Source: Glaucostegus cemiculus (lineage: Eukaryota). Taken from it: 64,000 bases of DNA. The stretch covers positions 1,364,001 through 1,428,000 of the forward strand of contig CDPCPM010000370.1 of NCBI GenBank assembly GCA_976551045.1. The letters are read 5' to 3'. Numbering within the stretch: position 1 is the stretch's first letter; every line of letters starts with the position of its first letter. A model generated the notes under the pieces. The model was not told where the DNA came from and ran no database searches. It saw nothing but the letters and a program-made list of their open reading frames with translations. A program made the position numbers and the translations under genes. Shown one piece after another: positions 1-64,000 of the stretch.

Positions 1-589
1 TGGAGAATGTGCATGTGATAGCGCATGAGGAAAACGATCCGATGACAAAAAGTGACAGTAAAAATAGGACTGGCCGAATAAAATTGTATGGCATCGTTTT
101 AATAATAAAAACAAACTTAAATAACAAAGTAGGTGACCTGGCGATTGAAGTGCAAGGCATACAAGTAAAATCTTGCACGGCAGCGGATGTTCCTAATGCA
201 GTATAATATTTTATTCATGTATGGAATTGGCAGTATTCGATAAGTTTAGAGAATTAATCTGAACTGTTATTTTCAGGGTGCTAAATCCACAAGGTGATCA
301 GCAGTTGGATGCTTAACGAACGGTCGCCTAAATGAGCGTCATAGTTGAACATCACTTGTCAACAAACACCTCTTTGTTCAACATCCTGAAAATAATGTTC
401 GCTCAGAAATATCTTAGTTGTTCTTCAATATTTTGGTTTTATTTGAATCTGTCACTGTTTCTGTTTGCTGTACTGTTCACTTTTCACTGGTGCCCTTTGG
501 CGGGAGTACAACCTTCTGTCATGGGATTGATTCACTGGAGCCATCATTCAGACTTGTGACGTGGCATTTGAAGACTGCTGGAAATGCAG

Positions 590-1245
590 AGATGAACAGA
601 TATACAGACAACCCGACAGACAGACANNNNNNNNNNNNNNNNNNNNNNNNNNNNNNNNNNNNNNNNNNNNNNNNNNNNNNNNNNNNNNNNNNNNNNNNNN
701 NNNNNNNNNNNNNNNNNNNNNNNNNNNNNNNNNNNNNNNNNNNNNNNNNNNNNNNNNNNNNNNNNNNNNNNNNNNNNNNNNNNNNNNNNAGACAGATGTC
801 GCTTCCATTCCGCCTGTCGTGGTTGAATTTATAAAAGTTATAGACACACTTATTGCTCAGCCATTCTCTTCCATAGATGCATAGATAGATAGACAGAAAG
901 GTAGACAGAGGGAAGGACAGACAGACAAACAAATAGCTGGATAGCTAGATACATATATAGATATAGATAGATAGAAAGGTAGACAGACAGACAAATAGAT
1001 GGACAGNNNNNNNNNNNNNNNNNNNNNNNNNNNNNNNNNNNNNNNNNNNNNNNNNNNNNNNNNNNNNNNNNNNNNNNNNNNNNNNNNNNNNNNNNNNNNN
1101 NNNNNNNNNNNNNNNNNNNNNNNNNNNNNNNNNNNNNNNNNNNNNNNNNNNNNNNNNNNNNNNNNNNNNNNNNNNNNNNNNNNNNNNNNNNNNNNNNNNN
1201 NNNNNNNNNNNNCAGATGTCAATGCCATTCCGCCTGCCGTGGTTG
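590..1245. repeat. (GATA/GACA)n microsatellite region with two N gaps and a duplicated ~33-bp unit
   Basis: agat/agac runs flank the gaps; cagatgtc..ccattccgcctg.cgtggttg occurs at 793 and again at 1213. Confidence 0.8.
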
Positions 1246-3084
1246 CACATAAAATTTGGTTCCAGAGAAGGCAAAAAAATCATTTTCCATTGTCAGGAAT
1301 CTAAATGGGTGTGAAAATCATATCACTGTGGTCTACACGTCAGTCACAGTTAGATTTACTGGTTCTCTTGATCTTGGCAAGAAAATCAGCTGGACAAGGA
1401 TTTCAAAGTGCAACTAACGACTCGACTGAGCATCACTGTGCACTGAGTTTCCGCACAGCTTCGTAGTACAAACCAGGGAGGGCGCTGTACAAGATGTGCA
1501 AGATGATCGAAACACAGCGACAGGGATCAAAGTGAGAGTCGAATACAGACTTCAGTGTGATGTATGTTGCAGAGGCCAGAGAAACAGAGGGAGAGATAAA
1601 AAGAGAAAGCGATAAATAGGGATGAAGCGCGAGAGAGAATTGGGACCTCTGGACACAGTGCGGCATGCGGAACGGAGGGTACGGACACATATTCCACACC
1701 AGTGCATAGCCCATTGCCAGAGCAGAAATGAGAAGTTCTTTTCATTTATTCTGCATGTTTCACTCCGTCCTGGAGATGCAGAGTGAATTCAAAATAATTA
1801 AATAAATTACAATGCAGATAACATTGTGACGTCCGAGCGGTGGCGGGAAGGTTGCGTCCATTCGCTCCCACAAACAAAAATGTGGCAAGAAGCAGATAAC
1901 AAACTTCAAGATGTTAATTCAAAATTCGATGTTGCCGGCACGTTCCAGATAATGGGCCTGCTTTTGGTTGTATCTATTCCTTGCACATCCACACCCCACC
2001 GCTGTACTGTCTTCATCTGTTCTGATCTCTTGCAGATCTACAGTCTTAACATCTCCAATAGAACAGTTCGTTTAGCTGCATTCGCTCTCATCATTCGAAT
2101 GACTGGCCAAACTGTGCATTGATCCCTGTCTCTCTTTCATCTCTCATCATGTACCTTGATTAAAGAAAACATTTGCACAATGAAATTCCTTACGGATATG
2201 TGTCGCTGATCAGTTGTTGGTTACAAATGTCAATTCTGCAGTCATCTCTTTAATCAAGGACTGAGACTTGAAATATGTTGATGATTCTCCGCCGTTATTT
2301 TTACTTGACTATCGCAGTTGGAACATTCCCCGGACTTATGTAAACTGAGCGGGCACAGAAACATTTATCTTTTCAATTTAACAAGTGCTTCTGGAGAAAC
2401 CCGCGACAGAATCATTGAAGGTTCCATGAAAAGGGAGATTGGACGGTGTTAGCCAATGACTGAACAAGAGCTGTAAGTAATATATTACATGGAAGTAAAT
2501 GTCGATGATTAATGTTTATGTACGACTCATCGTTAGCAGCAACCGCATTGAACAAATTTAAACTTGAGAATTTGTTTGAACTCTTGTTCAACTGTTCCTT
2601 TGTCCTTCAGGTGCTCAGCTGGTGCATATGCAAGGTGCGGCCAACCTAATCAGTGTGCTCACATGGGATCGAACGCTTATTTGTTCAAAATTTCGTCATG
2701 GATGTCCGCGGGGAGGTGATCTCACTTTCTCATGAATCTTGCAGTTTCAATATAAATATGCTGCTGCTTTCCTTGAATCGCTGACTATTGTGAGATTTAT
2801 ACTTCATTATTGTGGCCGCTTGACGGAGAAATGGGTTGGATGTGGAACGTATCCATTGAATATCTTTATTACCCACTTCTGGCAGCAATAGGGGTACCCG
2901 GTAGGTCACTGTCCCATTCTCATGTGCCTGAAGCATGCCGGGTTTCGTGTTAGGAAACTGCAGTGTTGAAGGTACAGCGAAAAAGGTGCGGGAAAATCTC
3001 GGAAAGCCAGGTTGCATCTGTGGGTTGTGAGAGTGGGAGGAGCGAAGCTGCTTTTCTATGTAAGTTAATTGCATCTGATGCAAG

Positions 3085-3172
3085 TGTCGACTTGTATGGT
3101 TACTGACGGTCCCACTGTACCGCGTACCCTTAGAACACATATATATTGCAGTTTAAAGTGACGGTATCGTCA
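3085..3172 (-). pseudogene. Decayed TCR V remnant (FR1 to WYRQ region)
   Basis: Minus frame reads DTVTLNCNIYVF*GYAVQWDRQ*P, resembling DTVTLSCEYSGFCPYTIHWYLQLP of the V at 34837; no RSS found. Confidence 0.4.
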
Positions 3173-5474
3173 TTGCAATTGACATTGAATTATTCCTCAA
3201 TGGTTTTCGGTGAAGTGAAAGACGATACACGTATTGCTTGCAAATGCAGAGAGTAACTCACTATCATTTTGAATTTATTCCAGTAAGTCGTCATGCCTGG
3301 AAATGTTTCGCGTGAAGCGAAAGTGGTGATCCCCATTGATCGAAGGTCATGCGAAGGATATGTTAATCGATGCAATTAAACTGGACTTTGTTCAGCTCAA
3401 ATTTACAATTTCTGAATCTGTGTATAACACGAAACTTCGCAGTGTCGTGACTTGTGAAGAGGAAGATCAGCTTTTGCAAAGGGGTATTAGCAGGCTGGTA
3501 GGATTTACATGACCTTACCAGTGATGTTCACGCAGGGAAAAGTGAGGAGTGTATTTGGGTAGGGATACTGAAGAGAAAAAAGTGGGGGATAAAAGATACT
3601 TGCCGAAAATGGTTGAATGATCCAGGTACAGTGCAGAACCTGAGCTAACAGAAATGGCAGGATTGGCTAAGAGCGCTATAACAGATTCACACAGAGTTCC
3701 TTCCTTTGCGATTAAAAGCCAATAAGTACTGGTTATTCTTCTGGGGGTTCTGTCTGGCCTCAGTTGGAGTATGGAGTGTTCAGTTTTGGATGCCTCAATT
3801 CGTACGTGAAAGGTTTCGAGAGGGCTCAGGCCTATTTAAGAGGAAGGCCGTGCAGCTGAGGTACGATTGAGTAGAGAGGCAAGGACTGTTTCCTTCAGAG
3901 ACAAAAAAAAAGTTAAAAAATCGACGGGAGTTCAAACTCCTTGGGACTGGTGTTGTTGGAGGGATTCGGACAGAGTGTACAGGTCAAAGTTGCTCTCTTT
4001 GTCGGAGGGGTGGTAAACTGGAGATCCCAGAAATCATGTACAGGTTGATAGTGAGAGTGAGGGGCGTAACTGAAGCTTTCTAACACCAAGTGTCGTGTGA
4101 ATCTGGGACACACTTCCTTCATTGTCGGTGGAGGCAAATTTCATTGTGTCGTTTCTGAAGGGATTCCATAATTAGACGCAGTCGGCGAGTTGGCACCGAG
4201 ACAGAGGAAGAGGCGTGGGTGCAACGAGAGAGCACTTTTGATGAAAAAGCTGGCATGAACACGATCGGGCGAAAGACATGTTTGTCTTGTAACCGCGTCA
4301 TGATTCTAACACAGAGCGGGAGATGATGACGCCATGTTGGAACTAATTTGTAATGTTAACTCTAAATGGTAACTTTAGTAATGCAGGCAGATATTTATCC
4401 TTCAATGAGACACATATATGTCGACGGACTGCCCTATTTCGCACCGTGTCCTTTCCTTATTTTAGTTTCAATAAGCTGCATGTACACCATCGCATGATTT
4501 CGATCTTGGAAAACAAGGCATTCACCCAAGCCACACAACTAAATATTGATACTTCATTACTTGTTTTTTTTTAAATATTTGACAAACACGTTATTCACAG
4601 GACCACAACAGTAGGGCGGGGAACCGTGTTTTCTCACTGTTGCACTTCAGTTGTTACTTGAACTACCATAACAGTGAATGTAATTATTTGTAGAACAACG
4701 CAATGGACAGAGTGTCATCTGAACTGTAAACTAGCGTCCATTCTTTCGGCGATTCTCCTCTCTGAGCTACAAAGGCTAAATCTCATTTTAACTGGAGTCC
4801 TTTCAGAATCCCATTCCATTGCGCCATGTTTAGGAATATGTTGACAATGTTGCATTATAAACAGGATCTCATTAATCATTCATGAACGAAGTTTTAGTTC
4901 AATCTTCTGATATCAAATAGCTTGTATTGTAATGAACATTCCAATAAGCCTGGCAGGGTGGAAGATCTGAACATTTCCAAGCTTCACTCTGCACAATTGG
5001 TCCCTGTCTGCTGAGCGCTTCTTTCATTGCACATTTGCAGCATGCAAATTTCCTTCTGTTTCCAGCTGATCTCAGTCCCACCCTTTGTGGCATTAAACAT
5101 CCACAATACAATTATTCCTCCTTTTTTTGTGGTGATATGCGTATATTTGGCAATTGCTGCAGATTGAGCGTCTCCGTTTTGAACCCTTGCAGATCTGCGA
5201 ACCGAATGCCGTTCAGAATGGCAGTACCGCTAAACACTGGCTTCAACGGTCTCATGCACCTTTTGTGATATTTTGAAGTCAACTGTTAACTGACAAATTC
5301 ACTATCAGCTGATATATCAGGTGAACAGAATATTACTTCGTACAGTGTGGGAAACGGCGGCCAAACAAACGCCACCATTCGAACAAAGCGACTTCTGTCG
5401 AACGACACCGATCCTTCGTCCAACACGAAGTGCCTCCGTCTACTTATCCACTGTTACCCTTTTCTTTACCCCAG

Positions 5475-6378
5475 TGAACATGGTGGCGATTGTGATTCTG
5501 TACCGAGGAAATTGCGGTCTCTCCAAATGCATCACCTATTACCTAGTGGCCATGGCAACGGCGGACCTCTCGGTGATTGTCTGCAATGTGATCTTCTTCC
5601 GGGTTGCCGAAATTTATTGGTGGGCTCTTTCATGTTATACACTCCCGTGTGTAGGTTCATTCACTTCCTGTCTCCCTTGGCAATAGACTGTTCTGTTTGG
5701 TTCACGGTTGCTTTCACCATCGATCGATTTTTGGCGATTTGCACTCAGAACCTGAAAAACAAGTACTGCACCGAGAGAACTGCGCTCGTGGTTATAGTGA
5801 CCGTGAGCACATTCTTCTGTTTAAAAAACATCCCTTGGCCTTTCGCGTACAACTATTTTCGAAGGAATAATGAAGGAGGTCTGTGGGGTTGCCGTCTTAA
5901 ACACCATTTTTATACCCTTCCTACATGGATGGCATTCTCTTGGACTGATCAGCTTTTAACCCCAGTGCTTCCATTCTGTCTGATTTTGCTGTTTAATGTC
6001 CTCGTGGTCAGACGCATTCTGGTGGCCAGTGGAGTCCGTAGGAGCTTCCGAGGTCTCAGCCGTGGAGAGAAGAGGAAAGACCCCGAGGTGAGGAACCGCA
6101 GACTGTCCATCGTTTTACTCCTTGCAATAACCATCAACTTTATACTTCTCTGGGCGACCACGGTCGCATATTTTGTTTTCCATCGAAGTGTGAACGGATT
6201 TTGGTCGAGGGGTTTGAAGAACACTTTTGCAGCATTTGAACAATCTGGAGTTAAGACTCAGCTGCTGAGTTCCTGCACAAACACGGTCATTTACACGTTG
6301 ACCCAGAGGAAGTTCAGAGAGGAGCTGGTGTACATACTCAAATGTCCCTTTATTCGAATTAGAATGCCTGTGAAATAA
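5475..6378 (+). pseudogene. GPR139/GPR142-like class A GPCR main coding exon with a -1 frameshift near 5618
   Basis: Acceptor ttctttaccccAG at 5473-74. One frame gives VNMVAIVILYRGNCGLSKCITYYLVAMATADLSVI; another continues GSFMLYTPVC..DCSVWFTVAFTIDRFLAIC..LSSCTNTVIYTLTQRKFREEL (DRF motif, TM3-TM7, helix 8). First exon not found. Confidence 0.85.
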
Positions 6379-8449
6379 TGCAACTATGATTTCAAATAAC
6401 ATCATGACAGAATTTCGTTTGATTGTTTACACCTATAACTTGCGTAAGAAAGAGGCTTTAAAATGGTTTGATGCTGTCCTTTAGTTCCAACAAACAACGC
6501 CATAATAAAATTTAAATCCGGACTTATCCTATGTTCAGAACGACAGCCTGGCGTGCCAATGTACACTTCTTATTTGCTTTAGGGGAAATATGAGCCACGA
6601 CCTCCAGGAAACCTGCTTTATTTTCTGATTGACCTGTGTGAAGTGCGGTCATCCGAAACTGGACGTTCGTTTCCTCACAAAGCCACTGAAATAACCCTAC
6701 GTTCTTGTCCCGCTGATCCAGTCGCTTCCTACTCTTATTCCGATTTAAAGTTCCAACCACTGCATTCTGAAAGATCACACGGTGACACTGCTTAATGCAG
6801 TAAAAACGCGTTTATTATCAGTATACCGCCAGGGAGAAGTCTCGTCAACACTCGTTGTGAGCCGTTATCAGAGGTCTCCGCAATACAAAGGAGCAGAAAG
6901 TAATTTCTGCAAACATTGTCACGCACACTTAATGAATGCAGCTCCGAAAGTTTCGATCTGGCTCCTAACATTCAAATACAAACATCGCACGTATTGTTCA
7001 GCATAAATGATTTGTAATGAAGAGTTTCAAAAACAGATATCACACTCATTGTTTAGGACAAAATTCCCACTGACTATGTAATGCATCCATAACCATTGTT
7101 GCTTAGTATAATTGGCTTCCAATCAACTTCCGGACACAGTAATTGCCACCTAGTCCTGAGTCAGGGGTTTTCTTGCGTGGTATTTTTTCATGCGCTGTCA
7201 CAATTTCTTAACCCTTTACTTCCTAACTCCCTGCATCCGTGACACCTCGTGTATTCTTCACCATGCAGATTTTCAGCATCTGCAGTATGTCTTGTTTCTC
7301 TAGTTGGTTTCATCTTGGATGGACTCAAACGTTTGTGCAGTTAAATTCTCTGTTAACCATTTCTGCCTCCTTGTGTAACCAATAGCCACGCCTTTAGTTC
7401 TCTCCGGAATTCTCTTCCTGAACACCTCTATCTCAATTCCCGCTTTCTGTGTTGAGTATCTCAGGAAGGAGGCGGTGCATATGCCCCTGTCTGCATCAGC
7501 GGCATGAAGTCGAGACAGTTAAGAGTTTCAAGTTCCGAGGAATGACGACCACCAATGATGGGGACATGTTCGGCACAGCTTTGTGGGCCGAAGGTCCTGA
7601 ATTGCGCTGTAGGTATCTATGTTCTATGTTCAATTGTCATCCCCAAATCGATTTCCCCTTCTGTCCGCTGCAAGAAACACAGTGCCAGGAGGTCTGGTCG
7701 AAAGGTACCTTTATTTTCTTCAGCTGTACTGCTGGGAGAGTCCCTTTAGCACTCACACATAGTCGCTTCCCAAGGTATCTCCCCGAGCAGTGGGCAGACA
7801 GAACTTTATACAGTTCTTCTCACGCAAATCCCATGCACCCGGCGCCACGTGTTTCCGACAAATTATACAAATGTTAAATTAGCTATTACACTCTTTGTTC
7901 TGGTATAATTGGATTTCAATCAAGAGAGACAAAGGTGGGTATCACCCCTCATTGTTTAGCTTGGGCTCCCACCTCAGTGTTAACTGTTGGGCTTTCTGCT
8001 TCCCTCCCGATGTTAATGACAGAGCTGGAGTCTGATACTATGTAAATTTCAATGGACATTACTGTTGACTCTAGGGATGTATGGGGGATGTCGATTTCAA
8101 ACAACGGGGCTGCAGCTGTCTATAACGATTGTTGACTTAAAACCTTGCGGGGTGGGGGGGGGGTGCGCAGCTGTCTATAGCGGTTGTCAGTGTTAGTCTG
8201 CAGTGATGCTAACTGTCAGTTTCAATGGTAGTCTGTGCTATAGATGTTAATGTTAGTTCCTGCCAGCTCAAGGTGTTCTGATACCTAGACAAAGGTAATT
8301 AACTTGCCTGGCATTCTTCAGCTAGGCATTCATCCCCTACCCATTCCAGGTTGGAAAGAAGGCTGTGGTCTTTTCGAGAAGCAAAGATGGCAATTGTAAC
8401 ACTCTATTACTACACAATTCCCTGTCGTAATCTACCCACGTGGGGGCCA

Positions 8450-8810
8450 GGGACAATAAAGCTCACCAGCGACTCTACTTCCTCAGGAGGCTGAGGAAAT
8501 TTGTCATGTACCCTTTCACATTCACCAACTTTTATCGATGTAAAATAGAAAACATCCAGTCTGGACGTATCACTGCTTGATATGGCAATTACCCTCCCAG
8601 GACCGGAAGATACTGCAGAAAGTTGTGAACACAGTTCAGCGCATTACGACAAGGAAACTCCCATTCATGTACTCTGTGTATACTTCTCGCTGCCTCGGAA
8701 AAGCAGTCAGCATAATTAAGGATTCGACTCACTCCGGTAATTCTGTCTTCTCCCCTCTCCCATAGGGCAGAAGATATAAAAGCCTGAAAGCACGTACCAC
8801 CATTACTACT
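8450..8810 (+). mobile_element. Rex1/Babar-type LINE 3' fragment
   Basis: QRLYFLRRLRKF..NFYRC..DRKILQKVVNTVQRIT..SRCLGKAVSIIKDSTH..GRRYKSLKARTT with stops. Confidence 0.75.
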
Positions 8811-10357
8811 GTTCTTGCTCCACATCGCAGAACTTTCTTACCCTTCAGCTTGTCTCCCCAATGTCTCGGGGAAGCTCCGAAATATTTACTGAAGACAGCA
8901 AGGGCGGGAAGGAGTAGTCTCCAGATATTCCTCCCCGCTGTCTGGGAACAAGGATGCGGGGAAAGAAACTAATTCCTCTAACAGACTCCGGGGCCTTTTC
9001 TCAAAATGCCACGTATCACTACCTCAGTACCCCATATGATGACAGGCGAAAAGTCCACCGGAGGCCGCTTGCATACTCTTAATTGATAGAATATTGGCCC
9101 AAGCTTTGATCTGAAAATTAAACGTGGATCAAAATCTGTTGTTGACTTGGGGAAATGCGGACTTCACGTTGAATAATTCGTATATAAGAAGGTAAGAACA
9201 TAAGAAGCATAAACAGACTACATACATTTCCTTTCATGCCCCCTCAGCTATTAAAAAGGTTACTGGCTCAGCTTTCAGTTTGGCACTTTATTGCGATACG
9301 AACCACTTACGCAATGATTCCCGAAACGTCTTGATATCTGTGGGTTTTGGTCTTGAACCTTCCAAATATTGACAGTCCACGGCCCAGTTTGGTGGCGAAT
9401 TGCAAACATTCACCAAATTCTCAATGATGGATTTACGCTTCACCTGAGTCCGGAATAGCCGGTCATATATTTTCACTCCGTGTCTCCGGGTTTCAGATAG
9501 TAGAGTAGTGAGAAAGATCAACTTTGTCTCTACCACACAAGACCCTGAAAATTGTACAGGTTGAATTAGTTCTATATTCTATTGTTCTCAGTTTTCACGG
9601 CTGTGACTACCGTATTTTTTTTAAATCAAAAGACAAACTATTCATCCAGGAATCAATCTGGTGAACTTTCTTTCTTCTTCCTGAGGTAGGGAGACAAGAC
9701 GTACAAAATCATTTTGACGTGGTGCTGTCAACTATTTATGTAACTAGGTTCGTTTTCAAATTCTTCTGCAATAAATGAAAATAGATCGTTTGGCCAATGA
9801 ATTCTGCCCCAATGGCTGCTTCCGCCATTTTATGAAATTCCCTCCTCCAGCGGGTTGTGTGTGGCTCTGATTATTCATCAGCGTGTTCTTTTTAGGAGCC
9901 CATAATATCCAGACCAGAAACACTTTTACGGATTATTTTCTCTCCTCCACCAGCAAGGCCCCAACACAAATGGAAAAGCTTAATTTGAAGAAGGGTCATG
10001 GACATGAATCAATATCTGTTCTTGATCAGAAAGAGGTACGTCATGTGTATCATTCCGCTTTCAAGTTGATTTTCCGTTTTGTGTAAATTTTGAAAACGAA
10101 ATGATCATCGTGGACCAAGCCCCCCAGTCCTACGCCATGACTCCTCCAACAATGGAGTTGTCAGCTGACAGGCTGCGATGCGAAATAACGAGAGGAGCAC
10201 AGGGACAAAGGAGCTGTGAGCTCATTTGGAGAACTAGAGGACCAGTCAGATCGTCAGCCACCACTTGCTCACTCCCATTTAGTAGAGGGGCCGCATGCCA
10301 CTCTAGATCTAACCAAGGACAAGTTCTGTTGAAACCCTCCATCAACTTTATCGAACC

Positions 10358-10857
10358 ATGTGCTTACTATACTTTCTGCTCACAGCGGCCGTTCTCTTAA
10401 CCGGTGGGTACACCAGGTGCACATAACTGCAAAGGACAATTGTATGAATTGCGAAGTTACTGAGTCTCGGAATAGCCACTGCCAGGGGCAGATTCTAGGG
10501 TACAGGCACTCTGACATGACAGGATTTGATTTTATCTCTTTCTGGACACTTGCAGGACATCGTAGGGGAGTCGCCATTTCACAGTCATCGGCTGCAGCCA
10601 CAATGATAGAAGGGGACGTCGATCAGTTACTCTTCATTTATGCAGCTACAAATACTGCCAGTCGGTATCTGTACTGGTACAGTTAATACCACGGAGGAGT
10701 CGTGGAATTTCTGCTTCGCAATAACTATTACAGAGAGAAGAAGGAAAAAATGCAGAGAGCCGGTTCTCAATCACCCTTGATGATTCAAAACGAACCGTCT
10801 GAGCCTGTCTGAAACCCAGTTTGGAGAATCGGCGTCGTATTACTGCACCCTGAATCC
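10358..10857 (+). pseudogene. TCR V alpha/delta pseudogene, family A (leader 10358-10403, V exon 10556-10857)
   Basis: Leader MCLLYFLLTAAVLLT|gtgggt; V exon GHRRGVAISQSS..YLYWYS*YHGGVVEFLL..SRFSITLDDSKRT..SETQFGESASYYCTLNP; first Cys lost, stop codon and frameshifts. Confidence 0.85.
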
Positions 10858-10896
10858 CACAACGACACAGAGCAGGGCTGAGCATTTACAACGTCT
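10858..10896 (+). promoter_or_regulatory. Degenerate 23-RSS
   Basis: CACAACG + 23 nt + ACAACGTCT. Confidence 0.7.
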
Positions 10897-10910
10897 CTGC
10901 GCAGGAGAGA

Positions 10911-10949
10911 GGTTTTTGTGCAGGGACTGTCATGTTCCCTATCACTGTG
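10911..10949 (-). promoter_or_regulatory. Consensus 23-RSS
   Basis: Minus strand CACAGTG + 23 nt + ACAAAAACC. Confidence 0.95.
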
Positions 10950-11389
10950 ATGCTGTGTCGCGCAGTAATACAGCGCCGTGTCCGTGCCCTCGGGGCTGTC
11001 GATCATAAAATGGCCCCGTTTGTCCACAGCGGAGAAATCCAATTTAAAGTGACCATTGTTCTCTATTCCAGCCACTACTCCCTTTATTATCCATTCCAGG
11101 CCCTTTCCGGCTTTCTGTCTGTGCCAGTACATGTAGACAACGCCGGTTGTGTCATAGGTGCAGTTCATCTGCACGGACTCCCCGCGGCGGGTGGTAAGTT
11201 CAGATGGAGACTGCAGCACTCGATCAGAGAGACATCGACCTGAAAACAAAACACAAAACAATATCCCGTGAAATTGGGCCAACGCGAATAAATATAAAGA
11301 CCGCGGGTTATTTAGCAGCATCTCCTCAACTTACATATCAGCAGCACCAGGCAGAGTGGAATGATATTCAGCTTTACCGAGCGAAACAT
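10950..11389 (-). CDS. Intact TCR V segment, family B (leader 11389-11335, V exon 11239-10950)
   Basis: MFRSVKLNIIPLCLVLLI|gtaagt, then in frame CRCLSDRVLQSPSELTTRRGESVQMNCTYDTTGVVYMYWHRQKAGKGLEWII..DTALYYCATQH, followed by a perfect RSS. Confidence 0.92.
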
Positions 11390-12363
11390 CCTGGGAATTA
11401 TTATGTTCAGGATAAAACTGTGGACTGCTCTCATCGGAGGCAACTTAACGAGTGAAGTAGCTGGACGGACGGAGACTGAACGGAAGCGATGCGGTCACGT
11501 GGAGATCACAGCTGCGGTGCCATTTGTCAAAATATCACCACCGTCTGTTTACACTTCGGAAAACGACAGCTTCAGAATTGTGACTTGCAATTACATGTTT
11601 ATTTGCTGTCACTTAAATGGAGTGGGAATCTTTTTTTCTGTTGCGGCCTACAGTCTGAGGGCAGAGTCTATGTTTCGAAGAAGAGATCAAAGTTCCCTCG
11701 CGATTGTTGGATTGCAGATGGTGAGAAATGTCTGAGGCATCTGACATCGCTCAGTCTCATGTGGATTTACCGAAAGAGGTAATGGCCGAGACATGGTAAA
11801 GAGTAAAAAAAAATGTGGTTCTCATGTTTTTAGTGCCTCTTTGTTTTGTGTCTTTCAGTGTTTGTTTATTCCAGTAAATGTGACGTGTACCTTGACCTGT
11901 GGAGTACGGCATTTCGCTCCGATGCATACTGTATGTGTATATAGTAGTGACAACAAAACTGATTCTGATTCTGATTCTGAGTAGACTGTGGAGAAATGGT
12001 TCCTTTTCTTTGTACATGGTCCGAAGTGAAGGGATGCGGAATGAAGCAGACATATATATGTTTGCACGCATGTTTTACGAGTGGCACCCAGACCATGTCA
12101 TCCTTCCTGATCTACGTATGTGACGTTCATTTGGAAAGTTTATTTATAGTCACCGCAATACGATAGAACGTGCTTCCATTACTGTATCTTGAAGTACATC
12201 ATCGATTGTAATGTCTTTGGAATAAAATCGCTCTCTTCTGTCTGTTTTCTCGGTCTTTGAATGTCTCAGTTATCGGGATACTGGGTGTGGATATTCGCTA
12301 TCACCAAGCTCATGCATATTAACTCTTCTGATTCTTTGCTGTCAGAGCAGCGAAGGCGCTTCT

Positions 12364-12402
12364 CACAGCTTCATAACAGAACTGAAGACCCTCACAACTG
12401 AT
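12364..12402 (+). other. Orphan RSS-like site after a possible V remnant
   Basis: CACAGCT + 23 nt + ACAACTGAT; upstream frame ITKLMHINSS is only faintly V-like. Confidence 0.3.
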
Positions 12403-13189
12403 ATCTTTGTGCAGAGACCATCCACTGAATCACAGGCCGGCCATTATTTAAAATAAAACCTCTAGTACTCACTATCAGCATAACAAATTTGGCGACAGAC
12501 CGGGAAGTTACAAAATATCAGTCTTATTTTCTCTCCCAAACGCAAGAAGCGAATGATCGGATGGAATCAGCTTCAATTATGGTATTTCAGAGAACGTTTC
12601 TGACGCACTAGTTATGAAGTACCATTAATGAGTTCGGGGTGGCAGCAAATTCGAAAGCATTTTCCATAAAAGACCAATAGAATACGTCGAAATCATTCAC
12701 TGAAATTACATAACGACGATTTCACAATACATCAGCAATCCCACTTCCTGCCGACCGATGTCATACTGGGGCGTCTTGTGGGAACGTGTCTTTAACAGAC
12801 GACAGAATAGTTATTTCTGAAATACCTTCTCCAGATGCGCCGCCCCTCCCCCCACCATGAATGAGATTCATCAGCACGTATTGCTCAGATTGTTGGTGTC
12901 CATTTGTATGGTAACTGATTGATTGCGTCATCTAACACTTGTCAGTGGTTTGAGATAACTCGCTGTGATTCGCGGTGAGGAATTCGAAGTATCGAGATGG
13001 TAGTGGTGGATTAGATGTATTTCTTTGAATCAGTCTTGTTTAAATTTGTACTCAGGCGAACAACTTACTTAGATTCCTCTCCATTTTTTTTACTGCCTTT
13101 CTGTTCCACTGGGCGAATTTGCCCTCTGCCGATATCTCGAGGGTTTGCAATGGTTGAGTCTTTCTTCAGGTTCCCTACATTTCGACAGT

Positions 13190-13482
13190 AAGGTGAGGTT
13201 CGTGGCACCGAGGTGCACAGCGGACTCGGAGACCACGGCCTCGAGGATCGTTAGTTTGATACTCTTGCTCGATGTCTCGATATCAAGAGCGCAGTCTTTA
13301 ATCAACTCTGAATTGAAATTCTGGCAGGCAGTGAAAATCAACAATTTGCACCAGACGGTTGATAAATCCTGGTTCATCCCTGCACTGCAAGAATGCAGTT
13401 TTCTTACAAATAACAATTTTAATTGGATGGGTGCGAGTGGCGATTTCGCGCGTTGGCAGTTTGTATTTCCCGAAGGCGACAC
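13190..13482 (-). pseudogene. TCR V alpha-like pseudogene
   Basis: DIETSSKSIKLTILEAVVSESAVHLGATNL parallels DLDTDKKSYFLMISGALVSDGAVYLCALSP of the 25.7-kb V; decayed RSS CACCTTA-23-AGAAAGACT. Confidence 0.65.
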
Positions 13483-14287
13483 TGAATTGTATATTACATT
13501 GGTGGGAAGAAGAAAAAAACAGAGACATAAGCAACGACAGGTGCTGGGATATGGATCAATAACAATCTGCTAAAGAAGATCAGCAGGTCGACAACGATCT
13601 GTACGGGAAAAGAGCAATCGACGCTTCAGCTCTAATGCTTGCATCTGGACATGCAGAGTCTCGCTTCGATCATCGATAATTCATTTTCCCTTCACTGATA
13701 CTGCTCGACCCATTGACTTCCTCCAGCAGTTCGTTATTTACTTGCGGGAAGAAAATAAGATCCATTCCACAAGATGGCAGCAGAGCTTCAATTAGCACTG
13801 GCCTGTAACACTTGTTTGGTTTTCAGCAGCTTCTGCCTGATATGTTCAATGTTTCCAATCAATTTCTGTTTAATCCTTTCAGTTAACTGGTCCAAAGCCG
13901 ACTCTATGGTCATTTAGAGATTGTCCCTTTCCCTGGTCGACGAAGGACCAAACAACCCTGTGTTTCTGATCAAATTAATTATTTTGTCCGGATATCAGTG
14001 CGTCTCTTTGATCTCTGAGGACAACACATTCTTTCTTTCTTTTTCAGATAATATTTTTTTTACTTTAATCAGCGAACGTACTGTCTGAATTTCCAGAGAT
14101 AAGCCCACGCCAACATCTGGGGACGGGAGTTCGACCACTCCAACGGATTTGGAACGACGCCAACTTTCCAATCGTATTCTGCCGGAAATGACGTAAAACC
14201 ATTGAGCGAGGCGGTATACTCTTTCTCTGATTCATGATCGACAGGTGCCTGAGAGAGAAGAAGCTCTGGCTATTGGGAACAATAACA

Positions 14288-15248
14288 ATGCGTCTCCCTA
14301 CATTCGCTACTCTGTGGGTGACATTCACCATCGGTAAGAAGACAAACGTTTTTAAATTTTCACTGAAGTGCTATGGTACTTTTAACGATCCAGGCCCCCA
14401 GTCTTCGAGTGTCATGGAAAATACATGTAATGTAAATATTTAACCTGCAAGATTATAATGTCAGGAAAGATTGATCGGGATGATCTATTTTCCTTAAAGA
14501 GGCAGATAAAAGAGATCTTGCAGTTGTTGAATATGGAAAAGACATCAAGGGAAGGGTACTCACATCAGTTGGGCATAAGTATTGGATCAGTGGTAGCTGG
14601 TAAATTTGATGAAACATCAGGATGAATGTCCTCCATTATAATATGATGAACATGAGGAACACGGTACAGATGGAGTTATGGAGCCTTATTATAAGTGTTT
14701 AAAACCCATGTCTGATGTTTTAGGGAAAAGAGAATGGCAGACAAGTAGATAGGGTGAGGTTAACCTCTCTTCTGGATGGTTGTGTGAGACACATACAGAT
14801 ATTATCGTACCCTGTGAATTTCATTAAGGTTCGTAGCATGCAGATTGGTCAGTCACTGTACATATTACATTGACACTCATTGCAATTAATGCTGTTCAGT
14901 TTGAAAGCTGACATGAATTTCCCACTTAACTTCCCCTATATTCCAGGTCTCACCGATGCTGATACCGTGACTCAGCGGGAGACCTCGCTCGCGCGGATAG
15001 AGGGGGACTCCGTCACTTTGACCTGCACGTACACCAACGCAGCTTATTATTTGTTCTGGTACCGCCAATTCCCTGAAGGACGGCCCGAGTTTGTGGTCCG
15101 CCGACACACAGACGGTAGTAATGAACTTCAGGCGAATTTCGCTAAAGGCCGATTTGCTGATGCAGTCCAAGGGTCAGAGAGAGAGTATAGGTTGACCATC
15201 CCGGCCGTACGTGTGTCTGACACGGCGACGTATTACTGTGCCGAGTCT
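14288..15248 (+). CDS. Intact TCR V delta-like segment (leader 14288-14333, V exon 14947-15248)
   Basis: MRLPTFATLWVTFTI|gtaaga; GLTDADTVTQRETSLARIEGDSVTLTCTYTNAAYYLFWYRQFPEGRPEFVV..DTATYYCAES; CRE-like TGACGTAA at 14189. Confidence 0.93.
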
Positions 15249-15287
15249 CACAGTGAACGAAACTTTCGAAGTTCTCAAACAATAACT
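15249..15287 (+). promoter_or_regulatory. 23-RSS
   Basis: CACAGTG + 23 nt + ACAATAACT. Confidence 0.9.
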
Positions 15288-16059
15288 GCAGCAGATTTCT
15301 GGGGCACAGGTGCAGTCTGCTGTGACCTGTTTTTAACAACGGCTCAGGCAATGACGCGGAAACCCAAACACTGAGCGTTATAGGAACTACTCCGGAGGAT
15401 GCAGTGAATGGCTTGAATGTACAAGTACTAGTGTCACACAACCACTGCGAAAATCGGAGGGTAATTGTCCTCCATTAATTGGAACAATCATCTGAATTTA
15501 CTGCCCCAAAATTTGGCTTCACCTTATGTAATTTTCTCTTGTATAACATCAATAGTGCATCTGGCGTTGTGGGAATCAGGGCAATTTGAACAGTGACTGT
15601 TTCTGTGGCAATGGTTCCCATGGTATCACGAAATATGTTTGGAAATTGTCTCATTGGAATGGCATTATTTTAGCAGCTGCCTGTCTCAAATTAGCGTACA
15701 GTGTAAAATGACCAGTGAGTGGGCCTGTAGGATAATGTACGAGTAGAATTAGTGCAGTGACTGAGTCCAATTTCAGAGCCGTTACTGTGATCCGGGCACA
15801 GTATGGGCCCTGCTTAGTCGGGGTCTGTGTTCTTTTCGCAATGACTGCCGCAGCAGGTCTAAACAGAAGCAAAACAGCATGAACAGATATTGCGCCTCTT
15901 GTAAAATGGCGGGGTAAATGTAAAGCAGTAACTTCGCCTGGCGCAGTTCGAGAGAGAGAGCACAATATCTTCGGCAGCAGGGCTTGGTGTAATATGTTCA
16001 ATATGGAAGATGTTCATCAAGAAATATACTGCAGATGTTTGATATCTGAAAGGAAACCA

Positions 16060-16680
16060 TGGACAAAGTCTGGCTATTTACCTGCTTCTGCTAACCGTAT
16101 GATTGCTTTTGTTACATTGATGGCCAAACAAGCCATGCTGCTTGTGGAAGGATACAATACCCCCCACTGCCTCACAAAGGTTTTCTCATACTATATCATG
16201 TCTGAATTTGGTAAAAAAATAGGAGTGGTACTGTTGATTCTTCGCTTAAATTTGAAGATGTTTGGAGTCCATTTATTCAATACTTTCATATGATGTAGTT
16301 TCCCCATCTATAACTTTTTTTTTTTAAATTCAAAGAAACGGAGCTGACGACATCATATTGTTCTATTTCTATTGAAAATTTTAACCCAGATTTTTTTTCT
16401 TGTTTTTTCTTTTTTTAAAATTCATTTTCGGTTTAATTTACTCTATATTATTATGATTTTTTTATTGATTTGGTTTTAATTTGGTTTTTTTCTAATTATA
16501 TAACAAATCTTTTTCTTTTCCATCTTTTACATTATACTTATGAACCGAGAGATTGTTGGAACTTTCTTCTATATATATCATACTTTATTGCTTTATTTAT
16601 GATTACCTCCGATTGTTACTTGATATTTCTATAATACATGTGTAAACATTGTTGTTATATATCTTAACCTGTATTGATTT
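16060..16680 (+). mobile_element. L1-type LINE 3' fragment
   Basis: IAFVTLMAKQAMLL resembles ILAFISLTARRAVLFNWK of the L1 at 21.1 kb; T-rich 3' UTR follows. Confidence 0.55.
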
Positions 16681-18723
16681 GTNNNNNNNNNNNNNNNNNN
16701 NNNNNNNNNNNNNNNNNNNNNNNNNNNNNNNNNNNNNNNNNNNNNNNNNNNNNNNNNNNNNNNNNNNNNNNNNNNNNNNNNNNNNNNNNNNNNNNNNNNN
16801 NNNNNNNNNNNNNNNNNNNNNNNNNNNNNNNNNNNNNNNNNNAACGATAAGTTGAGAGAACATCTGTAGAGAGAAAGCAGTTCAGGCGACAAACTACTTA
16901 TTGTTCAGCACAACAGTGAATTCACCTGGTGCAATGAGTGTCAATGTAATATGTGCAGTGACTGACCAATGTTCTATGCGGTCCAGTGAAATATTAGCAA
17001 GTAAAACACTTTGTGTAATATACAGAGGGACTGGGAATATCTAAAAATTGTTCATCAATAAACAGCCATAAAATCAGTAGAAAGCAATCGGCAATCGGCC
17101 GTTTCAAGAAATTTTACTCTTTAAATTAAAACGAAGATGTTCCTCTTAAACTCATGTGAATTTGAAGTGAAGAATTATCCAGGTTTTGGGAGGGATAATT
17201 TCTGTGTTCACCGAGAATAATGTTATTCCTTTGTTCTTTTCATGAAATAAAATCCAACGGTTGGACGGAAAATGCAGACAAGGAGACAAGATCACCTCAG
17301 ATCTTCTGTTCACGTCATGAAATGTTCTCCTTCAGGTGAATCCTGAATAGAATTTTAAGACATTCACATGACTTGGAAAAAGAAAATAAAACATCTCCCC
17401 TGCGAGTAGGTCTGAAATGGCGTCCGTGAACAGGAAGGTTTGCGAGCATTTTCTGACTTTCACATCCTAATCTGCCTCTTCTCTTCGGAACATCGCGTTG
17501 AGCACAATTCAATTCATTCAGAGTTCGCTCCAGATAGGTCCTCCAAACCAACAGAAACCCTAACTGTCAGGTTGTTTACTTGCTCTTTTTATTCGACTGT
17601 CATCCCCGACATCAATGTTCTGATTCTGCACCTCCAACTTGTGACTGCAATGAATTCAACAATGAAGCTTACGAATGAGATACTGACGGAGAGGGATAGT
17701 TAAATAGGTAATATCAGTCCTGGACAGAAGAAAGTTACTGTCAAAACCCACGATACACTGAAAGCGTCGACTATTTAAGAACAATAATGTTCTGCGATCA
17801 CATTGTGAAACTTCATTATGTTCTGTTGGAAGATGCAGACTCATCTCATCTTGGAGTTCAAGTAATAAAATTGAGACGCGGATCTCAACAAGTCCGGAAT
17901 GTGGAATCTCGTAAAAAAAGAGAAATTCGGAGTCCAAGGACCGGCTCTTTCCCATGTGGCTTTTTCCTCCGGAACACTCTGACTGATTTTTTTCTGGATC
18001 GGGTTGTTGCAAAAAGAAATCACAAGTCCATGTCTTCCTTCTGCTCACACCTGCCCTCTTCCACGTTTAGGATAAAAAATAAGCTGGGAATCTATCCAAT
18101 AATAGGGCCCAAAATAATTGCATCGGGCACCGTTTCAGAATGCATTTATTTATGAATCTCTTCGCACCGGAGGACGTGTAAATCTGAAACAAATTACAAT
18201 CTTGTTTTCCGAATGGGTATACCTGGCCGGCCTTCCCTCTGAGTTGTTTTTGAGCTGAAGATTGGTCTGTCAAATCCGAACCTGACTCACTAATCGATAT
18301 CATCTCCAGGCCTCACAAGTACTCACATTTCTGATATGTATCCAACTCCATTTTGGAAATTACCACTTCTCCACAGGAGTTAACGTAATAGCTCCACCGA
18401 ACCACTTCGTCCTGTTTTCACGATCAATAATATCTCGTCAATGTATCTCGTTTGAATGTCTTAACAATCTGATGGAATCTCGTCCCCTCACTCATATTGC
18501 ATTGTTAGTCACAATTTGACATCTTTGTTCGTTCATCTATTGTGTTGTCATACAGAAAAGTTCATACACACCGATATAATAATGTAGACTATTTAAATTT
18601 CTGTAATATGACCTCGCTGGATCAATAGTTTAAGTCGGGGATTTCATCCCGACCTCCCAATTAACATGTAAGAAACTGGGCAGACTGACTTGTTGTTCTT
18701 TAATCTCTTCCTCTCTCCTACAG

Positions 18724-18875
18724 CGAACTTGCTGACGATTGTGATATTCTTGAAAGGAAAATGCGGTCTCTCCAAATGTATCACTCTATACCCGGTGCCC
18801 ATGGCGGAAGCGATTTCTTGGTTATCGTCAACGCTGTAATATTAACACAGCTTCGCTCTATGTATTTCCCTGTTA
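18724..18875 (+). pseudogene. Second GPR139-like fragment (TM1-TM2 only)
   Basis: Acceptor ctctctcctacAG, then ANLLTIVIFLKGKCGLSKCITLYPVPMAEA/DFLVIVNAVIL; paralogous to 5475 onward, frameshifted and truncated. Confidence 0.8.
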
Positions 18876-19384
18876 CATGGCAATAAATAGATTTCCTGAT
18901 GGATAATAGGGTTGATCTTGTGCTTCCCAGATCGGCGAGTGTGTGTCCCACGCCGCCACCTTCCATGTTGCTTCGCTTCGCTCCATTGTGTTATCCCCTG
19001 TTTCTTTCTCCCTCAGGCACATAACGATTTCCCACGAACACATGTAATTCACCTGAACTATTCCAGCCGATACCAATTAAAACGTTCTTATAATAGCCCT
19101 GAACAATTCATCCCACTGAATATATCAGGAACCAGTAACCTGATGGTTCTGCGCACAAGATGAGGATTCCGGGCAACGATTTTCTGCATCCCGTCTCCCG
19201 AAAACCCCAACAGCTCAGGTGTTTCCTCGGCCTTTATTTCCTTCAGAAACGAGCTCCTCCCGATAAACCTTTGCTGATGGACTGAGCACATACTTCTTGG
19301 GGCATGTTCGTTGTTTTCCATTTATTCTTTTCCTCTCTGATCGTGGACGGGTCAAACAGCTGTACTCCAGATAGACTCTAACAA

Positions 19385-21630
19385 GGATTTTGTAAACTTT
19401 GAAAATCAATGGATTAAACTATATTACACAATGGATTAAATTACGTCATTTATATCCCTCTGCCCATGTTTTTACAAACTTCCAATTTTCTAAACCTTTT
19501 AAACTTCAACGCGGAACCAGACAGGGATGCCCTACAGGCCCTTTGCTATATGACCTGGCTTTAGAACCTTTAACTATTGCTTTCGAAAATCTATAGATAT
19601 TGCTAATATCTTTCGTAGATGTATTACCCACAAATTTTCGCTGTACGATGATGATTGTCTGCTGTTCATTTCTGATGTTAAGCCCGTTACCTTTTATGCT
19701 TTTTCTACTCTCCAGTGTAGCCAATTTTCAGGAAATAAACAGAATGTACACAAGAGTGAACTTTTCCCTTTAAAGAATCTGATGTGATTCGATACTAACC
19801 TTCATTTAAAACTGTAAGAACTCATTTTACCTATTTGTGTGTAACAAGTATTAAAAAACAAACACCTATTTGAAGAAAACTTCCTTACTTTACTGAATTA
19901 TCTGAAAAGGGTCTTATTAAATTGGTAACCCCTCTCGAAATCGTTGATTGGCAGCATTAATTCTATTAAAATGATTATTTTTACCTAAATTTATTTTTCT
20001 GTTTCATACCTTACTTGTTTTTATTCCGAAGTCCTTTCTTGATTCTCTTGATTAAATTATATCTTATTACATATGGGGAAAAAAAAAAACATCCCAGATT
20101 AAATAAAGTTCACTTTCAGAAAGATAAGAATAATGGAGGCTTTGCCTTACTCAACTTTAGGATTTATTACTGGACAGTCCATATACGAAATATTAAGTTT
20201 TGGTTACATGATATTAGTCACGAGACTTGTCCAGTGTGGGGTTTCTTTGGAAGCTTGTTTTGTTATATATTTTTTATTATCTCTGTGCTTGGCTTTTCCC
20301 TTCCTTCATCATTAAATGACTTAACTGTTAATTTGGTAGTTAAACATGCTTCAAGGATTTGGTTACAATTTAGAAAATATTATGTTTTATCGGGATTTTA
20401 TTTATCAAACCCAATTTTTGCTAATTGCTTTTTTTAATCCTTCCTTGACTGCCGTACTTTTTAAAGTGTGTTATAGATTGGTTATTAGTTGTTCTCATGA
20501 TCTATTTGTTGGAGGAAAGTTCGCAATGTTTGAACAATTGTCAATTAAATATAATTGAGCAAAAACTTACTTTTTTCAATATCTACAAATCAGAGACTTC
20601 CTCCAATCACAAGTATATATATATATACGTCCCGGTGAGAACTTACTAGATGCAATTATTAATTTGAAGCCTTTTTTTGTGGTTCAGTATCTAAGATTTA
20701 TGATAGCTTATCAGGAAAGCATAAGGTTCCTTTAGACAAAATTAAAAATGCTTGGTAACATGATCTGCTGATTTAAATCTCAGAAGAAACTTGGAATGTA
20801 ATGTTTCAATTGGTTAACACTTCATCATTATGTGCGTGTCACTCATTCCTTCAATTTCAAGTGGTCCATAGAGCTCTCCTGTCCAAAACCAAATTATCAC
20901 GTTTTTATTCGAATATACCTCCTTATTGTGATCGACGCAATAATTGAGAAGCTTCTTTAATTCACATGTTTTGGTCAGGCCCGTGTCTTATAAATAGTGG
21001 ATAGAGGTATTCAAACTTTCTCTGTGCTTTTTAAGATATTTTTTCAGCCAAATCCTTTAACTACATTACTTGGGATTGTTGGAGAAAGAGATATAATTTT
21101 AGAGGCTTCCGCCTTACACATATTGGCCTTTATTTCTCTTACCGCCAGGAGGGCTGTGTTGTTCAATTGGAAAGAAGTTCCTCCACTTACTCATGTTCAG
21201 TGGTTAGAGGATGTTATGGTATATCTACATTTAGAGAAGATCGTATGTTCAACTTCTGGATCTCATCTGGACCTTCAAATATTGTGGGGACCTGTTGCCC
21301 TTTTTTGAACTACTTCAAAACCATTGATTTTTTGCTTAAAGTACATATATTGGCTGATACTATTTTGTCTTCAGGTCTTGTTTTGCCATTTTTTACCAAA
21401 CACCTTCGGTCTTGGCAGTGGGTTCAGATTTTTGTTACAATAAAATTATTCCCATGTATTAATATTAATTAGTTATCATTTCTGTTTACCAATATGACGT
21501 ATTGTGATTTTACGTGCGAATCAATACAATGTATTTTTCAGCATTTTGTCTTTTCTTTCGTTTCATGTACTTTGCATTTTCTATCTGGAACAAACAAAAA
21601 AAATGTAAAAGAAAGAAAAAAGAAAAATAA
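19385..21630 (+). mobile_element. 5'-truncated decayed L1-clade LINE (ORF2 RT and C-terminal region, A-rich tail)
   Basis: FKLQRGTRQGCP.GPLLYDLALEPL, LYDDD-like motif, KDKNNGGFALLNFRIYYW, SLIHMFW; A-rich tail at 21590-21630. Confidence 0.88.
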
Positions 21631-23504
21631 ACTTATTTGGTTTGCAATTAAACCTTTCTGGAAATGACGTTATTTTAAATGATTTAGTCTTCTGATCAGT
21701 TATGAATTTCATGCAATATACAGTGTGGGCAAGCAGTCGCATTTCGACTGGAGCTGATCAGAATTTCCTCTCTCACGCAATTGTAGGTGTGTGACTATTT
21801 CAGAGCATTCACATAGTAAGGACGCACCATGACGAGAAAATGGAACCAATGTAACAATTAAATCAAGATAACCTTCAAATGATCAGAATTTGTTTTGGAT
21901 AACCAGGGAAGATGAGCACGAGCTGACTCGATTGTTCTCTTGATCTCTAGTTGGCAAGGGAGATCTATTTAGTAGTTGCTGTTGTTGACCATTATGGTCA
22001 CAAGATCAGTCCGGTTAAACAGAGCAAGTGACATTGAATTCAACTGACTTGTGAGACAGCTGAATATACAACTAACTGCATCGATGTGCTTCAACTGCCT
22101 GAACAATTCTGGAGAAAATCCTTTGCCGGTCAGCACAGTACAGATCACGGACATCTGCAATGAGATATGTAATGCCCATGCAACGAATCTCATGCCAATG
22201 CAACGAATTGCAACGAATCTCAACGGACACAAATGTGAGTGCCCCGAGCACTGAAACTTTTGACGCACGGCAAAATAAACAGCAGAGAGCACATTTATTT
22301 CAAACTGGTGAACGATCGATAACATTTTTCTAGATATAGCCGGAATATGCACAGTCGATAATAATGCTGAGAGTATGAGCTGTCTTCCAAAAGGAAAGTC
22401 TCATGAGGATGGACAGTTTGGTCTGTATCTCAGCCGGTAGACGCTGCTCAATGAACATGCGTTTGGAGATCAACATATTTCCTGTAATTATTGGTCACTC
22501 CCTTTCTAGCCTAGTTAATTGCAGAAGGAACAAGAGCTATTTGTCAATACAGTCCTCTTTGCAACTCTCGGCTTTGTTCTTTCCCACAGCTCCAGGTGAT
22601 GTTGAGCGGCGTCACAGCACTCACATATATCCCGCGGTTTCCGATGCAAGTGTGACTCTGAGGCCACTGGTCCAGAGCTGATGTTTCCCCCTAATCATTT
22701 TGATTCATTAAATCGATTGCTTACTGTGATCCCAGGTTACTGTGATCCCAGGTTATAACAGCCCGTGATTGCGCCTTTCACCTCCTATTCCAAATATCAA
22801 TCTAGTTTCGACTGAGTTTGCTCAATGATTCGGTTCTCGTAGATATAAAGATTTACCGCCCTCCTTGTCTCACTCTTTAGGTGCTATTTATGGAGGCTGG
22901 ATAATTTCGCGGTGGTTTTCAAAAAATTGCAGAGATCCTCACTGTGGCGGTTGCCCTTCAGTTTTCAATATTTCTGCCTTGTTCATCCAGGCCAGAAATA
23001 GCATTCAACAGAATCTGGTCTCCCGATGGTTTTGATGGACTGCAATATCCGCTATCGAAGAAAGCGAAACATTAACGGGGCAGTTTTGGTCTCTTCTTCT
23101 AAAATTCAATTCTGTTGGATTCAACGGTCCATATGTGATCACCAGATTTCTACCACGACAAAAAACGTCCCAATCCAGTGAACTGACATGAAAGAACATG
23201 CAATTTTTAAGCCTCCATTCCAAAGTGGATGTTTCCGGACGTGACAACACATTGAAAAGGACTTGTTCAGCGAATATCAGAGCAGCTGGTCACCTCACGT
23301 GACTGAGACCAATGCAGAGCTTCTGTAACTCGCTGAGCCCTTGACCTGAACCCTTTAATTCCGAACATGTTCTATCGGTGCAAATGAATCTGATTTCTCC
23401 TCTGCCATTCGCTGCTCGTATGAAATTCCGGGAGATATTTTTCAATAACCCGCAGTCGTCATATTTATTTCCACGAGTCCAATCTCTTTTGATCTCCATT
23501 TGTC

Positions 23505-23808
23505 ATTTACCCAAGGCGAATTTCCTCACGCCCGGTGCGTGGAACCGACACGGATAAATTGCACCTGTGACACATCAAGTATTTACTCCATGCAGTTGCA
23601 CATACGGCGCGATAGGGCTTGGAAAGAGTAAGAAAGAGAGCAGACATCGGGAGGGAGAATAAGACTTGCTTTACATGAGATCTCCGCACTTCGGACAGAT
23701 GCGTCCAGTTTATCGTCGAGAGCTCCAACAGGGTAGAAACAGCGATGGATTTACGGCGCAACCCATCAGCACACTGAGACAAAATGCAACGTTTCCCGCA
23801 CAGCCACC
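23505..23808 (+). pseudogene. TCR V pseudogene, family B paralog, with 23-RSS (23770-23808)
   Basis: RINCTCDTSSIYSMQLH vs QMNCTYDTTGVVYMYWH; FIVESSNRVETAM vs FMIDSPEGTDTAL; CACACTG-23-ACAGCCACC. Confidence 0.75.
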
Positions 23809-23850
23809 TCCCTCCTGTTCAAAGCTGCCGCCGTGTCGAACAGCGCGGAC

Positions 23851-24384
23851 AGTTTTTGTACAGGCTCAAGCCCAGTCAGTATCTCTGTGGTCTCAGGGCG
23901 CAAAATATGTGGCACCGTCTCCAAGTTGTGTTTCAGACACATTCAGCAGGACGATTTGACTCTTGTGATCAAGTGTGGCTGAGAATCGATTCGCTGGATT
24001 TCTCTCCTGGTTGTGGCTATATTGGCTTTTGTGCAACAGAAACTCAATGGAACCGTGAGAATACTGACGATACCAGAATAAGTTATGTAGTTACAGTACA
24101 ATTGGTCATTGTCCCCTTCCTGCACTGTGACTGCCGCAGGTGTCTGTGAAACGGAGTCTCCCCGAGTGTGTCCTGCAACAAACGGAGCGATATTAAATCA
24201 AGCAATGTCATGGAACTGTGCCAATCCCTTGGAATATGTTGCGCCCTTGTCCCATTTCGATGCCGAATGAACTGACTGTTGAAATGTAAATGCTGTCACA
24301 ATCGTGTGCCCTTCGTGTTGCGCACTTAGTGAACTCACTGATTAAGAGAGCTGCCGCGAGACTCAATGAATAAACACCAGTCAT
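23851..24384 (-). pseudogene. TCR V pseudogene, family A paralog (leader 24384-24339, V exon 24171-23890, RSS 23889-23851)
   Basis: MTGVYSLSLAAALLI|gtgagt; DSVSQTPAAVTVQEGDNDQLYCNY/LFWYRQYSHGSIEFLL..NRFSATLDHKSQIVLLNVSETQLGDGATYF/CALR with several frameshifts; CACAGAG-23-ACAAAAACT. Confidence 0.88.
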
Positions 24385-25447
24385 GTACGCAAAGACTGAT
24401 GGTGGATTTCAACAGACCTCTTCGGCACTATGCTGACTTCGATCGGATGTACTGTGACATCCGGCCTCTCTTCCGATATAATACTCTCCGACAATGTGAA
24501 CAGGTGACATCGAATAACCTGACTGGTTCTTTCCTCTCCAGTTCGTCCAATCGGTTCACTGCTCCTTTATTTACAGATAAAGGACGTCAGAAAATGGGAG
24601 GGGCTCGCGATGATCTCGTCGCGTCACAACAACGAAGAAAACTACACCTAAAATCAATCAACCATAAGTGTTGATCATCCGAAATAGAATCAGACAATTA
24701 TTCAATTTGATGACCTTTACACAAATTCAACCTGTCATTTCAGTGTGGTGAATTCAACGGTGGAGCAAACAATAGTCTTTGCTAATGTGGTTCCAGTCTC
24801 AAGTTCCAGGACTGCAGGGGCAAGAGATTCTCTCTGAAAAGCGGAACATGCCGCCTACGATGTCACGGAGGGAACTTGAGAAAAATGGTACAGAGACTTT
24901 GGAAAGGACAGTAGCATAAAACAAAAGATGTGTTGGTCGTTTTGGCAGTGAAATTTGAGGAGAAAAATAGACACATGGAATCACACAAAATCTCGGGTAT
25001 TACGCATCTAACTAATTTGGCAATTCACGTCTTAGGAAGTATGTACTGGGAGGAAAGATTAGGAGAATAGTCATCATTTAATTCTTGGAATGGCTGGTTT
25101 GTCTTCTGAGGAGATTATGTAGGCTAGACCTGTACTATCTAGAATTCAGAACATTAAAAAAAAACATTTAGTTACACATTTAATCTTTACGGAGCAGAAT
25201 AAGTGACGAGATATTTGATCTGGCGGAGCTACCTTGAGGGAGAGTTCACCGTTTCAACACAAGAAAACGGCTGATGAAGGCAAGAATGGAAAAGCTCTTT
25301 GCACAGAAGGCGCTGAGTAATTGTTATTCACCACCCTACAGGATTGAGCAGGCTCAAACGCCGAGTCTGTCCAAGACAGAGACTAATATTATGCATCTAC
25401 AAATATGAGGTATTCAGGTAATATCGGATAAAACTTTAGCACTTGAA

Positions 25448-25495
25448 AATGGCGTTGGCGTAGAAGCACAGAATGGCGTTGGCGTAGAAGCACAG
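25448..25495. repeat. Perfect 24-bp tandem duplication
   Basis: aatggcgttggcgtagaagcacag x2. Confidence 0.9.
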
Positions 25496-25681
25496 AAAGG
25501 ACCTTATTGAATGACGGATGAAGGTCGAATGTTTATTAGCCTTGGATTTCCTCTGTTGCATATATGGTTTCACGCTTGCCAATGTTTGTCATCACCCTGT
25601 GGCGTTTGGTTTCTTTTGTGTGACTCGGTCACCAGCAAGGCCCTGGATTCGATCCAGTGAGAGGAGGTTAGAGTCTCCGCC

Positions 25682-25720
25682 GGTTTTTGTACGGAAAGGC
25701 TGCACAGGTGCCACAGTGTG
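25682..25720 (-). promoter_or_regulatory. 23-RSS
   Basis: Minus strand CACACTG + 23 nt + ACAAAAACC. Confidence 0.9.
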
Positions 25721-26158
25721 GGGCTCAACGCACAGAGGTACACGGCCCCGTCTGAGACGAGCGCCCCGGAGATCATTAGAAAATATGACTTCTTATCCGT
25801 GTCTAAATCGTCAGAGAAGTTGGGAGGCGAATCTGGAGACCGAGCATTCCCATCCTTGCTGAATCTCTTAAACAAATATCTCGGAGCTTCTCCGGGACGG
25901 TGGATGTACCAGAAGAGATCGGGAAATGTACGCGATGTGGAGTAAGTGCAGTTCAGTATTATGGTCTGTCCTTCCAGAACCGCTAGTTCTGGCGGATCCT
26001 GTGAAACGGTATCCTGGCCACTCGATGCTGCAACGAAACACTGAGAGTTCATTCAGTGCAGTAGAGTCTCAGATGCACAGGACATACACTGACCATTTAA
26101 ACAGAGACTCACCGGGCAGCAACGCCATCAATATCAGCAGTGAACAGGAGAAGCGCAT
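25721..26158 (-). CDS. Intact TCR V alpha-like segment (leader 26158-26113, V exon 26027-25721)
   Basis: MRFSCSLLILMALLP|gtgagt; ASSGQDTVSQDPPELAVLEGQTIILNCTYSTSRTFPDLFWYIHRPGEAPRYLF..DGAVYLCALSP. Confidence 0.93.
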
Positions 26159-27159
26159 CATTCCTGGTGCCGAGCCGGACTGGATATAGATTTTCAACAT
26201 ATTCACTCTCTGGAGTGAATTATTCAAATGAAATCAGCGGCGGGCTTTATTGATTGGTGTAAGTGTGGACGTTAGTCACACACGGGATTGGTTCATCGCT
26301 ATGAAATTCAAAATCTTGCAGCCAATTAGAAGGAGCTGCTTGCCGACCACTTGGAAACAATCAGAAGGATCTCCAAGTTTGCGCGCCGACCACTCTGTGG
26401 ACAGTGGATTCCCGCAGAAAGATAACCGGCTCTTCGACAAGTAGTGTCGAACGAAATGCGGAACAAGGTGTGGTGCATTGGAAATACTGCGAACCGGAGC
26501 CACAGGCACACACCGAGAAAAAATATAAAGTCTGGAAATGTTGTCAACAATCATGCGATCAAGCAGACCCAGTGAAATTAGAAAACAAGGATGAGGTTTT
26601 AGATCGTAAATCTTTCGACAGAAACAGTTTAACACATGCGAGGTCATTGTGCACCACAGCTCAGATGCCTCAAATGAACGGGGTCTCAGTCGGAACCCAA
26701 GAGCGGCATCTTGTATCGCTTGGCGGTTGGAAGGAGAATTACACTGAACGGCAAAAAACGAATACAAATTGGGACACACAACCTAAACACAGGGTTTTGT
26801 TCGATCTGGAAAATTTTGGAGGCACGGAAGTGTAGATCGGGGTGCAGTGTTTGTTTTTTTTGAAGAACAGAAGGCTAAGGGAAAAGTTAACAAAAGGATT
26901 TAAATATAAGCCCGAGTCAGAGAAAGGTAATGGAAGATATTTATTCCCTAACTTCCATGGTTTCTGGAAATAAAAGAAATATTAGAGAGAACACAGGTAA
27001 AATGTTTATGTCCCAGTTACCAATCTCACTCGAGTACCAGCCCTGTTACATCTCTCTGGGGATGGCGAGAAAAGAAAACACGACTTCCAGCGTTGGTGGG
27101 GGAAACGCAGATCCATATGGTGGCCGGAACCTTCAGTCAAAGTTTTCATTAGTTTCTAC

Positions 27160-27470
27160 CACAGTGAGCCTTTGGTCGCAGAAATAGTCTACAGAGCCGC
27201 TCAGCTACAGCTCGGAGACAGCAAAACTGGGGAATGTATCATCGCTGAAAAAAGCGGACTTTGTGTAGAATTGAAGGCAGAGTAATCGGTCAGGCCCTCC
27301 ACCAGAGGGCAGCAAAAGCCCAGAAGACGGCCGGCTTCCAGTGTCTGGTAAACCTCCGCTGCTCGGTTTCGACTGTTCACCAGACCATGTCGTCAATTCC
27401 TTCACCAGTATCCTTGATGGCCCAGCGGTCAAGATTCTGCGCTTTCAACACTGCGGCCCGGGTTTGATAC
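27160..27470 (-). pseudogene. Decayed TCR V pseudogene
   Basis: SFAVSEL*LSGSVDYFCDQR followed by a CACTGTG heptamer; nonamer lost. Confidence 0.55.
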
Positions 27471-29639
27471 ACATGAAGGAAAATCTGGCCTAATGTACTT
27501 TGTTGAATCAAATGATGTGCCCCGGACTGAGCCGCGGACATCCGCCGCAATTTTAAAGCAGCCGTGGCCAGGTGAAACGCTACGAAGCCATCAATCAATG
27601 AAATGGGGTCACCGTGCAAACCAGTGAGAAAAAAAACAACATGTTTCATCAACAGTGGTTGGTATTGCTTCCTTTTCCACAGGTACTGCCTGACCTGTTG
27701 AAATTGTTTTCTGTTTTTGTTTGGATTTCCAGCAACTTCAGTTTTGATTTGCTTTTCAAAGTTATTCTTTAGTTATTTATGTGCATGTAGTGGGATTAGA
27801 CCATATACGAAGACGACGCTTCATTTTTCTTTCACACATATTTCAAAACACAAAACAGAAAAAGGAATATGACTCAACGAGGGAAGGTCAATTAAGTATA
27901 ACAATGAAATCTTCGAGAAAGCAGCCGGGAACATCGTAAAATAACGAGAAATCTGTCAAATCTGAACTGTCCTAGAGCAATAAGTCCATGTTGTTGCAAA
28001 CATCGAGAAAAGTATCACCGAAGAGAACATAGAGTTTGCAATTGATAAATGTTATCAGTGTTAAAGGATTGTGTATAAAATAAAATAACGGACAGAGGGA
28101 ATAACTATGATAGCAACTTGTGTTTCTAATTCGCATCCACAGCCAGTAATTCCGAAGGCTTGTACAGAAACACAAAAAACACATCTGTCTTCTCTCCAAA
28201 CAGTTGAGTTTGGCATTTCCATTGAACAGCGGTGATCAGGACCCCGCGATCGCCAAAACAGAGGGCATGAAGTTCCCTCATCCTGGATCTGACAAATCTA
28301 CCGAATGCCGCCCTCTTTTCTCCCGTACCATAGATCACAATGTCTGATGAGAACATCGTTCAAAATCGCACACTGGAGTCCAGAGAATCAGAGTTGTTTG
28401 GTGACGCACAATACATGTTGTAAAACTGGATACAGCCGGGTCAATGAATCTGCACTGTAACCTGCATCGGCACAAACCCTGAAGAGCAAACTGTGGCGAC
28501 CAAAAACACGTCACAAATGAGCTATTTCCAAATCCTTCAGGCAAATTTCTGGTAGAATACAAAGCTTCAAAATGTACACTTTTTCTCTGTAGATATTATG
28601 TTCACTCACATCTAACATAATACCGAAATTGGAGCCGAGATGCGGGTCGCCCTCTGCGCAAAGAATATTTGGCCAGAAAAATCCAGAACTATCCACCCGT
28701 TGGGGTGCGTATCTACCTACTAACCCACCGGATGGACGGTACAGTGCAGCAGTGATTCATACTGTGTGCAGTGGGGATCTTCGTGAGACGGGGTTTGGTG
28801 GGAATCCATCCAATGCAGGGATCAGGCCGAGACTTGCAGTAGAAATTCCAGGTATAAGATGAACAGCGGGAGAGAGCAGTGAAACATGTAATGAGAATGG
28901 GCTGCACAGAGAGTGCTGAGACTCTGCTTCATTCAGGAGTGACCGTCTCCAGCGACGTAACACACAGAAAGGAGTCCGTAAAATTAAAACTGAGACTTGG
29001 TAAAGGGCAGATCATGGGCAAAATCAAAGGCAATGTAAACATGATCGTCGTGCAGTGTAATGACCGTATAAATCTCACCGCGGAAAATATAATCCGAGAA
29101 GCCAAGAATGTGTTGAAGCTTCTGTGAACAGAAGCACGCGGTGGTGCATTAACAGAGACTCCTGGTGATGCAGTGTCGTCACGGAGAGGGTGCAATGAAA
29201 TATGTACTCTTTCTTCAAATCCGGCCTGGTGTAAAGTAAATAAAAGGAAGGTAGTCTGTCATTTAGACAGGGAAATTTGTGTCATATACGGTGACACATC
29301 GTGCATTCTATGAATAACTGACACAGGGCTAATCCGACAACAAACAGATACAAAATCCAATGGAACAAAAACAAAATCAGATAATCTACAATATAGTACT
29401 CTATCAAGCAACCCAGGGCCTGTAGAAGAATTCAGAAGTAACAATGCTGCCGTCGAATCAAGGAGGAAGATCCCTGGTCACACAACCAGCAATCAAGTAG
29501 GTAACACAACAAATGACAGAGTCAGACACGTCGGAAACAGTTCCAATTGGAGGAAGTGAAAATAGTGAATTAAAAATTAATGTTGTTCTATGTCCATGAA
29601 CAGCATGAGCTCTTGGTGTGATAGTACCCAGAGTAATAA

Positions 29640-30010
29640 GAAGTTATGTGATTTGTGTTATCGCGTGCAGTGTAATGTGAACAGTGACTTAGTCTGGTGT
29701 TACATGGCACAATGTTATGTGAACAATTCTGGGACTAATGATATGACGCGCAGTTAAATATGAACCGTGGATGGGCCTGGTGCTGTACAACAGAGTCTAT
29801 ACAGAGTTCCACGTGAACAGCGACAGGGCTGCTGTTATTTGTGACAGTGTAATGTGAGACCAGTTCTGGTGTTATAGGGCCCTTTATAGTATGAACAGTG
29901 ACCGAACCGGTGTTCCCTCTCCCATTGCATCAGCAATACTTCGTAGACCTGATATTATAGTGTTCGAAGTATTAAGACGAATGCCTGGTGCCGACTGTTG
30001 TATGAATAGT
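29640..30010. repeat. Degenerate ~40-bp minisatellite
   Basis: Recurring cagtgtaatgtgaacagtgac..ctggtgtta units; similar units near 15.7-16.0 kb and 28.9-29.2 kb. Confidence 0.6.
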
Positions 30011-32614
30011 GAACGCTTGCTATGCCTAGTCTCACAGCATCCAATTCACAGCTCCATTGCGGCCTCTAACTGTTCTTCAAGCGACAGGTTGGTATAGTTC
30101 CCTTCCGCACTCTCCAGGAAAATAATTTTAACCGCGGGAACAAACTGGTGACCTTCCTTTTGAATTCGCTCTCTATCATGGAATTTTCATTACAGTGGGT
30201 TGCTGATTGAGATCCTGAGGCTTCCCTCCCACCGAGAGCATTGCACGGTCACCCACTTCAATGGGATGACGTAACGTACGGCCGCAACAAATTGAGACCT
30301 GGGTACAGCAGTTGGACTATATTATTTCGGCAATGTTGAAATGACGCATATGCTGGTTGATTTTGTTTTGGAAACGCAGTCCTCGTAAGCCGCTCTCAAG
30401 TCAGTTTCGACCTGTTCTGCCCTTCCAATGCCAGACTCTATCCGTGTCAACCGGTGGGCTCTGCACCCTTGAGAATTTGTGGCCTACAAGCCACAAGGGA
30501 ATCAGCCCACCGGAAGTAGCTTTTTGAGAGTTACAATAAGCTTGTCAAAAGGAGTCCATGGTTCTTCCGCTATACACATCACTGCTGCACACCTTGAATA
30601 ATTATTATCAGCATTTCAGACATGTACCTGAACCCTGCGATAGTGACTGGAAATCATAAACCAGTGGACTTCATGTGCAGGTCTTCCCCATGGAAACAGT
30701 GACCTCACCCGATCAGAGACGTGTCCTTGTCCTACCTAGCCCACTCTTTCCCCACTCTCTCTGTTGCTTAAACCAACCTTAGTATTTCTCTTTTCCTGTC
30801 ATGACCGGAGATATAGAACTGGAAATGTAACCCTATTTCGCGTTCCCTTGATGTTACCCAGACTGATGAGCATTCCCTGGCTTTTAGATCTAATCGTAGT
30901 GGACATTCACGTACGCAGATAGGAGCAAGTGTAAAGAAGATGGAGGGCAAAGACTGGTATGCTTTTATTTTTACACAGGCTGTCGTAGGTGCTTTATATG
31001 CGCTGCCAGACGTGGTAGTGGATCCAGATACGAAGGAGATATTTAACAGAGAGCTAGATGTGTACATTAATTTGCAAATAAGTATGACATATGGGTGTTG
31101 TGCAGACCGAAGGGATTAGTACAGAGAGGCGTTTAATTACTCATCTAATTGGAGCGGCACAACATCGCGAGTTTACGGACCGTTCCTGTTATGTACTGTT
31201 CATTGTCCTGTGGTCCATTTCCTGGTTAGTGGGTGATAACGTTTGTCCGGTCTCCACGGTTGGGGTGAGCGGAGACTTCCTTTTTAGCACAGAAATAGAA
31301 AGAGGAACACCACTGTTTTCTGTCCTCTGCCCCGAAATCCGAGCAGGAAACTCCCTGCCTGTCAGCAGTCTCGAGTCAAGTAGGCAGCAAGAGAGTGTGT
31401 TAATCCAACAGGTGACCATAAAAACTGATGGACATGCAGTGACAGAGCACACGGTTCTTAACTGTGCATGTTGTCTCCAATTGAAAACGCGCTCAGTGAA
31501 GACGCTCAATAAATTATTCGGTGTGGAGATTTTACCCGCTGCCTTCATGAATACCGATTTCAAAATTAAGATCTGAGCACAGAAAGGCGTGTGGTGGGAA
31601 TTGCACTGGAGTTATGTTTCCCCTGTGGATTCGCCGTCCATTCCAGCAGCAGCTTGATAATGAACAGCGAGTTTTTAATCGGTAAAGTCTTTGGTTCTAC
31701 CGGACGCGTGCAGTCTGTCCCCAAACAATCGTCATTCAGCAGATTATCATCTTTGACCCCATTCGCATTTTTTATTGCGATGCGCGCCAAAAGAAAACAG
31801 TACAGAGGGAAAGGTGGACAAAGCAGGAAAGAAAGATGAGATAGTTAAAATTCTATTACCGTCTGACTGCTGGCCGGGAAATATGAGTCGCAGATATCGC
31901 AGTGAAAAGAGAGGGAGTGATAGATAATATACAGACACACATTCTTAGATTCAAAGGTACAGAATCTGCTTCTCTGACATGAATGCAGATGGTGAACATC
32001 TGAAAGAAAGACGGAACGATTCTGGAACTACTTAGAAGGTCAGGCAACATCTCCTGAAAGAGAAAGAGCGTTATTGAAGTAATTCATCAAAATTGGAAAG
32101 TGGGAAAATAAGTTAGATTGGTCTTTTAGAGAGAGGGAAGGGGACGGATTACAACAATTCGCGTCTAATTAGCCGTCGAATTGGTCGATTAAGATGGGAG
32201 GCTGTGGAGACAAAGAAAATCTGTGGTAACGAGATTTGTTCCGGACAAGGTTACGCCTCTGGGTCAGCTATTAAGGAGGAGTAAAGGGGAATGGCGACCT
32301 TTGCGAAAAGACAACTCACACCACCCACCGCACGTCAAAGACATGCAGGAGAGGCTTTCACATCGGGCTTAGTGACGTGACGAAGCGGCAGAACAATAAA
32401 CTGTCCTTGATTAAATCGGTCGATTCTTCACAGAACATAGAGGCACTGACAGTGGACCCGTGGGGCACTTCAATAAACTCCGAGACTCCGCCCAATGGAA
32501 AACAAGCCACTGAGAGTTTCCAACACAGCTCTGATGTACAGTCTGCCGGATCAGTCCAGGACAGTGGACTCCCGCTCCCTGTCACATGAACCGTCCACCC
32601 GCGGACACAGTGCG

Positions 32615-33065
32615 ATGGAAATCTTGCTGGTTTTCACTGCGTCCGTCTGCTTACACCGTGAGTACCGTTCAGATACTTAAACATAAAACTGCACTAGTCC
32701 ATTCTGAAGTTCAAACATTGTCCGTATTTGGCCTGGTGCAAGCATTTCCCATTCATCTCCGCCCTGTGCTTAATTTCCAGTGTCTTTCTGTCGGTCGGTG
32801 ACCCAGTCCCCGATGATAGTGACCAGGGAGGAGTGTCAGTCACTCACCATCAAATGCCGTTTTCAGAGCGGTTTGGCAGATAAATTCCGGACTGGTCATT
32901 TCTTCAAACAGACGCAGCCCGGGGCAGAGTGGCAGCCGATCTCTCGGGGGGGACGGTTTGTTACGTCGACAAATAAAGCAAAAAATACCTTCACGCTTGA
33001 AATTCAGAATCTGAGAGTTGCAGACAGCGTCACCTATTACTGTCAGGCCGAGTACACGTGGAAAA
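32615..33065 (+). CDS. NAR-TCR (NTCR) V segment, VNAR-like (leader 32615-32657, V exon 32781-33065)
   Basis: MEILLVFTASVCLH|gtgagt; LSFCRSVTQSPMIVTREECQSLTIKC..FFKQTQPGAEWQPISRGGRFVTSTNKAKNTFTLEIQNLRVADSVTYYCQAEYTWK. CDR2 region is deleted as in IgNAR V (ISKGGRYVETVN..SFSLRI); extra FR1 Cys at 32834. Confidence 0.88.
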
Positions 33066-33103
33066 CACAGTGATGGACCAAGGCTCGCCTCGGTACAAAA
33101 ACT
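33066..33103 (+). promoter_or_regulatory. RSS with 22-nt spacer
   Basis: CACAGTG + 22 nt + ACAAAAACT. Confidence 0.9.
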
Positions 33104-33430
33104 CTCACTGCAGATTTTCCCACAACTGACGGGGGAAAGTGAACCTTCCGGTGAACCCCTCGCTCCATCTGCCCCTGCGCTGAGTTAAAACAGGATTGGA
33201 TCATTGCACATTATACACTGGGTTTTCTCACTGCCTGGAATGCACGGATCGTAGTCGCTTTTCTCGAGTCTGCTGTCAGTGAACGAAAATTGAAAATGAC
33301 CAATCCGACTTCCTACTCCCAATTCTAGATGCTGTTGCTGCAGATCGGAAATTTCACCGGCTGGCTTTTAACTTCTGCGCGCACGTCTCGCTGAGAGCAC
33401 GCAAATTTGAAAATGACATGAAACACCGTG

Positions 33431-33501
33431 TGGGATTGGATATTTCGGAGGGGGTATTTACTATATTTCTGGAACTGGCTCTGCGGTAACTGTCACATCT
33501 G
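33431..33501 (+). CDS. NAR-TCR J segment with D-like 5' extension (possible germline DJ join)
   Basis: Heptamer CACCGTG at 33424-33430; frame GIGYFGGGIYYISGTGSAVTVTS; phase-1 donor G|GTAAGT at 33501/2. Confidence 0.8.
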
Positions 33502-34836
33502 GTAAGTATCTGAAAATTTCTACTTTTCTCCCGCTGTCCCGGGTAATATTCTGTGTAATTTAACAACAGGACTGAACGACATCGATCTCCTTCAAATAGA
33601 AAGAGGCCTGATTGCGAAATTGTTTATTGCAAAGTGGCTCTGAAGCGATCCGGGCTGAAGGAATCACGTCTCGGTTTGAATCCAGAGAGAGGATATGCGA
33701 GGCGCCCTAGGAGCAGACGGATTGGGGATGGTGATAGACAATTAATAGTGGTCTCGCTAGCGACATCCGCGTCACCGAAAAGGAATACACGTGAAAAAAT
33801 GCACCGAGTGAAGGGGTGTAGACTACGAAGAGGGGCAATGACTAATTCACGGCGTCAGCTATCTGATATTTCCTGCAGTTGTTGTCGAAGCGTGGGAGAG
33901 AGATTTTGGTGTCGGCGCTGTTTACGGAGCAATCAGATTATCTGCAGGTGTGTGGGGATTGTCCTGCGGAGACCTATTTTGTCGGATGGGTCCACACGCC
34001 CTCGGTGTTTGAAGACTGAAAAGTAATCTATTTGCTACTCAGAAGGACGACAGAAGGAGATTGACAGGAGGGATGCTGAGCTGCGAGTGAGTCTGAATCC
34101 CCTGGGAAAACCGTAGAGTGGAACCCAGCCGACTCCTGACAGATTGTCGTACCTGTTATCGGAAGGTAAAATATGAACCGCAAACAGCACAAAATCGAGC
34201 CATATAGGTATCAAAAAGAAAGAACTGTAAATAATTGATATGAAAATAAAATTAATAAACACCCGTCTCAATTTGTGCAGAACGGGAATAAGATCTTTTA
34301 TTCCGGGTTGTGACAAAGTGCTGACCGCCGTTCCGCAGACCTTCAGTGATGTTGAATCTCACTCCTTGACCGTGGAATCTTGCCATGTAATGGACAATAT
34401 CCAAAAATGGACACATTTATGGAAAGCTCATCTATTTCTCAGAAGGAACGTACTGTTCAAATATTTATTCTAATATGTCTTTTGCAGAAGAAACATAAAA
34501 GACAACGGGATTTCTGGAGAACAGGGAAGGATAACTTGACGGGCCTGGATGCTGGCTCTTTGATTTTTCTCCACTGTTATTCTGCAATGCCTTGATTAAT
34601 TCTCATTTTCTTACAAATTTCTTCATTTTCCCTTTCATAATCACAGTCCCAGACGTCCTGTGGCAGTTTTCTCCCCCACCGCAGCAAGTCGCTGAAATAA
34701 TTACAAAGAGAAATTAGGAAAATTTGCATCGATTTTAAATGAAGAATTTTTTGCGAAACCGAAGTCTATTCCTGCTGTGACACTGACTTCGCTAAATTAA
34801 CTAAAATAATCATGATTTCTCATTTTCATTCTGTAG

Positions 34837-35138
34837 GTACAATTTCCTCGCAGTCCCAGAGATTTCAATATTCTGCCGGTGACACCGTCACCTTAAGCTG
34901 TGAATATTCCGGGTTCTGTCCGTACACAATCCATTGGTATCTGCAATTACCAGGACAGGCTCCGAAATTCCTGCTCCAGAGGCACACTTCAGGAGAGCAA
35001 GATAAGGAAAACGTGCCCGGAAGACTGATTACTGGTTCTCTCGATTCCAGCAAAAAACTCAGCCAGTTAACGATCTCCAAAGTACAACTGAACGACTCGG
35101 CTGTGTATTACTGTACAATGAGTCCTCGCACAGCACTG
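34837..35138 (+). CDS. Leaderless supporting TCR V delta of NAR-TCR
   Basis: Acceptor cattctgtAG; GTISSQSQRFQYSAGDTVTLSCEYSGFCPYTIHWYLQLPGQAPKFLL..DSAVYYCTMSPRTAL; extra CDR1 Cys at 34917; no leader exon found upstream; in frame with the J donor. Confidence 0.88.
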
Positions 35139-35315
35139 CACAGTCACATAGAGTACGGCGAGAGCCGCACAAAAACCTCAGTGTTGTGGATTACAAACAC
35201 ACAGCAGTGCAGAGCGTGGAGAGCTGTTCAAAAACCAAGGCGTGGTAAGGTACAGACACTCGGCGCAACAGAGCACGGAGAGAGCTGCACAACATCCATG
35301 GTGTGGTGGGGATTT
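35139..35315 (+). repeat. 23-RSS (35139-35177) plus two diverged tandem copies, period 59 bp
   Basis: CACAGTC-23-ACAAAAACC; CACACAG-23-TCAAAAACC (35198-35236); CACTCGG-25-ACAACATCC (35257-35297); shared gag.acgg.gagagc.gc spacer core. Confidence 0.8.
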
Positions 35316-36562
35316 ATTGCAGATTGAAGGAGAAGTAGATAAAGAGACAATATTACAGGGTTAACTATGTTAGGACTTCCAGTCACACAACAGCATGTGG
35401 AATGGAGAGAGTTGATTCATATTGCACAAAATGCATCTCCGAAATTTTACTATGCCGAATAATTTTTGATGATGTTAATTAGGAGATATGTACTTGGCAT
35501 CATGCCAGGGATAACTGGTCGGCTTACGGTCGTATGAGCAGTCTTGTCCACACTCTAAGAGAGCAGAGTGAAGTTCGAGTGGCGTCGGAGACCAAAGACG
35601 GATTAATCTGAGAATACATTGTTAACAGAAAATAACTCAAATCATGAATTATGTACTTTGTTCCTCCTCTCTCTAGAAATTAATTAATCTTGCTCCATCG
35701 AACACCAATCATTTGTTGAAGTCATTCCGACAATTATTGCACACTCTCATGTGCCCGGCGAAAATAAATATGGCAGGCGACAATGGAAACTATGATTCAG
35801 GAGGTGCTCGTGGAAGCATAAGTCACATAAACAGACACATGAGTCCCGATTCCACACTGAATATCAAGCACCGTTTTACATTAACCCCATGTTATTCTTT
35901 CACATTCCCACATAAGAGAACCGCTCAATAGTCTTATCACAGTGGGGTACAAGCTGGTGGTACCTGCCATCAGGGTCCTGTATCTTCTACCGGATGGAAG
36001 AGAAGAGAAGAGAGAATAATTATATAACCTGCCCGCCCCGGTCATCCTCAGGAGGAGAGCTCCAGTGACATTCCAGTTATCGGCGTGTATCCATCGGGAT
36101 GGGCTCTTTTGTCTTGGAAAGAGAAAGTCGAGAAGATCTTTGTGATTGAGAGGTTCTCGGGAGCACGAATGTGGAGAAAAATGTTGCCACCCGTGTGGAA
36201 TTCACATACAGTGCGCGGGAGCATCAGGACGCTGGTGCCTGTACTTTTCAATTGGGCGTTCTGTTCGGAGGTGTTATTGTAAAGTACAGCTGTGAATCAG
36301 ATGAAGTAGTCGATGTGAATTACAAACGATCATAAGAAAGATTGACCTGGATGAGGCAGAAACAATGAGGGGTAATGATAGAATGAAGTAAAGCAGTGTG
36401 GAAAAGCTGGTGTGGGACACTTATGCGTCTGTCCAGGATACACAAGGGTCAGCCTGATTCTCTTTTGGAAATTCTACTTTTCCGTAACATTCGTTGCGCG
36501 GTGACCCGAACTATTGCATCTGGTTCATGCATTTAGATGAATGTTCCTCTATTTTTAAACAG

Positions 36563-36882
36563 GTCATAGCAATGTCGACTCCGCAATGCGTGGAACGAGT
36601 GAGAGGACGTCCCTTTGACCTGCAGCTACGCCAAGGAAGCTTATGACTTACGATGCTACCATCAGCATCTTGGACAACTGCACAAATTAGCCGTTATGAG
36701 CGGCACCAAAGGCAGTTTTGAAGATAAGGCGCAATTCGCCTAAGGCCGGTTTTCTTAGGCAGTTCGCAGGACTTGATAAACGAATTGAAAATCAAGGGGT
36801 TGCAGCTGTTTGACTCGGCGGTGTGTCATTGAACAAGGTGCCTCACAGTGCTGTGGTTGGGATACAGCATCGGAAATTAACT
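36563..36882 (+). pseudogene. TCR V delta-like pseudogene, paralog of the 14947 V, with RSS 36844-36882
   Basis: LTCSYAKEAYDLRCYHQ..GSFEDKAQFA*GRFS*AV vs LTCTYTNAAYYLFWYRQ..GSNELQANFAKGRFADAV; LKIKGLQLFDSAVCH*; CACAGTG-23-AAATTAACT. Confidence 0.85.
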
Positions 36883-37214
36883 GCCGAACGAATCTGGGTC
36901 ACAGTTGTTTTCTGTCGCATGCTGTTTGTAAAAACGGCTCGTGACGCTGAGACTGGAATATACCGAATCTGCGCACAAACACAGAAACCACAGGGGCTTC
37001 ACAAAAAACCTTTGACAGCAAATCCTGGCAATGTAACATTTGCTGCATTAACTGCGTGAGGATTAAACAGATCACTCTCCGTTCATCCATCTTTGGAACC
37101 TCTCCTGTCCAGCTTCAAATAAAGTGAGCGATAAATCTTTGCAACTGCTTCTTCACGGGAATCATGGGCTCAGACGGAGTTCAGGAAAGATTATAAAATT
37201 GAGGGTATTGAGTC

Positions 37215-38340
37215 ATAATCATAATCTCATGTATTATCACTGTTTTATATGACGCGAAATTTGTTATTTTACAGCAGCAGTACAGTACATGCAGAGTGAA
37301 ATTCAGAAATAAACAGGTAGTACAGAAAAGGAAAATGGGTTAGTGTTCTTGGGTTCATGGAGCGTTCATAAATCTGATGATGGAGGGGAAGAACTTGCTC
37401 CTGAATCAGTGAGTGTGGTGTTTCAGTCGCCTGTATTTCCTCCCCCATTGGATTAAAGTGAAGAAGACATGACACGGTTGGCAAGAGCCCTTAATAATGC
37501 ATGCGACCTTCTTGAGACACTGCCTCTTGAAGATATCCTCGATGTTGACGAGGGTTGTGTTCGTGATGGAACTGTCTGAGTCTGCCACCCTCTGTGGCCT
37601 CTTTCGATCCTGTGCATTGGAGCCTGCATGCAAGGCTCTAATTCAACCAGTCAGAATGTTCTCACCCATTCATCTGTAGAAACCTTCAGGAGCCTTTGCT
37701 GACAGACCAAATCGTCTCAAACTTCTAAAATCAAGCCGTTGGCCTGCATTCCTCCTGATTCGATCAATGTGTTGGCCCCAGCATAGATCCTAGCAAGGAA
37801 CAGCAAGGAACTTAAAGATGCTCAACCTTCCTTCCGCTGACCCCTCAGTGAGGACGGATGCGTGTTCATCCGACCCCGCTTTCGAAGTCTACTTTCATGT
37901 CCTTGGTCTTGGCTGCGAATTTGTAGTTGCGACACCGGTCAACCAGCTGATCTACTTCACTCCCGTCCGCGTCCTCGTTGCCATCTGAGATTTTACCATC
38001 AACAGTGGTGTAATCTGTGAATATATAAATGGCCTTTGAGCTGTGCTTAGCCACACAGTCATGATTGTAGGGAGAGTAGAGTGTAGCTCAGTGGGAAAAT
38101 CACGCTTCCTTGAGGTGCGGCTGTATTGATTTTCCTCGAGGAAGAGAAGTTATCAGCGATCTATACTAACTCTTGTCTCTCAATGAAGAAGTCGGGAATC
38201 CAGTTGCAGAGGGAGTTGCAGAGTCCCAGGCTCAGAATCTCCGTGATTAACACTGAGGGGATGATGATATTGAAAGCAGAGCTGTAATCAGGAACCCGCA
38301 GCCTGATGTATATTTTGCTCTTGCCTCTGTGCTCCAAATC
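37215..38340 (-). mobile_element. Rex1/Babar-type LINE fragment
   Basis: IYIFTDYTTVDGKISDGNEDA..EVDQLVDRC..KTKDMKVDF (decayed FADDTT RT motif); QDRKRPQRV..CLKKVACIIK. Confidence 0.8.
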
Positions 38341-40439
38341 GGAGGAGAGAGTCTGTGTCTTTCCCTCTGAAGTTTAGGTTTATGAAAGACGTTTAAAGTA
38401 CTACTCTCAATGCAAACGGAAGGCGGTTGGAGTAGAGACGGCTTCGTATACCTTTTTCAGCGTAATAGATTTGGACATAAATTGGTAGTGCGTGGTTGAT
38501 ACCCAGTTGAGCTCTGATTGTTTCACTGCAAATTGTGCTCGGAGGAGCTAGAGTCTTGGAGTATTTAAATGTCCAACGCGATTATATGGTTTCTATATTA
38601 CCTGCAGACAAACGAACGAGTTCTGACATCGTTTGCAGGTAAAGGGATATCTGGTAAGTGTGAGGCTATTCAAAGAAAAATACCGAGAATTTAGGCAGAC
38701 AATGTTCCTGCTGGACTGAAGGACAAGTTTGTCTGGATTACAAAAGATGTTGATGATTTGGTTGAGAAAAAGGGAAGTAGATGAATGGAATAGGCAGCTG
38801 CATTCAAGAGAATCCACTGATGTTCATTGAGGCTGTAGGTGTACACCTATGAAGGGAGTTAGGAGGGAAGGTTGGAAATAATATCCCTTTGGATGATAAG
38901 TCAAAGCAGAATCCTAAGGAATTCTGCAGATATTTTAAGTGCAGAAGAGTAACCAGTGAGAGAAGTGGGACCCATAATAATTAAGGAGGTCATAGGTGTG
39001 TGGAGCCGCAGGAAATGGGCGATATCCTTGACAAATTTAGGAAAACATTCATGAACACTTAGCCGGGAGTGGAGGAATTGAGTTCTAAAGAGAGGGTGCA
39101 GGCTAGGAATAACCCATATATGAAACACTTGGACATAATCCCCAGGTTTATGCGAATTGCATTAGCTGAAGTAACACTATTTTGCTTCAAATTGCCCCAA
39201 GGGTTTTCGTGTGAGTGGACTAAGTTAAAAAGAAGATATGACGCCGGTTTGCAATCGGCAATTATGTCTCTAAATAAATAAATATAATTGAAACTTAGCA
39301 GAAGTGTTCAGCGGGCAGACGCGGAAGGCAGGTCATAGACGTGAACTTTCTTAATGCACCGATGTTGCCCGGAGCTGCAGACATTTCCAGACCGTTTTAC
39401 ATTGTTTCCAATTTCCAACCTCCGGGCGGTTTATGAGGAGCTTGGTTAGCCAGTTGAGAAGAAGTGCGGTAAAATGGTTAAAATTTAACGAGGGACACGA
39501 AGAAGGAAAGAGGGACAGAGGAAGAGTAGCTCTGAGAGATGCCACTGAATGAGCGCAAGTCGCAAACTGGTGGAGGAACTTTGCTGTTCAAACAGAATAT
39601 GGAGAGGCAGAGGGATGAGAATCTTCATAGTTGAAAGTCGGTGGGACTTTGGTGTCTGATGGATCCAGTGTATCAGATGATCATGCAGGAAGGTGGCGTT
39701 GATGGAAAGGAACAGTCAAAATGTAACTAAATGGCACATCAACTTCCAAGAAACAACTCCTGCTCAAAAGTTATGTTATTTTAATTTCTTGATTTCAAGG
39801 CAGGCGTTAGTCGATACTGGACGGGTGAGCTATGATTGGGGTCCAAATGATAACACCTTGCTTTTCTAATACATCTCGATGAGGAATAAAAAATAGAGGA
39901 ATTATTAATAACGCTTTTGGACGGATTTCACAGACTGCAGACTCAATTCGTTACGGGGGGAAAACAGGGGAAATTAATATTAGGATTGAGACCATTTGGA
40001 AAATCGCTTTCTTCGTGTTCCGCTTGAGACAAAAAGTACAAGACCACCAGGAAAAAAAAGGATCCTTGTCACAACTGATGAATGGCAATTTCAGAGAGGC
40101 GGAAAAGCCGGCTCCGTTTGGTGCAATAACATCGGTTTCAGGCTCGTTGAATGTTGAGTTATCACTGATTTATATTTACACGAATTATGTGTTATATTAT
40201 CGTATTCATTTATTAAATAACTATATAACGCCGATTATGCCAAATCTGACTATCTTTCTGTTCATTCAGACAGAATTTCTGTTCAAAGTACATATTTCCT
40301 TCCCTCCTTCATATGTTCTCTTGGGCAACCATCAAGGAAAAGCGGCAGTACCATAATACAATTCACTCCAAAGGTCCTGTCCTGACTTGTCTTCATAAAA
40401 TGCACCACACTGCGCATCCGGAATGTGAGTTATCTTCCT

Positions 40440-42330
40440 CTACAACATAAAACCATAAGAAATAGCAACAGGGCCACGCCATGTGGCCCATTGTACTTGC
40501 TCCGCCATTCAATAAGATGATGGCCGATCTCGACCTGGACTCAGATCTATAATTTGCCTTTTCCCCATCACCCTCAATTCCCCCGTTGTGCAAAAATCTC
40601 TCTAACTGTGTCTTAAATATATTTAACAAGGTGGCCTTTACTACTTCCTTTGGCATAAAATTCCACAGATCTACTACCCTCTGGTAAAACAAAAATCAGT
40701 TTCTGTTCAACTCCGTCCGAGATCTATGCCCCCGAATCTTATGGCTATATCCCCAAGTTCTGGTCTCAAATACCAATGGAAACCACCTTCCAGCCTCTGT
40801 CTTATCTTTACCTTTATTTTTTTAAAATATTTTCCAGAAGATGCCCCCTGATTCTTCTGAACTCCGGCACGTACAGTCTCATGCGATTCATACTCTCTTC
40901 ACAGGCAAACCCCCTATTCTCCGAAATCAACCTGATGAACCTCGTCCACACCACCACCATAATCCGTATATCTATCATCAAGTGAGGATGCCAGAACTGC
41001 CAGAGGTACCTCAGTTGCGGACTCATCAGTGCCCTGTACATTTGCAGACTAACCTCCGTGCTCTGAACTTCAATCCCTCCAGCAATGGTCAAAATTTTAT
41101 TTACCTTTTTGAAAACCTTTGCACCTGCAAACCAACTTTTTGCGATTCATGCACAGGCAGTACCAAGTACCTCCACACAACATGCCGTAATCCTTTGCCA
41201 TTGAAATAATAATCTATTCTTCTATTTTCCTTTCCAAAGTGGATGACTTCGCAAGTACCAAAATTGTACTCCACTTGCCAGGGACTTCCCCACTCACTTC
41301 ATCTATCTCCACTCTCTGCAGATTCTCCGCATCCTCTGAACAATTTGCTTTCCAACTCAATTTAGTACTGTCAGCAAACTTAGATGCGCTGCACTCGGTC
41401 CCCTCTTCCAAATCGTTCATCTTCATCGTGAAAAGTGGCTGGCCCAACAGAGACCCCTGCGGCACCCCGCTCACCACTAATTGCCAACCATTTCTCGGCC
41501 GTATTACATCGCTGATCAAGATCCCCTTGCAATTTTAGATCGGCTTCATCCAAATTGACAACATAAATTAGGAACAACATTGGGTCCAACACCTTTCCAT
41601 ATCGCTCAGAACTAGTCACGAAGATACAGTCCGAAAAGCAACCTTCCACCATCACACTCTGCTCCCTACCTCCCTACGATCAAGCGAAATATGTACCACT
41701 TTCATGCTCTCCATGAATACGTGAATCCTAACCTTACAGATCTGACTTCCGTACGGGACATTGTAAAATCCATATGGGCAACACCCATTGCCCCGCCCTT
41801 TTCAATCATCCTGGTTGCCTCTTCTCTCACTCGCACGTTATTCAATGCTCACTTATGTGGTGACTCGCCCTAATCAATCCCACAGAATCCCCTCCAGTAA
41901 CGTAAGCACCACTCATATCAGACTCAACGGCCTGCAGTTTCCCTGGTTTCACTTTGCTACCCTTCTTAAATAACAATGCACCATTAGTTTCTGTCTTCCG
42001 TTACTTCTTCCGTGACTACAAACGATGCAAGTGTCGGTGCAAGGGCTTCCGCAAGGGCTTCCCTTACTAGCTACAAGGTCCGAGTATGCACATGTTCAGG
42101 ACCTGGGGATTTATTCACCCTAATGTCCTTAAGACTGTCAATACCTCGTCTTTTGTTATGAGCATGTGGTCCAGGACATCACAAGTCATTTATCTGATAC
42201 CCTCACTTCCCGTATGTTCCACAAAGTAAAAACTAAGGAGAAATAAATCATTAAAATCTCACCCATATCCTGTTGCTCCACGATAAGCCGGCAATTGTGG
42301 TCATTATGGGAGCCTCTTCTCTCCCTGGCC
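40440..42330 (-). mobile_element. CR1-clade LINE fragments (nested)
   Basis: VVSGVPQGSLLGQPLFT..KFADSTKL; LQMYRALMSPQLRYLWQFWHPH; FYQRVVDLWN. Confidence 0.85.
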
Positions 42331-42972
42331 TCCATTATATTTCTGTTATACCTGTGGTTAAGTTTTATTCATTTCACGCCCAATAGAAAACAGAGCGAGA
42401 TTTAATTTTAAAGTAACCATCAACTCTCGACCAAAGTCCAGGAGGTACTACTTCATCGGGACGTGGTTGTGTTAACTGGTGAGTTCAACGATTGAAAGCA
42501 CTGAACTGTCTTTTCAATCTTATCAGAGATTATATTCAATTAATTTGCCATGCTGATTTCAATTTCCATTTCTACAGACTGGCCTTGGACCTGAAATATT
42601 ACCTGTTTTATTTATTTTGAATTTGCACAGCTACTGGCAGACATACGGAGCTTTTTCAGAATTTTCTGGTTTTATTTGCAACTTCAGACGTTTCTGGTTT
42701 TCACTTTGTTTTTATCTTCGTTTTGCCATTTTATTGGTGTTATTGGCTTTTATAGGAGCGGTGAATCTTATGAGGTCTCTACGAGTTTGACGATTATTTT
42801 CTTTTCCGGCTGCAGCAAGAAACTGTGTGACAATTGTATCGGCAAATCCGTTGGTTTCCTCTGAATGCGTGCCTGAATGCGTATTAGCATGGTTCACATT
42901 GTGCCGGCACCTTGCTCTGCCATCACCCACGAAACCCACATCACGCAAGAGTTCCGGGCCACGGGCGAAAGC

Positions 42973-43010
42973 AGTTTTTGCATTGGGAAGAGACTGATTC
43001 ATTCACTGTG
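42973..43010 (-). promoter_or_regulatory. RSS with 22-nt spacer
   Basis: Minus strand CACAGTG + 22 nt + GCAAAAACT. Confidence 0.88.
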
Positions 43011-43898
43011 AGGCTCAGGGCACAGTAGTACACCGCAGAATCTCTTAGTTGGAGATCCCAGATCGTGAGACAGGCAAGCGAATTCACTGTGTCGAATTCC
43101 GTGACGTATTCTCTTCCCAGGTACACTCCGCTCCTTTCCCGTGTGTCCCAAGACCGTCTCCACACAATTAATTGTAGAGCCTCCCCGGATATTTGTCTGT
43201 ACCAATGCCAAAAATACTCGGATGCTGCGGTATTAACGGTGCAGGCTATAGTCGCCAATTCATCTGCTTCACTTGTCTCTGAAGACTTCGTCTGAATGAC
43301 GGAATCTCCAGCACACTGACCTGTGATATTATACCAGGGTCAAGAGAAAATAAACAGACCATTAGACATTTCCAACGTTTTAATCTGATCACTCCAAAAC
43401 CAGAAACATCCATCATGTAACGTGTCTGAACAATCATCCGCTTGCAATTATAACAAATACAGTTTTCTTTTCCTTGTGATGTCGCTTGAACTTCCGTTGG
43501 GATCAAACGTTGATGTGGGGGAAGGCGAGGTAGCGAGTTCTTTAGTAACCCCGCTGACAATGACGGGGATCCATCCCAACTTACAGAGCCTGTTTTTTTT
43601 TAGACGAGAAGATCAAGTTTAACGATGAGGCCGATGTTAACTGCTCTGCACTGAACAGCCCACGGGTCTGGATTGTCCTCATCGAGGACAAACACTTCAA
43701 AGCAACCTGCGCTTCGGTCCTCCATCGCAGGATCTGTTTGAACGCACTGATCCCGAACGACTCCGGAGATTTCAGAAAAATTGGGAATGTGAGAACAAAA
43801 CATGTAACATTTGAACGAATGTATTTTTTCCCAATGATATCTGATAGATACTCACAGGTAAAGCATGCGCAAAGGATAAAAATGAGGTGCCTGTCCAT
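43011..43898 (-). CDS. Intact TCR V alpha/delta segment (probable leader 43898-43856, V exon 43320-43011)
   Basis: MDRHLIFILCACFT|gtgagt; CQCAGDSVIQTKSSETSEADELATIACTVNTAASEYFWHWYRQISGEALQLIV..LQLRDSAVYYCALSL. Confidence 0.88.
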
Positions 43899-45169
43899 CT
43901 TTCTTCCTTGGAGCAGATGGTTTCTGTGACGGGAACCTGGAGTCTGAAGACACGGACGGCTATGACAGAACGTTCATCAGAGTTGAGCTGATGCAACTGC
44001 AACTCAGTAGGTGGGATTTAGGTTTACGGGACAGTGTCCAGGTTGTCATTCACCAGCAGCCATAATCTTTGAACTTTTGCAGCGCGTTATCGCAAAACAC
44101 AACCTGTTTGAGGGAACTGCAGTTTTCTGCCTCGTTATTGGCTCTCCGAGCTCATTGTTCAGGCCCCGCCCATAGATATCCTAGGTGACGAGGTTCCATG
44201 AATGACGGTAGCAGGAGGTGCCTGCGAGTTATTCATTCGCCGAGATTATCGCTGCACGCAGTTTCACAAGGTTGAGGCGAGAGATGGTCGGTGTTTTTTT
44301 TAATTTTGCAGCGGGTCCTCAGGGTGCGATTGGGCTCAATCAGAAAACGGTGCTCTTATTCAAATCATACTGGGTATAAATTCTTATTCTAGTTCACGGG
44401 CTGGAGTGACCTGCGTCAAAGATTTCTTCGGAATGACGACTCCCTGGACTGTCCTGTCCTGCAGCATGGGACCTGAGCACCTGTTAGAACGAGAGAGTAT
44501 CCAGGGAGAGTAATCAAAAAAAAAAGAAGACAGAAAAAGCATGCGGGATCATAGCTAGGTTTCTATTGGGTTTTACTTCGGTTGAGCAGCACCAGTCAGG
44601 TGTGTTACCACGAAGGTGTGGGAGGCCTATACAGCTGTGCTCGAAACCATTCTGTTGAAAACATACTAATCTCATCATGAAGAATTACCAAGCGACAATG
44701 TGTTTTTCGTGAATGTTGATAGAATTAAATGAACCACTTGCAATAGAAACACATGCATAAAATGCCTGATGATTATGTATTCTTCCAGATTTCATTTGTA
44801 ATCGTTCACTCGACTAAGCCAATCCAACAGCAAGAGGCCCAAAACATCGCCGGCATTTTCCATGAAATTTGATTTGAGACTCCTATTCAAATGAACCTTA
44901 CTTCAGGAGAATGCTGGGAAACACTACTGACAGTGGATACATTGTAATGGGAAGCCTAGCTCTGAAGATCAGAGGACAGATCCTGAGTTATAAATCAAGT
45001 TCAGTGTGAATTCCATGATTTTAAAGATTTTCATTATTTCAGAACATAAATGTCTGATAAATGTTTTTGTATTTGTTTCATCTGTTACAGCTGAAATAAA
45101 TACGAAGGTTTGTTTTAAAAACCTGTCACCTTCCATCAGAGATATACAAAATAATACTTATAAGTCCAA

Positions 45170-48100
45170 ATGGACAACATCCACTGCCTTATCCTCATCA
45201 ATGACCTTCGTGATCTCCTCAAATTCTCAATCGCATTTGAGACACAGGACATCCCCAAAACAAAGCCATGCTGACTGCCCATAATAAATTCATGCTTTTC
45301 AAATGCAAGTACATCCTCTCCCTCAGTATTTTCCTTCTCACTGATGTATGGCTCAGCGCCATATAAATTCCCAGATTATCTCTATTGCCTATCATTAACA
45401 AAGGGATAACATTGCCAATTCTCCTGCCCCTTGGACCTCGCCTGTGGTAAAGATGATACTAAAGATCTCTTCAATCTCAATGCCTGTCTCCCTCGGTGTC
45501 CTGGGATAGATTCTATCAGGCCCTGTGAGCGATCTACATTCATATTTCAAGACACCCAACACGTCCTCGTCCATAATACAAATATGCACAAGAATATCTT
45601 CATACCCCTGCAAAATCCCTTTATCAGCCATGTTTGTCTTCTCAGTGAATACCGATGGGAAGTACTCATTTAAAACCTCTCCCGATACTTCCATGTTCCA
45701 TGCACAAATTCTCTCTTCTTTTGCTGAGCGGACCCACAATTTCTCTCTCTACCTTCTTGCTTTTAATATTCGTATAACAAATAAAATGTCTGGTGAGACT
45801 TGTGAATACGTCTCGGCAAGTTTACCTCATCGGCCCTTTACGGCCCCTTATTCCTTGTTTTATATCTTCTGCAACTTTCTTTTTATTCCACCAGGGCCTT
45901 GTCTGATTTCAGCTTCTTAAAACTTATCAATATTTTCTTTTGTATTTTGTCTAACCAGATCGTATGTCCTCGCACCCAAAGTCCCAGAGCCTTGTCATCC
46001 TTCTCTTTCGGCCGCATTGGGACATGGTGGCCCTGAACGCAAATAAGGCTGCGTTAACAAAGAATCCCACATATTAAACGTGGATTTACCCTCGACTGAA
46101 GAGCATCTCACGATCGAATTTCCCCAGTTTCTGCTTAACACTTCTTTAATAAGCCTGCCTCCAATTCAGCATTTTATCCCAGGAGAACTCTTCACCTTCT
46201 CTCCAACATCTTAAAATTTAAGAAATTAAATTTGCTATTCCTAACATGCTGACAATCTGAAACTTCCATCAACTGGCCAGGCTCATTATCCAGTACAATA
46301 TTTAGCACAGCTTCCTCTCCATTTGGACTGTCTACGTGTTGTTCAAGAAACCCTCCTAGTAGGATCTAACGAATGAATTCTGTCGCTTCTAAGCCCCTGC
46401 ATGTAATGAGTCCCAAAGGACATTGGGCAAATTAAAACTACCCTTCAAAGAACCAGTTACTTTTACATCTATCCATGATCTACCTTCACATCTGCTCCTC
46501 CATTTCCTCCGAGCTGTTGGGAGGTCTGTGATATAATCGCATCCATATGATTACACCTTACTGATCCCAATACACATTCACTCACTGGATGAAGATTCTA
46601 AGATGTCCTCTCGAAGTGAAGTCGTGACATTCTCCATAATTAATGATGCATCCCCACCTGGTTTTCATCCCTCTTTGTCCCGTACGAAACCTCAACGCCC
46701 TCGAACGTTGAGCATCCTTCGCTCACCCAAGTTTATACAAATGGTTTCAACGCCGCGGTTCCATGAACTAATTGAAGACCTGAGCTCATCTGCTTTACCA
46801 GTTATACTCCTTGCATTATATAAATAGTCGTTAGACCGTCAGAACCGCCGTCTTAATGAATCTAACCTGTCTGTTCTTCCTTTCCGATTTACTTGTCTTA
46901 ACCTGTACCTTCTTGTTAATCTCTCCTCCTCCTGATCTACTGCTCCAGTTCCCATCCCCTTCCACACTGGATTAAAATTTCTGAGTAAATATAGGAAACC
47001 TCACTGCAAGGGTATTGGTGCACTCCCAATCCCCCCCCCCCCCAAGTTTAGGAGCAAACTATCCTCTTCGTGCAGATTGCATCTGCCCAGTTATGCAGGT
47101 CTCCGAAGCCTTTCCTCCTGTTCCAGCTCTCTCCCCTCGTATTAATCTGTTCTATTTTTCTATTTCTCGCATCGTAGATATAAAAAAAAAACGGCAGAGG
47201 TCATAATCTCGAGACTGTATGCCGAGAGGCCCAGCTTTGTAACTTTCCACCAAATTCCCCTCTCAGGTCCTCGACTCTCTTCCTGCTGGCATGTACTACC
47301 AAAAGAGACTACGATCTCTGTCTGTTCACCTGCCCCTTTCAGCGTGTCGCGCCTGCTCAGAGACATCTAAGACTTTGACGCCATCAGTAAAATCACCCTC
47401 CTGAAGTAACTCCAGAGGCATCAAAAAGTCCACTTCTGCCTTCCCCTTTGAGTCCCCTGTCACTACTCTTCGCTGACACTTCGACCCTGTCTGCTGCACA
47501 ACAGAGCCATTCGTCGCAACTGTGATTTCTATTATTTTCATAATACCTTCAACACCAGCGAAGATCTGCTCATTATCAAACGCATTCCCGAATAGATAAG
47601 GTACCCATCAACTCAAATTTCTCTGGAGCACAAACCTAGCAATTCCAATTGTTGACCATACGGATCTTATTCCCCGTATTATTCTAGTAAACCTTCTCTG
47701 AACTGCTGACAATCAAACAACATTCTCAAAGAATTGCAATAAGTCGGTCAACATGATTTATCATTGAGAAAAGCACCCCCAATTACCCTTATTAAGTTAC
47801 ATAGAACATGGAACAGCACAGCAGAGGAACAGGCCGTTCGGCCCACGCTATCTATGCCGAACACAATGCCACACAAAAATCTCTTCTGTCTGCATGTGAT
47901 CGATATGCCTGTACACCTTGCATATCCATGCGCCCATCTAAAAGCCTCTTAACCGTCACTAATGCACATGTTTTCACAACTGCCGCCGGTAGCCCCTGCT
48001 CTGCACCTCTCTCTACAAAACACTTGCCTCACATATCACCTTTAAAGTCCCCGACCTCGTCTTAAATGCATGTGCTCGAGTAGTTGATATTTTACACAGA

Positions 48101-48500
48101 GATAAAGATCCTGACTTTCTACCCTTTCTTTATTCTCAGAATTTTATAGATTTCTATCAAGCCTTCCCTCAGACTCCCACGCTCCAGTGAAAACAACCCA
48201 AGTTTGTCCAACTTCGCCTGATAGCTCACACACTATCATATGAGTACACCTCATCTGTACCTTCAGAAAACCTCTAGTTCCTTCCTGTAATGGGGGGCCA
48301 GTGTTACATACACTACGATAAGTGCGGCCAAAGCAAGTCTTCCATAGCTACGGTATGATTTTCTGAATCTTGTATGATATGTCCCGACCAAGAAAGGTTT
48401 ACCACCCTATCCACATGCGTGGCAACTTTCAGGCAGCTATGGGCTTGGAAAACAAGTTCGTTCTTTAAATAAAGTAGTTTAGGGTCCTGCCATTTCTGTC
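45170..48500 (-). mobile_element. Decayed CR1-clade LINE segments
   Basis: EVLNEYFPSVFTEK..GPDRIYPR..; CR1-like 3' region at 47790-48500. Confidence 0.7.
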
Positions 48501-48689
48501 GCATGTTTCTGTCGCATGTGGTGTTTAAGCAATCACACACATTGGGGACACCGCTTGTTTGCACAAACAGCACCCCAAAATCGTATGGGAAAGCGAAACC
48601 CAAACAACGGTACAAATATTTTTATTTTGATATGGTCCATTCAACAGTATATTACATGTAGTAGGTAAAACATAGATCACATCATTTCA

Positions 48690-49215
48690 GAGACTCATCT
48701 GTCTCTCTCTGTTCATCGATTTCTCTCACTCTTTATCTCTGTCTATCCTTCNNNNNNNNNNNNNNNNNNNNNNNNNNNNNNNNNNNNNNNNNNNNNNNNN
48801 NNNNNNNNNNNNNNNNNNNNNNNNNNNNNNNNNNNNNNNNNNNNNNNNNNNNNNNNNNNNNNNNNNNNNNNNNNNNNNNNNNNNNNNNNNNNNNNNNNNN
48901 NNNNNNNNNNNNNNNNNNNNNNNNNNNNNNNNNNNNNNNNNNNNNNNNNNNNNNNNNNNNNNNNNNNNNNNNNNNNNNNNNNNNNNNNNNAGCTATCTGG
49001 CTGTCGATCTAGCTAGNNNNNNNNNNNNNNNNNNNNNNNNNNNNNNNNNNNNNNNNNNNNNNNNNNNNNNNNNNNNNNNNNNNNNNNNNNNNNNNNNNNN
49101 NNNNNNNNNNNNNNNNNNNNNNNNNNNNNNNNNNNNNNNNNNNNNNNNNNNNNNNNNNNNNNNNNNNNNNNNNNNNNNNNNNNNNNNNNNNNNNNNNNNN
49201 NNNNNNNNNNNNNTC
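48690..49215. repeat. (CTAT/CTGT)n microsatellite with N gaps
   Basis: tctc/ctat-rich flanks around two N runs. Confidence 0.65.
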
Positions 49216-52200
49216 GATGTCAATATCCATAAATATATCAATATCATATCGACTTATCAAGTCACCTGTATTCCTTCGGGTTTAACAAAGGAATACGGAC
49301 ATTTGTGCAGTGGTCATTTGGTCAGAGATTCAACTGAGAGAGAAGCTGTAAAGAATGGAAAGTCATCCACGCCTCTTGTCAATTATATTGAATTTTCAGT
49401 GGCTCCCCTTCTTCCATAATTGCCTTAGTCCAGTTTGTGCAATAAAACTCATCTGTGGAATACGCGATTTCGTCGTGATTATCAAAGACGTTTGGGTTTT
49501 TGTTGGGGTGAGGGTGGTTTACCTTAAACCGTAACTTGAACTAGCTCAATAAGGCCGAGTGAAATAAATAAATGAGAAGGACACCTTTAACAGTGACCAA
49601 TTTTAGTTCACCCGTGAGAAACACGCAAATCAGCACAGATACTGGAAATCTGAAATGAAACGAAAACGCTGAGAATGGGAACCAGCAGCTGATGGCAAAT
49701 CAAAGTTATCTTTGATTATCACATAATGGAACTGTGATTTCACCATGGTTAGTCAGTTAACATCTAATATATGCAATGGCTGGGTCCAGTGCAATAATGG
49801 CTCGGTCCCTTGCAATCTTGGATGGGTCCAGCGTCACATCGTCTTAGCCTGGGGTCACATAAATTACTCGAAATTAACCAGACACTGCAGCAGTTAACAT
49901 CAGAATGTGCTCAAAAAAAGGAAACACCTTCAGATGGAGAGAAGCAGGGTGAGAGGTTATTTGATAGATGTGCACAAACGAATAAGCGGCAGAGATCAGG
50001 AAGACAGAAAGAAACTTATTTTTATTCCAAGAGGAAAATGGCTCAAACGAGGTGGGAAAACTTTAAGGTGAATAGAGAATGGTGTGGAGGAGATGACGGA
50101 GGTAAGTTATTATACAAAGAGTGTTGGGTACCTGGAACAAACTGCCTGCAGAGGTGGTGGAGGCAGATATATTGGAGACATTTAAGAGACTCTTAGAGAG
50201 CCGTAGGAATGATAGATGGAAATAGGGTCCATTAAAGATCAATGACTTCGACTATCTGTTGAGTCACATGAGATGGGTGAATAAAAACCGAATATTCTTC
50301 ATCTGCTTTTAAATGTAAAATGACACCAATGCCATAGAACGCGGGGAAGTTAATGGTAATATCTTCAGGAGTGTTCACATTACAGAAGAGTAGGTACCTT
50401 GTCAAAGGCCTTGCTGAGGTCCATGCAGACAACGAGCCATATTACAGAGATGAGGTGCTGCAGGTCCTAAAACGTCTAAAGTTAAATTCTTCCCCGGGGA
50501 CTGATCAACTGTATCATTGGACATAGCTGGGAGGTGGGAATGAAATTGCAGTGCCTCAATCGAATATATTTACGACATCGATAGTCACGGGTTATGTGCC
50601 GCAAGACTGGAGGGTGGCTAACTTGGTGCCTTCATTTAAGAGGTGGTTGCAAGAAAAGACCTGCGAGCTCCAGACTGGTGAGATTCACGTCAGTGTTATT
50701 GGAGGGGTGAAACTAACGTCATGTAATTTGACGGGATTTTGAGGGCCAGGATCTACACGCATTTGGAAAGGGAATGACTGATTAGGTATAGTTATAGAAC
50801 TTAAACATAAATCGTTAGATAACTAATCGATCAAGTTGCCAATCAGTTTCTGAATCCTCTTTTTGCCTTGCACTAAATCGTTTTTCTCACCTGCTCCTTT
50901 CCAATTTTTTCTGGTTTTTTTTCAGCTGTTTTTCTTTTGTCCATTGGATCGAGAGAAACGGTGGTTTCAGTTTTCATCAAACTAAGCAGCTGGCATTCGT
51001 CAATAAAACTACATATTTGCTCATGTGTGGGGCCTTCCTCGGGGTTGCAGCGCTATCTGCGTCTCAGCTGGGGGTATCTCTCTGCTGCAGTGCGTTGTTG
51101 GGGTAGAGCCCTCAGAACAAGGCCAATATCTCTATATCTCAAATGAATCTTCTTTCCAGTCAAGTCCTTTCCCCAGGGCCACTTAAGAGGAGAGACTACT
51201 TGAATGGATTGCATTCCTTGGGATGCAATATCATCGCACTTTGTCGCCGAACACGGGATTTATTCGCAGTTCTCTTCCCACCCCCTCCCCTATTGTCTCG
51301 GGGCCTTCGGAATCAGTTCTCAGGACGTTGGTGTTTTGAGTCCAGGCCCATAATGTGAGCGCTCATTTTTTTCTGGAATCTTTTCTCGCGTTGATATATC
51401 TTCTCTAAAAAGAACACCTTTTTTATCAATCCATGAGGTCTTTTATTATTTGCTGGAACCGGCCGTTCTTAGTAACAGACCAGTTGACTTTGATGAACCG
51501 TAATTATAGTGGAGATTCTGAGCTGCTTCCTGGTAATAATTTCATCCCGGGCACCCAAAAAATGGTTCAAGAAAAAGTGACTTCAGACACTTTTCCTTGA
51601 GCCGTATTATTAAGTGTCCCGGGGAAGGAACGATGTCTGCTGCATTCCTAAAATTTGGAATCAAGCGCAACCAGACAAGAAGGAAAGGATAACTTGGGAA
51701 AATTATCCCAGTGTGAGGGTGAACCAAGACGGAGGCGACATGGAGAAAGGAACAGACAAAAAATTGATCTCTGTGCAAATTAATTTTTATTGATACTTTC
51801 ACACAAAACATTCTATACAGAAGGTTTGGAATATTTTAGGTAAAGCGCACAGTTCTACTGTATTTCACACTAAAAACGGAGTTTGAGCGGCGAATTCTCG
51901 GTCAAATTTCAGATGAAACGTCGTAAGGAAACGAAGCAAGGGTAGGGGGCGTTCTCGGGTCTGCATAAGCACCAGGAACTATTTCGACTCATACAAGCTG
52001 GATTCTCTGTGATCTATTCATATCACAGGCAGGGCAATCAGTGGAATGCAAGCAAGTATGAGAGGAGAATAGAAAGGCGTGCAACAAGCTTCAGAAAAGG
52101 AACTCAGCTACGTGCAGGCTCAGTCTTTTTCAATCAGAGATGTGTCATCAGTTCCACAGAGAACATTGGCATGGTTCCATTATCTATATTTTTGTGAAAG

Positions 52201-52559
52201 ATGAAAATAACAAATTGAGGTCTCACTGCGAACAGACTGTGCTGTCAGTTCTCTGTAGGTTAATTGGATACCAGAGAAACGGAAGGCCGGTGTCATCGTG
52301 GAAAATCAGGAACACATGTTAATAAGCAATGAAAGCGTCCACTTATTTACACATGGCATATAGTTTTGAATTATCACACAATTACTTGAATTAAAGGGGT
52401 GGTCAAAGACAGCTCATGCTTGAATAAGCAATTCGTGCAGAGACTGAAATTCAATTCATGTTATTGAAATTTTCTGATTGGCAGATTTTCATTCACTTCA
52501 GCCCAGATGTCAATTGACCGGGAAGATAAATAAATCCACGGCTTTGTACTTCCAAACCA

Positions 52560-52568
52560 TCACTTTAC
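52560..52568 (-). CDS. IGHM: IgM TM2 exon (VK-stop)
   Basis: ccttcttttatAG|GTA AAG TGA, which completes a KVK cytoplasmic tail. Confidence 0.85.
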   Translation of the reverse strand, partial: VK

Positions 52569-52693
52569 CTATAAAAGAAGGACAGTGAAAATAGCACATC
52601 AATCGTCTGAGACGTCAATGCCAGGATAAAATGTTCGATATTTGTACATCATCTTCAGATACACTGAAGGCTGAGTAGAGCAAATAATCTCAC

Positions 52694-52821
52694 CTTCACT
52701 AAAGTCAGTACGGCGCCGTAGGAAATGCTCAGAAAGAACAAGATGATGAATGTGGAAGCGGTTGTCCAGATGTTGTCTCGATCCTCCTCATCACCTTCAA
52801 CTCGGATGCTGACTGAGTGAT
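52694..52821 (-). CDS. IGHM: IgM TM1 exon
   Basis: DHSVSIRVEGDEEDRDNIWTTASTFIILFFLSISYGAVLTLVK|gtgaga; CART-type transmembrane motif. Confidence 0.95.
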
Positions 52822-53487
52822 CTACGGAAAGCAGAGAACGAAATACATTCACATGGTCATCTGGTCCAGGATAAGGTTTCCTTAGTTTTATTTATTCCCA
52901 ACCAACATACTATTCTATCCGGCAGTTTAATTTGCCATGGTCTTCATATGTCAAGGACTTCATCCTCAATAATAACTTACAACAATTAATGCCAGTTCTG
53001 GTGACATAAGTTGTTAATTCTTTCAACGTTCAGCTCTTGAATATTAAGAAGTCTTAAACCTTGTGGGACACAGGTTGATACCAGTTATTTATGTGAGAAT
53101 TTTCCAAAATTATTTGGAAAATGTAAATGCTATTGTGGGAATGAACTCACTGGACCCAACATTTTTGTTACCATTAACGTGCAATAATTCACACCTGAGA
53201 AGCGAGCTGGGCAATTTCCAGGATCAGAGCAGAGAGCGATGTGAGGTTGACCACAACGATGTGCATTTAAAATAGAATTTTGATCGACATTGTCTGATAA
53301 TATGATTTGGGTAATGTATTTCCGGAATCGATTTTATGGAGATAATGCCTCTATAATCGCATGTTCCGTTGTCTGTTATGAACATCAATCTTTCTTTAGT
53401 GTGCCTGTAACGGCATTGAAGCAATTTTTTCAGCGTAATTTTTTCTGAGTATTGATCCTTTCATTTCGTGTTGGTGCATGGTTGCAA

Positions 53488-53565
53488 GTGTGTGTTTGTG
53501 TGTGTGTGTGTGTGTGTCTGTGTCTGTGTGTGCGTGTGTATGTGTGGGTATGTGTGTGTGTGTGT
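53488..53565. repeat. (GT)n microsatellite
   Basis: Direct observation. Confidence 0.95.
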
Positions 53566-55009
53566 TGGAGTATGACTGACACTTTGATCTTGATGGTGTG
53601 TGTTTCTCGACATGAGTGTCTGAGGTTATGAAGCGTCTGTCCTAGCTTCAGTCTGCATTATCTTGTGAGAAAATGAATTTCCTACGCAAATATGCCTGTT
53701 GGTGTGCTCTGGATGTGTAGATTTTGGCTTGCGCGTGTATGATTGATAATCAGTGTGCATGATTTCGTGTTGGGTTACTGCAAGGTTTAAGCTCACATAT
53801 GTGTATTTCGGTCCGCTTATGTTTACGTTTCTCCGAATGTCTTATGTTTGCAAATATATCATCCCATGTTAATCTCGGCCCAAACTCCGTGTACCTACTT
53901 GAATCTCACATCTGTTAATTTCTCCACTCGGTTAAGACTATTGCATAGTCTAGAGTACATTTGATGACGGGAACGTACTTCTGGAGTTTCTTGCCCTCAC
54001 ACAAGAGATCTCTCGACGTTAGTCTCAAAAATGAGCCCTTTATCCGCATGTTATACCACATTTTTTCTCTAAAGCGTGGAAACATATTGATACAGCAGAA
54101 TTGTTGGAGTCTTTCTCTGCTCCTCACTGCCATAAATATTATGAAGAAAATCACACGTACCCGAAGTATACGGACAACATTATGTCATTTATTTGTTTTA
54201 ATCTGAACTGATGTCTGAACGTTTGTGCTTGTGTGTGCGCACATGCGTGCGCGCGCGTGTGTGTGTGAATATATGTGTGTTTGTGTGCACACTCACGTCT
54301 GTGTGTTCGTGTTTTCGCGTGTGAATATTCTTGAAATTGTGTTCATATATGTTCGTTATATTTAATTGCGGTCTGCACATGTATGTTTGTTGACCTACTT
54401 CTGAAACCATGTTTCTCTGCTTGTGCGCATATATACGTGATTGGTCAAAAAGTTTAAAATAACCTTTGCTGAAGGGTTTAGCATCAATTACTAGATGTCA
54501 CATCGATGGCGTTCAATATAATCCGTTTCATGGTAGTATTTTATATAATTTCGTCAATGTGATGTACTAAACCTTGAGTTAATTTGCATTTCAGAATATG
54601 TGTGGAAATCTCGTCCCTCTTGTTATAAAACTGTGAGCAACAATGGGTGGGCAGTTGCGCTTTTCTGCCTCACCCCCAGGAGTGGGACGTGTATGTTCCA
54701 CTTTATTTTCTTGTCGTGGCGCTCTCTGCAAACCACAGTGGCTGAGATACTTCTACAGGTCTGAATAGACGGGAACCAAGAGAAACACGAAAACGTACTT
54801 CCAGAAGTTTGGAAACGAATTCCGCAACAAGAACAATGGTGCTCGTGTGTGTCCGGGAATCGTACAATGACAGAGCTGTTCCCTTTTTTTGTTCTTTTCT
54901 TTGGGGCACCCGTTTCACCAACTACGACACACTCAGGTAAATAAACGTTTTGTCAATATAAGGAAACAATTATGTGGTCTTGGGATCAGTTCATCATTGG
55001 AAGAAAATA

Positions 55010-55015
55010 TTTATT
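55010..55015 (-). terminator. Polyadenylation signal of secretory mu
   Basis: AATAAA on the minus strand 35 nt after the tailpiece stop codon. Confidence 0.75.
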
Positions 55016-55050
55016 CGCATTCATTCAAAAACAATGGAATTAAGAGATTT

Positions 55051-55442
55051 TCATTGACAAGAATTGACAGTGTCCATCAGAACAAGGGAAACATTTACAA
55101 AACTGGGTTTACCGCTGGACCAATTGACTGTTCTAGCGATGGTCTTCATGGGGAAGGTTTCGTGCCCCACCACACAGGAGAAAGAAGCGCCGCTGGCCCA
55201 ATGCTCTGCCCCGACGGATAACAGGCTGAACATGAAGAAAGAGGTGTTGCCGTTCTCCGCCTGCACCTCGGTGTTCATATAGTTGCGCGAATCTATTGGC
55301 TTGTCATCGACCGTCCACATGACAAAGATCCGGCGAGGAGAGAAACCTCTCACTAAGCAGGTGAGGGCGACGGATCTCTGAGCGGAGACATCCTCTGTCG
55401 GCGGAAGGAGGACAGAGATGGACGGTTCTCGAGGATGTACCA
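55051..55442 (-). CDS. IGHM: IgM CH4 plus secretory tailpiece
   Basis: [42 protein letters not shown]|GTAAAC (membrane-form donor at 55113/2), then [19 protein letters not shown] with NVS glycan site and penultimate Cys. Confidence 0.96.
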
Positions 55443-56413
55443 CTGCAGAACAATTGGGAGAATATTTATTACAGCGGGAATTAACGACACGAGAAGCTGA
55501 TAGATTCAGAATTGAAGGAAATGTAATTTGGGCAAAATATTAAATGTATTACATTTCAAGTTTTTGAATGATCTCTGTTTCTCAGTTCTGGAATGTGAAG
55601 ACGGGGTGGAGAGATTTGATTGTTTCCAATGCAAGATAGAAGGTTTGTAAGAATGTGTTACATGAACCGAAGAATGAGATTATTCCCTCCCCCTCATCAA
55701 TGCAGGTGTTGATGCCACAAGGTCGCCTGCTGCCACTTTTATCAAATATCGCAATTGCATTTCTTGTCTGGGCCGCTTGTCTCTCTCAGGTGTCAATATC
55801 CCCTGAGGTAAATTTTATCAGAGCCCCAACTGTTTGTTCGTGGAACCACCACTGTAGTTGCCTGCGTGTTTAATTTTGGACTATGCACCAACGCTTCAGG
55901 AAATGAAATTTCAAAAATGTAGTTGATGGAAATCTAAAATAAAGCCAGACACTGCCGCAGAGGCTCTGTATGCCAGACTCCGCGTGTGAAAACGAAAAAC
56001 AGAGTTAACATTTCAGGTCGTAGACTCTGCTTGATAAGTCGTAAAGACGAAAAAAGAAACAATGTATTTGAACTTGCAAAAATGGTGGCAAATGGATATA
56101 TTGGAGAAAGTGAATCTAAAGTTGGGAATTCGGAGAGTGAGAACATAAACAACGGGAAAAATCAACAAATTCCCGTCTGATTTGTCTGGCTTTGGCTTGC
56201 TGCACTGTTATAACAAGGACTAAGGATAAGCCGAAGAACATCCCGGACTATGTCTGAACAGAATACAGACACGGAGTAGATATCTAGTATTCCACCTTCA
56301 GATGACCTATTTCAGATATCCCATAACTGCAGCTTCATTATAGATTTTCAGGTAACTCGCTTTCGCTGTCTATTTCAGAACTAGTCATTGAACTGCAAGT
56401 GATACTGACTCAG

Positions 56414-56414
<1 letters not shown>

Positions 56415-56463
<49 letters not shown>

Positions 56464-56482
56464 GGTGTCTGTGTGTGCGTGT
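56415..56482. repeat. (CT)n then (GT)n microsatellite
   Basis: Direct observation. Confidence 0.9.
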
Positions 56483-56859
56483 GTTTCCAGAAACTGATCT
56501 GCTGCGCAGAACTCACAAAGCAATTATTTGCAACACATTGCCCCTCTTTCTTTGTGTTCTCATGCGCTAAATGCCCATTCAACAATTTGACTTTTCTTCA
56601 ACAGCTTATCCCCATGATAATCCTGACTTCACCCTCCCGTGTTTTTTTCCTTCGCCTATCCATACCTCTTCCCACCTTCCCTGCAACTTACCACTTGTTT
56701 TCTCTCATTCAAAATCCCGACGAACACGTTTGATGAAACATCAGCATTGATTTCCTTTCCGCAGATGTTGCCTGATCTGCTTGGATGTCTTAACCTTTTT
56801 TTTGCAGAACTCTCACCCCCGTCCACTCCACAAACCCCATTCTACAAACTGACCCTCAC

Positions 56860-57168
56860 CTTCTTCCTTGCGGATGGAAGCCCTTTTCGGAGTCGGCATT
56901 TCCTCGTGGCTCACCACGCATTCGAACACATCACCACTCAGCCAAGCTTGTGTCGAAATATTCAGGGTGCTAATCACGCTGTCGATGGACTGTCCGGTCT
57001 GGAGGTTGATATCTGATTGCAATTGATTCTTTCCTTGCTTCCAAGTCACTTGGACGCCATAAGGTGCATGAGAGATGATGCAGGTTAAGGTCACGGTCGC
57101 CTCCAGTAAGACCTGCTCCAGCTGCGGTGGCTTAATTGTAACCTGTTCTTCTTCGCAGGAGTTTGGAT
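56860..57168 (-). CDS. IGHM: IgM CH3 exon (309 nt, intact)
   Basis: [62 protein letters not shown]; AG/GT boundaries. Confidence 0.95.
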
Positions 57169-57417
57169 CTGAGTCAAATGAACATAAAACCAAGCTTCAA
57201 CGGCAAAAACAGCAATGCAATATTTATCCTCCGAGCTCTAAGTAGAGACAAGATCGCTTCCTGGCACCAGAAAACGGTTGTGACCACGATCCATCTCTGA
57301 CTAGAGAACATCACCCATGCAAGGTCGCGGGTTGTCCCAATGTCAGTGAAGTTCTAACTTCGACTGAAGTCGGCACTCACAGTGAGACTTGTGGGTTTCC
57401 TTGCATGCGTCTCTGAC

Positions 57418-57728
57418 CTTGAGAGATGCTGATGTTTCGGCTCTGCGTGTCAATTTTGTGAGTGACCTAGCAGGTATAGACTGAACCACTGAACCATTCT
57501 GCGGCGGAGAATGTCACCTGACTCATTGCAGAGAAGTTCCCGTTCACCTCAAAGGGGAAGAGGTGACGATGCCCGAATTCAGGGTCTGTCCATTCTTCAG
57601 CCAGGTCACGGTCAGTTGCGCCGGACGGAATTCGGTGATGGAACACACGGCGGTCACTTTTCTGCTTCTGTTTATTTCTTCCAGGGAATTCACGGTGATA
57701 AAGACGATTGGATGATGTACCACAAGAT
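57418..57728 (-). pseudogene. IGHM: IgM CH2 exon, disrupted
   Basis: 311 nt, not a multiple of 3. DLVVHHPIV..AVCSITEFRPAQLTVTWLKNG..VTSS, 1-nt deletion at ~57555, then FEVNGNFSAMSQVT..EWFSGSVYTC*VTH with TAG at 57469-57467. Confidence 0.92.
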
Positions 57729-58374
57729 CTTCAAGAAAACACACTTAATTGGTCACAGATCATTGAGGAAGAAAATAATTTACTGTCTCAAAGTGTTCAA
57801 TGCAAACAAGAAACGAATTCATTGGATTTTTCTTTCACGCAACGTAACGTCTCTCCAATTCACCTGAATATCTACAGCTTTCTACTCACAGCAGTTACCA
57901 TGGTGCCAATAAATAGTGAAGTCATCAAGATGCCTCACAAATTTCTGGTAAATGGGTGTAATGTTGATCTGCAGTTCATTGTCGACAAGAAAGTCATGAA
58001 CCGCAGGGTATGTTTCTGCACTGTTCGTTTCTTCGTGCAATGATTCTAAGGGTCCCCGTTATCTCTGAATAAGGTTGCATAAACGTCTCCGTGTGTTGGC
58101 GACATCAACAATTCATTTTATATCTGGATTGATACGCCTGTCCTGAATAAGAATGGATGTGCCTCCAGTTGAACTTTCTCCCCAAACAAAGGTCTTTAGG
58201 TCATGCAAACTCGTGAAGCCCCTCACAATGTCAGGAACTGTTTATCCTTACTCGCAAAAAGAAAAGCCAGGTGCTTCATCTTTCTGTGGCGCTCACATCC
58301 CACTGATCTGCGAAAGGCCTCGCCGTCAATATTTCCTCTTGATACCCAGAATTCAAGCTGTTTCCATAGAAGAT

Positions 58375-59770
58375 CGGAAACTACAGCACTGGACAGGCCA
58401 TTCGGCCTATGATTTAGTGCTGATCTTGATGTCAGTTTACACTAAATATTCCTGTTTGTATTATCCATCCCCCTCCGTTTCTTTCATATTTATGTGCCCA
58501 TCTAAACTCATCCTAAATTTCACCATACTGCCTGTTTCCACCAAACAACTACCCATGGTAATTTGTTCCGAGCATCATCCACTCTTTGCCTGAATACTTT
58601 CCCCTCACGTATCCTTTAAACTTCCCCAGCCAAACTTAAAAGCATGTCTTGTGGTATTCCACATTTCTACCCCGGGGAAAAGATCTTGACTGCCTCGTCT
58701 ATCATTACACTCCATAATTAAAAAAATAAACACTTATCGGTCTCCCCCAGCCTCCAACGCTCTGGGGAAAACAACCTGACTTTGTCCAAACTTTCCCAGC
58801 AGCTCGTAACAGATAATCCAGGCAGTCTCCTGGTAAAACCCGTCAGCGCCCTCTCCACAGTCTCCACGTCCTTCCTAAAATCGGGCGACCTTAACTGCAC
58901 GCAATATTCCAAGTACGATCTGACTAAAATTGTATATAGCGAACACTATTATTTCATTACTCTAATACTCATCTCCACTACCAATTCAGACAAGCATGCC
59001 ATACTCTTTCTCACCGCTTTATCTATTTCCGTAGCTAATTTTAGTGAATTATCAGCCTAGACCACAGGATCCCTCTGTACCTCAATTTTATTGAGGGGCC
59101 TCTAACTATGTGATTTCGCTTTTTATTTGACCTCCCAAAGTGTAACACATTGTACTTAAGCGGATTAAACTCAATCTGCCATTTCTCTTCGCATATCTGC
59201 AGCTGATCCTGTATACTGCTGTATTCGTTGGCAGTCCTGTACCATGTCCACAAGTCAAACAAACTTGCTTTCCACTCATCTACATTTTCATCCAATTCAT
59301 CGATATATATCACACTTAAAAGCCGTCCTAGCACCGATTTTTTGCAGGACATCATTCGTCAGGGACTTCCATCCGGAATAACAGAATTCCATCGAAGCCA
59401 GTTCTGAATCTAAACTTGCAATTCGCCATGGATCCCAATGCATTTTTATCTTCCGAATCAATCAGCCATTTGTACCCTTTTAAAAACCATTACTAAATTC
59501 CATATATATAACGTCCACAGCCTGAACCTCATCAAGCTTCTTTGTCACCTCCTGAAGAAATTCGATTAAGTTTGACCTGTTGCGCACAGCCATGTTGACA
59601 GTCCCTAAGCAGGCCATGCCTTATCAAATCCATATAAATCTTATCCCTCAGTGTCCACTCCAATAGGTTCCCGACCACTGAAGTCAGGCTCAGTGGCCCG
59701 TGGTTAACTAGATTATCCATATTTCCCTTCGTGAACAAAGGCACAACATTTGCTGCTCCCCAGTCATCTG
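58375..59770 (-). mobile_element. CR1-clade LINE fragment in the CH1-CH2 intron
   Basis: PLFTKG..PLSLTSVVGNLLE; SVLGRLLSVIYIDELDE; EYCVQLRSPDFRKDVETVER. Confidence 0.85.
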
Positions 59771-60077
59771 CGACCTATTTGTCGTTATTTTGAGGATAGA
59801 ATTATGGGAAATGATCAACATGTCATGCACGCTACAGCTGTGTGCCCTGCATTTCATCAGTTTTATGGAAAACCGAATCATACCTGTTAAAACTAAGCAG
59901 TGTATGGAGGTCAGAACAAGGTGCTGTAGGTTCAATGTGGCATGGAGAATAGAACCGTTATAACAGGGTGAGTTAATTATGATTAATTTTCCGTCGAATT
60001 GCAGCACATATTCTCCAGCTGCCGCTCCTCGCACTCTCCATACAATGAGCGGCCCCACTGCTCACCCCAACACTAAC

Positions 60078-60374
60078 CGGGCATTTTCACTTCCTTGTCT
60101 GTATCACGGTACCGAACCATGCAGAAGATGGAGCTGCTCCTCGCCTCTGACTCGGTGATGGTGAGTTGGCTGATGCGTGTGTACGTTCCCTTCTTGTTGA
60201 ACACTGGCGGGTAGGTCTTCAGTCCGGTGGTAACCGGGACATTATCTTTCTTCCAGGAAAAGCTGATGCCCGTTGGATAGTAGTCCATTGCTAAACAACC
60301 GAAGGTGACTGAGTCGCCTGGACTGGGTTGTTCGCAGGAAAAGAGAGGGCACAGGGTGGGGGCGGAAGGTGAAG
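60078..60374 (-). CDS. IGHM: IgM CH1 exon (297 nt, intact)
   Basis: [72 protein letters not shown], typical of chondrichthyan C-mu-1. Confidence 0.95.
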
Positions 60375-60844
60375 CTGAAAGAGAAGGATCAGGTGAGCAA
60401 TTTGAACATTCTATTCTTTGCTCATCCGATAGCCAAACAAATCTAAGAGTCAATATTCAAAAATACATTGTGGAAAATTTTGATGAATGGAACTGCAGTA
60501 GCCACATACTAATATTTCGGCATAACATTCGGATTTGTTTAATCACAGCGAAATTATTTCCAAATGCACAACAGTAACTTCATGGAATGGGCAATTCCTT
60601 CCTTTTTTACACGTCACCACTGAGGTCCAACCACCGTGAAAATCCCGAGTTCTGTTCCAACAACACATAGCAAAACATCATCGACCAAATGTAAAATGAC
60701 CAGCCAGTTACAAATTGGTGCCTGGTTATCTTGTTCTGAGTGATACGCCTTGACGCAGCAAAGAATGGCACGACAAAATCGAGCTGTGTTAGAATATTTC
60801 CCATTTTATCTGTCTGTTCCCGAGCAGTCGTCACACCAATCAAA

Positions 60845-61085
60845 GGGGCGGCACGATAGCGTAGAGATTAGCGCGAAGTTGTTACAGCGCCAGCGATCAG
60901 GGGTTCGATTCCCGTCGCTGACTGCAAGGAGTTTGAACGTTCTCCCGTGTCTGCGTGGGTTTCCTCTGGATGCTCTGGTTTCCTCCCACATTCTAAAAGA
61001 CGTACGGGTAGGTTAACATGGGGGTTTAAAATAGGCGGCGAGGACTCGTTGGGCTGAAAGGGCCTGTTACCACGCTGTAAAAAAA
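60845..61085 (+). mobile_element. tRNA-derived V-SINE (HE1-like)
   Basis: A/B-box-like head (GGTTCGATTCC), then ttctcccgtgtctgcgtgggtttcctc..ggtttcctcccaca V-domain. Confidence 0.85.
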
Positions 61086-61619
61086 TTAATTTGAAATTAA
61101 TTTAAATTGAAATAGAATAAAGTTAAATTAAAGGACAATATATCTAGATTTTTTGTTGTCTCCCCCTCTACCAAACAATACGCGGTCTCCTGATCCCAGA
61201 TGTGCACGGTTACTGCATTGTTCCCGATCTCCACAACGCACTGCACGATCGTTCAAAGGATTCCCCATCCACAGGCGATGCCACGAATTGTCCCGTCTGG
61301 AAGCACATTGGTGCAGGCTCCTTCTGATTCTACCATTAACAAGCTACAGTCAAATCCTTATAAAACTCTGAAATGCAAAGATATCACTGAGATTCCGCTG
61401 TTAACTACTCTTTTTCTTCCACTGTTTCCCGAGGGCAATTAGTAATGTACAATGATCCGAAGCTATAGTCAGCATTGCACTGAGAGTGAAAAACCAAACC
61501 TTCTGTCAGGGTATGAATGACAAGCAAATCAAAGGCAACGATATATGCAATGTCGTTCACTGCAAGATGTTGAACGTTGCGTTTGAGTGCTGGAAACAAT
61601 TTGATGCAGAACATAGACG

Positions 61620-62000
61620 CCGCTGGACTGTCCTTTCTGACGTCGCAGGTCAATGAAAAAAAAATAGAAAGCGGTTTCTCAAGACGGCGGCATACATCTC
61701 TAAGGATCTTCACCACAAAGGGCATAACCTCTTCTCTTCACGGCCATCGCGGAGGAGGTACAGAAGCCTGAAAACCCACACTGAACGACTTCGGAAGAGC
61801 TTCTTCCTCTCCACCACCAAATTCCTGAACCGTCCATGAACTCATGAACACTGATTCGTTATTCCTTTACTTTGCACTATTTTTTTTATATTGTAATTAA
61901 TGGTAATTTTTAAGTCCTGCACTGCGCTACTTCCACAAAACAACAGATTTCACGACATATAACTCTTTAAGAATTAACCTCACTCTGATTCTGATTCTGA
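61620..62000 (+). mobile_element. Rex1/Babar LINE 3' end
   Basis: RRYRSLKTHTERLRKSFF, ending in (ctgatt)n. Confidence 0.7.
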
Positions 62001-64000
62001 AGTCAGTGATGTTGAGAAAACGCCCGACTGTCCTGCGCTATGAGCAAAATATCTCTCGCCTACTCGCCACGCGCAATTCAGACAGAATATTGTCTATCAG
62101 AGATTGATATATGTTCCAATCTCTAACTGTAAACCTGCTGATTTTCTCAGCCTGAATGCCGCCAAATGAAGACCCTGCCTGGACTGAGTACAACACGCAT
62201 CCTCAACGAGCAATAAATAAGAAGGTCGAACTGCAAGTCAAACTGCATCGAATAACTATGAAGAAGATAAATCGCTATCAGTTCAGGAGAGTGAAATCAG
62301 ATTCTCCACCAGTAAGAAGTAGCGCGGAAACAAACAAGCACAGAGGTGTAAAATCGGCAAATAATCCGCGGAAACTGCCACTTTCAGATTTGTAGATTTC
62401 TATTTATGATCCAATAATCTGAATGCGGCAGACTGGTTCGCTGGAAGCTGCGATATATTTGTAGAGACTGTCCTGAACATTCAGCAATATCCCTTCACTG
62501 TCATTGGATGTGAACACCCACAGAATCACAATCCCTGGAAATATCAATACCCTGCAATTCACACCCATAAAAATTTGCTGCCGTGTCGCCGAACTCATGG
62601 ACATACTGCGGGTTTAAGATTCAGGGGGTGAATAAATTAGAAGCTGTTAAACAAAGAACCGGTGACTAAAATCACATATTCAAATCAGGCAATTACTTCG
62701 CTTCGAACAACAGTAACACTTCATGCAATTGAACGCAACATATACATGGACAGCTGTGTCAATTGAGATAACTTTGAATGTGTTCTCTCACCCTTGATAT
62801 TTAGCAGAGTGAAGTTCTATCCGGTGAGAATCATGAGTGTCAAAAATCACAGAATCACAGAACACTCGAGCACAAAAACAGGTCTTTCGGCCCATCTGGT
62901 CCTTGTCGATCTGAACAATATGCTTTCATTATGAATTAATATTCATACAGATAAACGGTTATGTCACATGGTCTAAGTTTAACATCTGTTTCAGACTTTG
63001 CAGTCTGAACATTGGAACATATTTGGTTATGAAAATATCAATCGTTAAGTCAATACATTATTCGTTTTAGAACGATATAATATAAAAATAATTTAACATG
63101 TCTTGAAACATTTATCTGCCTTCTTTCTAAATGCAAATCGATACTCTGTGATTCCGTTTCAACTTAATTTCAATCAATTGTCGAGTATTTTTCGTTTGAT
63201 ATATGCAGGTGTTGGTAACTAAAAATCTGGCGTGGTCAAATCGGTGAAGGCATCAAAAATTGGGAATGGCCGCAATTGTGGATTGTAGTTCTTGGCCATA
63301 ATTTGGGAGCGGCCAAAAATTTAGCTATCACAATTTTGTTCCAAAGCATCCCCAAGACTGTTGATCATACGAAGTGGATTCACAACATACGGACATTGAG
63401 TGGGAACTCCGTTTCTAGATGAATTATAACATGATACTTTACTCCCGTTATTTAGAAAGAAGTAATGCTTCGTTATATCCTGAGAGTAGCTGCAAGTAAA
63501 CACAGGAAATATCAATGGAAATTGGAGGGGAAAGTTTTATTCACATCATTTAGCAAGGGGGAGAGATTATCTCAGTGAAGATTAAAAGAACTCTCTCACT
63601 ATAATATGTAAACCAATATATATTATGCAATGCAACTGTCAGAAAACAGAAGTAGAGAATAAATTCTGAGATCACATTAATCCTTCTCAAATAAAGTGCA
63701 AGGCCTGTGTACAACATTTCAATGGGATGCACACAGTTTACATTTGATAACAATCAAAGGAAAAAATGATTTCATGTCAATGACGTTTTCTTATGTTTCG
63801 AAGAGGTGTGGAACTACCTCTAAAATGATGGATTGGTTACTTAACAGCAAATAAAAATATGTTACATCTTTTAATTTCCATTACAATAAATGCAAGGACA
63901 GTTGGGACCTGAGTGAAACCCCGCTCCATCCCACCCTCTATTTCCCCAATCCCATTATTCATGGAATAGTGGGAGACTATTGACATAACGTTGAAACAAC

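Follow-up and report, generated by a model that had tools for sequence, protein, structure and literature searches.

Cartilaginous fish have a TCR-delta that rearranges twice (NAR-TCR), reportedly described by Criscitiello in 2006, and a cassette of this kind lies in the 64,000-nt stretch of Glaucostegus cemiculus DNA that was analysed here as a whole (the window; part of contig CDPCPM010000370.1, hereafter C370). The question raised by this locus is how much of the rearrangement is left to the T cell and how much has already taken place in the genome. The D and J segments of the window cassette are already fused in the genome. We consider it very likely that this joint was made by RAG in the germ line, whether or not the cassette is used, and likely that it is such a joint within a cassette that can still be used.

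Layout and family of the cassette

The features of the cassette are listed in Table 1. A sequence-only reading of this DNA had described a leader, a VNAR-like V without CDR2 and with an RSS, a J with a phase-1 donor, and a V-delta exon with a phase-matched acceptor and its own 23-RSS. All of these elements were present where they had been placed, except that the "J", whose exon and donor stand, proved to be a fused D-J without a J-type 23-RSS. One extra Cys per V domain and open frames in the NAR V, the J-frame exon, and the supporting V, which the same reading had noted, were likewise found. Between the Trp position and Cys104, the NAR V measures 48 aa and the supporting V 60 aa, indicating that the NAR V has no CDR2. 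No leader had been noted for the supporting V, and at the DNA level no leader-like exon was found between the J donor and this exon (33502-34790 scanned): the best hydropathy was 0.32, and that of the true NAR leader was 2.42. Across the window, the leader-exon scan also returned candidates upstream of three ordinary V segments. The leader, both V frames, the D-J frame, four splice sites, the V RSS, and the supporting-V RSS are intact, and near-consensus 22/23-RSSs (≤1 mismatch) occurred four times in the window but in none of 100 shuffles.

Table 1. Coordinates of the cassette features (window positions unless a contig is named) and of a fully joined locus
Feature	Coordinates	Strand	Description
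Leader exon	32615..32657	+	43 nt = 14 codons + 1 nt; phase-1 GT donor at 32658
NAR-type V exon	32781..33065	+	Open frame, without CDR2
NAR-type V landmarks	32834, 32855, 32900, 33041		FR1 extra Cys, Cys23, Phe at the Trp position, Cys104
V RSS	33066..33103	+	CACAGTG-22-ACAAAAACT; 22-nt spacer, near consensus
V-D spacer	33104..33401	.	Homologous to V-D spacers of split paralogs
D 5' RSS	33402..33430	-	Heptamer 33424-33430, 12/13-nt spacer, degenerate nonamer
Fused D-J exon	33431..33501	+	71 nt, open in J frame; phase-1 donor (GTAAGT) at 33502
D-J exon, D and J parts	~33431-33440; 33451-33501		D core; J, trimmed by ~7 nt
D-J exon, middle	33441-33450		10 nt; diverged D end and/or N nucleotides
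J to supporting-V intron	33502..34836	+	1335 nt; acceptor at 34836
Leaderless supporting V-delta exon	34837..35138	+	Open, in phase with J; CDR1 extra Cys 34917
Supporting-V 23-RSS	35139..35177	+	CACAGTC-23-ACAAAAACC; heptamer one mismatch, nonamer perfect
Stacked second RSS	35200..35236	+	21-nt spacer, probably decayed
L053, open V-D-J locus	L053:467-2430; G000:C370 ~1350.2-1352.1 kb		12-14 kb before window start, 46 kb upstream of cassette

The coding end of the supporting V is 5 nt longer than that of most paralogs, and the Pristis ortholog P0001 has an identical read-through peptide. A 10-nt insertion in the spacer of the supporting-V RSS was considered and rejected, because comparison with the paralogs resolved it into the longer coding end and a normal 23-nt spacer. 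A second RSS-like repeat, with traces of a third, lies about 61 nt behind the supporting-V RSS (35200-35300 in the window) and is seen in most paralogs; signals homologous to the stacked RSS are present behind most paralogous supporting Vs, and in several of them the second signal is nearer to the consensus than the first.

Judged by its sequence, the window cassette is an NAR-TCR. The available sections of PMC1845163 give as marks of the NAR V a leader, a Cys in its a-b loop, and absence of the canonical Trp, and as marks of the supporting V the lack of a leader and a Cys in CDR1. All of these marks are present in the window cassette, and its domains cluster with NAR-TCR sequences, so that the earlier assignment to this family is upheld. 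The tree, a comparison to which that assignment had pointed, comprised 76 rows (36 NAR V, 32 supporting V, and 8 ordinary V); it excluded sequences containing stops, a single frameshifted V, and unparsed domains (3 of the 24 NAR V and 7 of the 24 supporting V of the species' own genome). The NAR V clade received support of 100/99 and the supporting V clade 94/92, and both were apart from the ordinary V segments. The extra FR1 Cys occurred in 35 of 36 NAR V rows and the CDR1 Cys in all 32 supporting V rows. The Phe at the Trp position, which had been singled out beforehand, is indeed present, but it is not peculiar to this copy: Trp occurred in none of the 36 NAR V rows, making its absence a family trait.

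Both window domains paired with a Pristis model (P0001; LOC127576463, XP_051882915.1), a corrected automatic gene model, at 100/99 in the tree, suggesting that it is the likely ortholog; the identities of the two domains are 87% and 83%. The predicted structure of P0001 (pLDDT 66.9, pTM 0.43) has two Ig domains. The great white shark gene LOC121270138 (P0050), labelled NARTCR in the available part of table S1 of PMC12227049, shows 62% and 58% domain identity. Among full-length single-domain PDB entries, the NAR V matched VNARs best (E 5.6e-15 and up); the entries ranked above these were two multi-domain engineered antibodies, placed there solely by summed partial matches. No record named NAR-TCR appeared in protein database searches with the cassette proteins. 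Three Mustelus gene models (P0030, P0032, and P0035) fuse an NAR V, a supporting V, a J, and a constant region as one chain and are named "TCR alpha chain-like"; throughout the protein database, NAR-TCRs are unnamed or misnamed.

The cassette shares with known NAR-TCRs a leader-bearing IgNAR-like V, a leaderless supporting V-delta with a CDR1 Cys, and a dispersed position among TCR alpha/delta V segments. It differs from them in that the tip exon of the known genes is said to arise through a VDJ rearrangement of its own, whereas in the window copy D and J are fused and a single join is needed. The IgNAR-type clusters on contig C132, which are 36-39% identical to the window NAR V, are distinct: the Trp is retained, the FR1 Cys is absent, and a C exon of their own lies downstream, where the window cassette has the supporting V.

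Fused D and J at the window locus

The cassette had at first been taken for a standard one with split V, D, and J segments. This did not hold, since its D has already been joined to its J. Comparison with the paralogs showed that a free D, the D 3' RSS, the D-J spacer, and the J 23-RSS are all absent from the window cassette; within 33431-33501 there is no RSS sequence, and the J is shortened by about 7 nt. Relative to the split cassettes, about 390 nt, including both inner signals, have been removed at the coding borders. The distance from Cys104 to the J donor is 461 nt in the window, whereas 19 of the 20 split paralogs measured have 846-903 nt; in the twentieth (L042) it is 665 nt, reflecting an ordinary internal deletion.

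The segments flanking the lost region identify what has been retained. The window spacer matches the V-D spacers of 11 of 20 split paralogs and the D-J spacers of none of 19. The heptamer at 33424 occupies the place of the paralogs' D 5' heptamer and belongs to the same RSS family; the whole D 5' RSS scores 28.5 bits (leave-one-out family range 15.6-45.1, n = 20), and five of the 20 paralogs score lower. This heptamer is followed directly by the 71 nt that run up to the J donor, compared with a D of 13-16 nt and a J of 58-60 nt in most paralogs. The exon opens with 10 nt that fit the D profile in register (per-position sum of about 8 bits) and closes with 51 nt that match the J profile. Over the full 15 nt, D-likeness is low, at 2.7 bits (family range 2.1-13.4), a value reached by 1.4% of background 15-mers. 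Across the split cassettes, the nonamer of the D 5' RSS is non-consensus; it is best read with a 13-nt spacer and is kept in most of the 20 paralogs.

The same loss could have arisen from an ordinary deletion between D and J without RAG, given that about 200 nt are missing from the D-J spacer of L042 and that ten junction nucleotides of the window exon are assigned to neither D nor J. The L042 deletion, however, leaves the heptamers in place, whereas that of the window removes both exactly and keeps the D and J coding sequence. When deletions of 300-500 nt between the V RSS and the J donor were considered in 19 cassettes, 0.3% started in D and ended in the first 15 nt of J, a chance figure that ignores ascertainment and selection. 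Together with the three kinds of RAG product seen at five loci (see below), this makes a non-RAG deletion very improbable.

It is very improbable that the joint is an assembly error or is somatic, stemming from a clone of lymphocytes in the tissue that was sequenced, even though only a single sample bears on the point. A short-read contig of 303 nt from run X1 spans 33379-33682 without substitutions and with one 1-nt gap outside the joint, and no alternative joint or loose end is listed at the joint in this contig, which argues against an assembly error. Runs X1 and X2 derive from one sample, perhaps the assembly's own, and the bridging contig is therefore not a second individual. No near-identical or unjoined second copy of the window V was present in the assembly. 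A polyclonal somatic joint, moreover, would not be expected to reach the consensus, and even less so at five loci, among them the visibly old L074.

A germline RAG joint thus remains the preferred reading of the window D-J. At J codon 3, the window has Gly, whereas 15 of 19 split Js and P0001 have Trp. The J of P0001 cannot be used to date the joint, because its Trp is no less compatible with an unjoined J than with a joined one.

Joined and split cassettes along the contig

DNA and protein searches of the species' own genome identified at least 28 NAR V loci on C370, between 0.45 and 2.2 Mb. At 22 of these 28 loci the segments are split, in the order V-22RSS, spacer, 12/13RSS-D-12RSS, and 23RSS-J, with a D-J spacer of 372-412 nt where measured. 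At one locus (L073), the V and its RSS alone are recognisable. The remaining five (the window cassette, L050, L052, L053, and L074) are shorter and are cut at coding borders, the joined siblings of the window cassette comprising one D-J, two V-D, and one open V-D-J.

In L050 (C370 ~780.5 kb) and L052 (C370 ~1905 kb), the V is followed directly by a D-type 12-RSS facing a J with a 23-RSS, indicating that V and D are joined. The L050 spacer scores 12.0 on the D profile and -20.0 on the V profile, and that of L052 scores 6.2 and -8.9. The L052 spacer also aligns to D-J spacers (2 matches); the L050 spacer gave no match when aligned to paralog spacers. The V, J, and supporting V of L050 are open.

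At L053, V, D, and J form one complete exon; the locus also has a leader, an open frame that continues through the supporting V, and a 23-RSS, and its sequence makes it the strongest candidate for an invariant tip domain. Its leader intron of 508 nt contains a repeat, and another extra Cys lies near CDR1 of its supporting V. The run X2 contig over positions 1298-1500 of this locus begins too close to the V-side junction to be counted as bridging it. L074 (C370 ~2215 kb, minus strand) is a second, independent D-J-joined cassette with a different joint. It is diverged and has decayed: the leader ATG was not found, and the J frame is interrupted by a stop in its D part. In the tree, from which L074 is missing, L050, the sister loci L052 and L053, and the window V are placed on different branches among the split cassettes, suggesting that several joining events have occurred. 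A supporting V at G000:C370:768587-768914 (-), L071, has no NAR V in the 9 kb upstream, as judged by a motif scan.

Proposed working, precedents, and neighbouring segments

The arrangement suggests that D and J were fused by RAG in the germ line of an ancestor and that a T cell would need one V-to-DJ join to make the antibody-like tip. In this join, RAG would pair the V 22-RSS with the D 12/13-RSS, deleting about 365 nt; diversity would then arise at one junction alone, and the C-terminal part of CDR3 would be fixed. The D 5' RSS is the only partner remaining in the cassette for the V RSS. Its nonamer, at 4.2 bits, is the second lowest in comparison with the 20 split paralogs (2.0-15.8), and V-to-DJ joining may for this reason be inefficient. 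In a second step, RAG would pair the supporting-V 23-RSS with the 12-RSS of a D-delta close to the one constant region found. Like 18 of the 24 loci of the first search, the cassette has plus orientation, and the constant region gave a single match on the minus strand (C370:196-198 kb); with this opposite orientation and a distance of 1.17 Mb, the supporting-V-to-D join would be an inversion. The scan for D and J segments near the constant region, which covered 170-290 kb of C370, detected upstream of it 10 J segments (a 12-RSS was called for 8) and one D with 12/23 RSSs at 229.9 kb. We take this constant region to be C-delta on account of the upstream D and of its transmembrane motif; C-alpha was not located. 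Splicing would finally give a chain of leader, NAR V(DJ), supporting V(D)J, and C-delta, paired with TCR-gamma, in which the two extra cysteines probably tie the V domains together through a putative interdomain disulfide, as hypothesised in the literature.

On this sequence evidence, it is plausible that the window cassette is functional. Alternatively, the joint could be a germline RAG product whose NAR tip is now seldom if ever used, a relic of stray RAG activity with frames that have not yet decayed, as might be expected from the weak nonamer on the sole 12-type signal and from the fate of the sibling D-J join L074, which is a pseudogene. We regard this as unlikely, considering that the leader, the V and D-J frames, the splice sites, and the V and supporting-V signals have stayed intact and that both domains have remained so similar to those of the Pristis ortholog. 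The D 5' RSS, for its part, retains the heptamer's CAC and, in the nonamer, the central AAA, and over the whole RSS the five split paralogs mentioned above score lower. A germline joint in a usable cassette is therefore preferred.

The joining of gene segments by RAG in germ cells has been documented for shark Ig genes (PMC2193156, in the sections available), and shark and skate Ig genes joined in the germline include VD-J, VD-DJ, VDJ, and VJ forms (excerpts of PMC2193156 and PMC5192425). These genes resemble the NAR-TCR cassettes in that the RSSs are excised exactly, the coding ends are trimmed, joined and split paralogs are mixed, and the events are independent; they differ in being B-cell genes, whereas the window cassette is a TCR in which D and J are joined and V is free. 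What sets the window cassette apart from known NAR-TCRs is its pre-joined D and J. Such germline joining is well known in the antibody genes of sharks, and few descriptions of it exist for TCRs. In the passages available, germline joining is called peculiar to Ig genes (PMC5192425), marsupial TCR-mu is named as the only germline-joined TCR case (PMC7615758), and a germline V-J that is expressed is described for newt TRD (PMC12698447). The Vmu-j of marsupial TCR-mu and the newt TRD V-J are likewise TCR-delta-derived chains with an inherited joint, and TCR-mu also has two V domains. In TCR-mu, however, the second (supporting) V carries the complete joint, which probably arose by retrotransposition, and diversity remains in the tip, whereas in the window cassette the tip is partly joined, the introns are kept, and the supporting V has yet to rearrange.

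Within the available part of table S1 of PMC12227049, the great white shark gene LOC121270133 is labelled "NARTCR V(gj)V(gi)V". We read "gj" as germline-joined, given "IgM (gj)" in the same table. On this reading, specialists have tagged an NAR-TCR as germline-joined; the tag is, however, a bare label on an automatic model, without junction or RSS analysis in the text available, and implies full joining rather than a D-J join. Joined NAR-TCR junctions or a D-J join were not described in the literature searched, as far as its accessible text goes, and primary papers and their supplements may mention them.

With 5 of 28 loci joined, one tentative possibility is that RAG has repeatedly recombined NAR-TCR cassettes in the germ line of this ray lineage and that the intact products were kept for semi-fixed or fixed antibody-like gamma-delta tips, forming an innate-like, inherited repertoire that would probably serve early life. 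The intact joined cassettes in such a repertoire would be the window D-J and the open V-D-J of L053. Three kinds of RAG joint in one TCR locus would extend germ-cell recombination beyond the shark Ig clusters. The question of the NAR-TCR ligand also becomes testable, since expressing and screening a tip that is fixed or half-fixed requires no knowledge of any somatic junction.

The remainder of the window contains further V segments and some Ig sequence. Ordinary TCR V segments with 22/23-RSSs occur in both orientations at 10949(-), 15249(+), 23889(-), 25720(-), and 43010(-), that at 23889 being frameshifted. A V relic without a clear RSS is situated near 10832(+), head to head with the V at 10949, and a short supporting-V fragment is found at 1356-1459 (+). 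Ig heavy-chain constant exons are located on the minus strand at 55054-55539 and about 57200-57600, inside the TCR V array; one encodes a terminal domain whose secretory-type tail ends in Cys-Gln-stop, and the exon upstream of it contains a stop. Their position within the array fits the IgH-TCR linkage reported in the available part of PMC12227049.

Follow-up and report, generated by a model that had tools for sequence, protein, structure and literature searches.

The NAR-TCR of cartilaginous fish is described, in the accessible text of PMC1845163, PMC12227049 and PMC5931798, as a cassette of the TCR alpha/delta locus in which a leader and a VNAR-like V with a Cys in the a-b loop are followed by a leaderless V-delta with a Cys in CDR1. 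Its marks include the leader on the NAR V, the a-b loop Cys and loss of the Trp of WYRK (PMC1845163). The cassette analyzed here has the same arrangement of exons and probably lies in the same locus. In the described NAR-TCR, rearrangement consists of two separate somatic V(D)J events (PMC1845163, PMC12227049, PMC5931798), whereas D and J of the top domain were found already fused in the present DNA.

Examples of germline joining are already on record in shark Ig, in marsupial TCR-mu and in newt TCR-delta. In the nurse shark, joining of Ig light chains by RAG in germ cells, with little evidence of TdT, and their expression in pups are described (available parts of PMC2193156). Ig clusters of VD-J, VD-DJ and VDJ type are listed in reviews, one of which calls germline joining peculiar to cartilaginous-fish Ig genes (PMC5192425, PMC4279169). 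The germline-joined shark and skate Ig (VD-J, VD-DJ, VDJ, VJ; PMC2193156, PMC5192425, PMC4279169) resembles the family studied here, as joined copies stand beside split ones, joints lie at coding ends, introns are kept and there is little clear N addition; those are antibody genes, however, and the present cassette belongs to a T-cell receptor. For shark or skate Ig, the accessible portions of these three papers name no lone DJ join beside a free V. Marsupial TCR-mu Vj is likewise a germline-joined element of a three-domain TCR chain, but it is an invariant supporting domain, fully joined, and retrotransposition is thought to have been involved (PMC3457774, in part). Here it is the antigen-binding top domain that is joined, only partly and in place, with its introns. 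A retrotransposed joined V of the TCR-mu Vj type was rejected, as the leader intron and the V-D DNA are kept and the V is still free. Rearranged TCR in germline DNA, as in the present case, is also described for newt TRD, with pre-joined V-J that is expressed and frequent (PMC12698447), and for catfish TCR-beta, for which the authors propose transposition from T cells (PMC6170632); unlike the present join, each of these is complete from V to J and belongs to a conventional TCR domain, as far as the accessible text of these papers goes. A DJ case in NAR-TCR was not found in the literature searched: no germline-joined NAR-TCR appears in its accessible parts, which included PMC12227049, PMC6795676, PMC5931798 and PMC3964593, or in one supplement of PMC3964593. 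Criscitiello 2006, Ott 2021 and a 2019 J Immunol paper (Ig V in shark TCR-delta) could describe one.

The window, the whole stretch of 64,000 nucleotides that was analyzed (C370:1,364,001-1,428,000), contains several TCR-like V exons and a single two-V cassette. This cassette, open and located at 32615-35177, is a NAR-TCR cassette in which D and J are fused in the assembled genome, likely by RAG in germ cells, with one V-to-DJ join left to be made. Its features, in window positions, are as follows.

32615..32657, plus strand: leader exon of the NAR-TCR V; reads MEILLVFTASVCLH, phase-1 donor GTGAGT
32781..33065, plus strand: open exon of the NAR-TCR V; a-b loop with an extra Cys (REECQ), HFFKQ where WYRK would stand
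33066..33103, plus strand: V recombination signal; CACAGTG, 22-nt spacer, ACAAAAACT
33104..33401, plus strand: V-D intervening DNA, without a D; 5' part homologous to that of split paralogs
33402..33430, minus strand: family-type recombination signal on the 5' side of D; heptamer at 33424-33430, 12/13-nt spacer, weak nonamer
33431..33440, perhaps to 33442-33445, plus strand: D-derived part of the join; TGGGATTGGA
33441..33450, plus strand: junction core; may be N nucleotides, or the D 3' end plus a diverged J 5' end
33451..33501, plus strand: J-derived part of the join, long-J type; ends at the phase-1 donor GTAAGT (33502-33507)
34837..35128, plus strand: supporting V-delta exon, leaderless and open; phase matches the J donor, CDR1 Cys (SGFCPY)
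35129..35236, plus strand: row of RSSs behind the supporting V; best CACAGTC-23-ACAAAAACC at 35139-35177, second at 35198-35236

The NAR-TCR identity that the first-pass annotation had proposed was borne out. The first V has a leader and the a-b loop Cys and lacks the WYRK Trp, and the exon at 34837-35128 has the CDR1 Cys and no leader; no leader-like exon was present in 33508-34836 by the same scan that detects the true leader. By sequence, VNARs were the best single-domain PDB matches of the first V (E 5e-15 to 4e-14), and two multi-domain antibody constructs scored higher only by summed domains.

The window V was used as a query of the genome and gave 31 matches at 30 loci; the remaining 29 loci were all compared. 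Complete cassettes numbered 27: 22 split, four other pre-joined, and that of the window. Outside these stood L024 (a lone V) and L026 and L028 (IgNAR-like, contig C132). L027 and L029 were used in the D profiles and were absent from the J profiles. In the split layout, V is followed by a 12-16-nt D with an RSS on either side, then by an intron and a J with a 23-RSS. In these paralogs the V RSS spacer is 22 nt, the V-to-D interval mostly 376-394 nt, and the D 3' RSS has a 12-nt spacer; the D-J intron, measured to 27 nt before GxG, is 371-414 nt, or 190 nt in L020. The J RSS spacer is 23 nt in 22 of 22 unjoined J segments, and the 5' part of J is at most 34 nt. Several paralog cassettes contain stop codons, and supporting-V matches share the orientation of the window cassette in 19 of 28. 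The closest paralog V was only 75% identical to the window V, and the V tree gave no resolved position for the latter.

Several of the remaining loci were irregular. L020 (C370:1,117,111, plus), with its D-J intron of only ~190 nt, has lost the J nonamer, which suggests a deletion reaching the J RSS spacer. L024 (C370:2,148,433, minus) is a diverged NAR-like V with an RSS; the 8.4 kb downstream hold neither D nor J nor a supporting V. L026 and L028 (C132, at 2.29 and 2.45 Mb) are two IgNAR-like V..J clusters in which V ends without a clear heptamer. L030 and L031, supporting-V matches without a NAR V match, had no hidden cassette within 7 kb; at L030 (C370:768,589, minus) the supporting V is broken and NAR V is absent in 6 kb upstream.

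Against this family, the window cassette has neither a D 3' RSS nor a J RSS, nor the D-J intron of ~380 nt, and retains the D 5' RSS, V RSS, both V exons, leader and splice sites, intact and in phase. A heptamer, CACCGTG, lies 365 nt past the start of the V heptamer and is followed by 71 nt (33431-33501; T + GIGYFGGGIYYISGTGSAVTVTS) that are open in the J frame and end at the GTAAGT donor. The 31 nt ending at this heptamer scored 31.2 on a D-5' RSS profile (leave-one-out range 14.5-46.0), the highest D-5' score among 125,716 window positions (runner-up 6.4) and above 8 of 22 split cassettes; the same 31 nt scored -10.1 on the J-RSS profile. Within 33061-33520 no D-3' RSS was found (best score -7.3, vs. 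16.2-40.5 leave-one-out for 22 real ones), no J RSS (best 2.3, located within J) and no second D-5' signal (second-best -1.2). The distance from heptamer to GxG is 40 nt, vs. 18-34 nt for the 5' part of the 22 unjoined J segments. Several features of a germline join are present: the facing RSSs and the DNA between them are gone, the coding ends abut, and split paralogs exist.

The first-pass annotation had read a single heptamer ~350 bp after V, then 71 nt in one open frame, as a D and J pre-joined with no free D between the V RSS and J, and had suggested a comparison with paralogous cassettes for a split arrangement. The measured distances agree, that arrangement was seen in 22 of 27 complete cassettes, and the D-5'-type signal runs directly into D-like and then J sequence. 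Two observations could have overturned the reading: unjoined paralogous J segments of equal length with the same 5' sequence, and a true D within 33104-33420. Since the signal is of D-5' type, the stretch long and a free D lacking by the family RSS profiles, neither was seen; the paralog J 5' parts are shorter and have a different RSS. At the level of sequence, the D-J pre-join in an otherwise intact NAR-TCR cassette is confirmed.

Within the joint, 33431-33440/33442 fitted the D profile (score 7.1, matched by 1.4% of 8,759 background sites), and the long-J profile fitted from 33450/33451 on, as well as or better than it did at all but 0.04% of 62,968 background positions. From 33451 to 33463, 12 of 13 nt are identical to the J of paralog L006, and blastn alignments to L006 start at 33451. 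The joint is thus D-like for 10-12 nt and J-like from position 20/21, with both breakpoints at coding ends. Its total of 40 nt falls within the 39-45 nt expected for D (12-16) plus long J (27-29), and a D of 13 nt with a J of 27 nt gives exactly 40 without any N. The 7-10 nt at about 33441-33450 are assignable to neither D nor J; they may be N nucleotides, or the D 3' end plus a diverged J 5' end. An N-nucleotide stretch at 33444-33455 had been proposed earlier: the leftover part may indeed be N, but GGGGT at 33451 is J sequence, and in view of the identity to L006 about half of the stretch is J-derived, from 33450/33451. A further parse without N, of 10 nt of D, a J 5' end TATTTC and one inserted codon, fitted the L005 J at 5 of 6 positions and was set aside as 8-9% of shuffles did equally well; it is possible on sequence grounds. 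The window joint is old and diverged.

Under the 12/23 rule the V RSS, with its 22-nt spacer, can pair with the D 5' RSS (12/13) that faces it, and a single deletion would then bring V to DJ. With these two signals present and the D-J signals gone, a single V-to-DJ step does remain, as first suggested. A T cell would then finish the top domain by this one join instead of two, RAG in developing gamma-delta T cells deleting 33066-33430. V runs a single base beyond its last full codon and DJ opens with one spare base, so an untrimmed join would be out of frame and an in-frame product would need junction editing. The untrimmed length from Cys to GxG is 62 nt in the window and 55-70 nt in 20 split cassettes (L025 mis-called). 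The CDR3 of the top domain would have ~20 residues, of which those towards the 3' end (up to GIGYFGGGIYYIS) would be fixed in one of the D frames; variation at the V-DJ junction would persist, so that no more than two-thirds of the loop, on its 3' side, would be fixed. This fixed part has no charged residue, whereas each of the 22 split J 5' parts has one, with D or E just before GxG in 19 of 22. The contig also carries one constant exon that resembles that of a Mustelus two-V gene model (C370:197,965-198,231, minus) and is presumably C-delta; as this match is on the opposite strand at a distance of ~1.2 Mb, joining of the supporting V to D/J-delta would be a separate event and an inversion.

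The window cassette is slightly more likely than not to be still used in T cells. A less probable reading, although one to be taken seriously, accepts the germline RAG join and holds that the cassette is decaying, with V-to-DJ joining made rare by a weak nonamer and the DJ left as a neutral fossil. In its favor, 5 letters of the D 5' nonamer, read at spacer 13, differ from the consensus, the most of 24 scored, so that the V-to-DJ step is possibly inefficient; at 365 nt, V and D lie closer together than in any other well-called cassette, NCBI marks the sawfish counterpart as LOW QUALITY, and stops occur in several paralogs. Set against it are a leader, two V exons, splice sites, a DJ frame and two extra cysteines that are all intact, a D-5' profile score that exceeds those of 8 of 22 split cassettes, and the intact CAC of the heptamer, CACCGTG also being the heptamer of the split L006 and L025. 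The first-pass annotation had called the nonamer poor; the window nonamer is the worst, but a weak nonamer is common to the family, with 3 mismatches in 16 of the 22 split cassettes, 4 in five and 1 in one. Across L001-L029 the D 5' nonamer is non-canonical, mostly with 3 mismatches, and a spacer of 13 nt gives its best reading; the order in which the segments join may be biased by this in the family.

For the join itself, RAG is very probably the agent: in an ancestral germ cell it would have cut at the D 3' and J signals, and the coding joint, made in place, would have been inherited. Pre-joining was found in 5 of 27 complete cassettes, and these four further cassettes (one DJ, two VD, one VDJ) favor germ-cell RAG. 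The second DJ cassette, L023 (C370:2,214,848-2,215,129, minus), has a heptamer and 33 nt to GxG followed by the J core, which equals a 15-nt D plus an 18-nt short J; its V is diverged, an in-frame stop interrupts the D part, and that D part fitted the D profile no better than background (31%). In the VD cassettes L012 (C370:780,529, plus) and L021 (C370:1,905,058, plus), V is followed directly by a 12-spacer D-3' signal, then an intron and J; these two joins were separate events (p-AU 5e-48). L017 (C370:1,350,716-1,351,080, plus), ~13 kb before the window, has V, D and J in one open exon, in which Cys and GxG are 69 nt apart, and a supporting V 1 kb downstream; the leader scan gave no leader exon there. 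A single clade for the two DJ cassettes was not rejected (p-AU 0.12), so the window and L023 joins were perhaps one event; their joints differ in length and J type.

The alternative is an ordinary deletion, for example by microhomology between the near-palindromic heptamers, that removed the D-J interval without RAG. A D of 15 nt, a heptamer of 7 nt and a short J of 18 nt also add up to 40 nt. In this 15-nt-D register, CGGAGGG at 33446-33452 shares 4 of its 7 letters with the D 3' heptamer, a fit with a ~7% chance at one fixed place (binomial estimate). On the side of RAG, the joint has no heptamer remnant with fewer than 3 mismatches. The L012 joint contains a heptamer-like 7-mer with 1 mismatch, so L012 may be a plain deletion. 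For the window, the short-J form of this deletion is disfavored, as the J and its downstream intron group with the long-J cassettes L001/L005/L006/L012 (93/88) and grouping with the short-J clade was rejected (p-AU 0.034): the window J belongs with the long ones and not with those of 18 nt. In an interval of roughly 800 nt, neither deletion end is more than ~10 nt from a coding end, and five cassettes of three layouts have their joins at such ends or close to them, as would be expected from RAG and only rarely from random deletion. Deletion without RAG is therefore improbable, and the germline RAG origin first proposed is probable on the breakpoints and the three layouts.

That the join is inherited is held with high confidence. 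A somatic lymphocyte rearrangement or an assembly error caught in the assembly is very improbable, although the window stretch is present in only a single sample. DNA of that sample (tissue unrecorded) spans the join. The contig of run X1 covers 33379-33682 with no differing letter and one gap, outside the join, and that of run X2 covers the L017 join. X1 and X2 come from one sample, possibly the source of the assembly, and read depth gives no share of cells, so they are not independent confirmation; the agreement of X1 shows only that the join is no slip of long-read assembly. No split form or alternative joint was listed among the short-read contigs at the join, and the assembly holds no second near-identical or split copy of the window cassette. 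A somatic origin would moreover require a dominant clone for each of the five joined cassettes. Least probable is a D-less cassette with an unusually long J bearing its own 12-RSS, a V-23/12-J layout that obeys the 12/23 rule and would function alike, but which is ruled out for the paralogs of this genome by the 23-spacer RSS and the 5' part of at most 34 nt in 22 of 22 unjoined J segments, the window signal being of D 5' type at the D position with 10 D-like nt behind it.

The named protein closest to the window cassette was a Pristis pectinata model, P0001 (XP_051882915.1), identical at 82 of 94 aa in V, 13 of 16 in J and 80 of 96 in the supporting V, a similarity that suggests a ray-like host. 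It reads W-G-I-Y-Y where the window reads G-G-I-Y-Y, with W as in the long J segments, and its J is also uncharged. The comparison is at the level of a protein model flagged LOW QUALITY by NCBI; the window and the sawfish may share the join. The GIGYF part was in none of 51 elasmobranch NCBI gene-model proteins, models that splice around the junction and so are uninformative on a shared join. Germ-cell RAG activity, described for Ig clusters of cartilaginous fish, is extended by the RAG reading to the locus of TCR alpha/delta and with it to T cells, with three join types in a single family and 22 split controls, and it raises the question whether pre-joined receptors mark early or innate-like T cells of sharks and rays, as pre-joined antibodies mark neonatal B cells. 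A bolder and rather doubtful version is that RAG repeatedly pre-assembled NAR-TCR in the ray germ line, and that the DJ form, shared with sawfish, was kept by selection for an innate-like gamma-delta subset. If so, one recombination step would give a single-domain loop that is mostly fixed, without charge and rich in Gly and Tyr, and these T cells would parallel the germline-joined antibodies of newborn sharks.

Elsewhere in the window, two to three RSS-like units are stacked at 35129-35300 behind the supporting V, and the same repeat was seen in paralogs (blastn). Positions 1356-1459 are a decayed 3' fragment of a supporting V-delta, 76% identical to 35029-35134. Four conventional V exons of TCR alpha/delta type were also present, at 10982 (minus), 15219 (plus), 25752 (minus) and 43042 (minus), in both orientations and with 22/23-spacer RSSs.

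Follow-up and report, generated by a model that had tools for sequence, protein, structure and literature searches.

An IgM cluster with broken CH2 and JH, one of 17 detected within the TCR alpha/delta V array of Glaucostegus cemiculus

The window (the whole 64,000-bp stretch analysed, positions 1,364,001 to 1,428,000 of contig CDPCPM010000370.1, hereafter C370) carried an IgM constant region next to a TCR alpha/delta-type V segment. This adjacency was ordinary within the locus and not special to the cluster in the window, because each of the 17 IgM clusters found in the assembly sat among TCR and NAR-TCR V segments within the TCR alpha/delta V array. The cluster in the window was cluster 8 of these 17, most of the others having open C exons. 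Cluster 8, an IgM minicluster nested in the array with a broken CH2 and JH, is probably a recently inactivated copy, and its open VH would serve as at most an occasional, opportunistic TCR delta donor.

Along the 3.07-Mb contig C370 the order was Calpha, Jalpha (88 motifs), Cdelta, Jdelta, Ddelta (two segments), and a V array that extended to 2.85 Mb and enclosed the IgM clusters. Cdelta occupied 196-198 kb, and a second TCR-type TM was found at 53.6 kb; of the 97 J motifs, 88 lay between the two and the other 9 upstream of Cdelta. The two Ddelta (12/23 RSS, 5′ RSS spacers of 12 bp) were found at 229.4 and 229.9 kb. PDB sequence searches returned mostly antibody chains and gave no discrimination, and Cdelta and Calpha were therefore labeled from locus architecture and TM motifs. 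TCR-type V matches extended from 314 to 2,847 kb. Among the 138 CH4 matches listed (150 of 531 candidates scored across the assembly), 17 were of IgM grade (73-100% identity), all on C370 at 370-2,024 kb, and the other 121/138 had identities of <=45% and lay on other contigs; other IgH-like C matches were likewise on other, unscaffolded contigs. A DNA search with CH1 found 16 clusters, the CH1 of cluster 9 being deleted. The IgM block held 134 of the 145 V-like places in the examined DNA, which by best match were 17 IgM VH, 24 NAR-type, 4 orphan VH-like, and 89 other TCR-type, and a TCR-type V was present within 15 kb of TM1 in 6/17 clusters. The preliminary description had IgM adjoining the V array and proposed an IgH–TCR delta linkage: the linkage was real, with IgM on the same contig as Calpha, Cdelta, Jdelta, and Ddelta, and the position at the edge of the array was rejected, cluster 8 being one of 17 that all lay within it.

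The adjoining TCR V and mu exons in the window were as follows:
42973..43010, minus strand: RSS of the TCR-type V (heptamer CACAGTG, 22-bp spacer, nonamer GCAAAAACT)
43011..43320, minus strand: TCR alpha/delta-type V exon, open frame, Pfam V-set PF07686
43856..43898, minus strand: leader exon of this TCR-type V, GT donor present
52560..52568, minus strand: mu TM2 exon (Val-Lys-stop), placed by alignment with the other clusters
52694..52821, minus strand: mu TM1 exon, open
55051..55442, minus strand: Cmu4 plus secretory tail, ending in Cys-Gln-stop, open
56860..57168, minus strand: Cmu3 (CH3), open
57418..57728, minus strand: Cmu2 (CH2), broken
60078..60374, minus strand: Cmu1 (CH1), open, PF07654

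On the minus strand, 8,662 bp separated the mu TM2 stop (52560) from the ATG of the TCR-type V leader (43898), in agreement with the ~8.7 kb, same-strand spacing given earlier. The V at 43011-43898 displayed the split leader, open V-set exon, and RSS (22-bp spacer, against the 22-23 expected) of a TCR alpha/delta V segment, and on C370 it lay upstream of Ddelta/Jdelta/Jalpha; the best database match of its exon (43011..43320) was a V-J-C chain, the C region of which found Cdelta of C370.

Two N stretches, also recorded in the preliminary description, were present at 48.7-49.2 kb between the V and IgM parts, and the N count was 0 in 1,800,000 bases of C370 outside the window. Contiguity across them was independently supported by an N-free paralogue 1.0 Mb away (C370:409.3-431.2 kb), in which the V and IgM exons were repeated on one diagonal (alignment offsets: TCR V block -997,506; TM block -997,627; CH4 -997,548; CH3/CH2 -997,323; CH1 -998,053) at 64-75% identity across blocks; a misjoin between the TCR V and the IgM part is therefore unlikely. 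The V-to-TM1 spacing was 9,252 versus 9,367 bp in the two copies. The interval 44.1-50.9 kb had no collinear alignment to the paralogue, so the paralogue supports the spacing and not every base. In the trees, cluster 8 was not sister to cluster 2; a recent simple block duplication thus fails to explain the shared spacing, which must be old.

The VH of cluster 8, expected beyond position 64000, was indeed present just past the window end with open leader and exon, and annotation of the following DNA, as had been proposed, recovered the full set of JH, D2, D1, VH, and leader at 2.4-4.2 kb past the end (C370:1,430.4-1,432.2 kb). In cluster 8, a VH, two D, and a single JH preceded one C gene, which comprised four C1 exons, a secretory tail whose penultimate residue was Cys, and the exons TM1 and TM2; the CH1 and VH of the cluster resembled shark IgH models. 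D1 (RSS 12/22) lay about 420 bp after VH, and D2 (5′ 12-RSS and degenerate 3′ RSS) about 400 bp after D1, followed by JH with a 23-RSS; for elasmobranch IgM miniclusters, PMC5192425 gives segments 250-500 bp apart with RSS 23/12, 22/12, and 12/23. The VH 23-RSS (CACGATG-23-ACAGGAATA) kept CAC, and its nonamer differed from consensus at 4 positions, the highest number in the 10/17 VH RSS for which the scan made a call immediately behind a V.

The C region was defective, in line with the defective clusters raised in the preliminary description: CH2 had a 1-nt deletion at about 57555, inside a short C run, a nonsense TAG at 57467-57469, and the donor GTCAG in place of the GTAAG (14/16) or GTGAG (2/16) of the other clusters. 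The breakage of CH2 itself was a feature not mentioned in the first reading of the window. JH, 6 nt shorter than most, had an in-frame TAG just before Trp, and ~8 nt of trimming would be needed to escape it. With a CH2 frameshift and TAG plus a JH TAG, cluster 8 lacked the open exons and usable JH of a functional IgM. The damage was concentrated in CH2 and JH: CH1, CH3, CH4, tail, and TM were clean with normal splice sites, and about 1.5 kb of other coding sequence in the cluster was without lesions. The post-hoc chance of three or more of four lesions falling in any one exon was ~0.09, a weak hint of something other than random decay.

Mean pairwise dN/dS was computed for 14/17 clusters, with clusters 9, 10, and 17 (broken or divergent VH/C) left out of the dN/dS and tree sets. 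Cluster 8 gave 0.26 for CH1+3+4 (others 0.26-0.31), 0.25 for CH2 (others 0.24-0.40), and 0.34 for VH framework (others 0.25-0.39), values that average over shared history, say little about the final part of a branch, and are weaker than a branch-specific test. By these values, constraint held for most of the history of cluster 8, and the damage looks recent. VH retention during C decay left no sign in pairwise dN/dS of the 14/17 clusters.

As a mechanism, duplications of IgM-plus-TCR-V blocks may have spread the clusters through the array. B cells would join V-D-D-J within each cluster, which for cluster 8 would produce a truncated chain; in T cells, RAG could join its VH to Ddelta with loss of the intervening DNA (about 1.2 Mb), just as with any other V in the array. 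The required geometry was present: the VH lay in cis with Ddelta-Jdelta-Cdelta on the same strand, its 23-RSS, which was off consensus, pointed toward the 12-RSS of Ddelta, 1.2 Mb downstream, and joining would be geometrically possible. Actual use of this VH on Cdelta is conceivable, and we lean mildly against it. A search for VH–Cdelta chimeras among longer proteins holding the Cdelta exon scored 0/68 candidates, a weak result given a database sparse for these genes. A search of sequencing runs with the VH-D-D-J stretch listed none, which counts in neither direction.

A dedicated donor role, in which the antibody function was lost and VH was kept by selection as T cells join it to Ddelta-Jdelta-Cdelta, is improbable. 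The open leader and VH beside broken JH and CH2 would suit it, as would the CAC-keeping 23-RSS facing a same-strand Ddelta 12-RSS; in addition, joining of IgM/IgW V to TCR delta D is called common in sharks in PMC12227049 and PMC5931798. However, CH1, CH3, CH4, and TM were as intact and constrained as VH, so retention was not VH-specific; the VH RSS was the furthest from consensus of those called (10/17); and, because the clusters are nested and most have open C exons, proximity does not single out cluster 8 as a donor. Better donor candidates would be the orphan VH-like segments at 238 and 260 kb and clusters 1 and 2, which have near-consensus nonamers and lie about 150-200 kb away from Ddelta.

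A three-domain IgM, made by splicing CH1 to CH3 past the dead CH2 exon in convergence on nurse shark IgM1gj, is very improbable. Three of the four lesions, including the changed donor, fell in CH2 beside clean CH1, CH3, CH4, tail, and TM with normal splice sites, and IgM1gj without CH2 is described in PMC5192425. Against this, CH2 dN/dS was not raised (0.25), the JH stop before Trp would still demand about 8 nt of trimming, and the GTCAG donor was found also after CH1 of cluster 13. IgM1gj and cluster 8 are alike as IgM without usable CH2, but IgM1gj is germline-joined and expressed, whereas cluster 8 had split V-D-D-J segments with RSS, a retained broken CH2 exon, and a JH stop; membership of IgM1gj was rejected on the split segments. 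An assembly artefact (a V/IgM misjoin, or consensus errors faking the breakage of a working cluster), to which the two N stretches, the homopolymer position of the CH2 frameshift, and the reading of all lesions from one assembly might point, is equally remote, given that the N-free paralogue kept the V-to-TM1 spacing on one diagonal (on which the misjoin was rejected), the remaining 16 clusters were interleaved with V segments in N-free DNA, and two separate stop codons plus a JH 6 nt shorter than most were not homopolymer errors.

Cluster 8 was also compared with known systems. TAILV are IgH-like V segments without their own D-J-C. IgHV–TCR delta trans-rearrangement and TAILV were reportedly described in nurse shark in Criscitiello 2010, Deiss 2019, and Ott 2021. 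Cluster 8 shared with that system a VH whose 23-RSS is compatible with the 12-RSS of a Ddelta from the same locus; its VH kept its own D-D-J-C, on which TAILV membership was rejected, and any donor role here would be a prediction from genomic sequence. The elasmobranch antigen receptor complex (AgRC), described in Flajnik et al. 2025 (PMC12227049), includes IgW, IgNAR, PSMB5, and UrIg2 in its linkage group. As in AgRC, IgM miniclusters here were linked to TCR alpha/delta on the V side of its C regions and interleaved with TCR alpha/delta and NAR-TCR V, and AgRC likewise has some IgM marked pseudo and Ig-like V nearest Cdelta (PMC12227049). Table S1 of PMC12227049 gives the same nested order on Hypanus sabinus chr26 and great white chr27, that of the stingray being TCR V, IgM, NARTCR V, IgM pseudo, IgM, Ig-TCRd V, Cdelta, and Calpha. 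The interleaving and linkage are thus already published for great white shark and Atlantic stingray (PMC12227049), and the present locus is a new, well-resolved example of a known layout. The differences were that (i) PMC12227049 used automatic gene models with 4 IgM rows for stingray, while 17 detectable clusters were resolved here with RSS and lesions, and (ii) the part of its text considered here speaks of closely linked genes, with TCR V separating some of the clusters, while all clusters here were nested. Judged by title and start of abstract, no other paper suggested a complete IgM map within the V array in a search with subscription journals outside its coverage; nesting or defective-C donor clusters may be stated explicitly in Ott 2021, Deiss 2019, or the supplement of PMC12227049.

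The layout gives a plain geometric account of antibody V borrowing by shark and ray T cells, and the regulatory question becomes how RAG is kept to one minicluster in B cells when, in T cells, the same 2.6 Mb is scanned as a single V array. A broader reading, which we hold doubtful, would make the entire IgM repertoire a passenger in the TCR alpha/delta V array, with trans-rearrangement being ordinary long-range cis V(D)J joining, distal Valpha–Jalpha deletional joins excising IgM, and clusters dying at JH and CH2 being in transit to V-only, TAILV-like TCR delta donors. If so, VH would be joined by deletion for 13/17 clusters and by inversion for 4/17, and alpha-beta T cells would lose all IgM genes from the rearranged allele, as with TCR delta. 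The fully resolved map (17 clusters, strands, RSS, and lesions) is new here, and with it donor use and the excision of IgM in alpha-beta T cells become open to direct test.

The window also contained a NAR-TCR-type cassette and four further TCR-type V segments:
32780..35177, plus strand: NAR-TCR-type cassette (NAR-type V with 22-RSS, J-like segment, and supporting Vdelta with 23-RSS)
about 33430-33501, plus strand: J-like segment of this cassette
25682..26030, minus strand: TCR-type V with RSS, open
23851..24200, minus strand: TCR-type V pseudogene with RSS, frameshifted
14949..15287, plus strand: TCR-type V with 23-RSS, open
10911..11260, minus strand: divergent V segment with consensus 23-RSS, open

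The V-J-V make-up of the cassette matched shark models P0006 and P0008.

A complete mu exon set was found on the minus strand at 52560-60374 of the window (positions 1,364,001-1,428,000 of the 3.07-Mb contig CDPCPM010000370.1 of GCA_976551045.1, termed C370), together with a TCR-type V on the same strand:

60078-60374, minus strand: mu CH1
57418-57728, minus strand: mu CH2
56860-57168, minus strand: mu CH3
55051-55442, minus strand: mu CH4 plus secretory tail
52694-52821, minus strand: mu TM1
52560-52568, minus strand: mu TM2
42973-43898, minus strand: V-set exon plus split leader and 22-bp RSS

The leader ATG of this V lay 8,662 bp from the TM2 stop, and the preliminary description (about 8.7 kb, same strand) was accurate here. 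The homologues found were for the most part shark proteins, and the layout of this IgM cluster (cluster 8, the eighth of 17 on C370) is that of cartilaginous fish. In the window, two short N stretches, possibly assembly gaps, lay between the V and TM2 at 48.7-49.2 kb. No N was present across 1.8 Mb of C370 examined outside the window, and at a paralogue (C370 409-431 kb) TCR V, TM, CH4, CH3/CH2, and CH1 fell along a single diagonal, at offsets between -997.3 and -998.1 kb and identities of 64-75%, with a V-to-TM1 distance of 9,252 bp vs 9,367 bp in the window; the V-TM interval of the window had no collinear alignment to the paralogue, and thus this alignment backed order and spacing only.

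The 17 IgM clusters occupied C370 367-2,038 kb, 13 of them sharing the strand of Cdelta and four on the opposite one. A whole-genome CH4 search gave at least 17 matches at 73-100% identity, every one in this IgM block, while the other matches (at least 121 of at least 138) showed ≤45% identity and lay on other contigs. With C370 830-960, 1,260-1,264, and 1,968-1,998 kb excluded, 134 V-like places were counted in the block, each typed by its best match among window-derived and local queries: 17 IgM VH, 24 NAR-type, four orphan VH-like, and 89 other TCR-type; a TCR-type V was located within 15 kb of TM1 in six of the 17 clusters. Therefore, the C370 array is the main IgM locus of this animal, nested in a V array, and the window holds a broken member of it. 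Clusters 8, 9, and 10 were clearly broken, while the remaining ones had open frames in most exons examined.

IgM among TCR and NARTCR V segments, as on C370, is a published layout of the elasmobranch antigen receptor complex (PMC12227049 Table S1): (i) great white chr27, where TCR and NARTCR V are intermingled with IgM, some of it labelled pseudo, and (ii) Hypanus sabinus chr26, in the order TCR V, IgM, NARTCR V, IgM pseudo, IgM, Ig-TCRd V, Cdelta, Calpha, and IgW. Cluster 8 is a fresh example of this layout, and the C370 map is more detailed. Background on the Ig-TCR chimeras is given in PMC5931798.

The VH of cluster 8 had been expected past 64000, and indeed JH, D2, D1, VH, and leader were located 2.4-4.2 kb beyond the window end, with leader and VH frames open. 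Its VH RSS was CACGATG-23-ACAGGAATA, while the usual one of the IgM clusters, off-consensus too, was CACGGTG-23-ACAAGAACA; its nonamer had four mismatches, the highest number among the VH RSS called directly after a V (10 of 17). JH was 6 nt shorter than most JH, with an in-frame TAG immediately ahead of Trp. The C region was defective in CH2, which had a 1-nt deletion, TAG in place of the CAG of most copies, and a GTCAG donor. Read from these lesions, cluster 8 cannot give rise to a normal four-domain chain. The lesions were concentrated in CH2 and JH (post-hoc chance that any single exon would receive three of the four, about 0.09), which gives a little room for a form that skips CH2; background on IgM1gj, the germline-joined nurse shark IgM without CH2, is given in PMC5192425.

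Mean pairwise dN/dS, a blunt measure, was calculated for 14 of the 17 clusters. Cluster 8 gave 0.26 for CH1+3+4 (others 0.26-0.31), 0.25 for CH2 (others 0.24-0.40; 102 of 104 codons retained), 0.34 for VH framework (others 0.25-0.39), and 0.43 for whole VH (others 0.26-0.42). Over most of a long branch, constraint thus acted on its C exons, and its VH was preserved no better than C, which fits recent inactivation and lends no support to a dedicated donor. The feature in the preliminary description is real and was correctly seen, and its interpretation, with this VH as a possible V donor for TCR delta, was half right.

The C region of P0003 (a database V-J-C chain, the best match to the TCR-type V of the window) matched, on the minus strand, a single C exon (198 kb) and a TM (196 kb), and a second TCR-type TM was located at 53.6 kb. 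Among 97 J motifs at C370 30-310 kb, 88 lay between the 53.6-kb TM and the 198-kb exon and nine upstream of that exon, followed by a pair of D segments, each flanked by 12/23 RSS, at 229.4 and 229.9 kb. This C-J-D arrangement is the alpha/delta architecture, and the names Cdelta and Calpha were assigned from it and from TM motifs. V-like matches extended from 238 to 2,847 kb on C370 (the distal limit from a search with 146 matches among the 150 scored of 460 candidates, other contigs included).

Under the known rules of V(D)J recombination, a V with a 23-RSS can join a D with a 12-RSS, and joins on one strand delete the intervening DNA. Order, strands, RSS spacers, and lesions were read directly. 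Old block duplications would have dispersed the IgM clusters through the TCR and NAR-TCR V segments. In B cells, recombination would stay inside one cluster; in T cells, any VH could be joined to Ddelta (that of cluster 8 across about 1.2 Mb), and a distal deletional Valpha-Jalpha join would remove every IgM cluster of that allele. Better candidate donors for TCR delta than the VH of cluster 8 are located closer to Ddelta, namely clusters 1 and 2, whose nonamers come near the consensus, and two orphan VH-like segments (238 and 260 kb). The joint reading would have V joined in cis from an IgM locus that is wholly nested, alpha-beta T cells losing IgM by excision, and dying clusters becoming V-only donors; it is tentative and rather unlikely.

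VH-like V segments without adjoining IgM C were present at C370 237.7, 260.1, 610.5, 1,131.9, 1,137.7, and 1,191.1 kb; these six are TAILV-like candidates (IgH-like V without their own D-J-C) and putatively better TCR delta donors than the VH of cluster 8. The window also contained (i) a short divergent V at 10911-11260 (minus strand) with framework 2 W-x-R-Q...G-L-E-W and a consensus RSS, this type accounting for three best hits in the IgM block, and (ii) a NAR-TCR-type cassette at 32780-35177 (plus strand) composed of a NAR-type V, a J-like segment, and a supporting Vdelta, which would join by inversion since it is opposite in strand to Cdelta; the majority of the 24 NAR-type best hits in the block were on the plus strand.

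The clusters beside cluster 8, at 1,465-1,481 and 1,514-1,530 kb, were broken too (CH1 and CH2 internal deletions with damaged VH, and a VH frameshift, respectively), making three damaged clusters in a row. Partly germline-joined clusters were found at 430 kb (D-J), 743 and 1,291 kb (VD plus DJ), and 1,946 kb (VD). The distal cluster at 2,021-2,038 kb had a different leader, and its VH was divergent, sharing 46% identity with the VH of cluster 8 vs 57-70% for others. In cluster 6 (1,302 kb), TM2 was not aligned and unrelated repeat-like sequence followed TM1; this cluster may be secreted-only. Contigs C97, C117, C615, C628, C868, and C900 carried numerous terminal C exons of IgH type, nearly identical to one another and about 40% identical to Cmu4, most of these contigs also having internal C exons with a repeat period of about 1.6 kb, which suggests either duplicated haplotigs or a large IgW-like family that has been homogenised.
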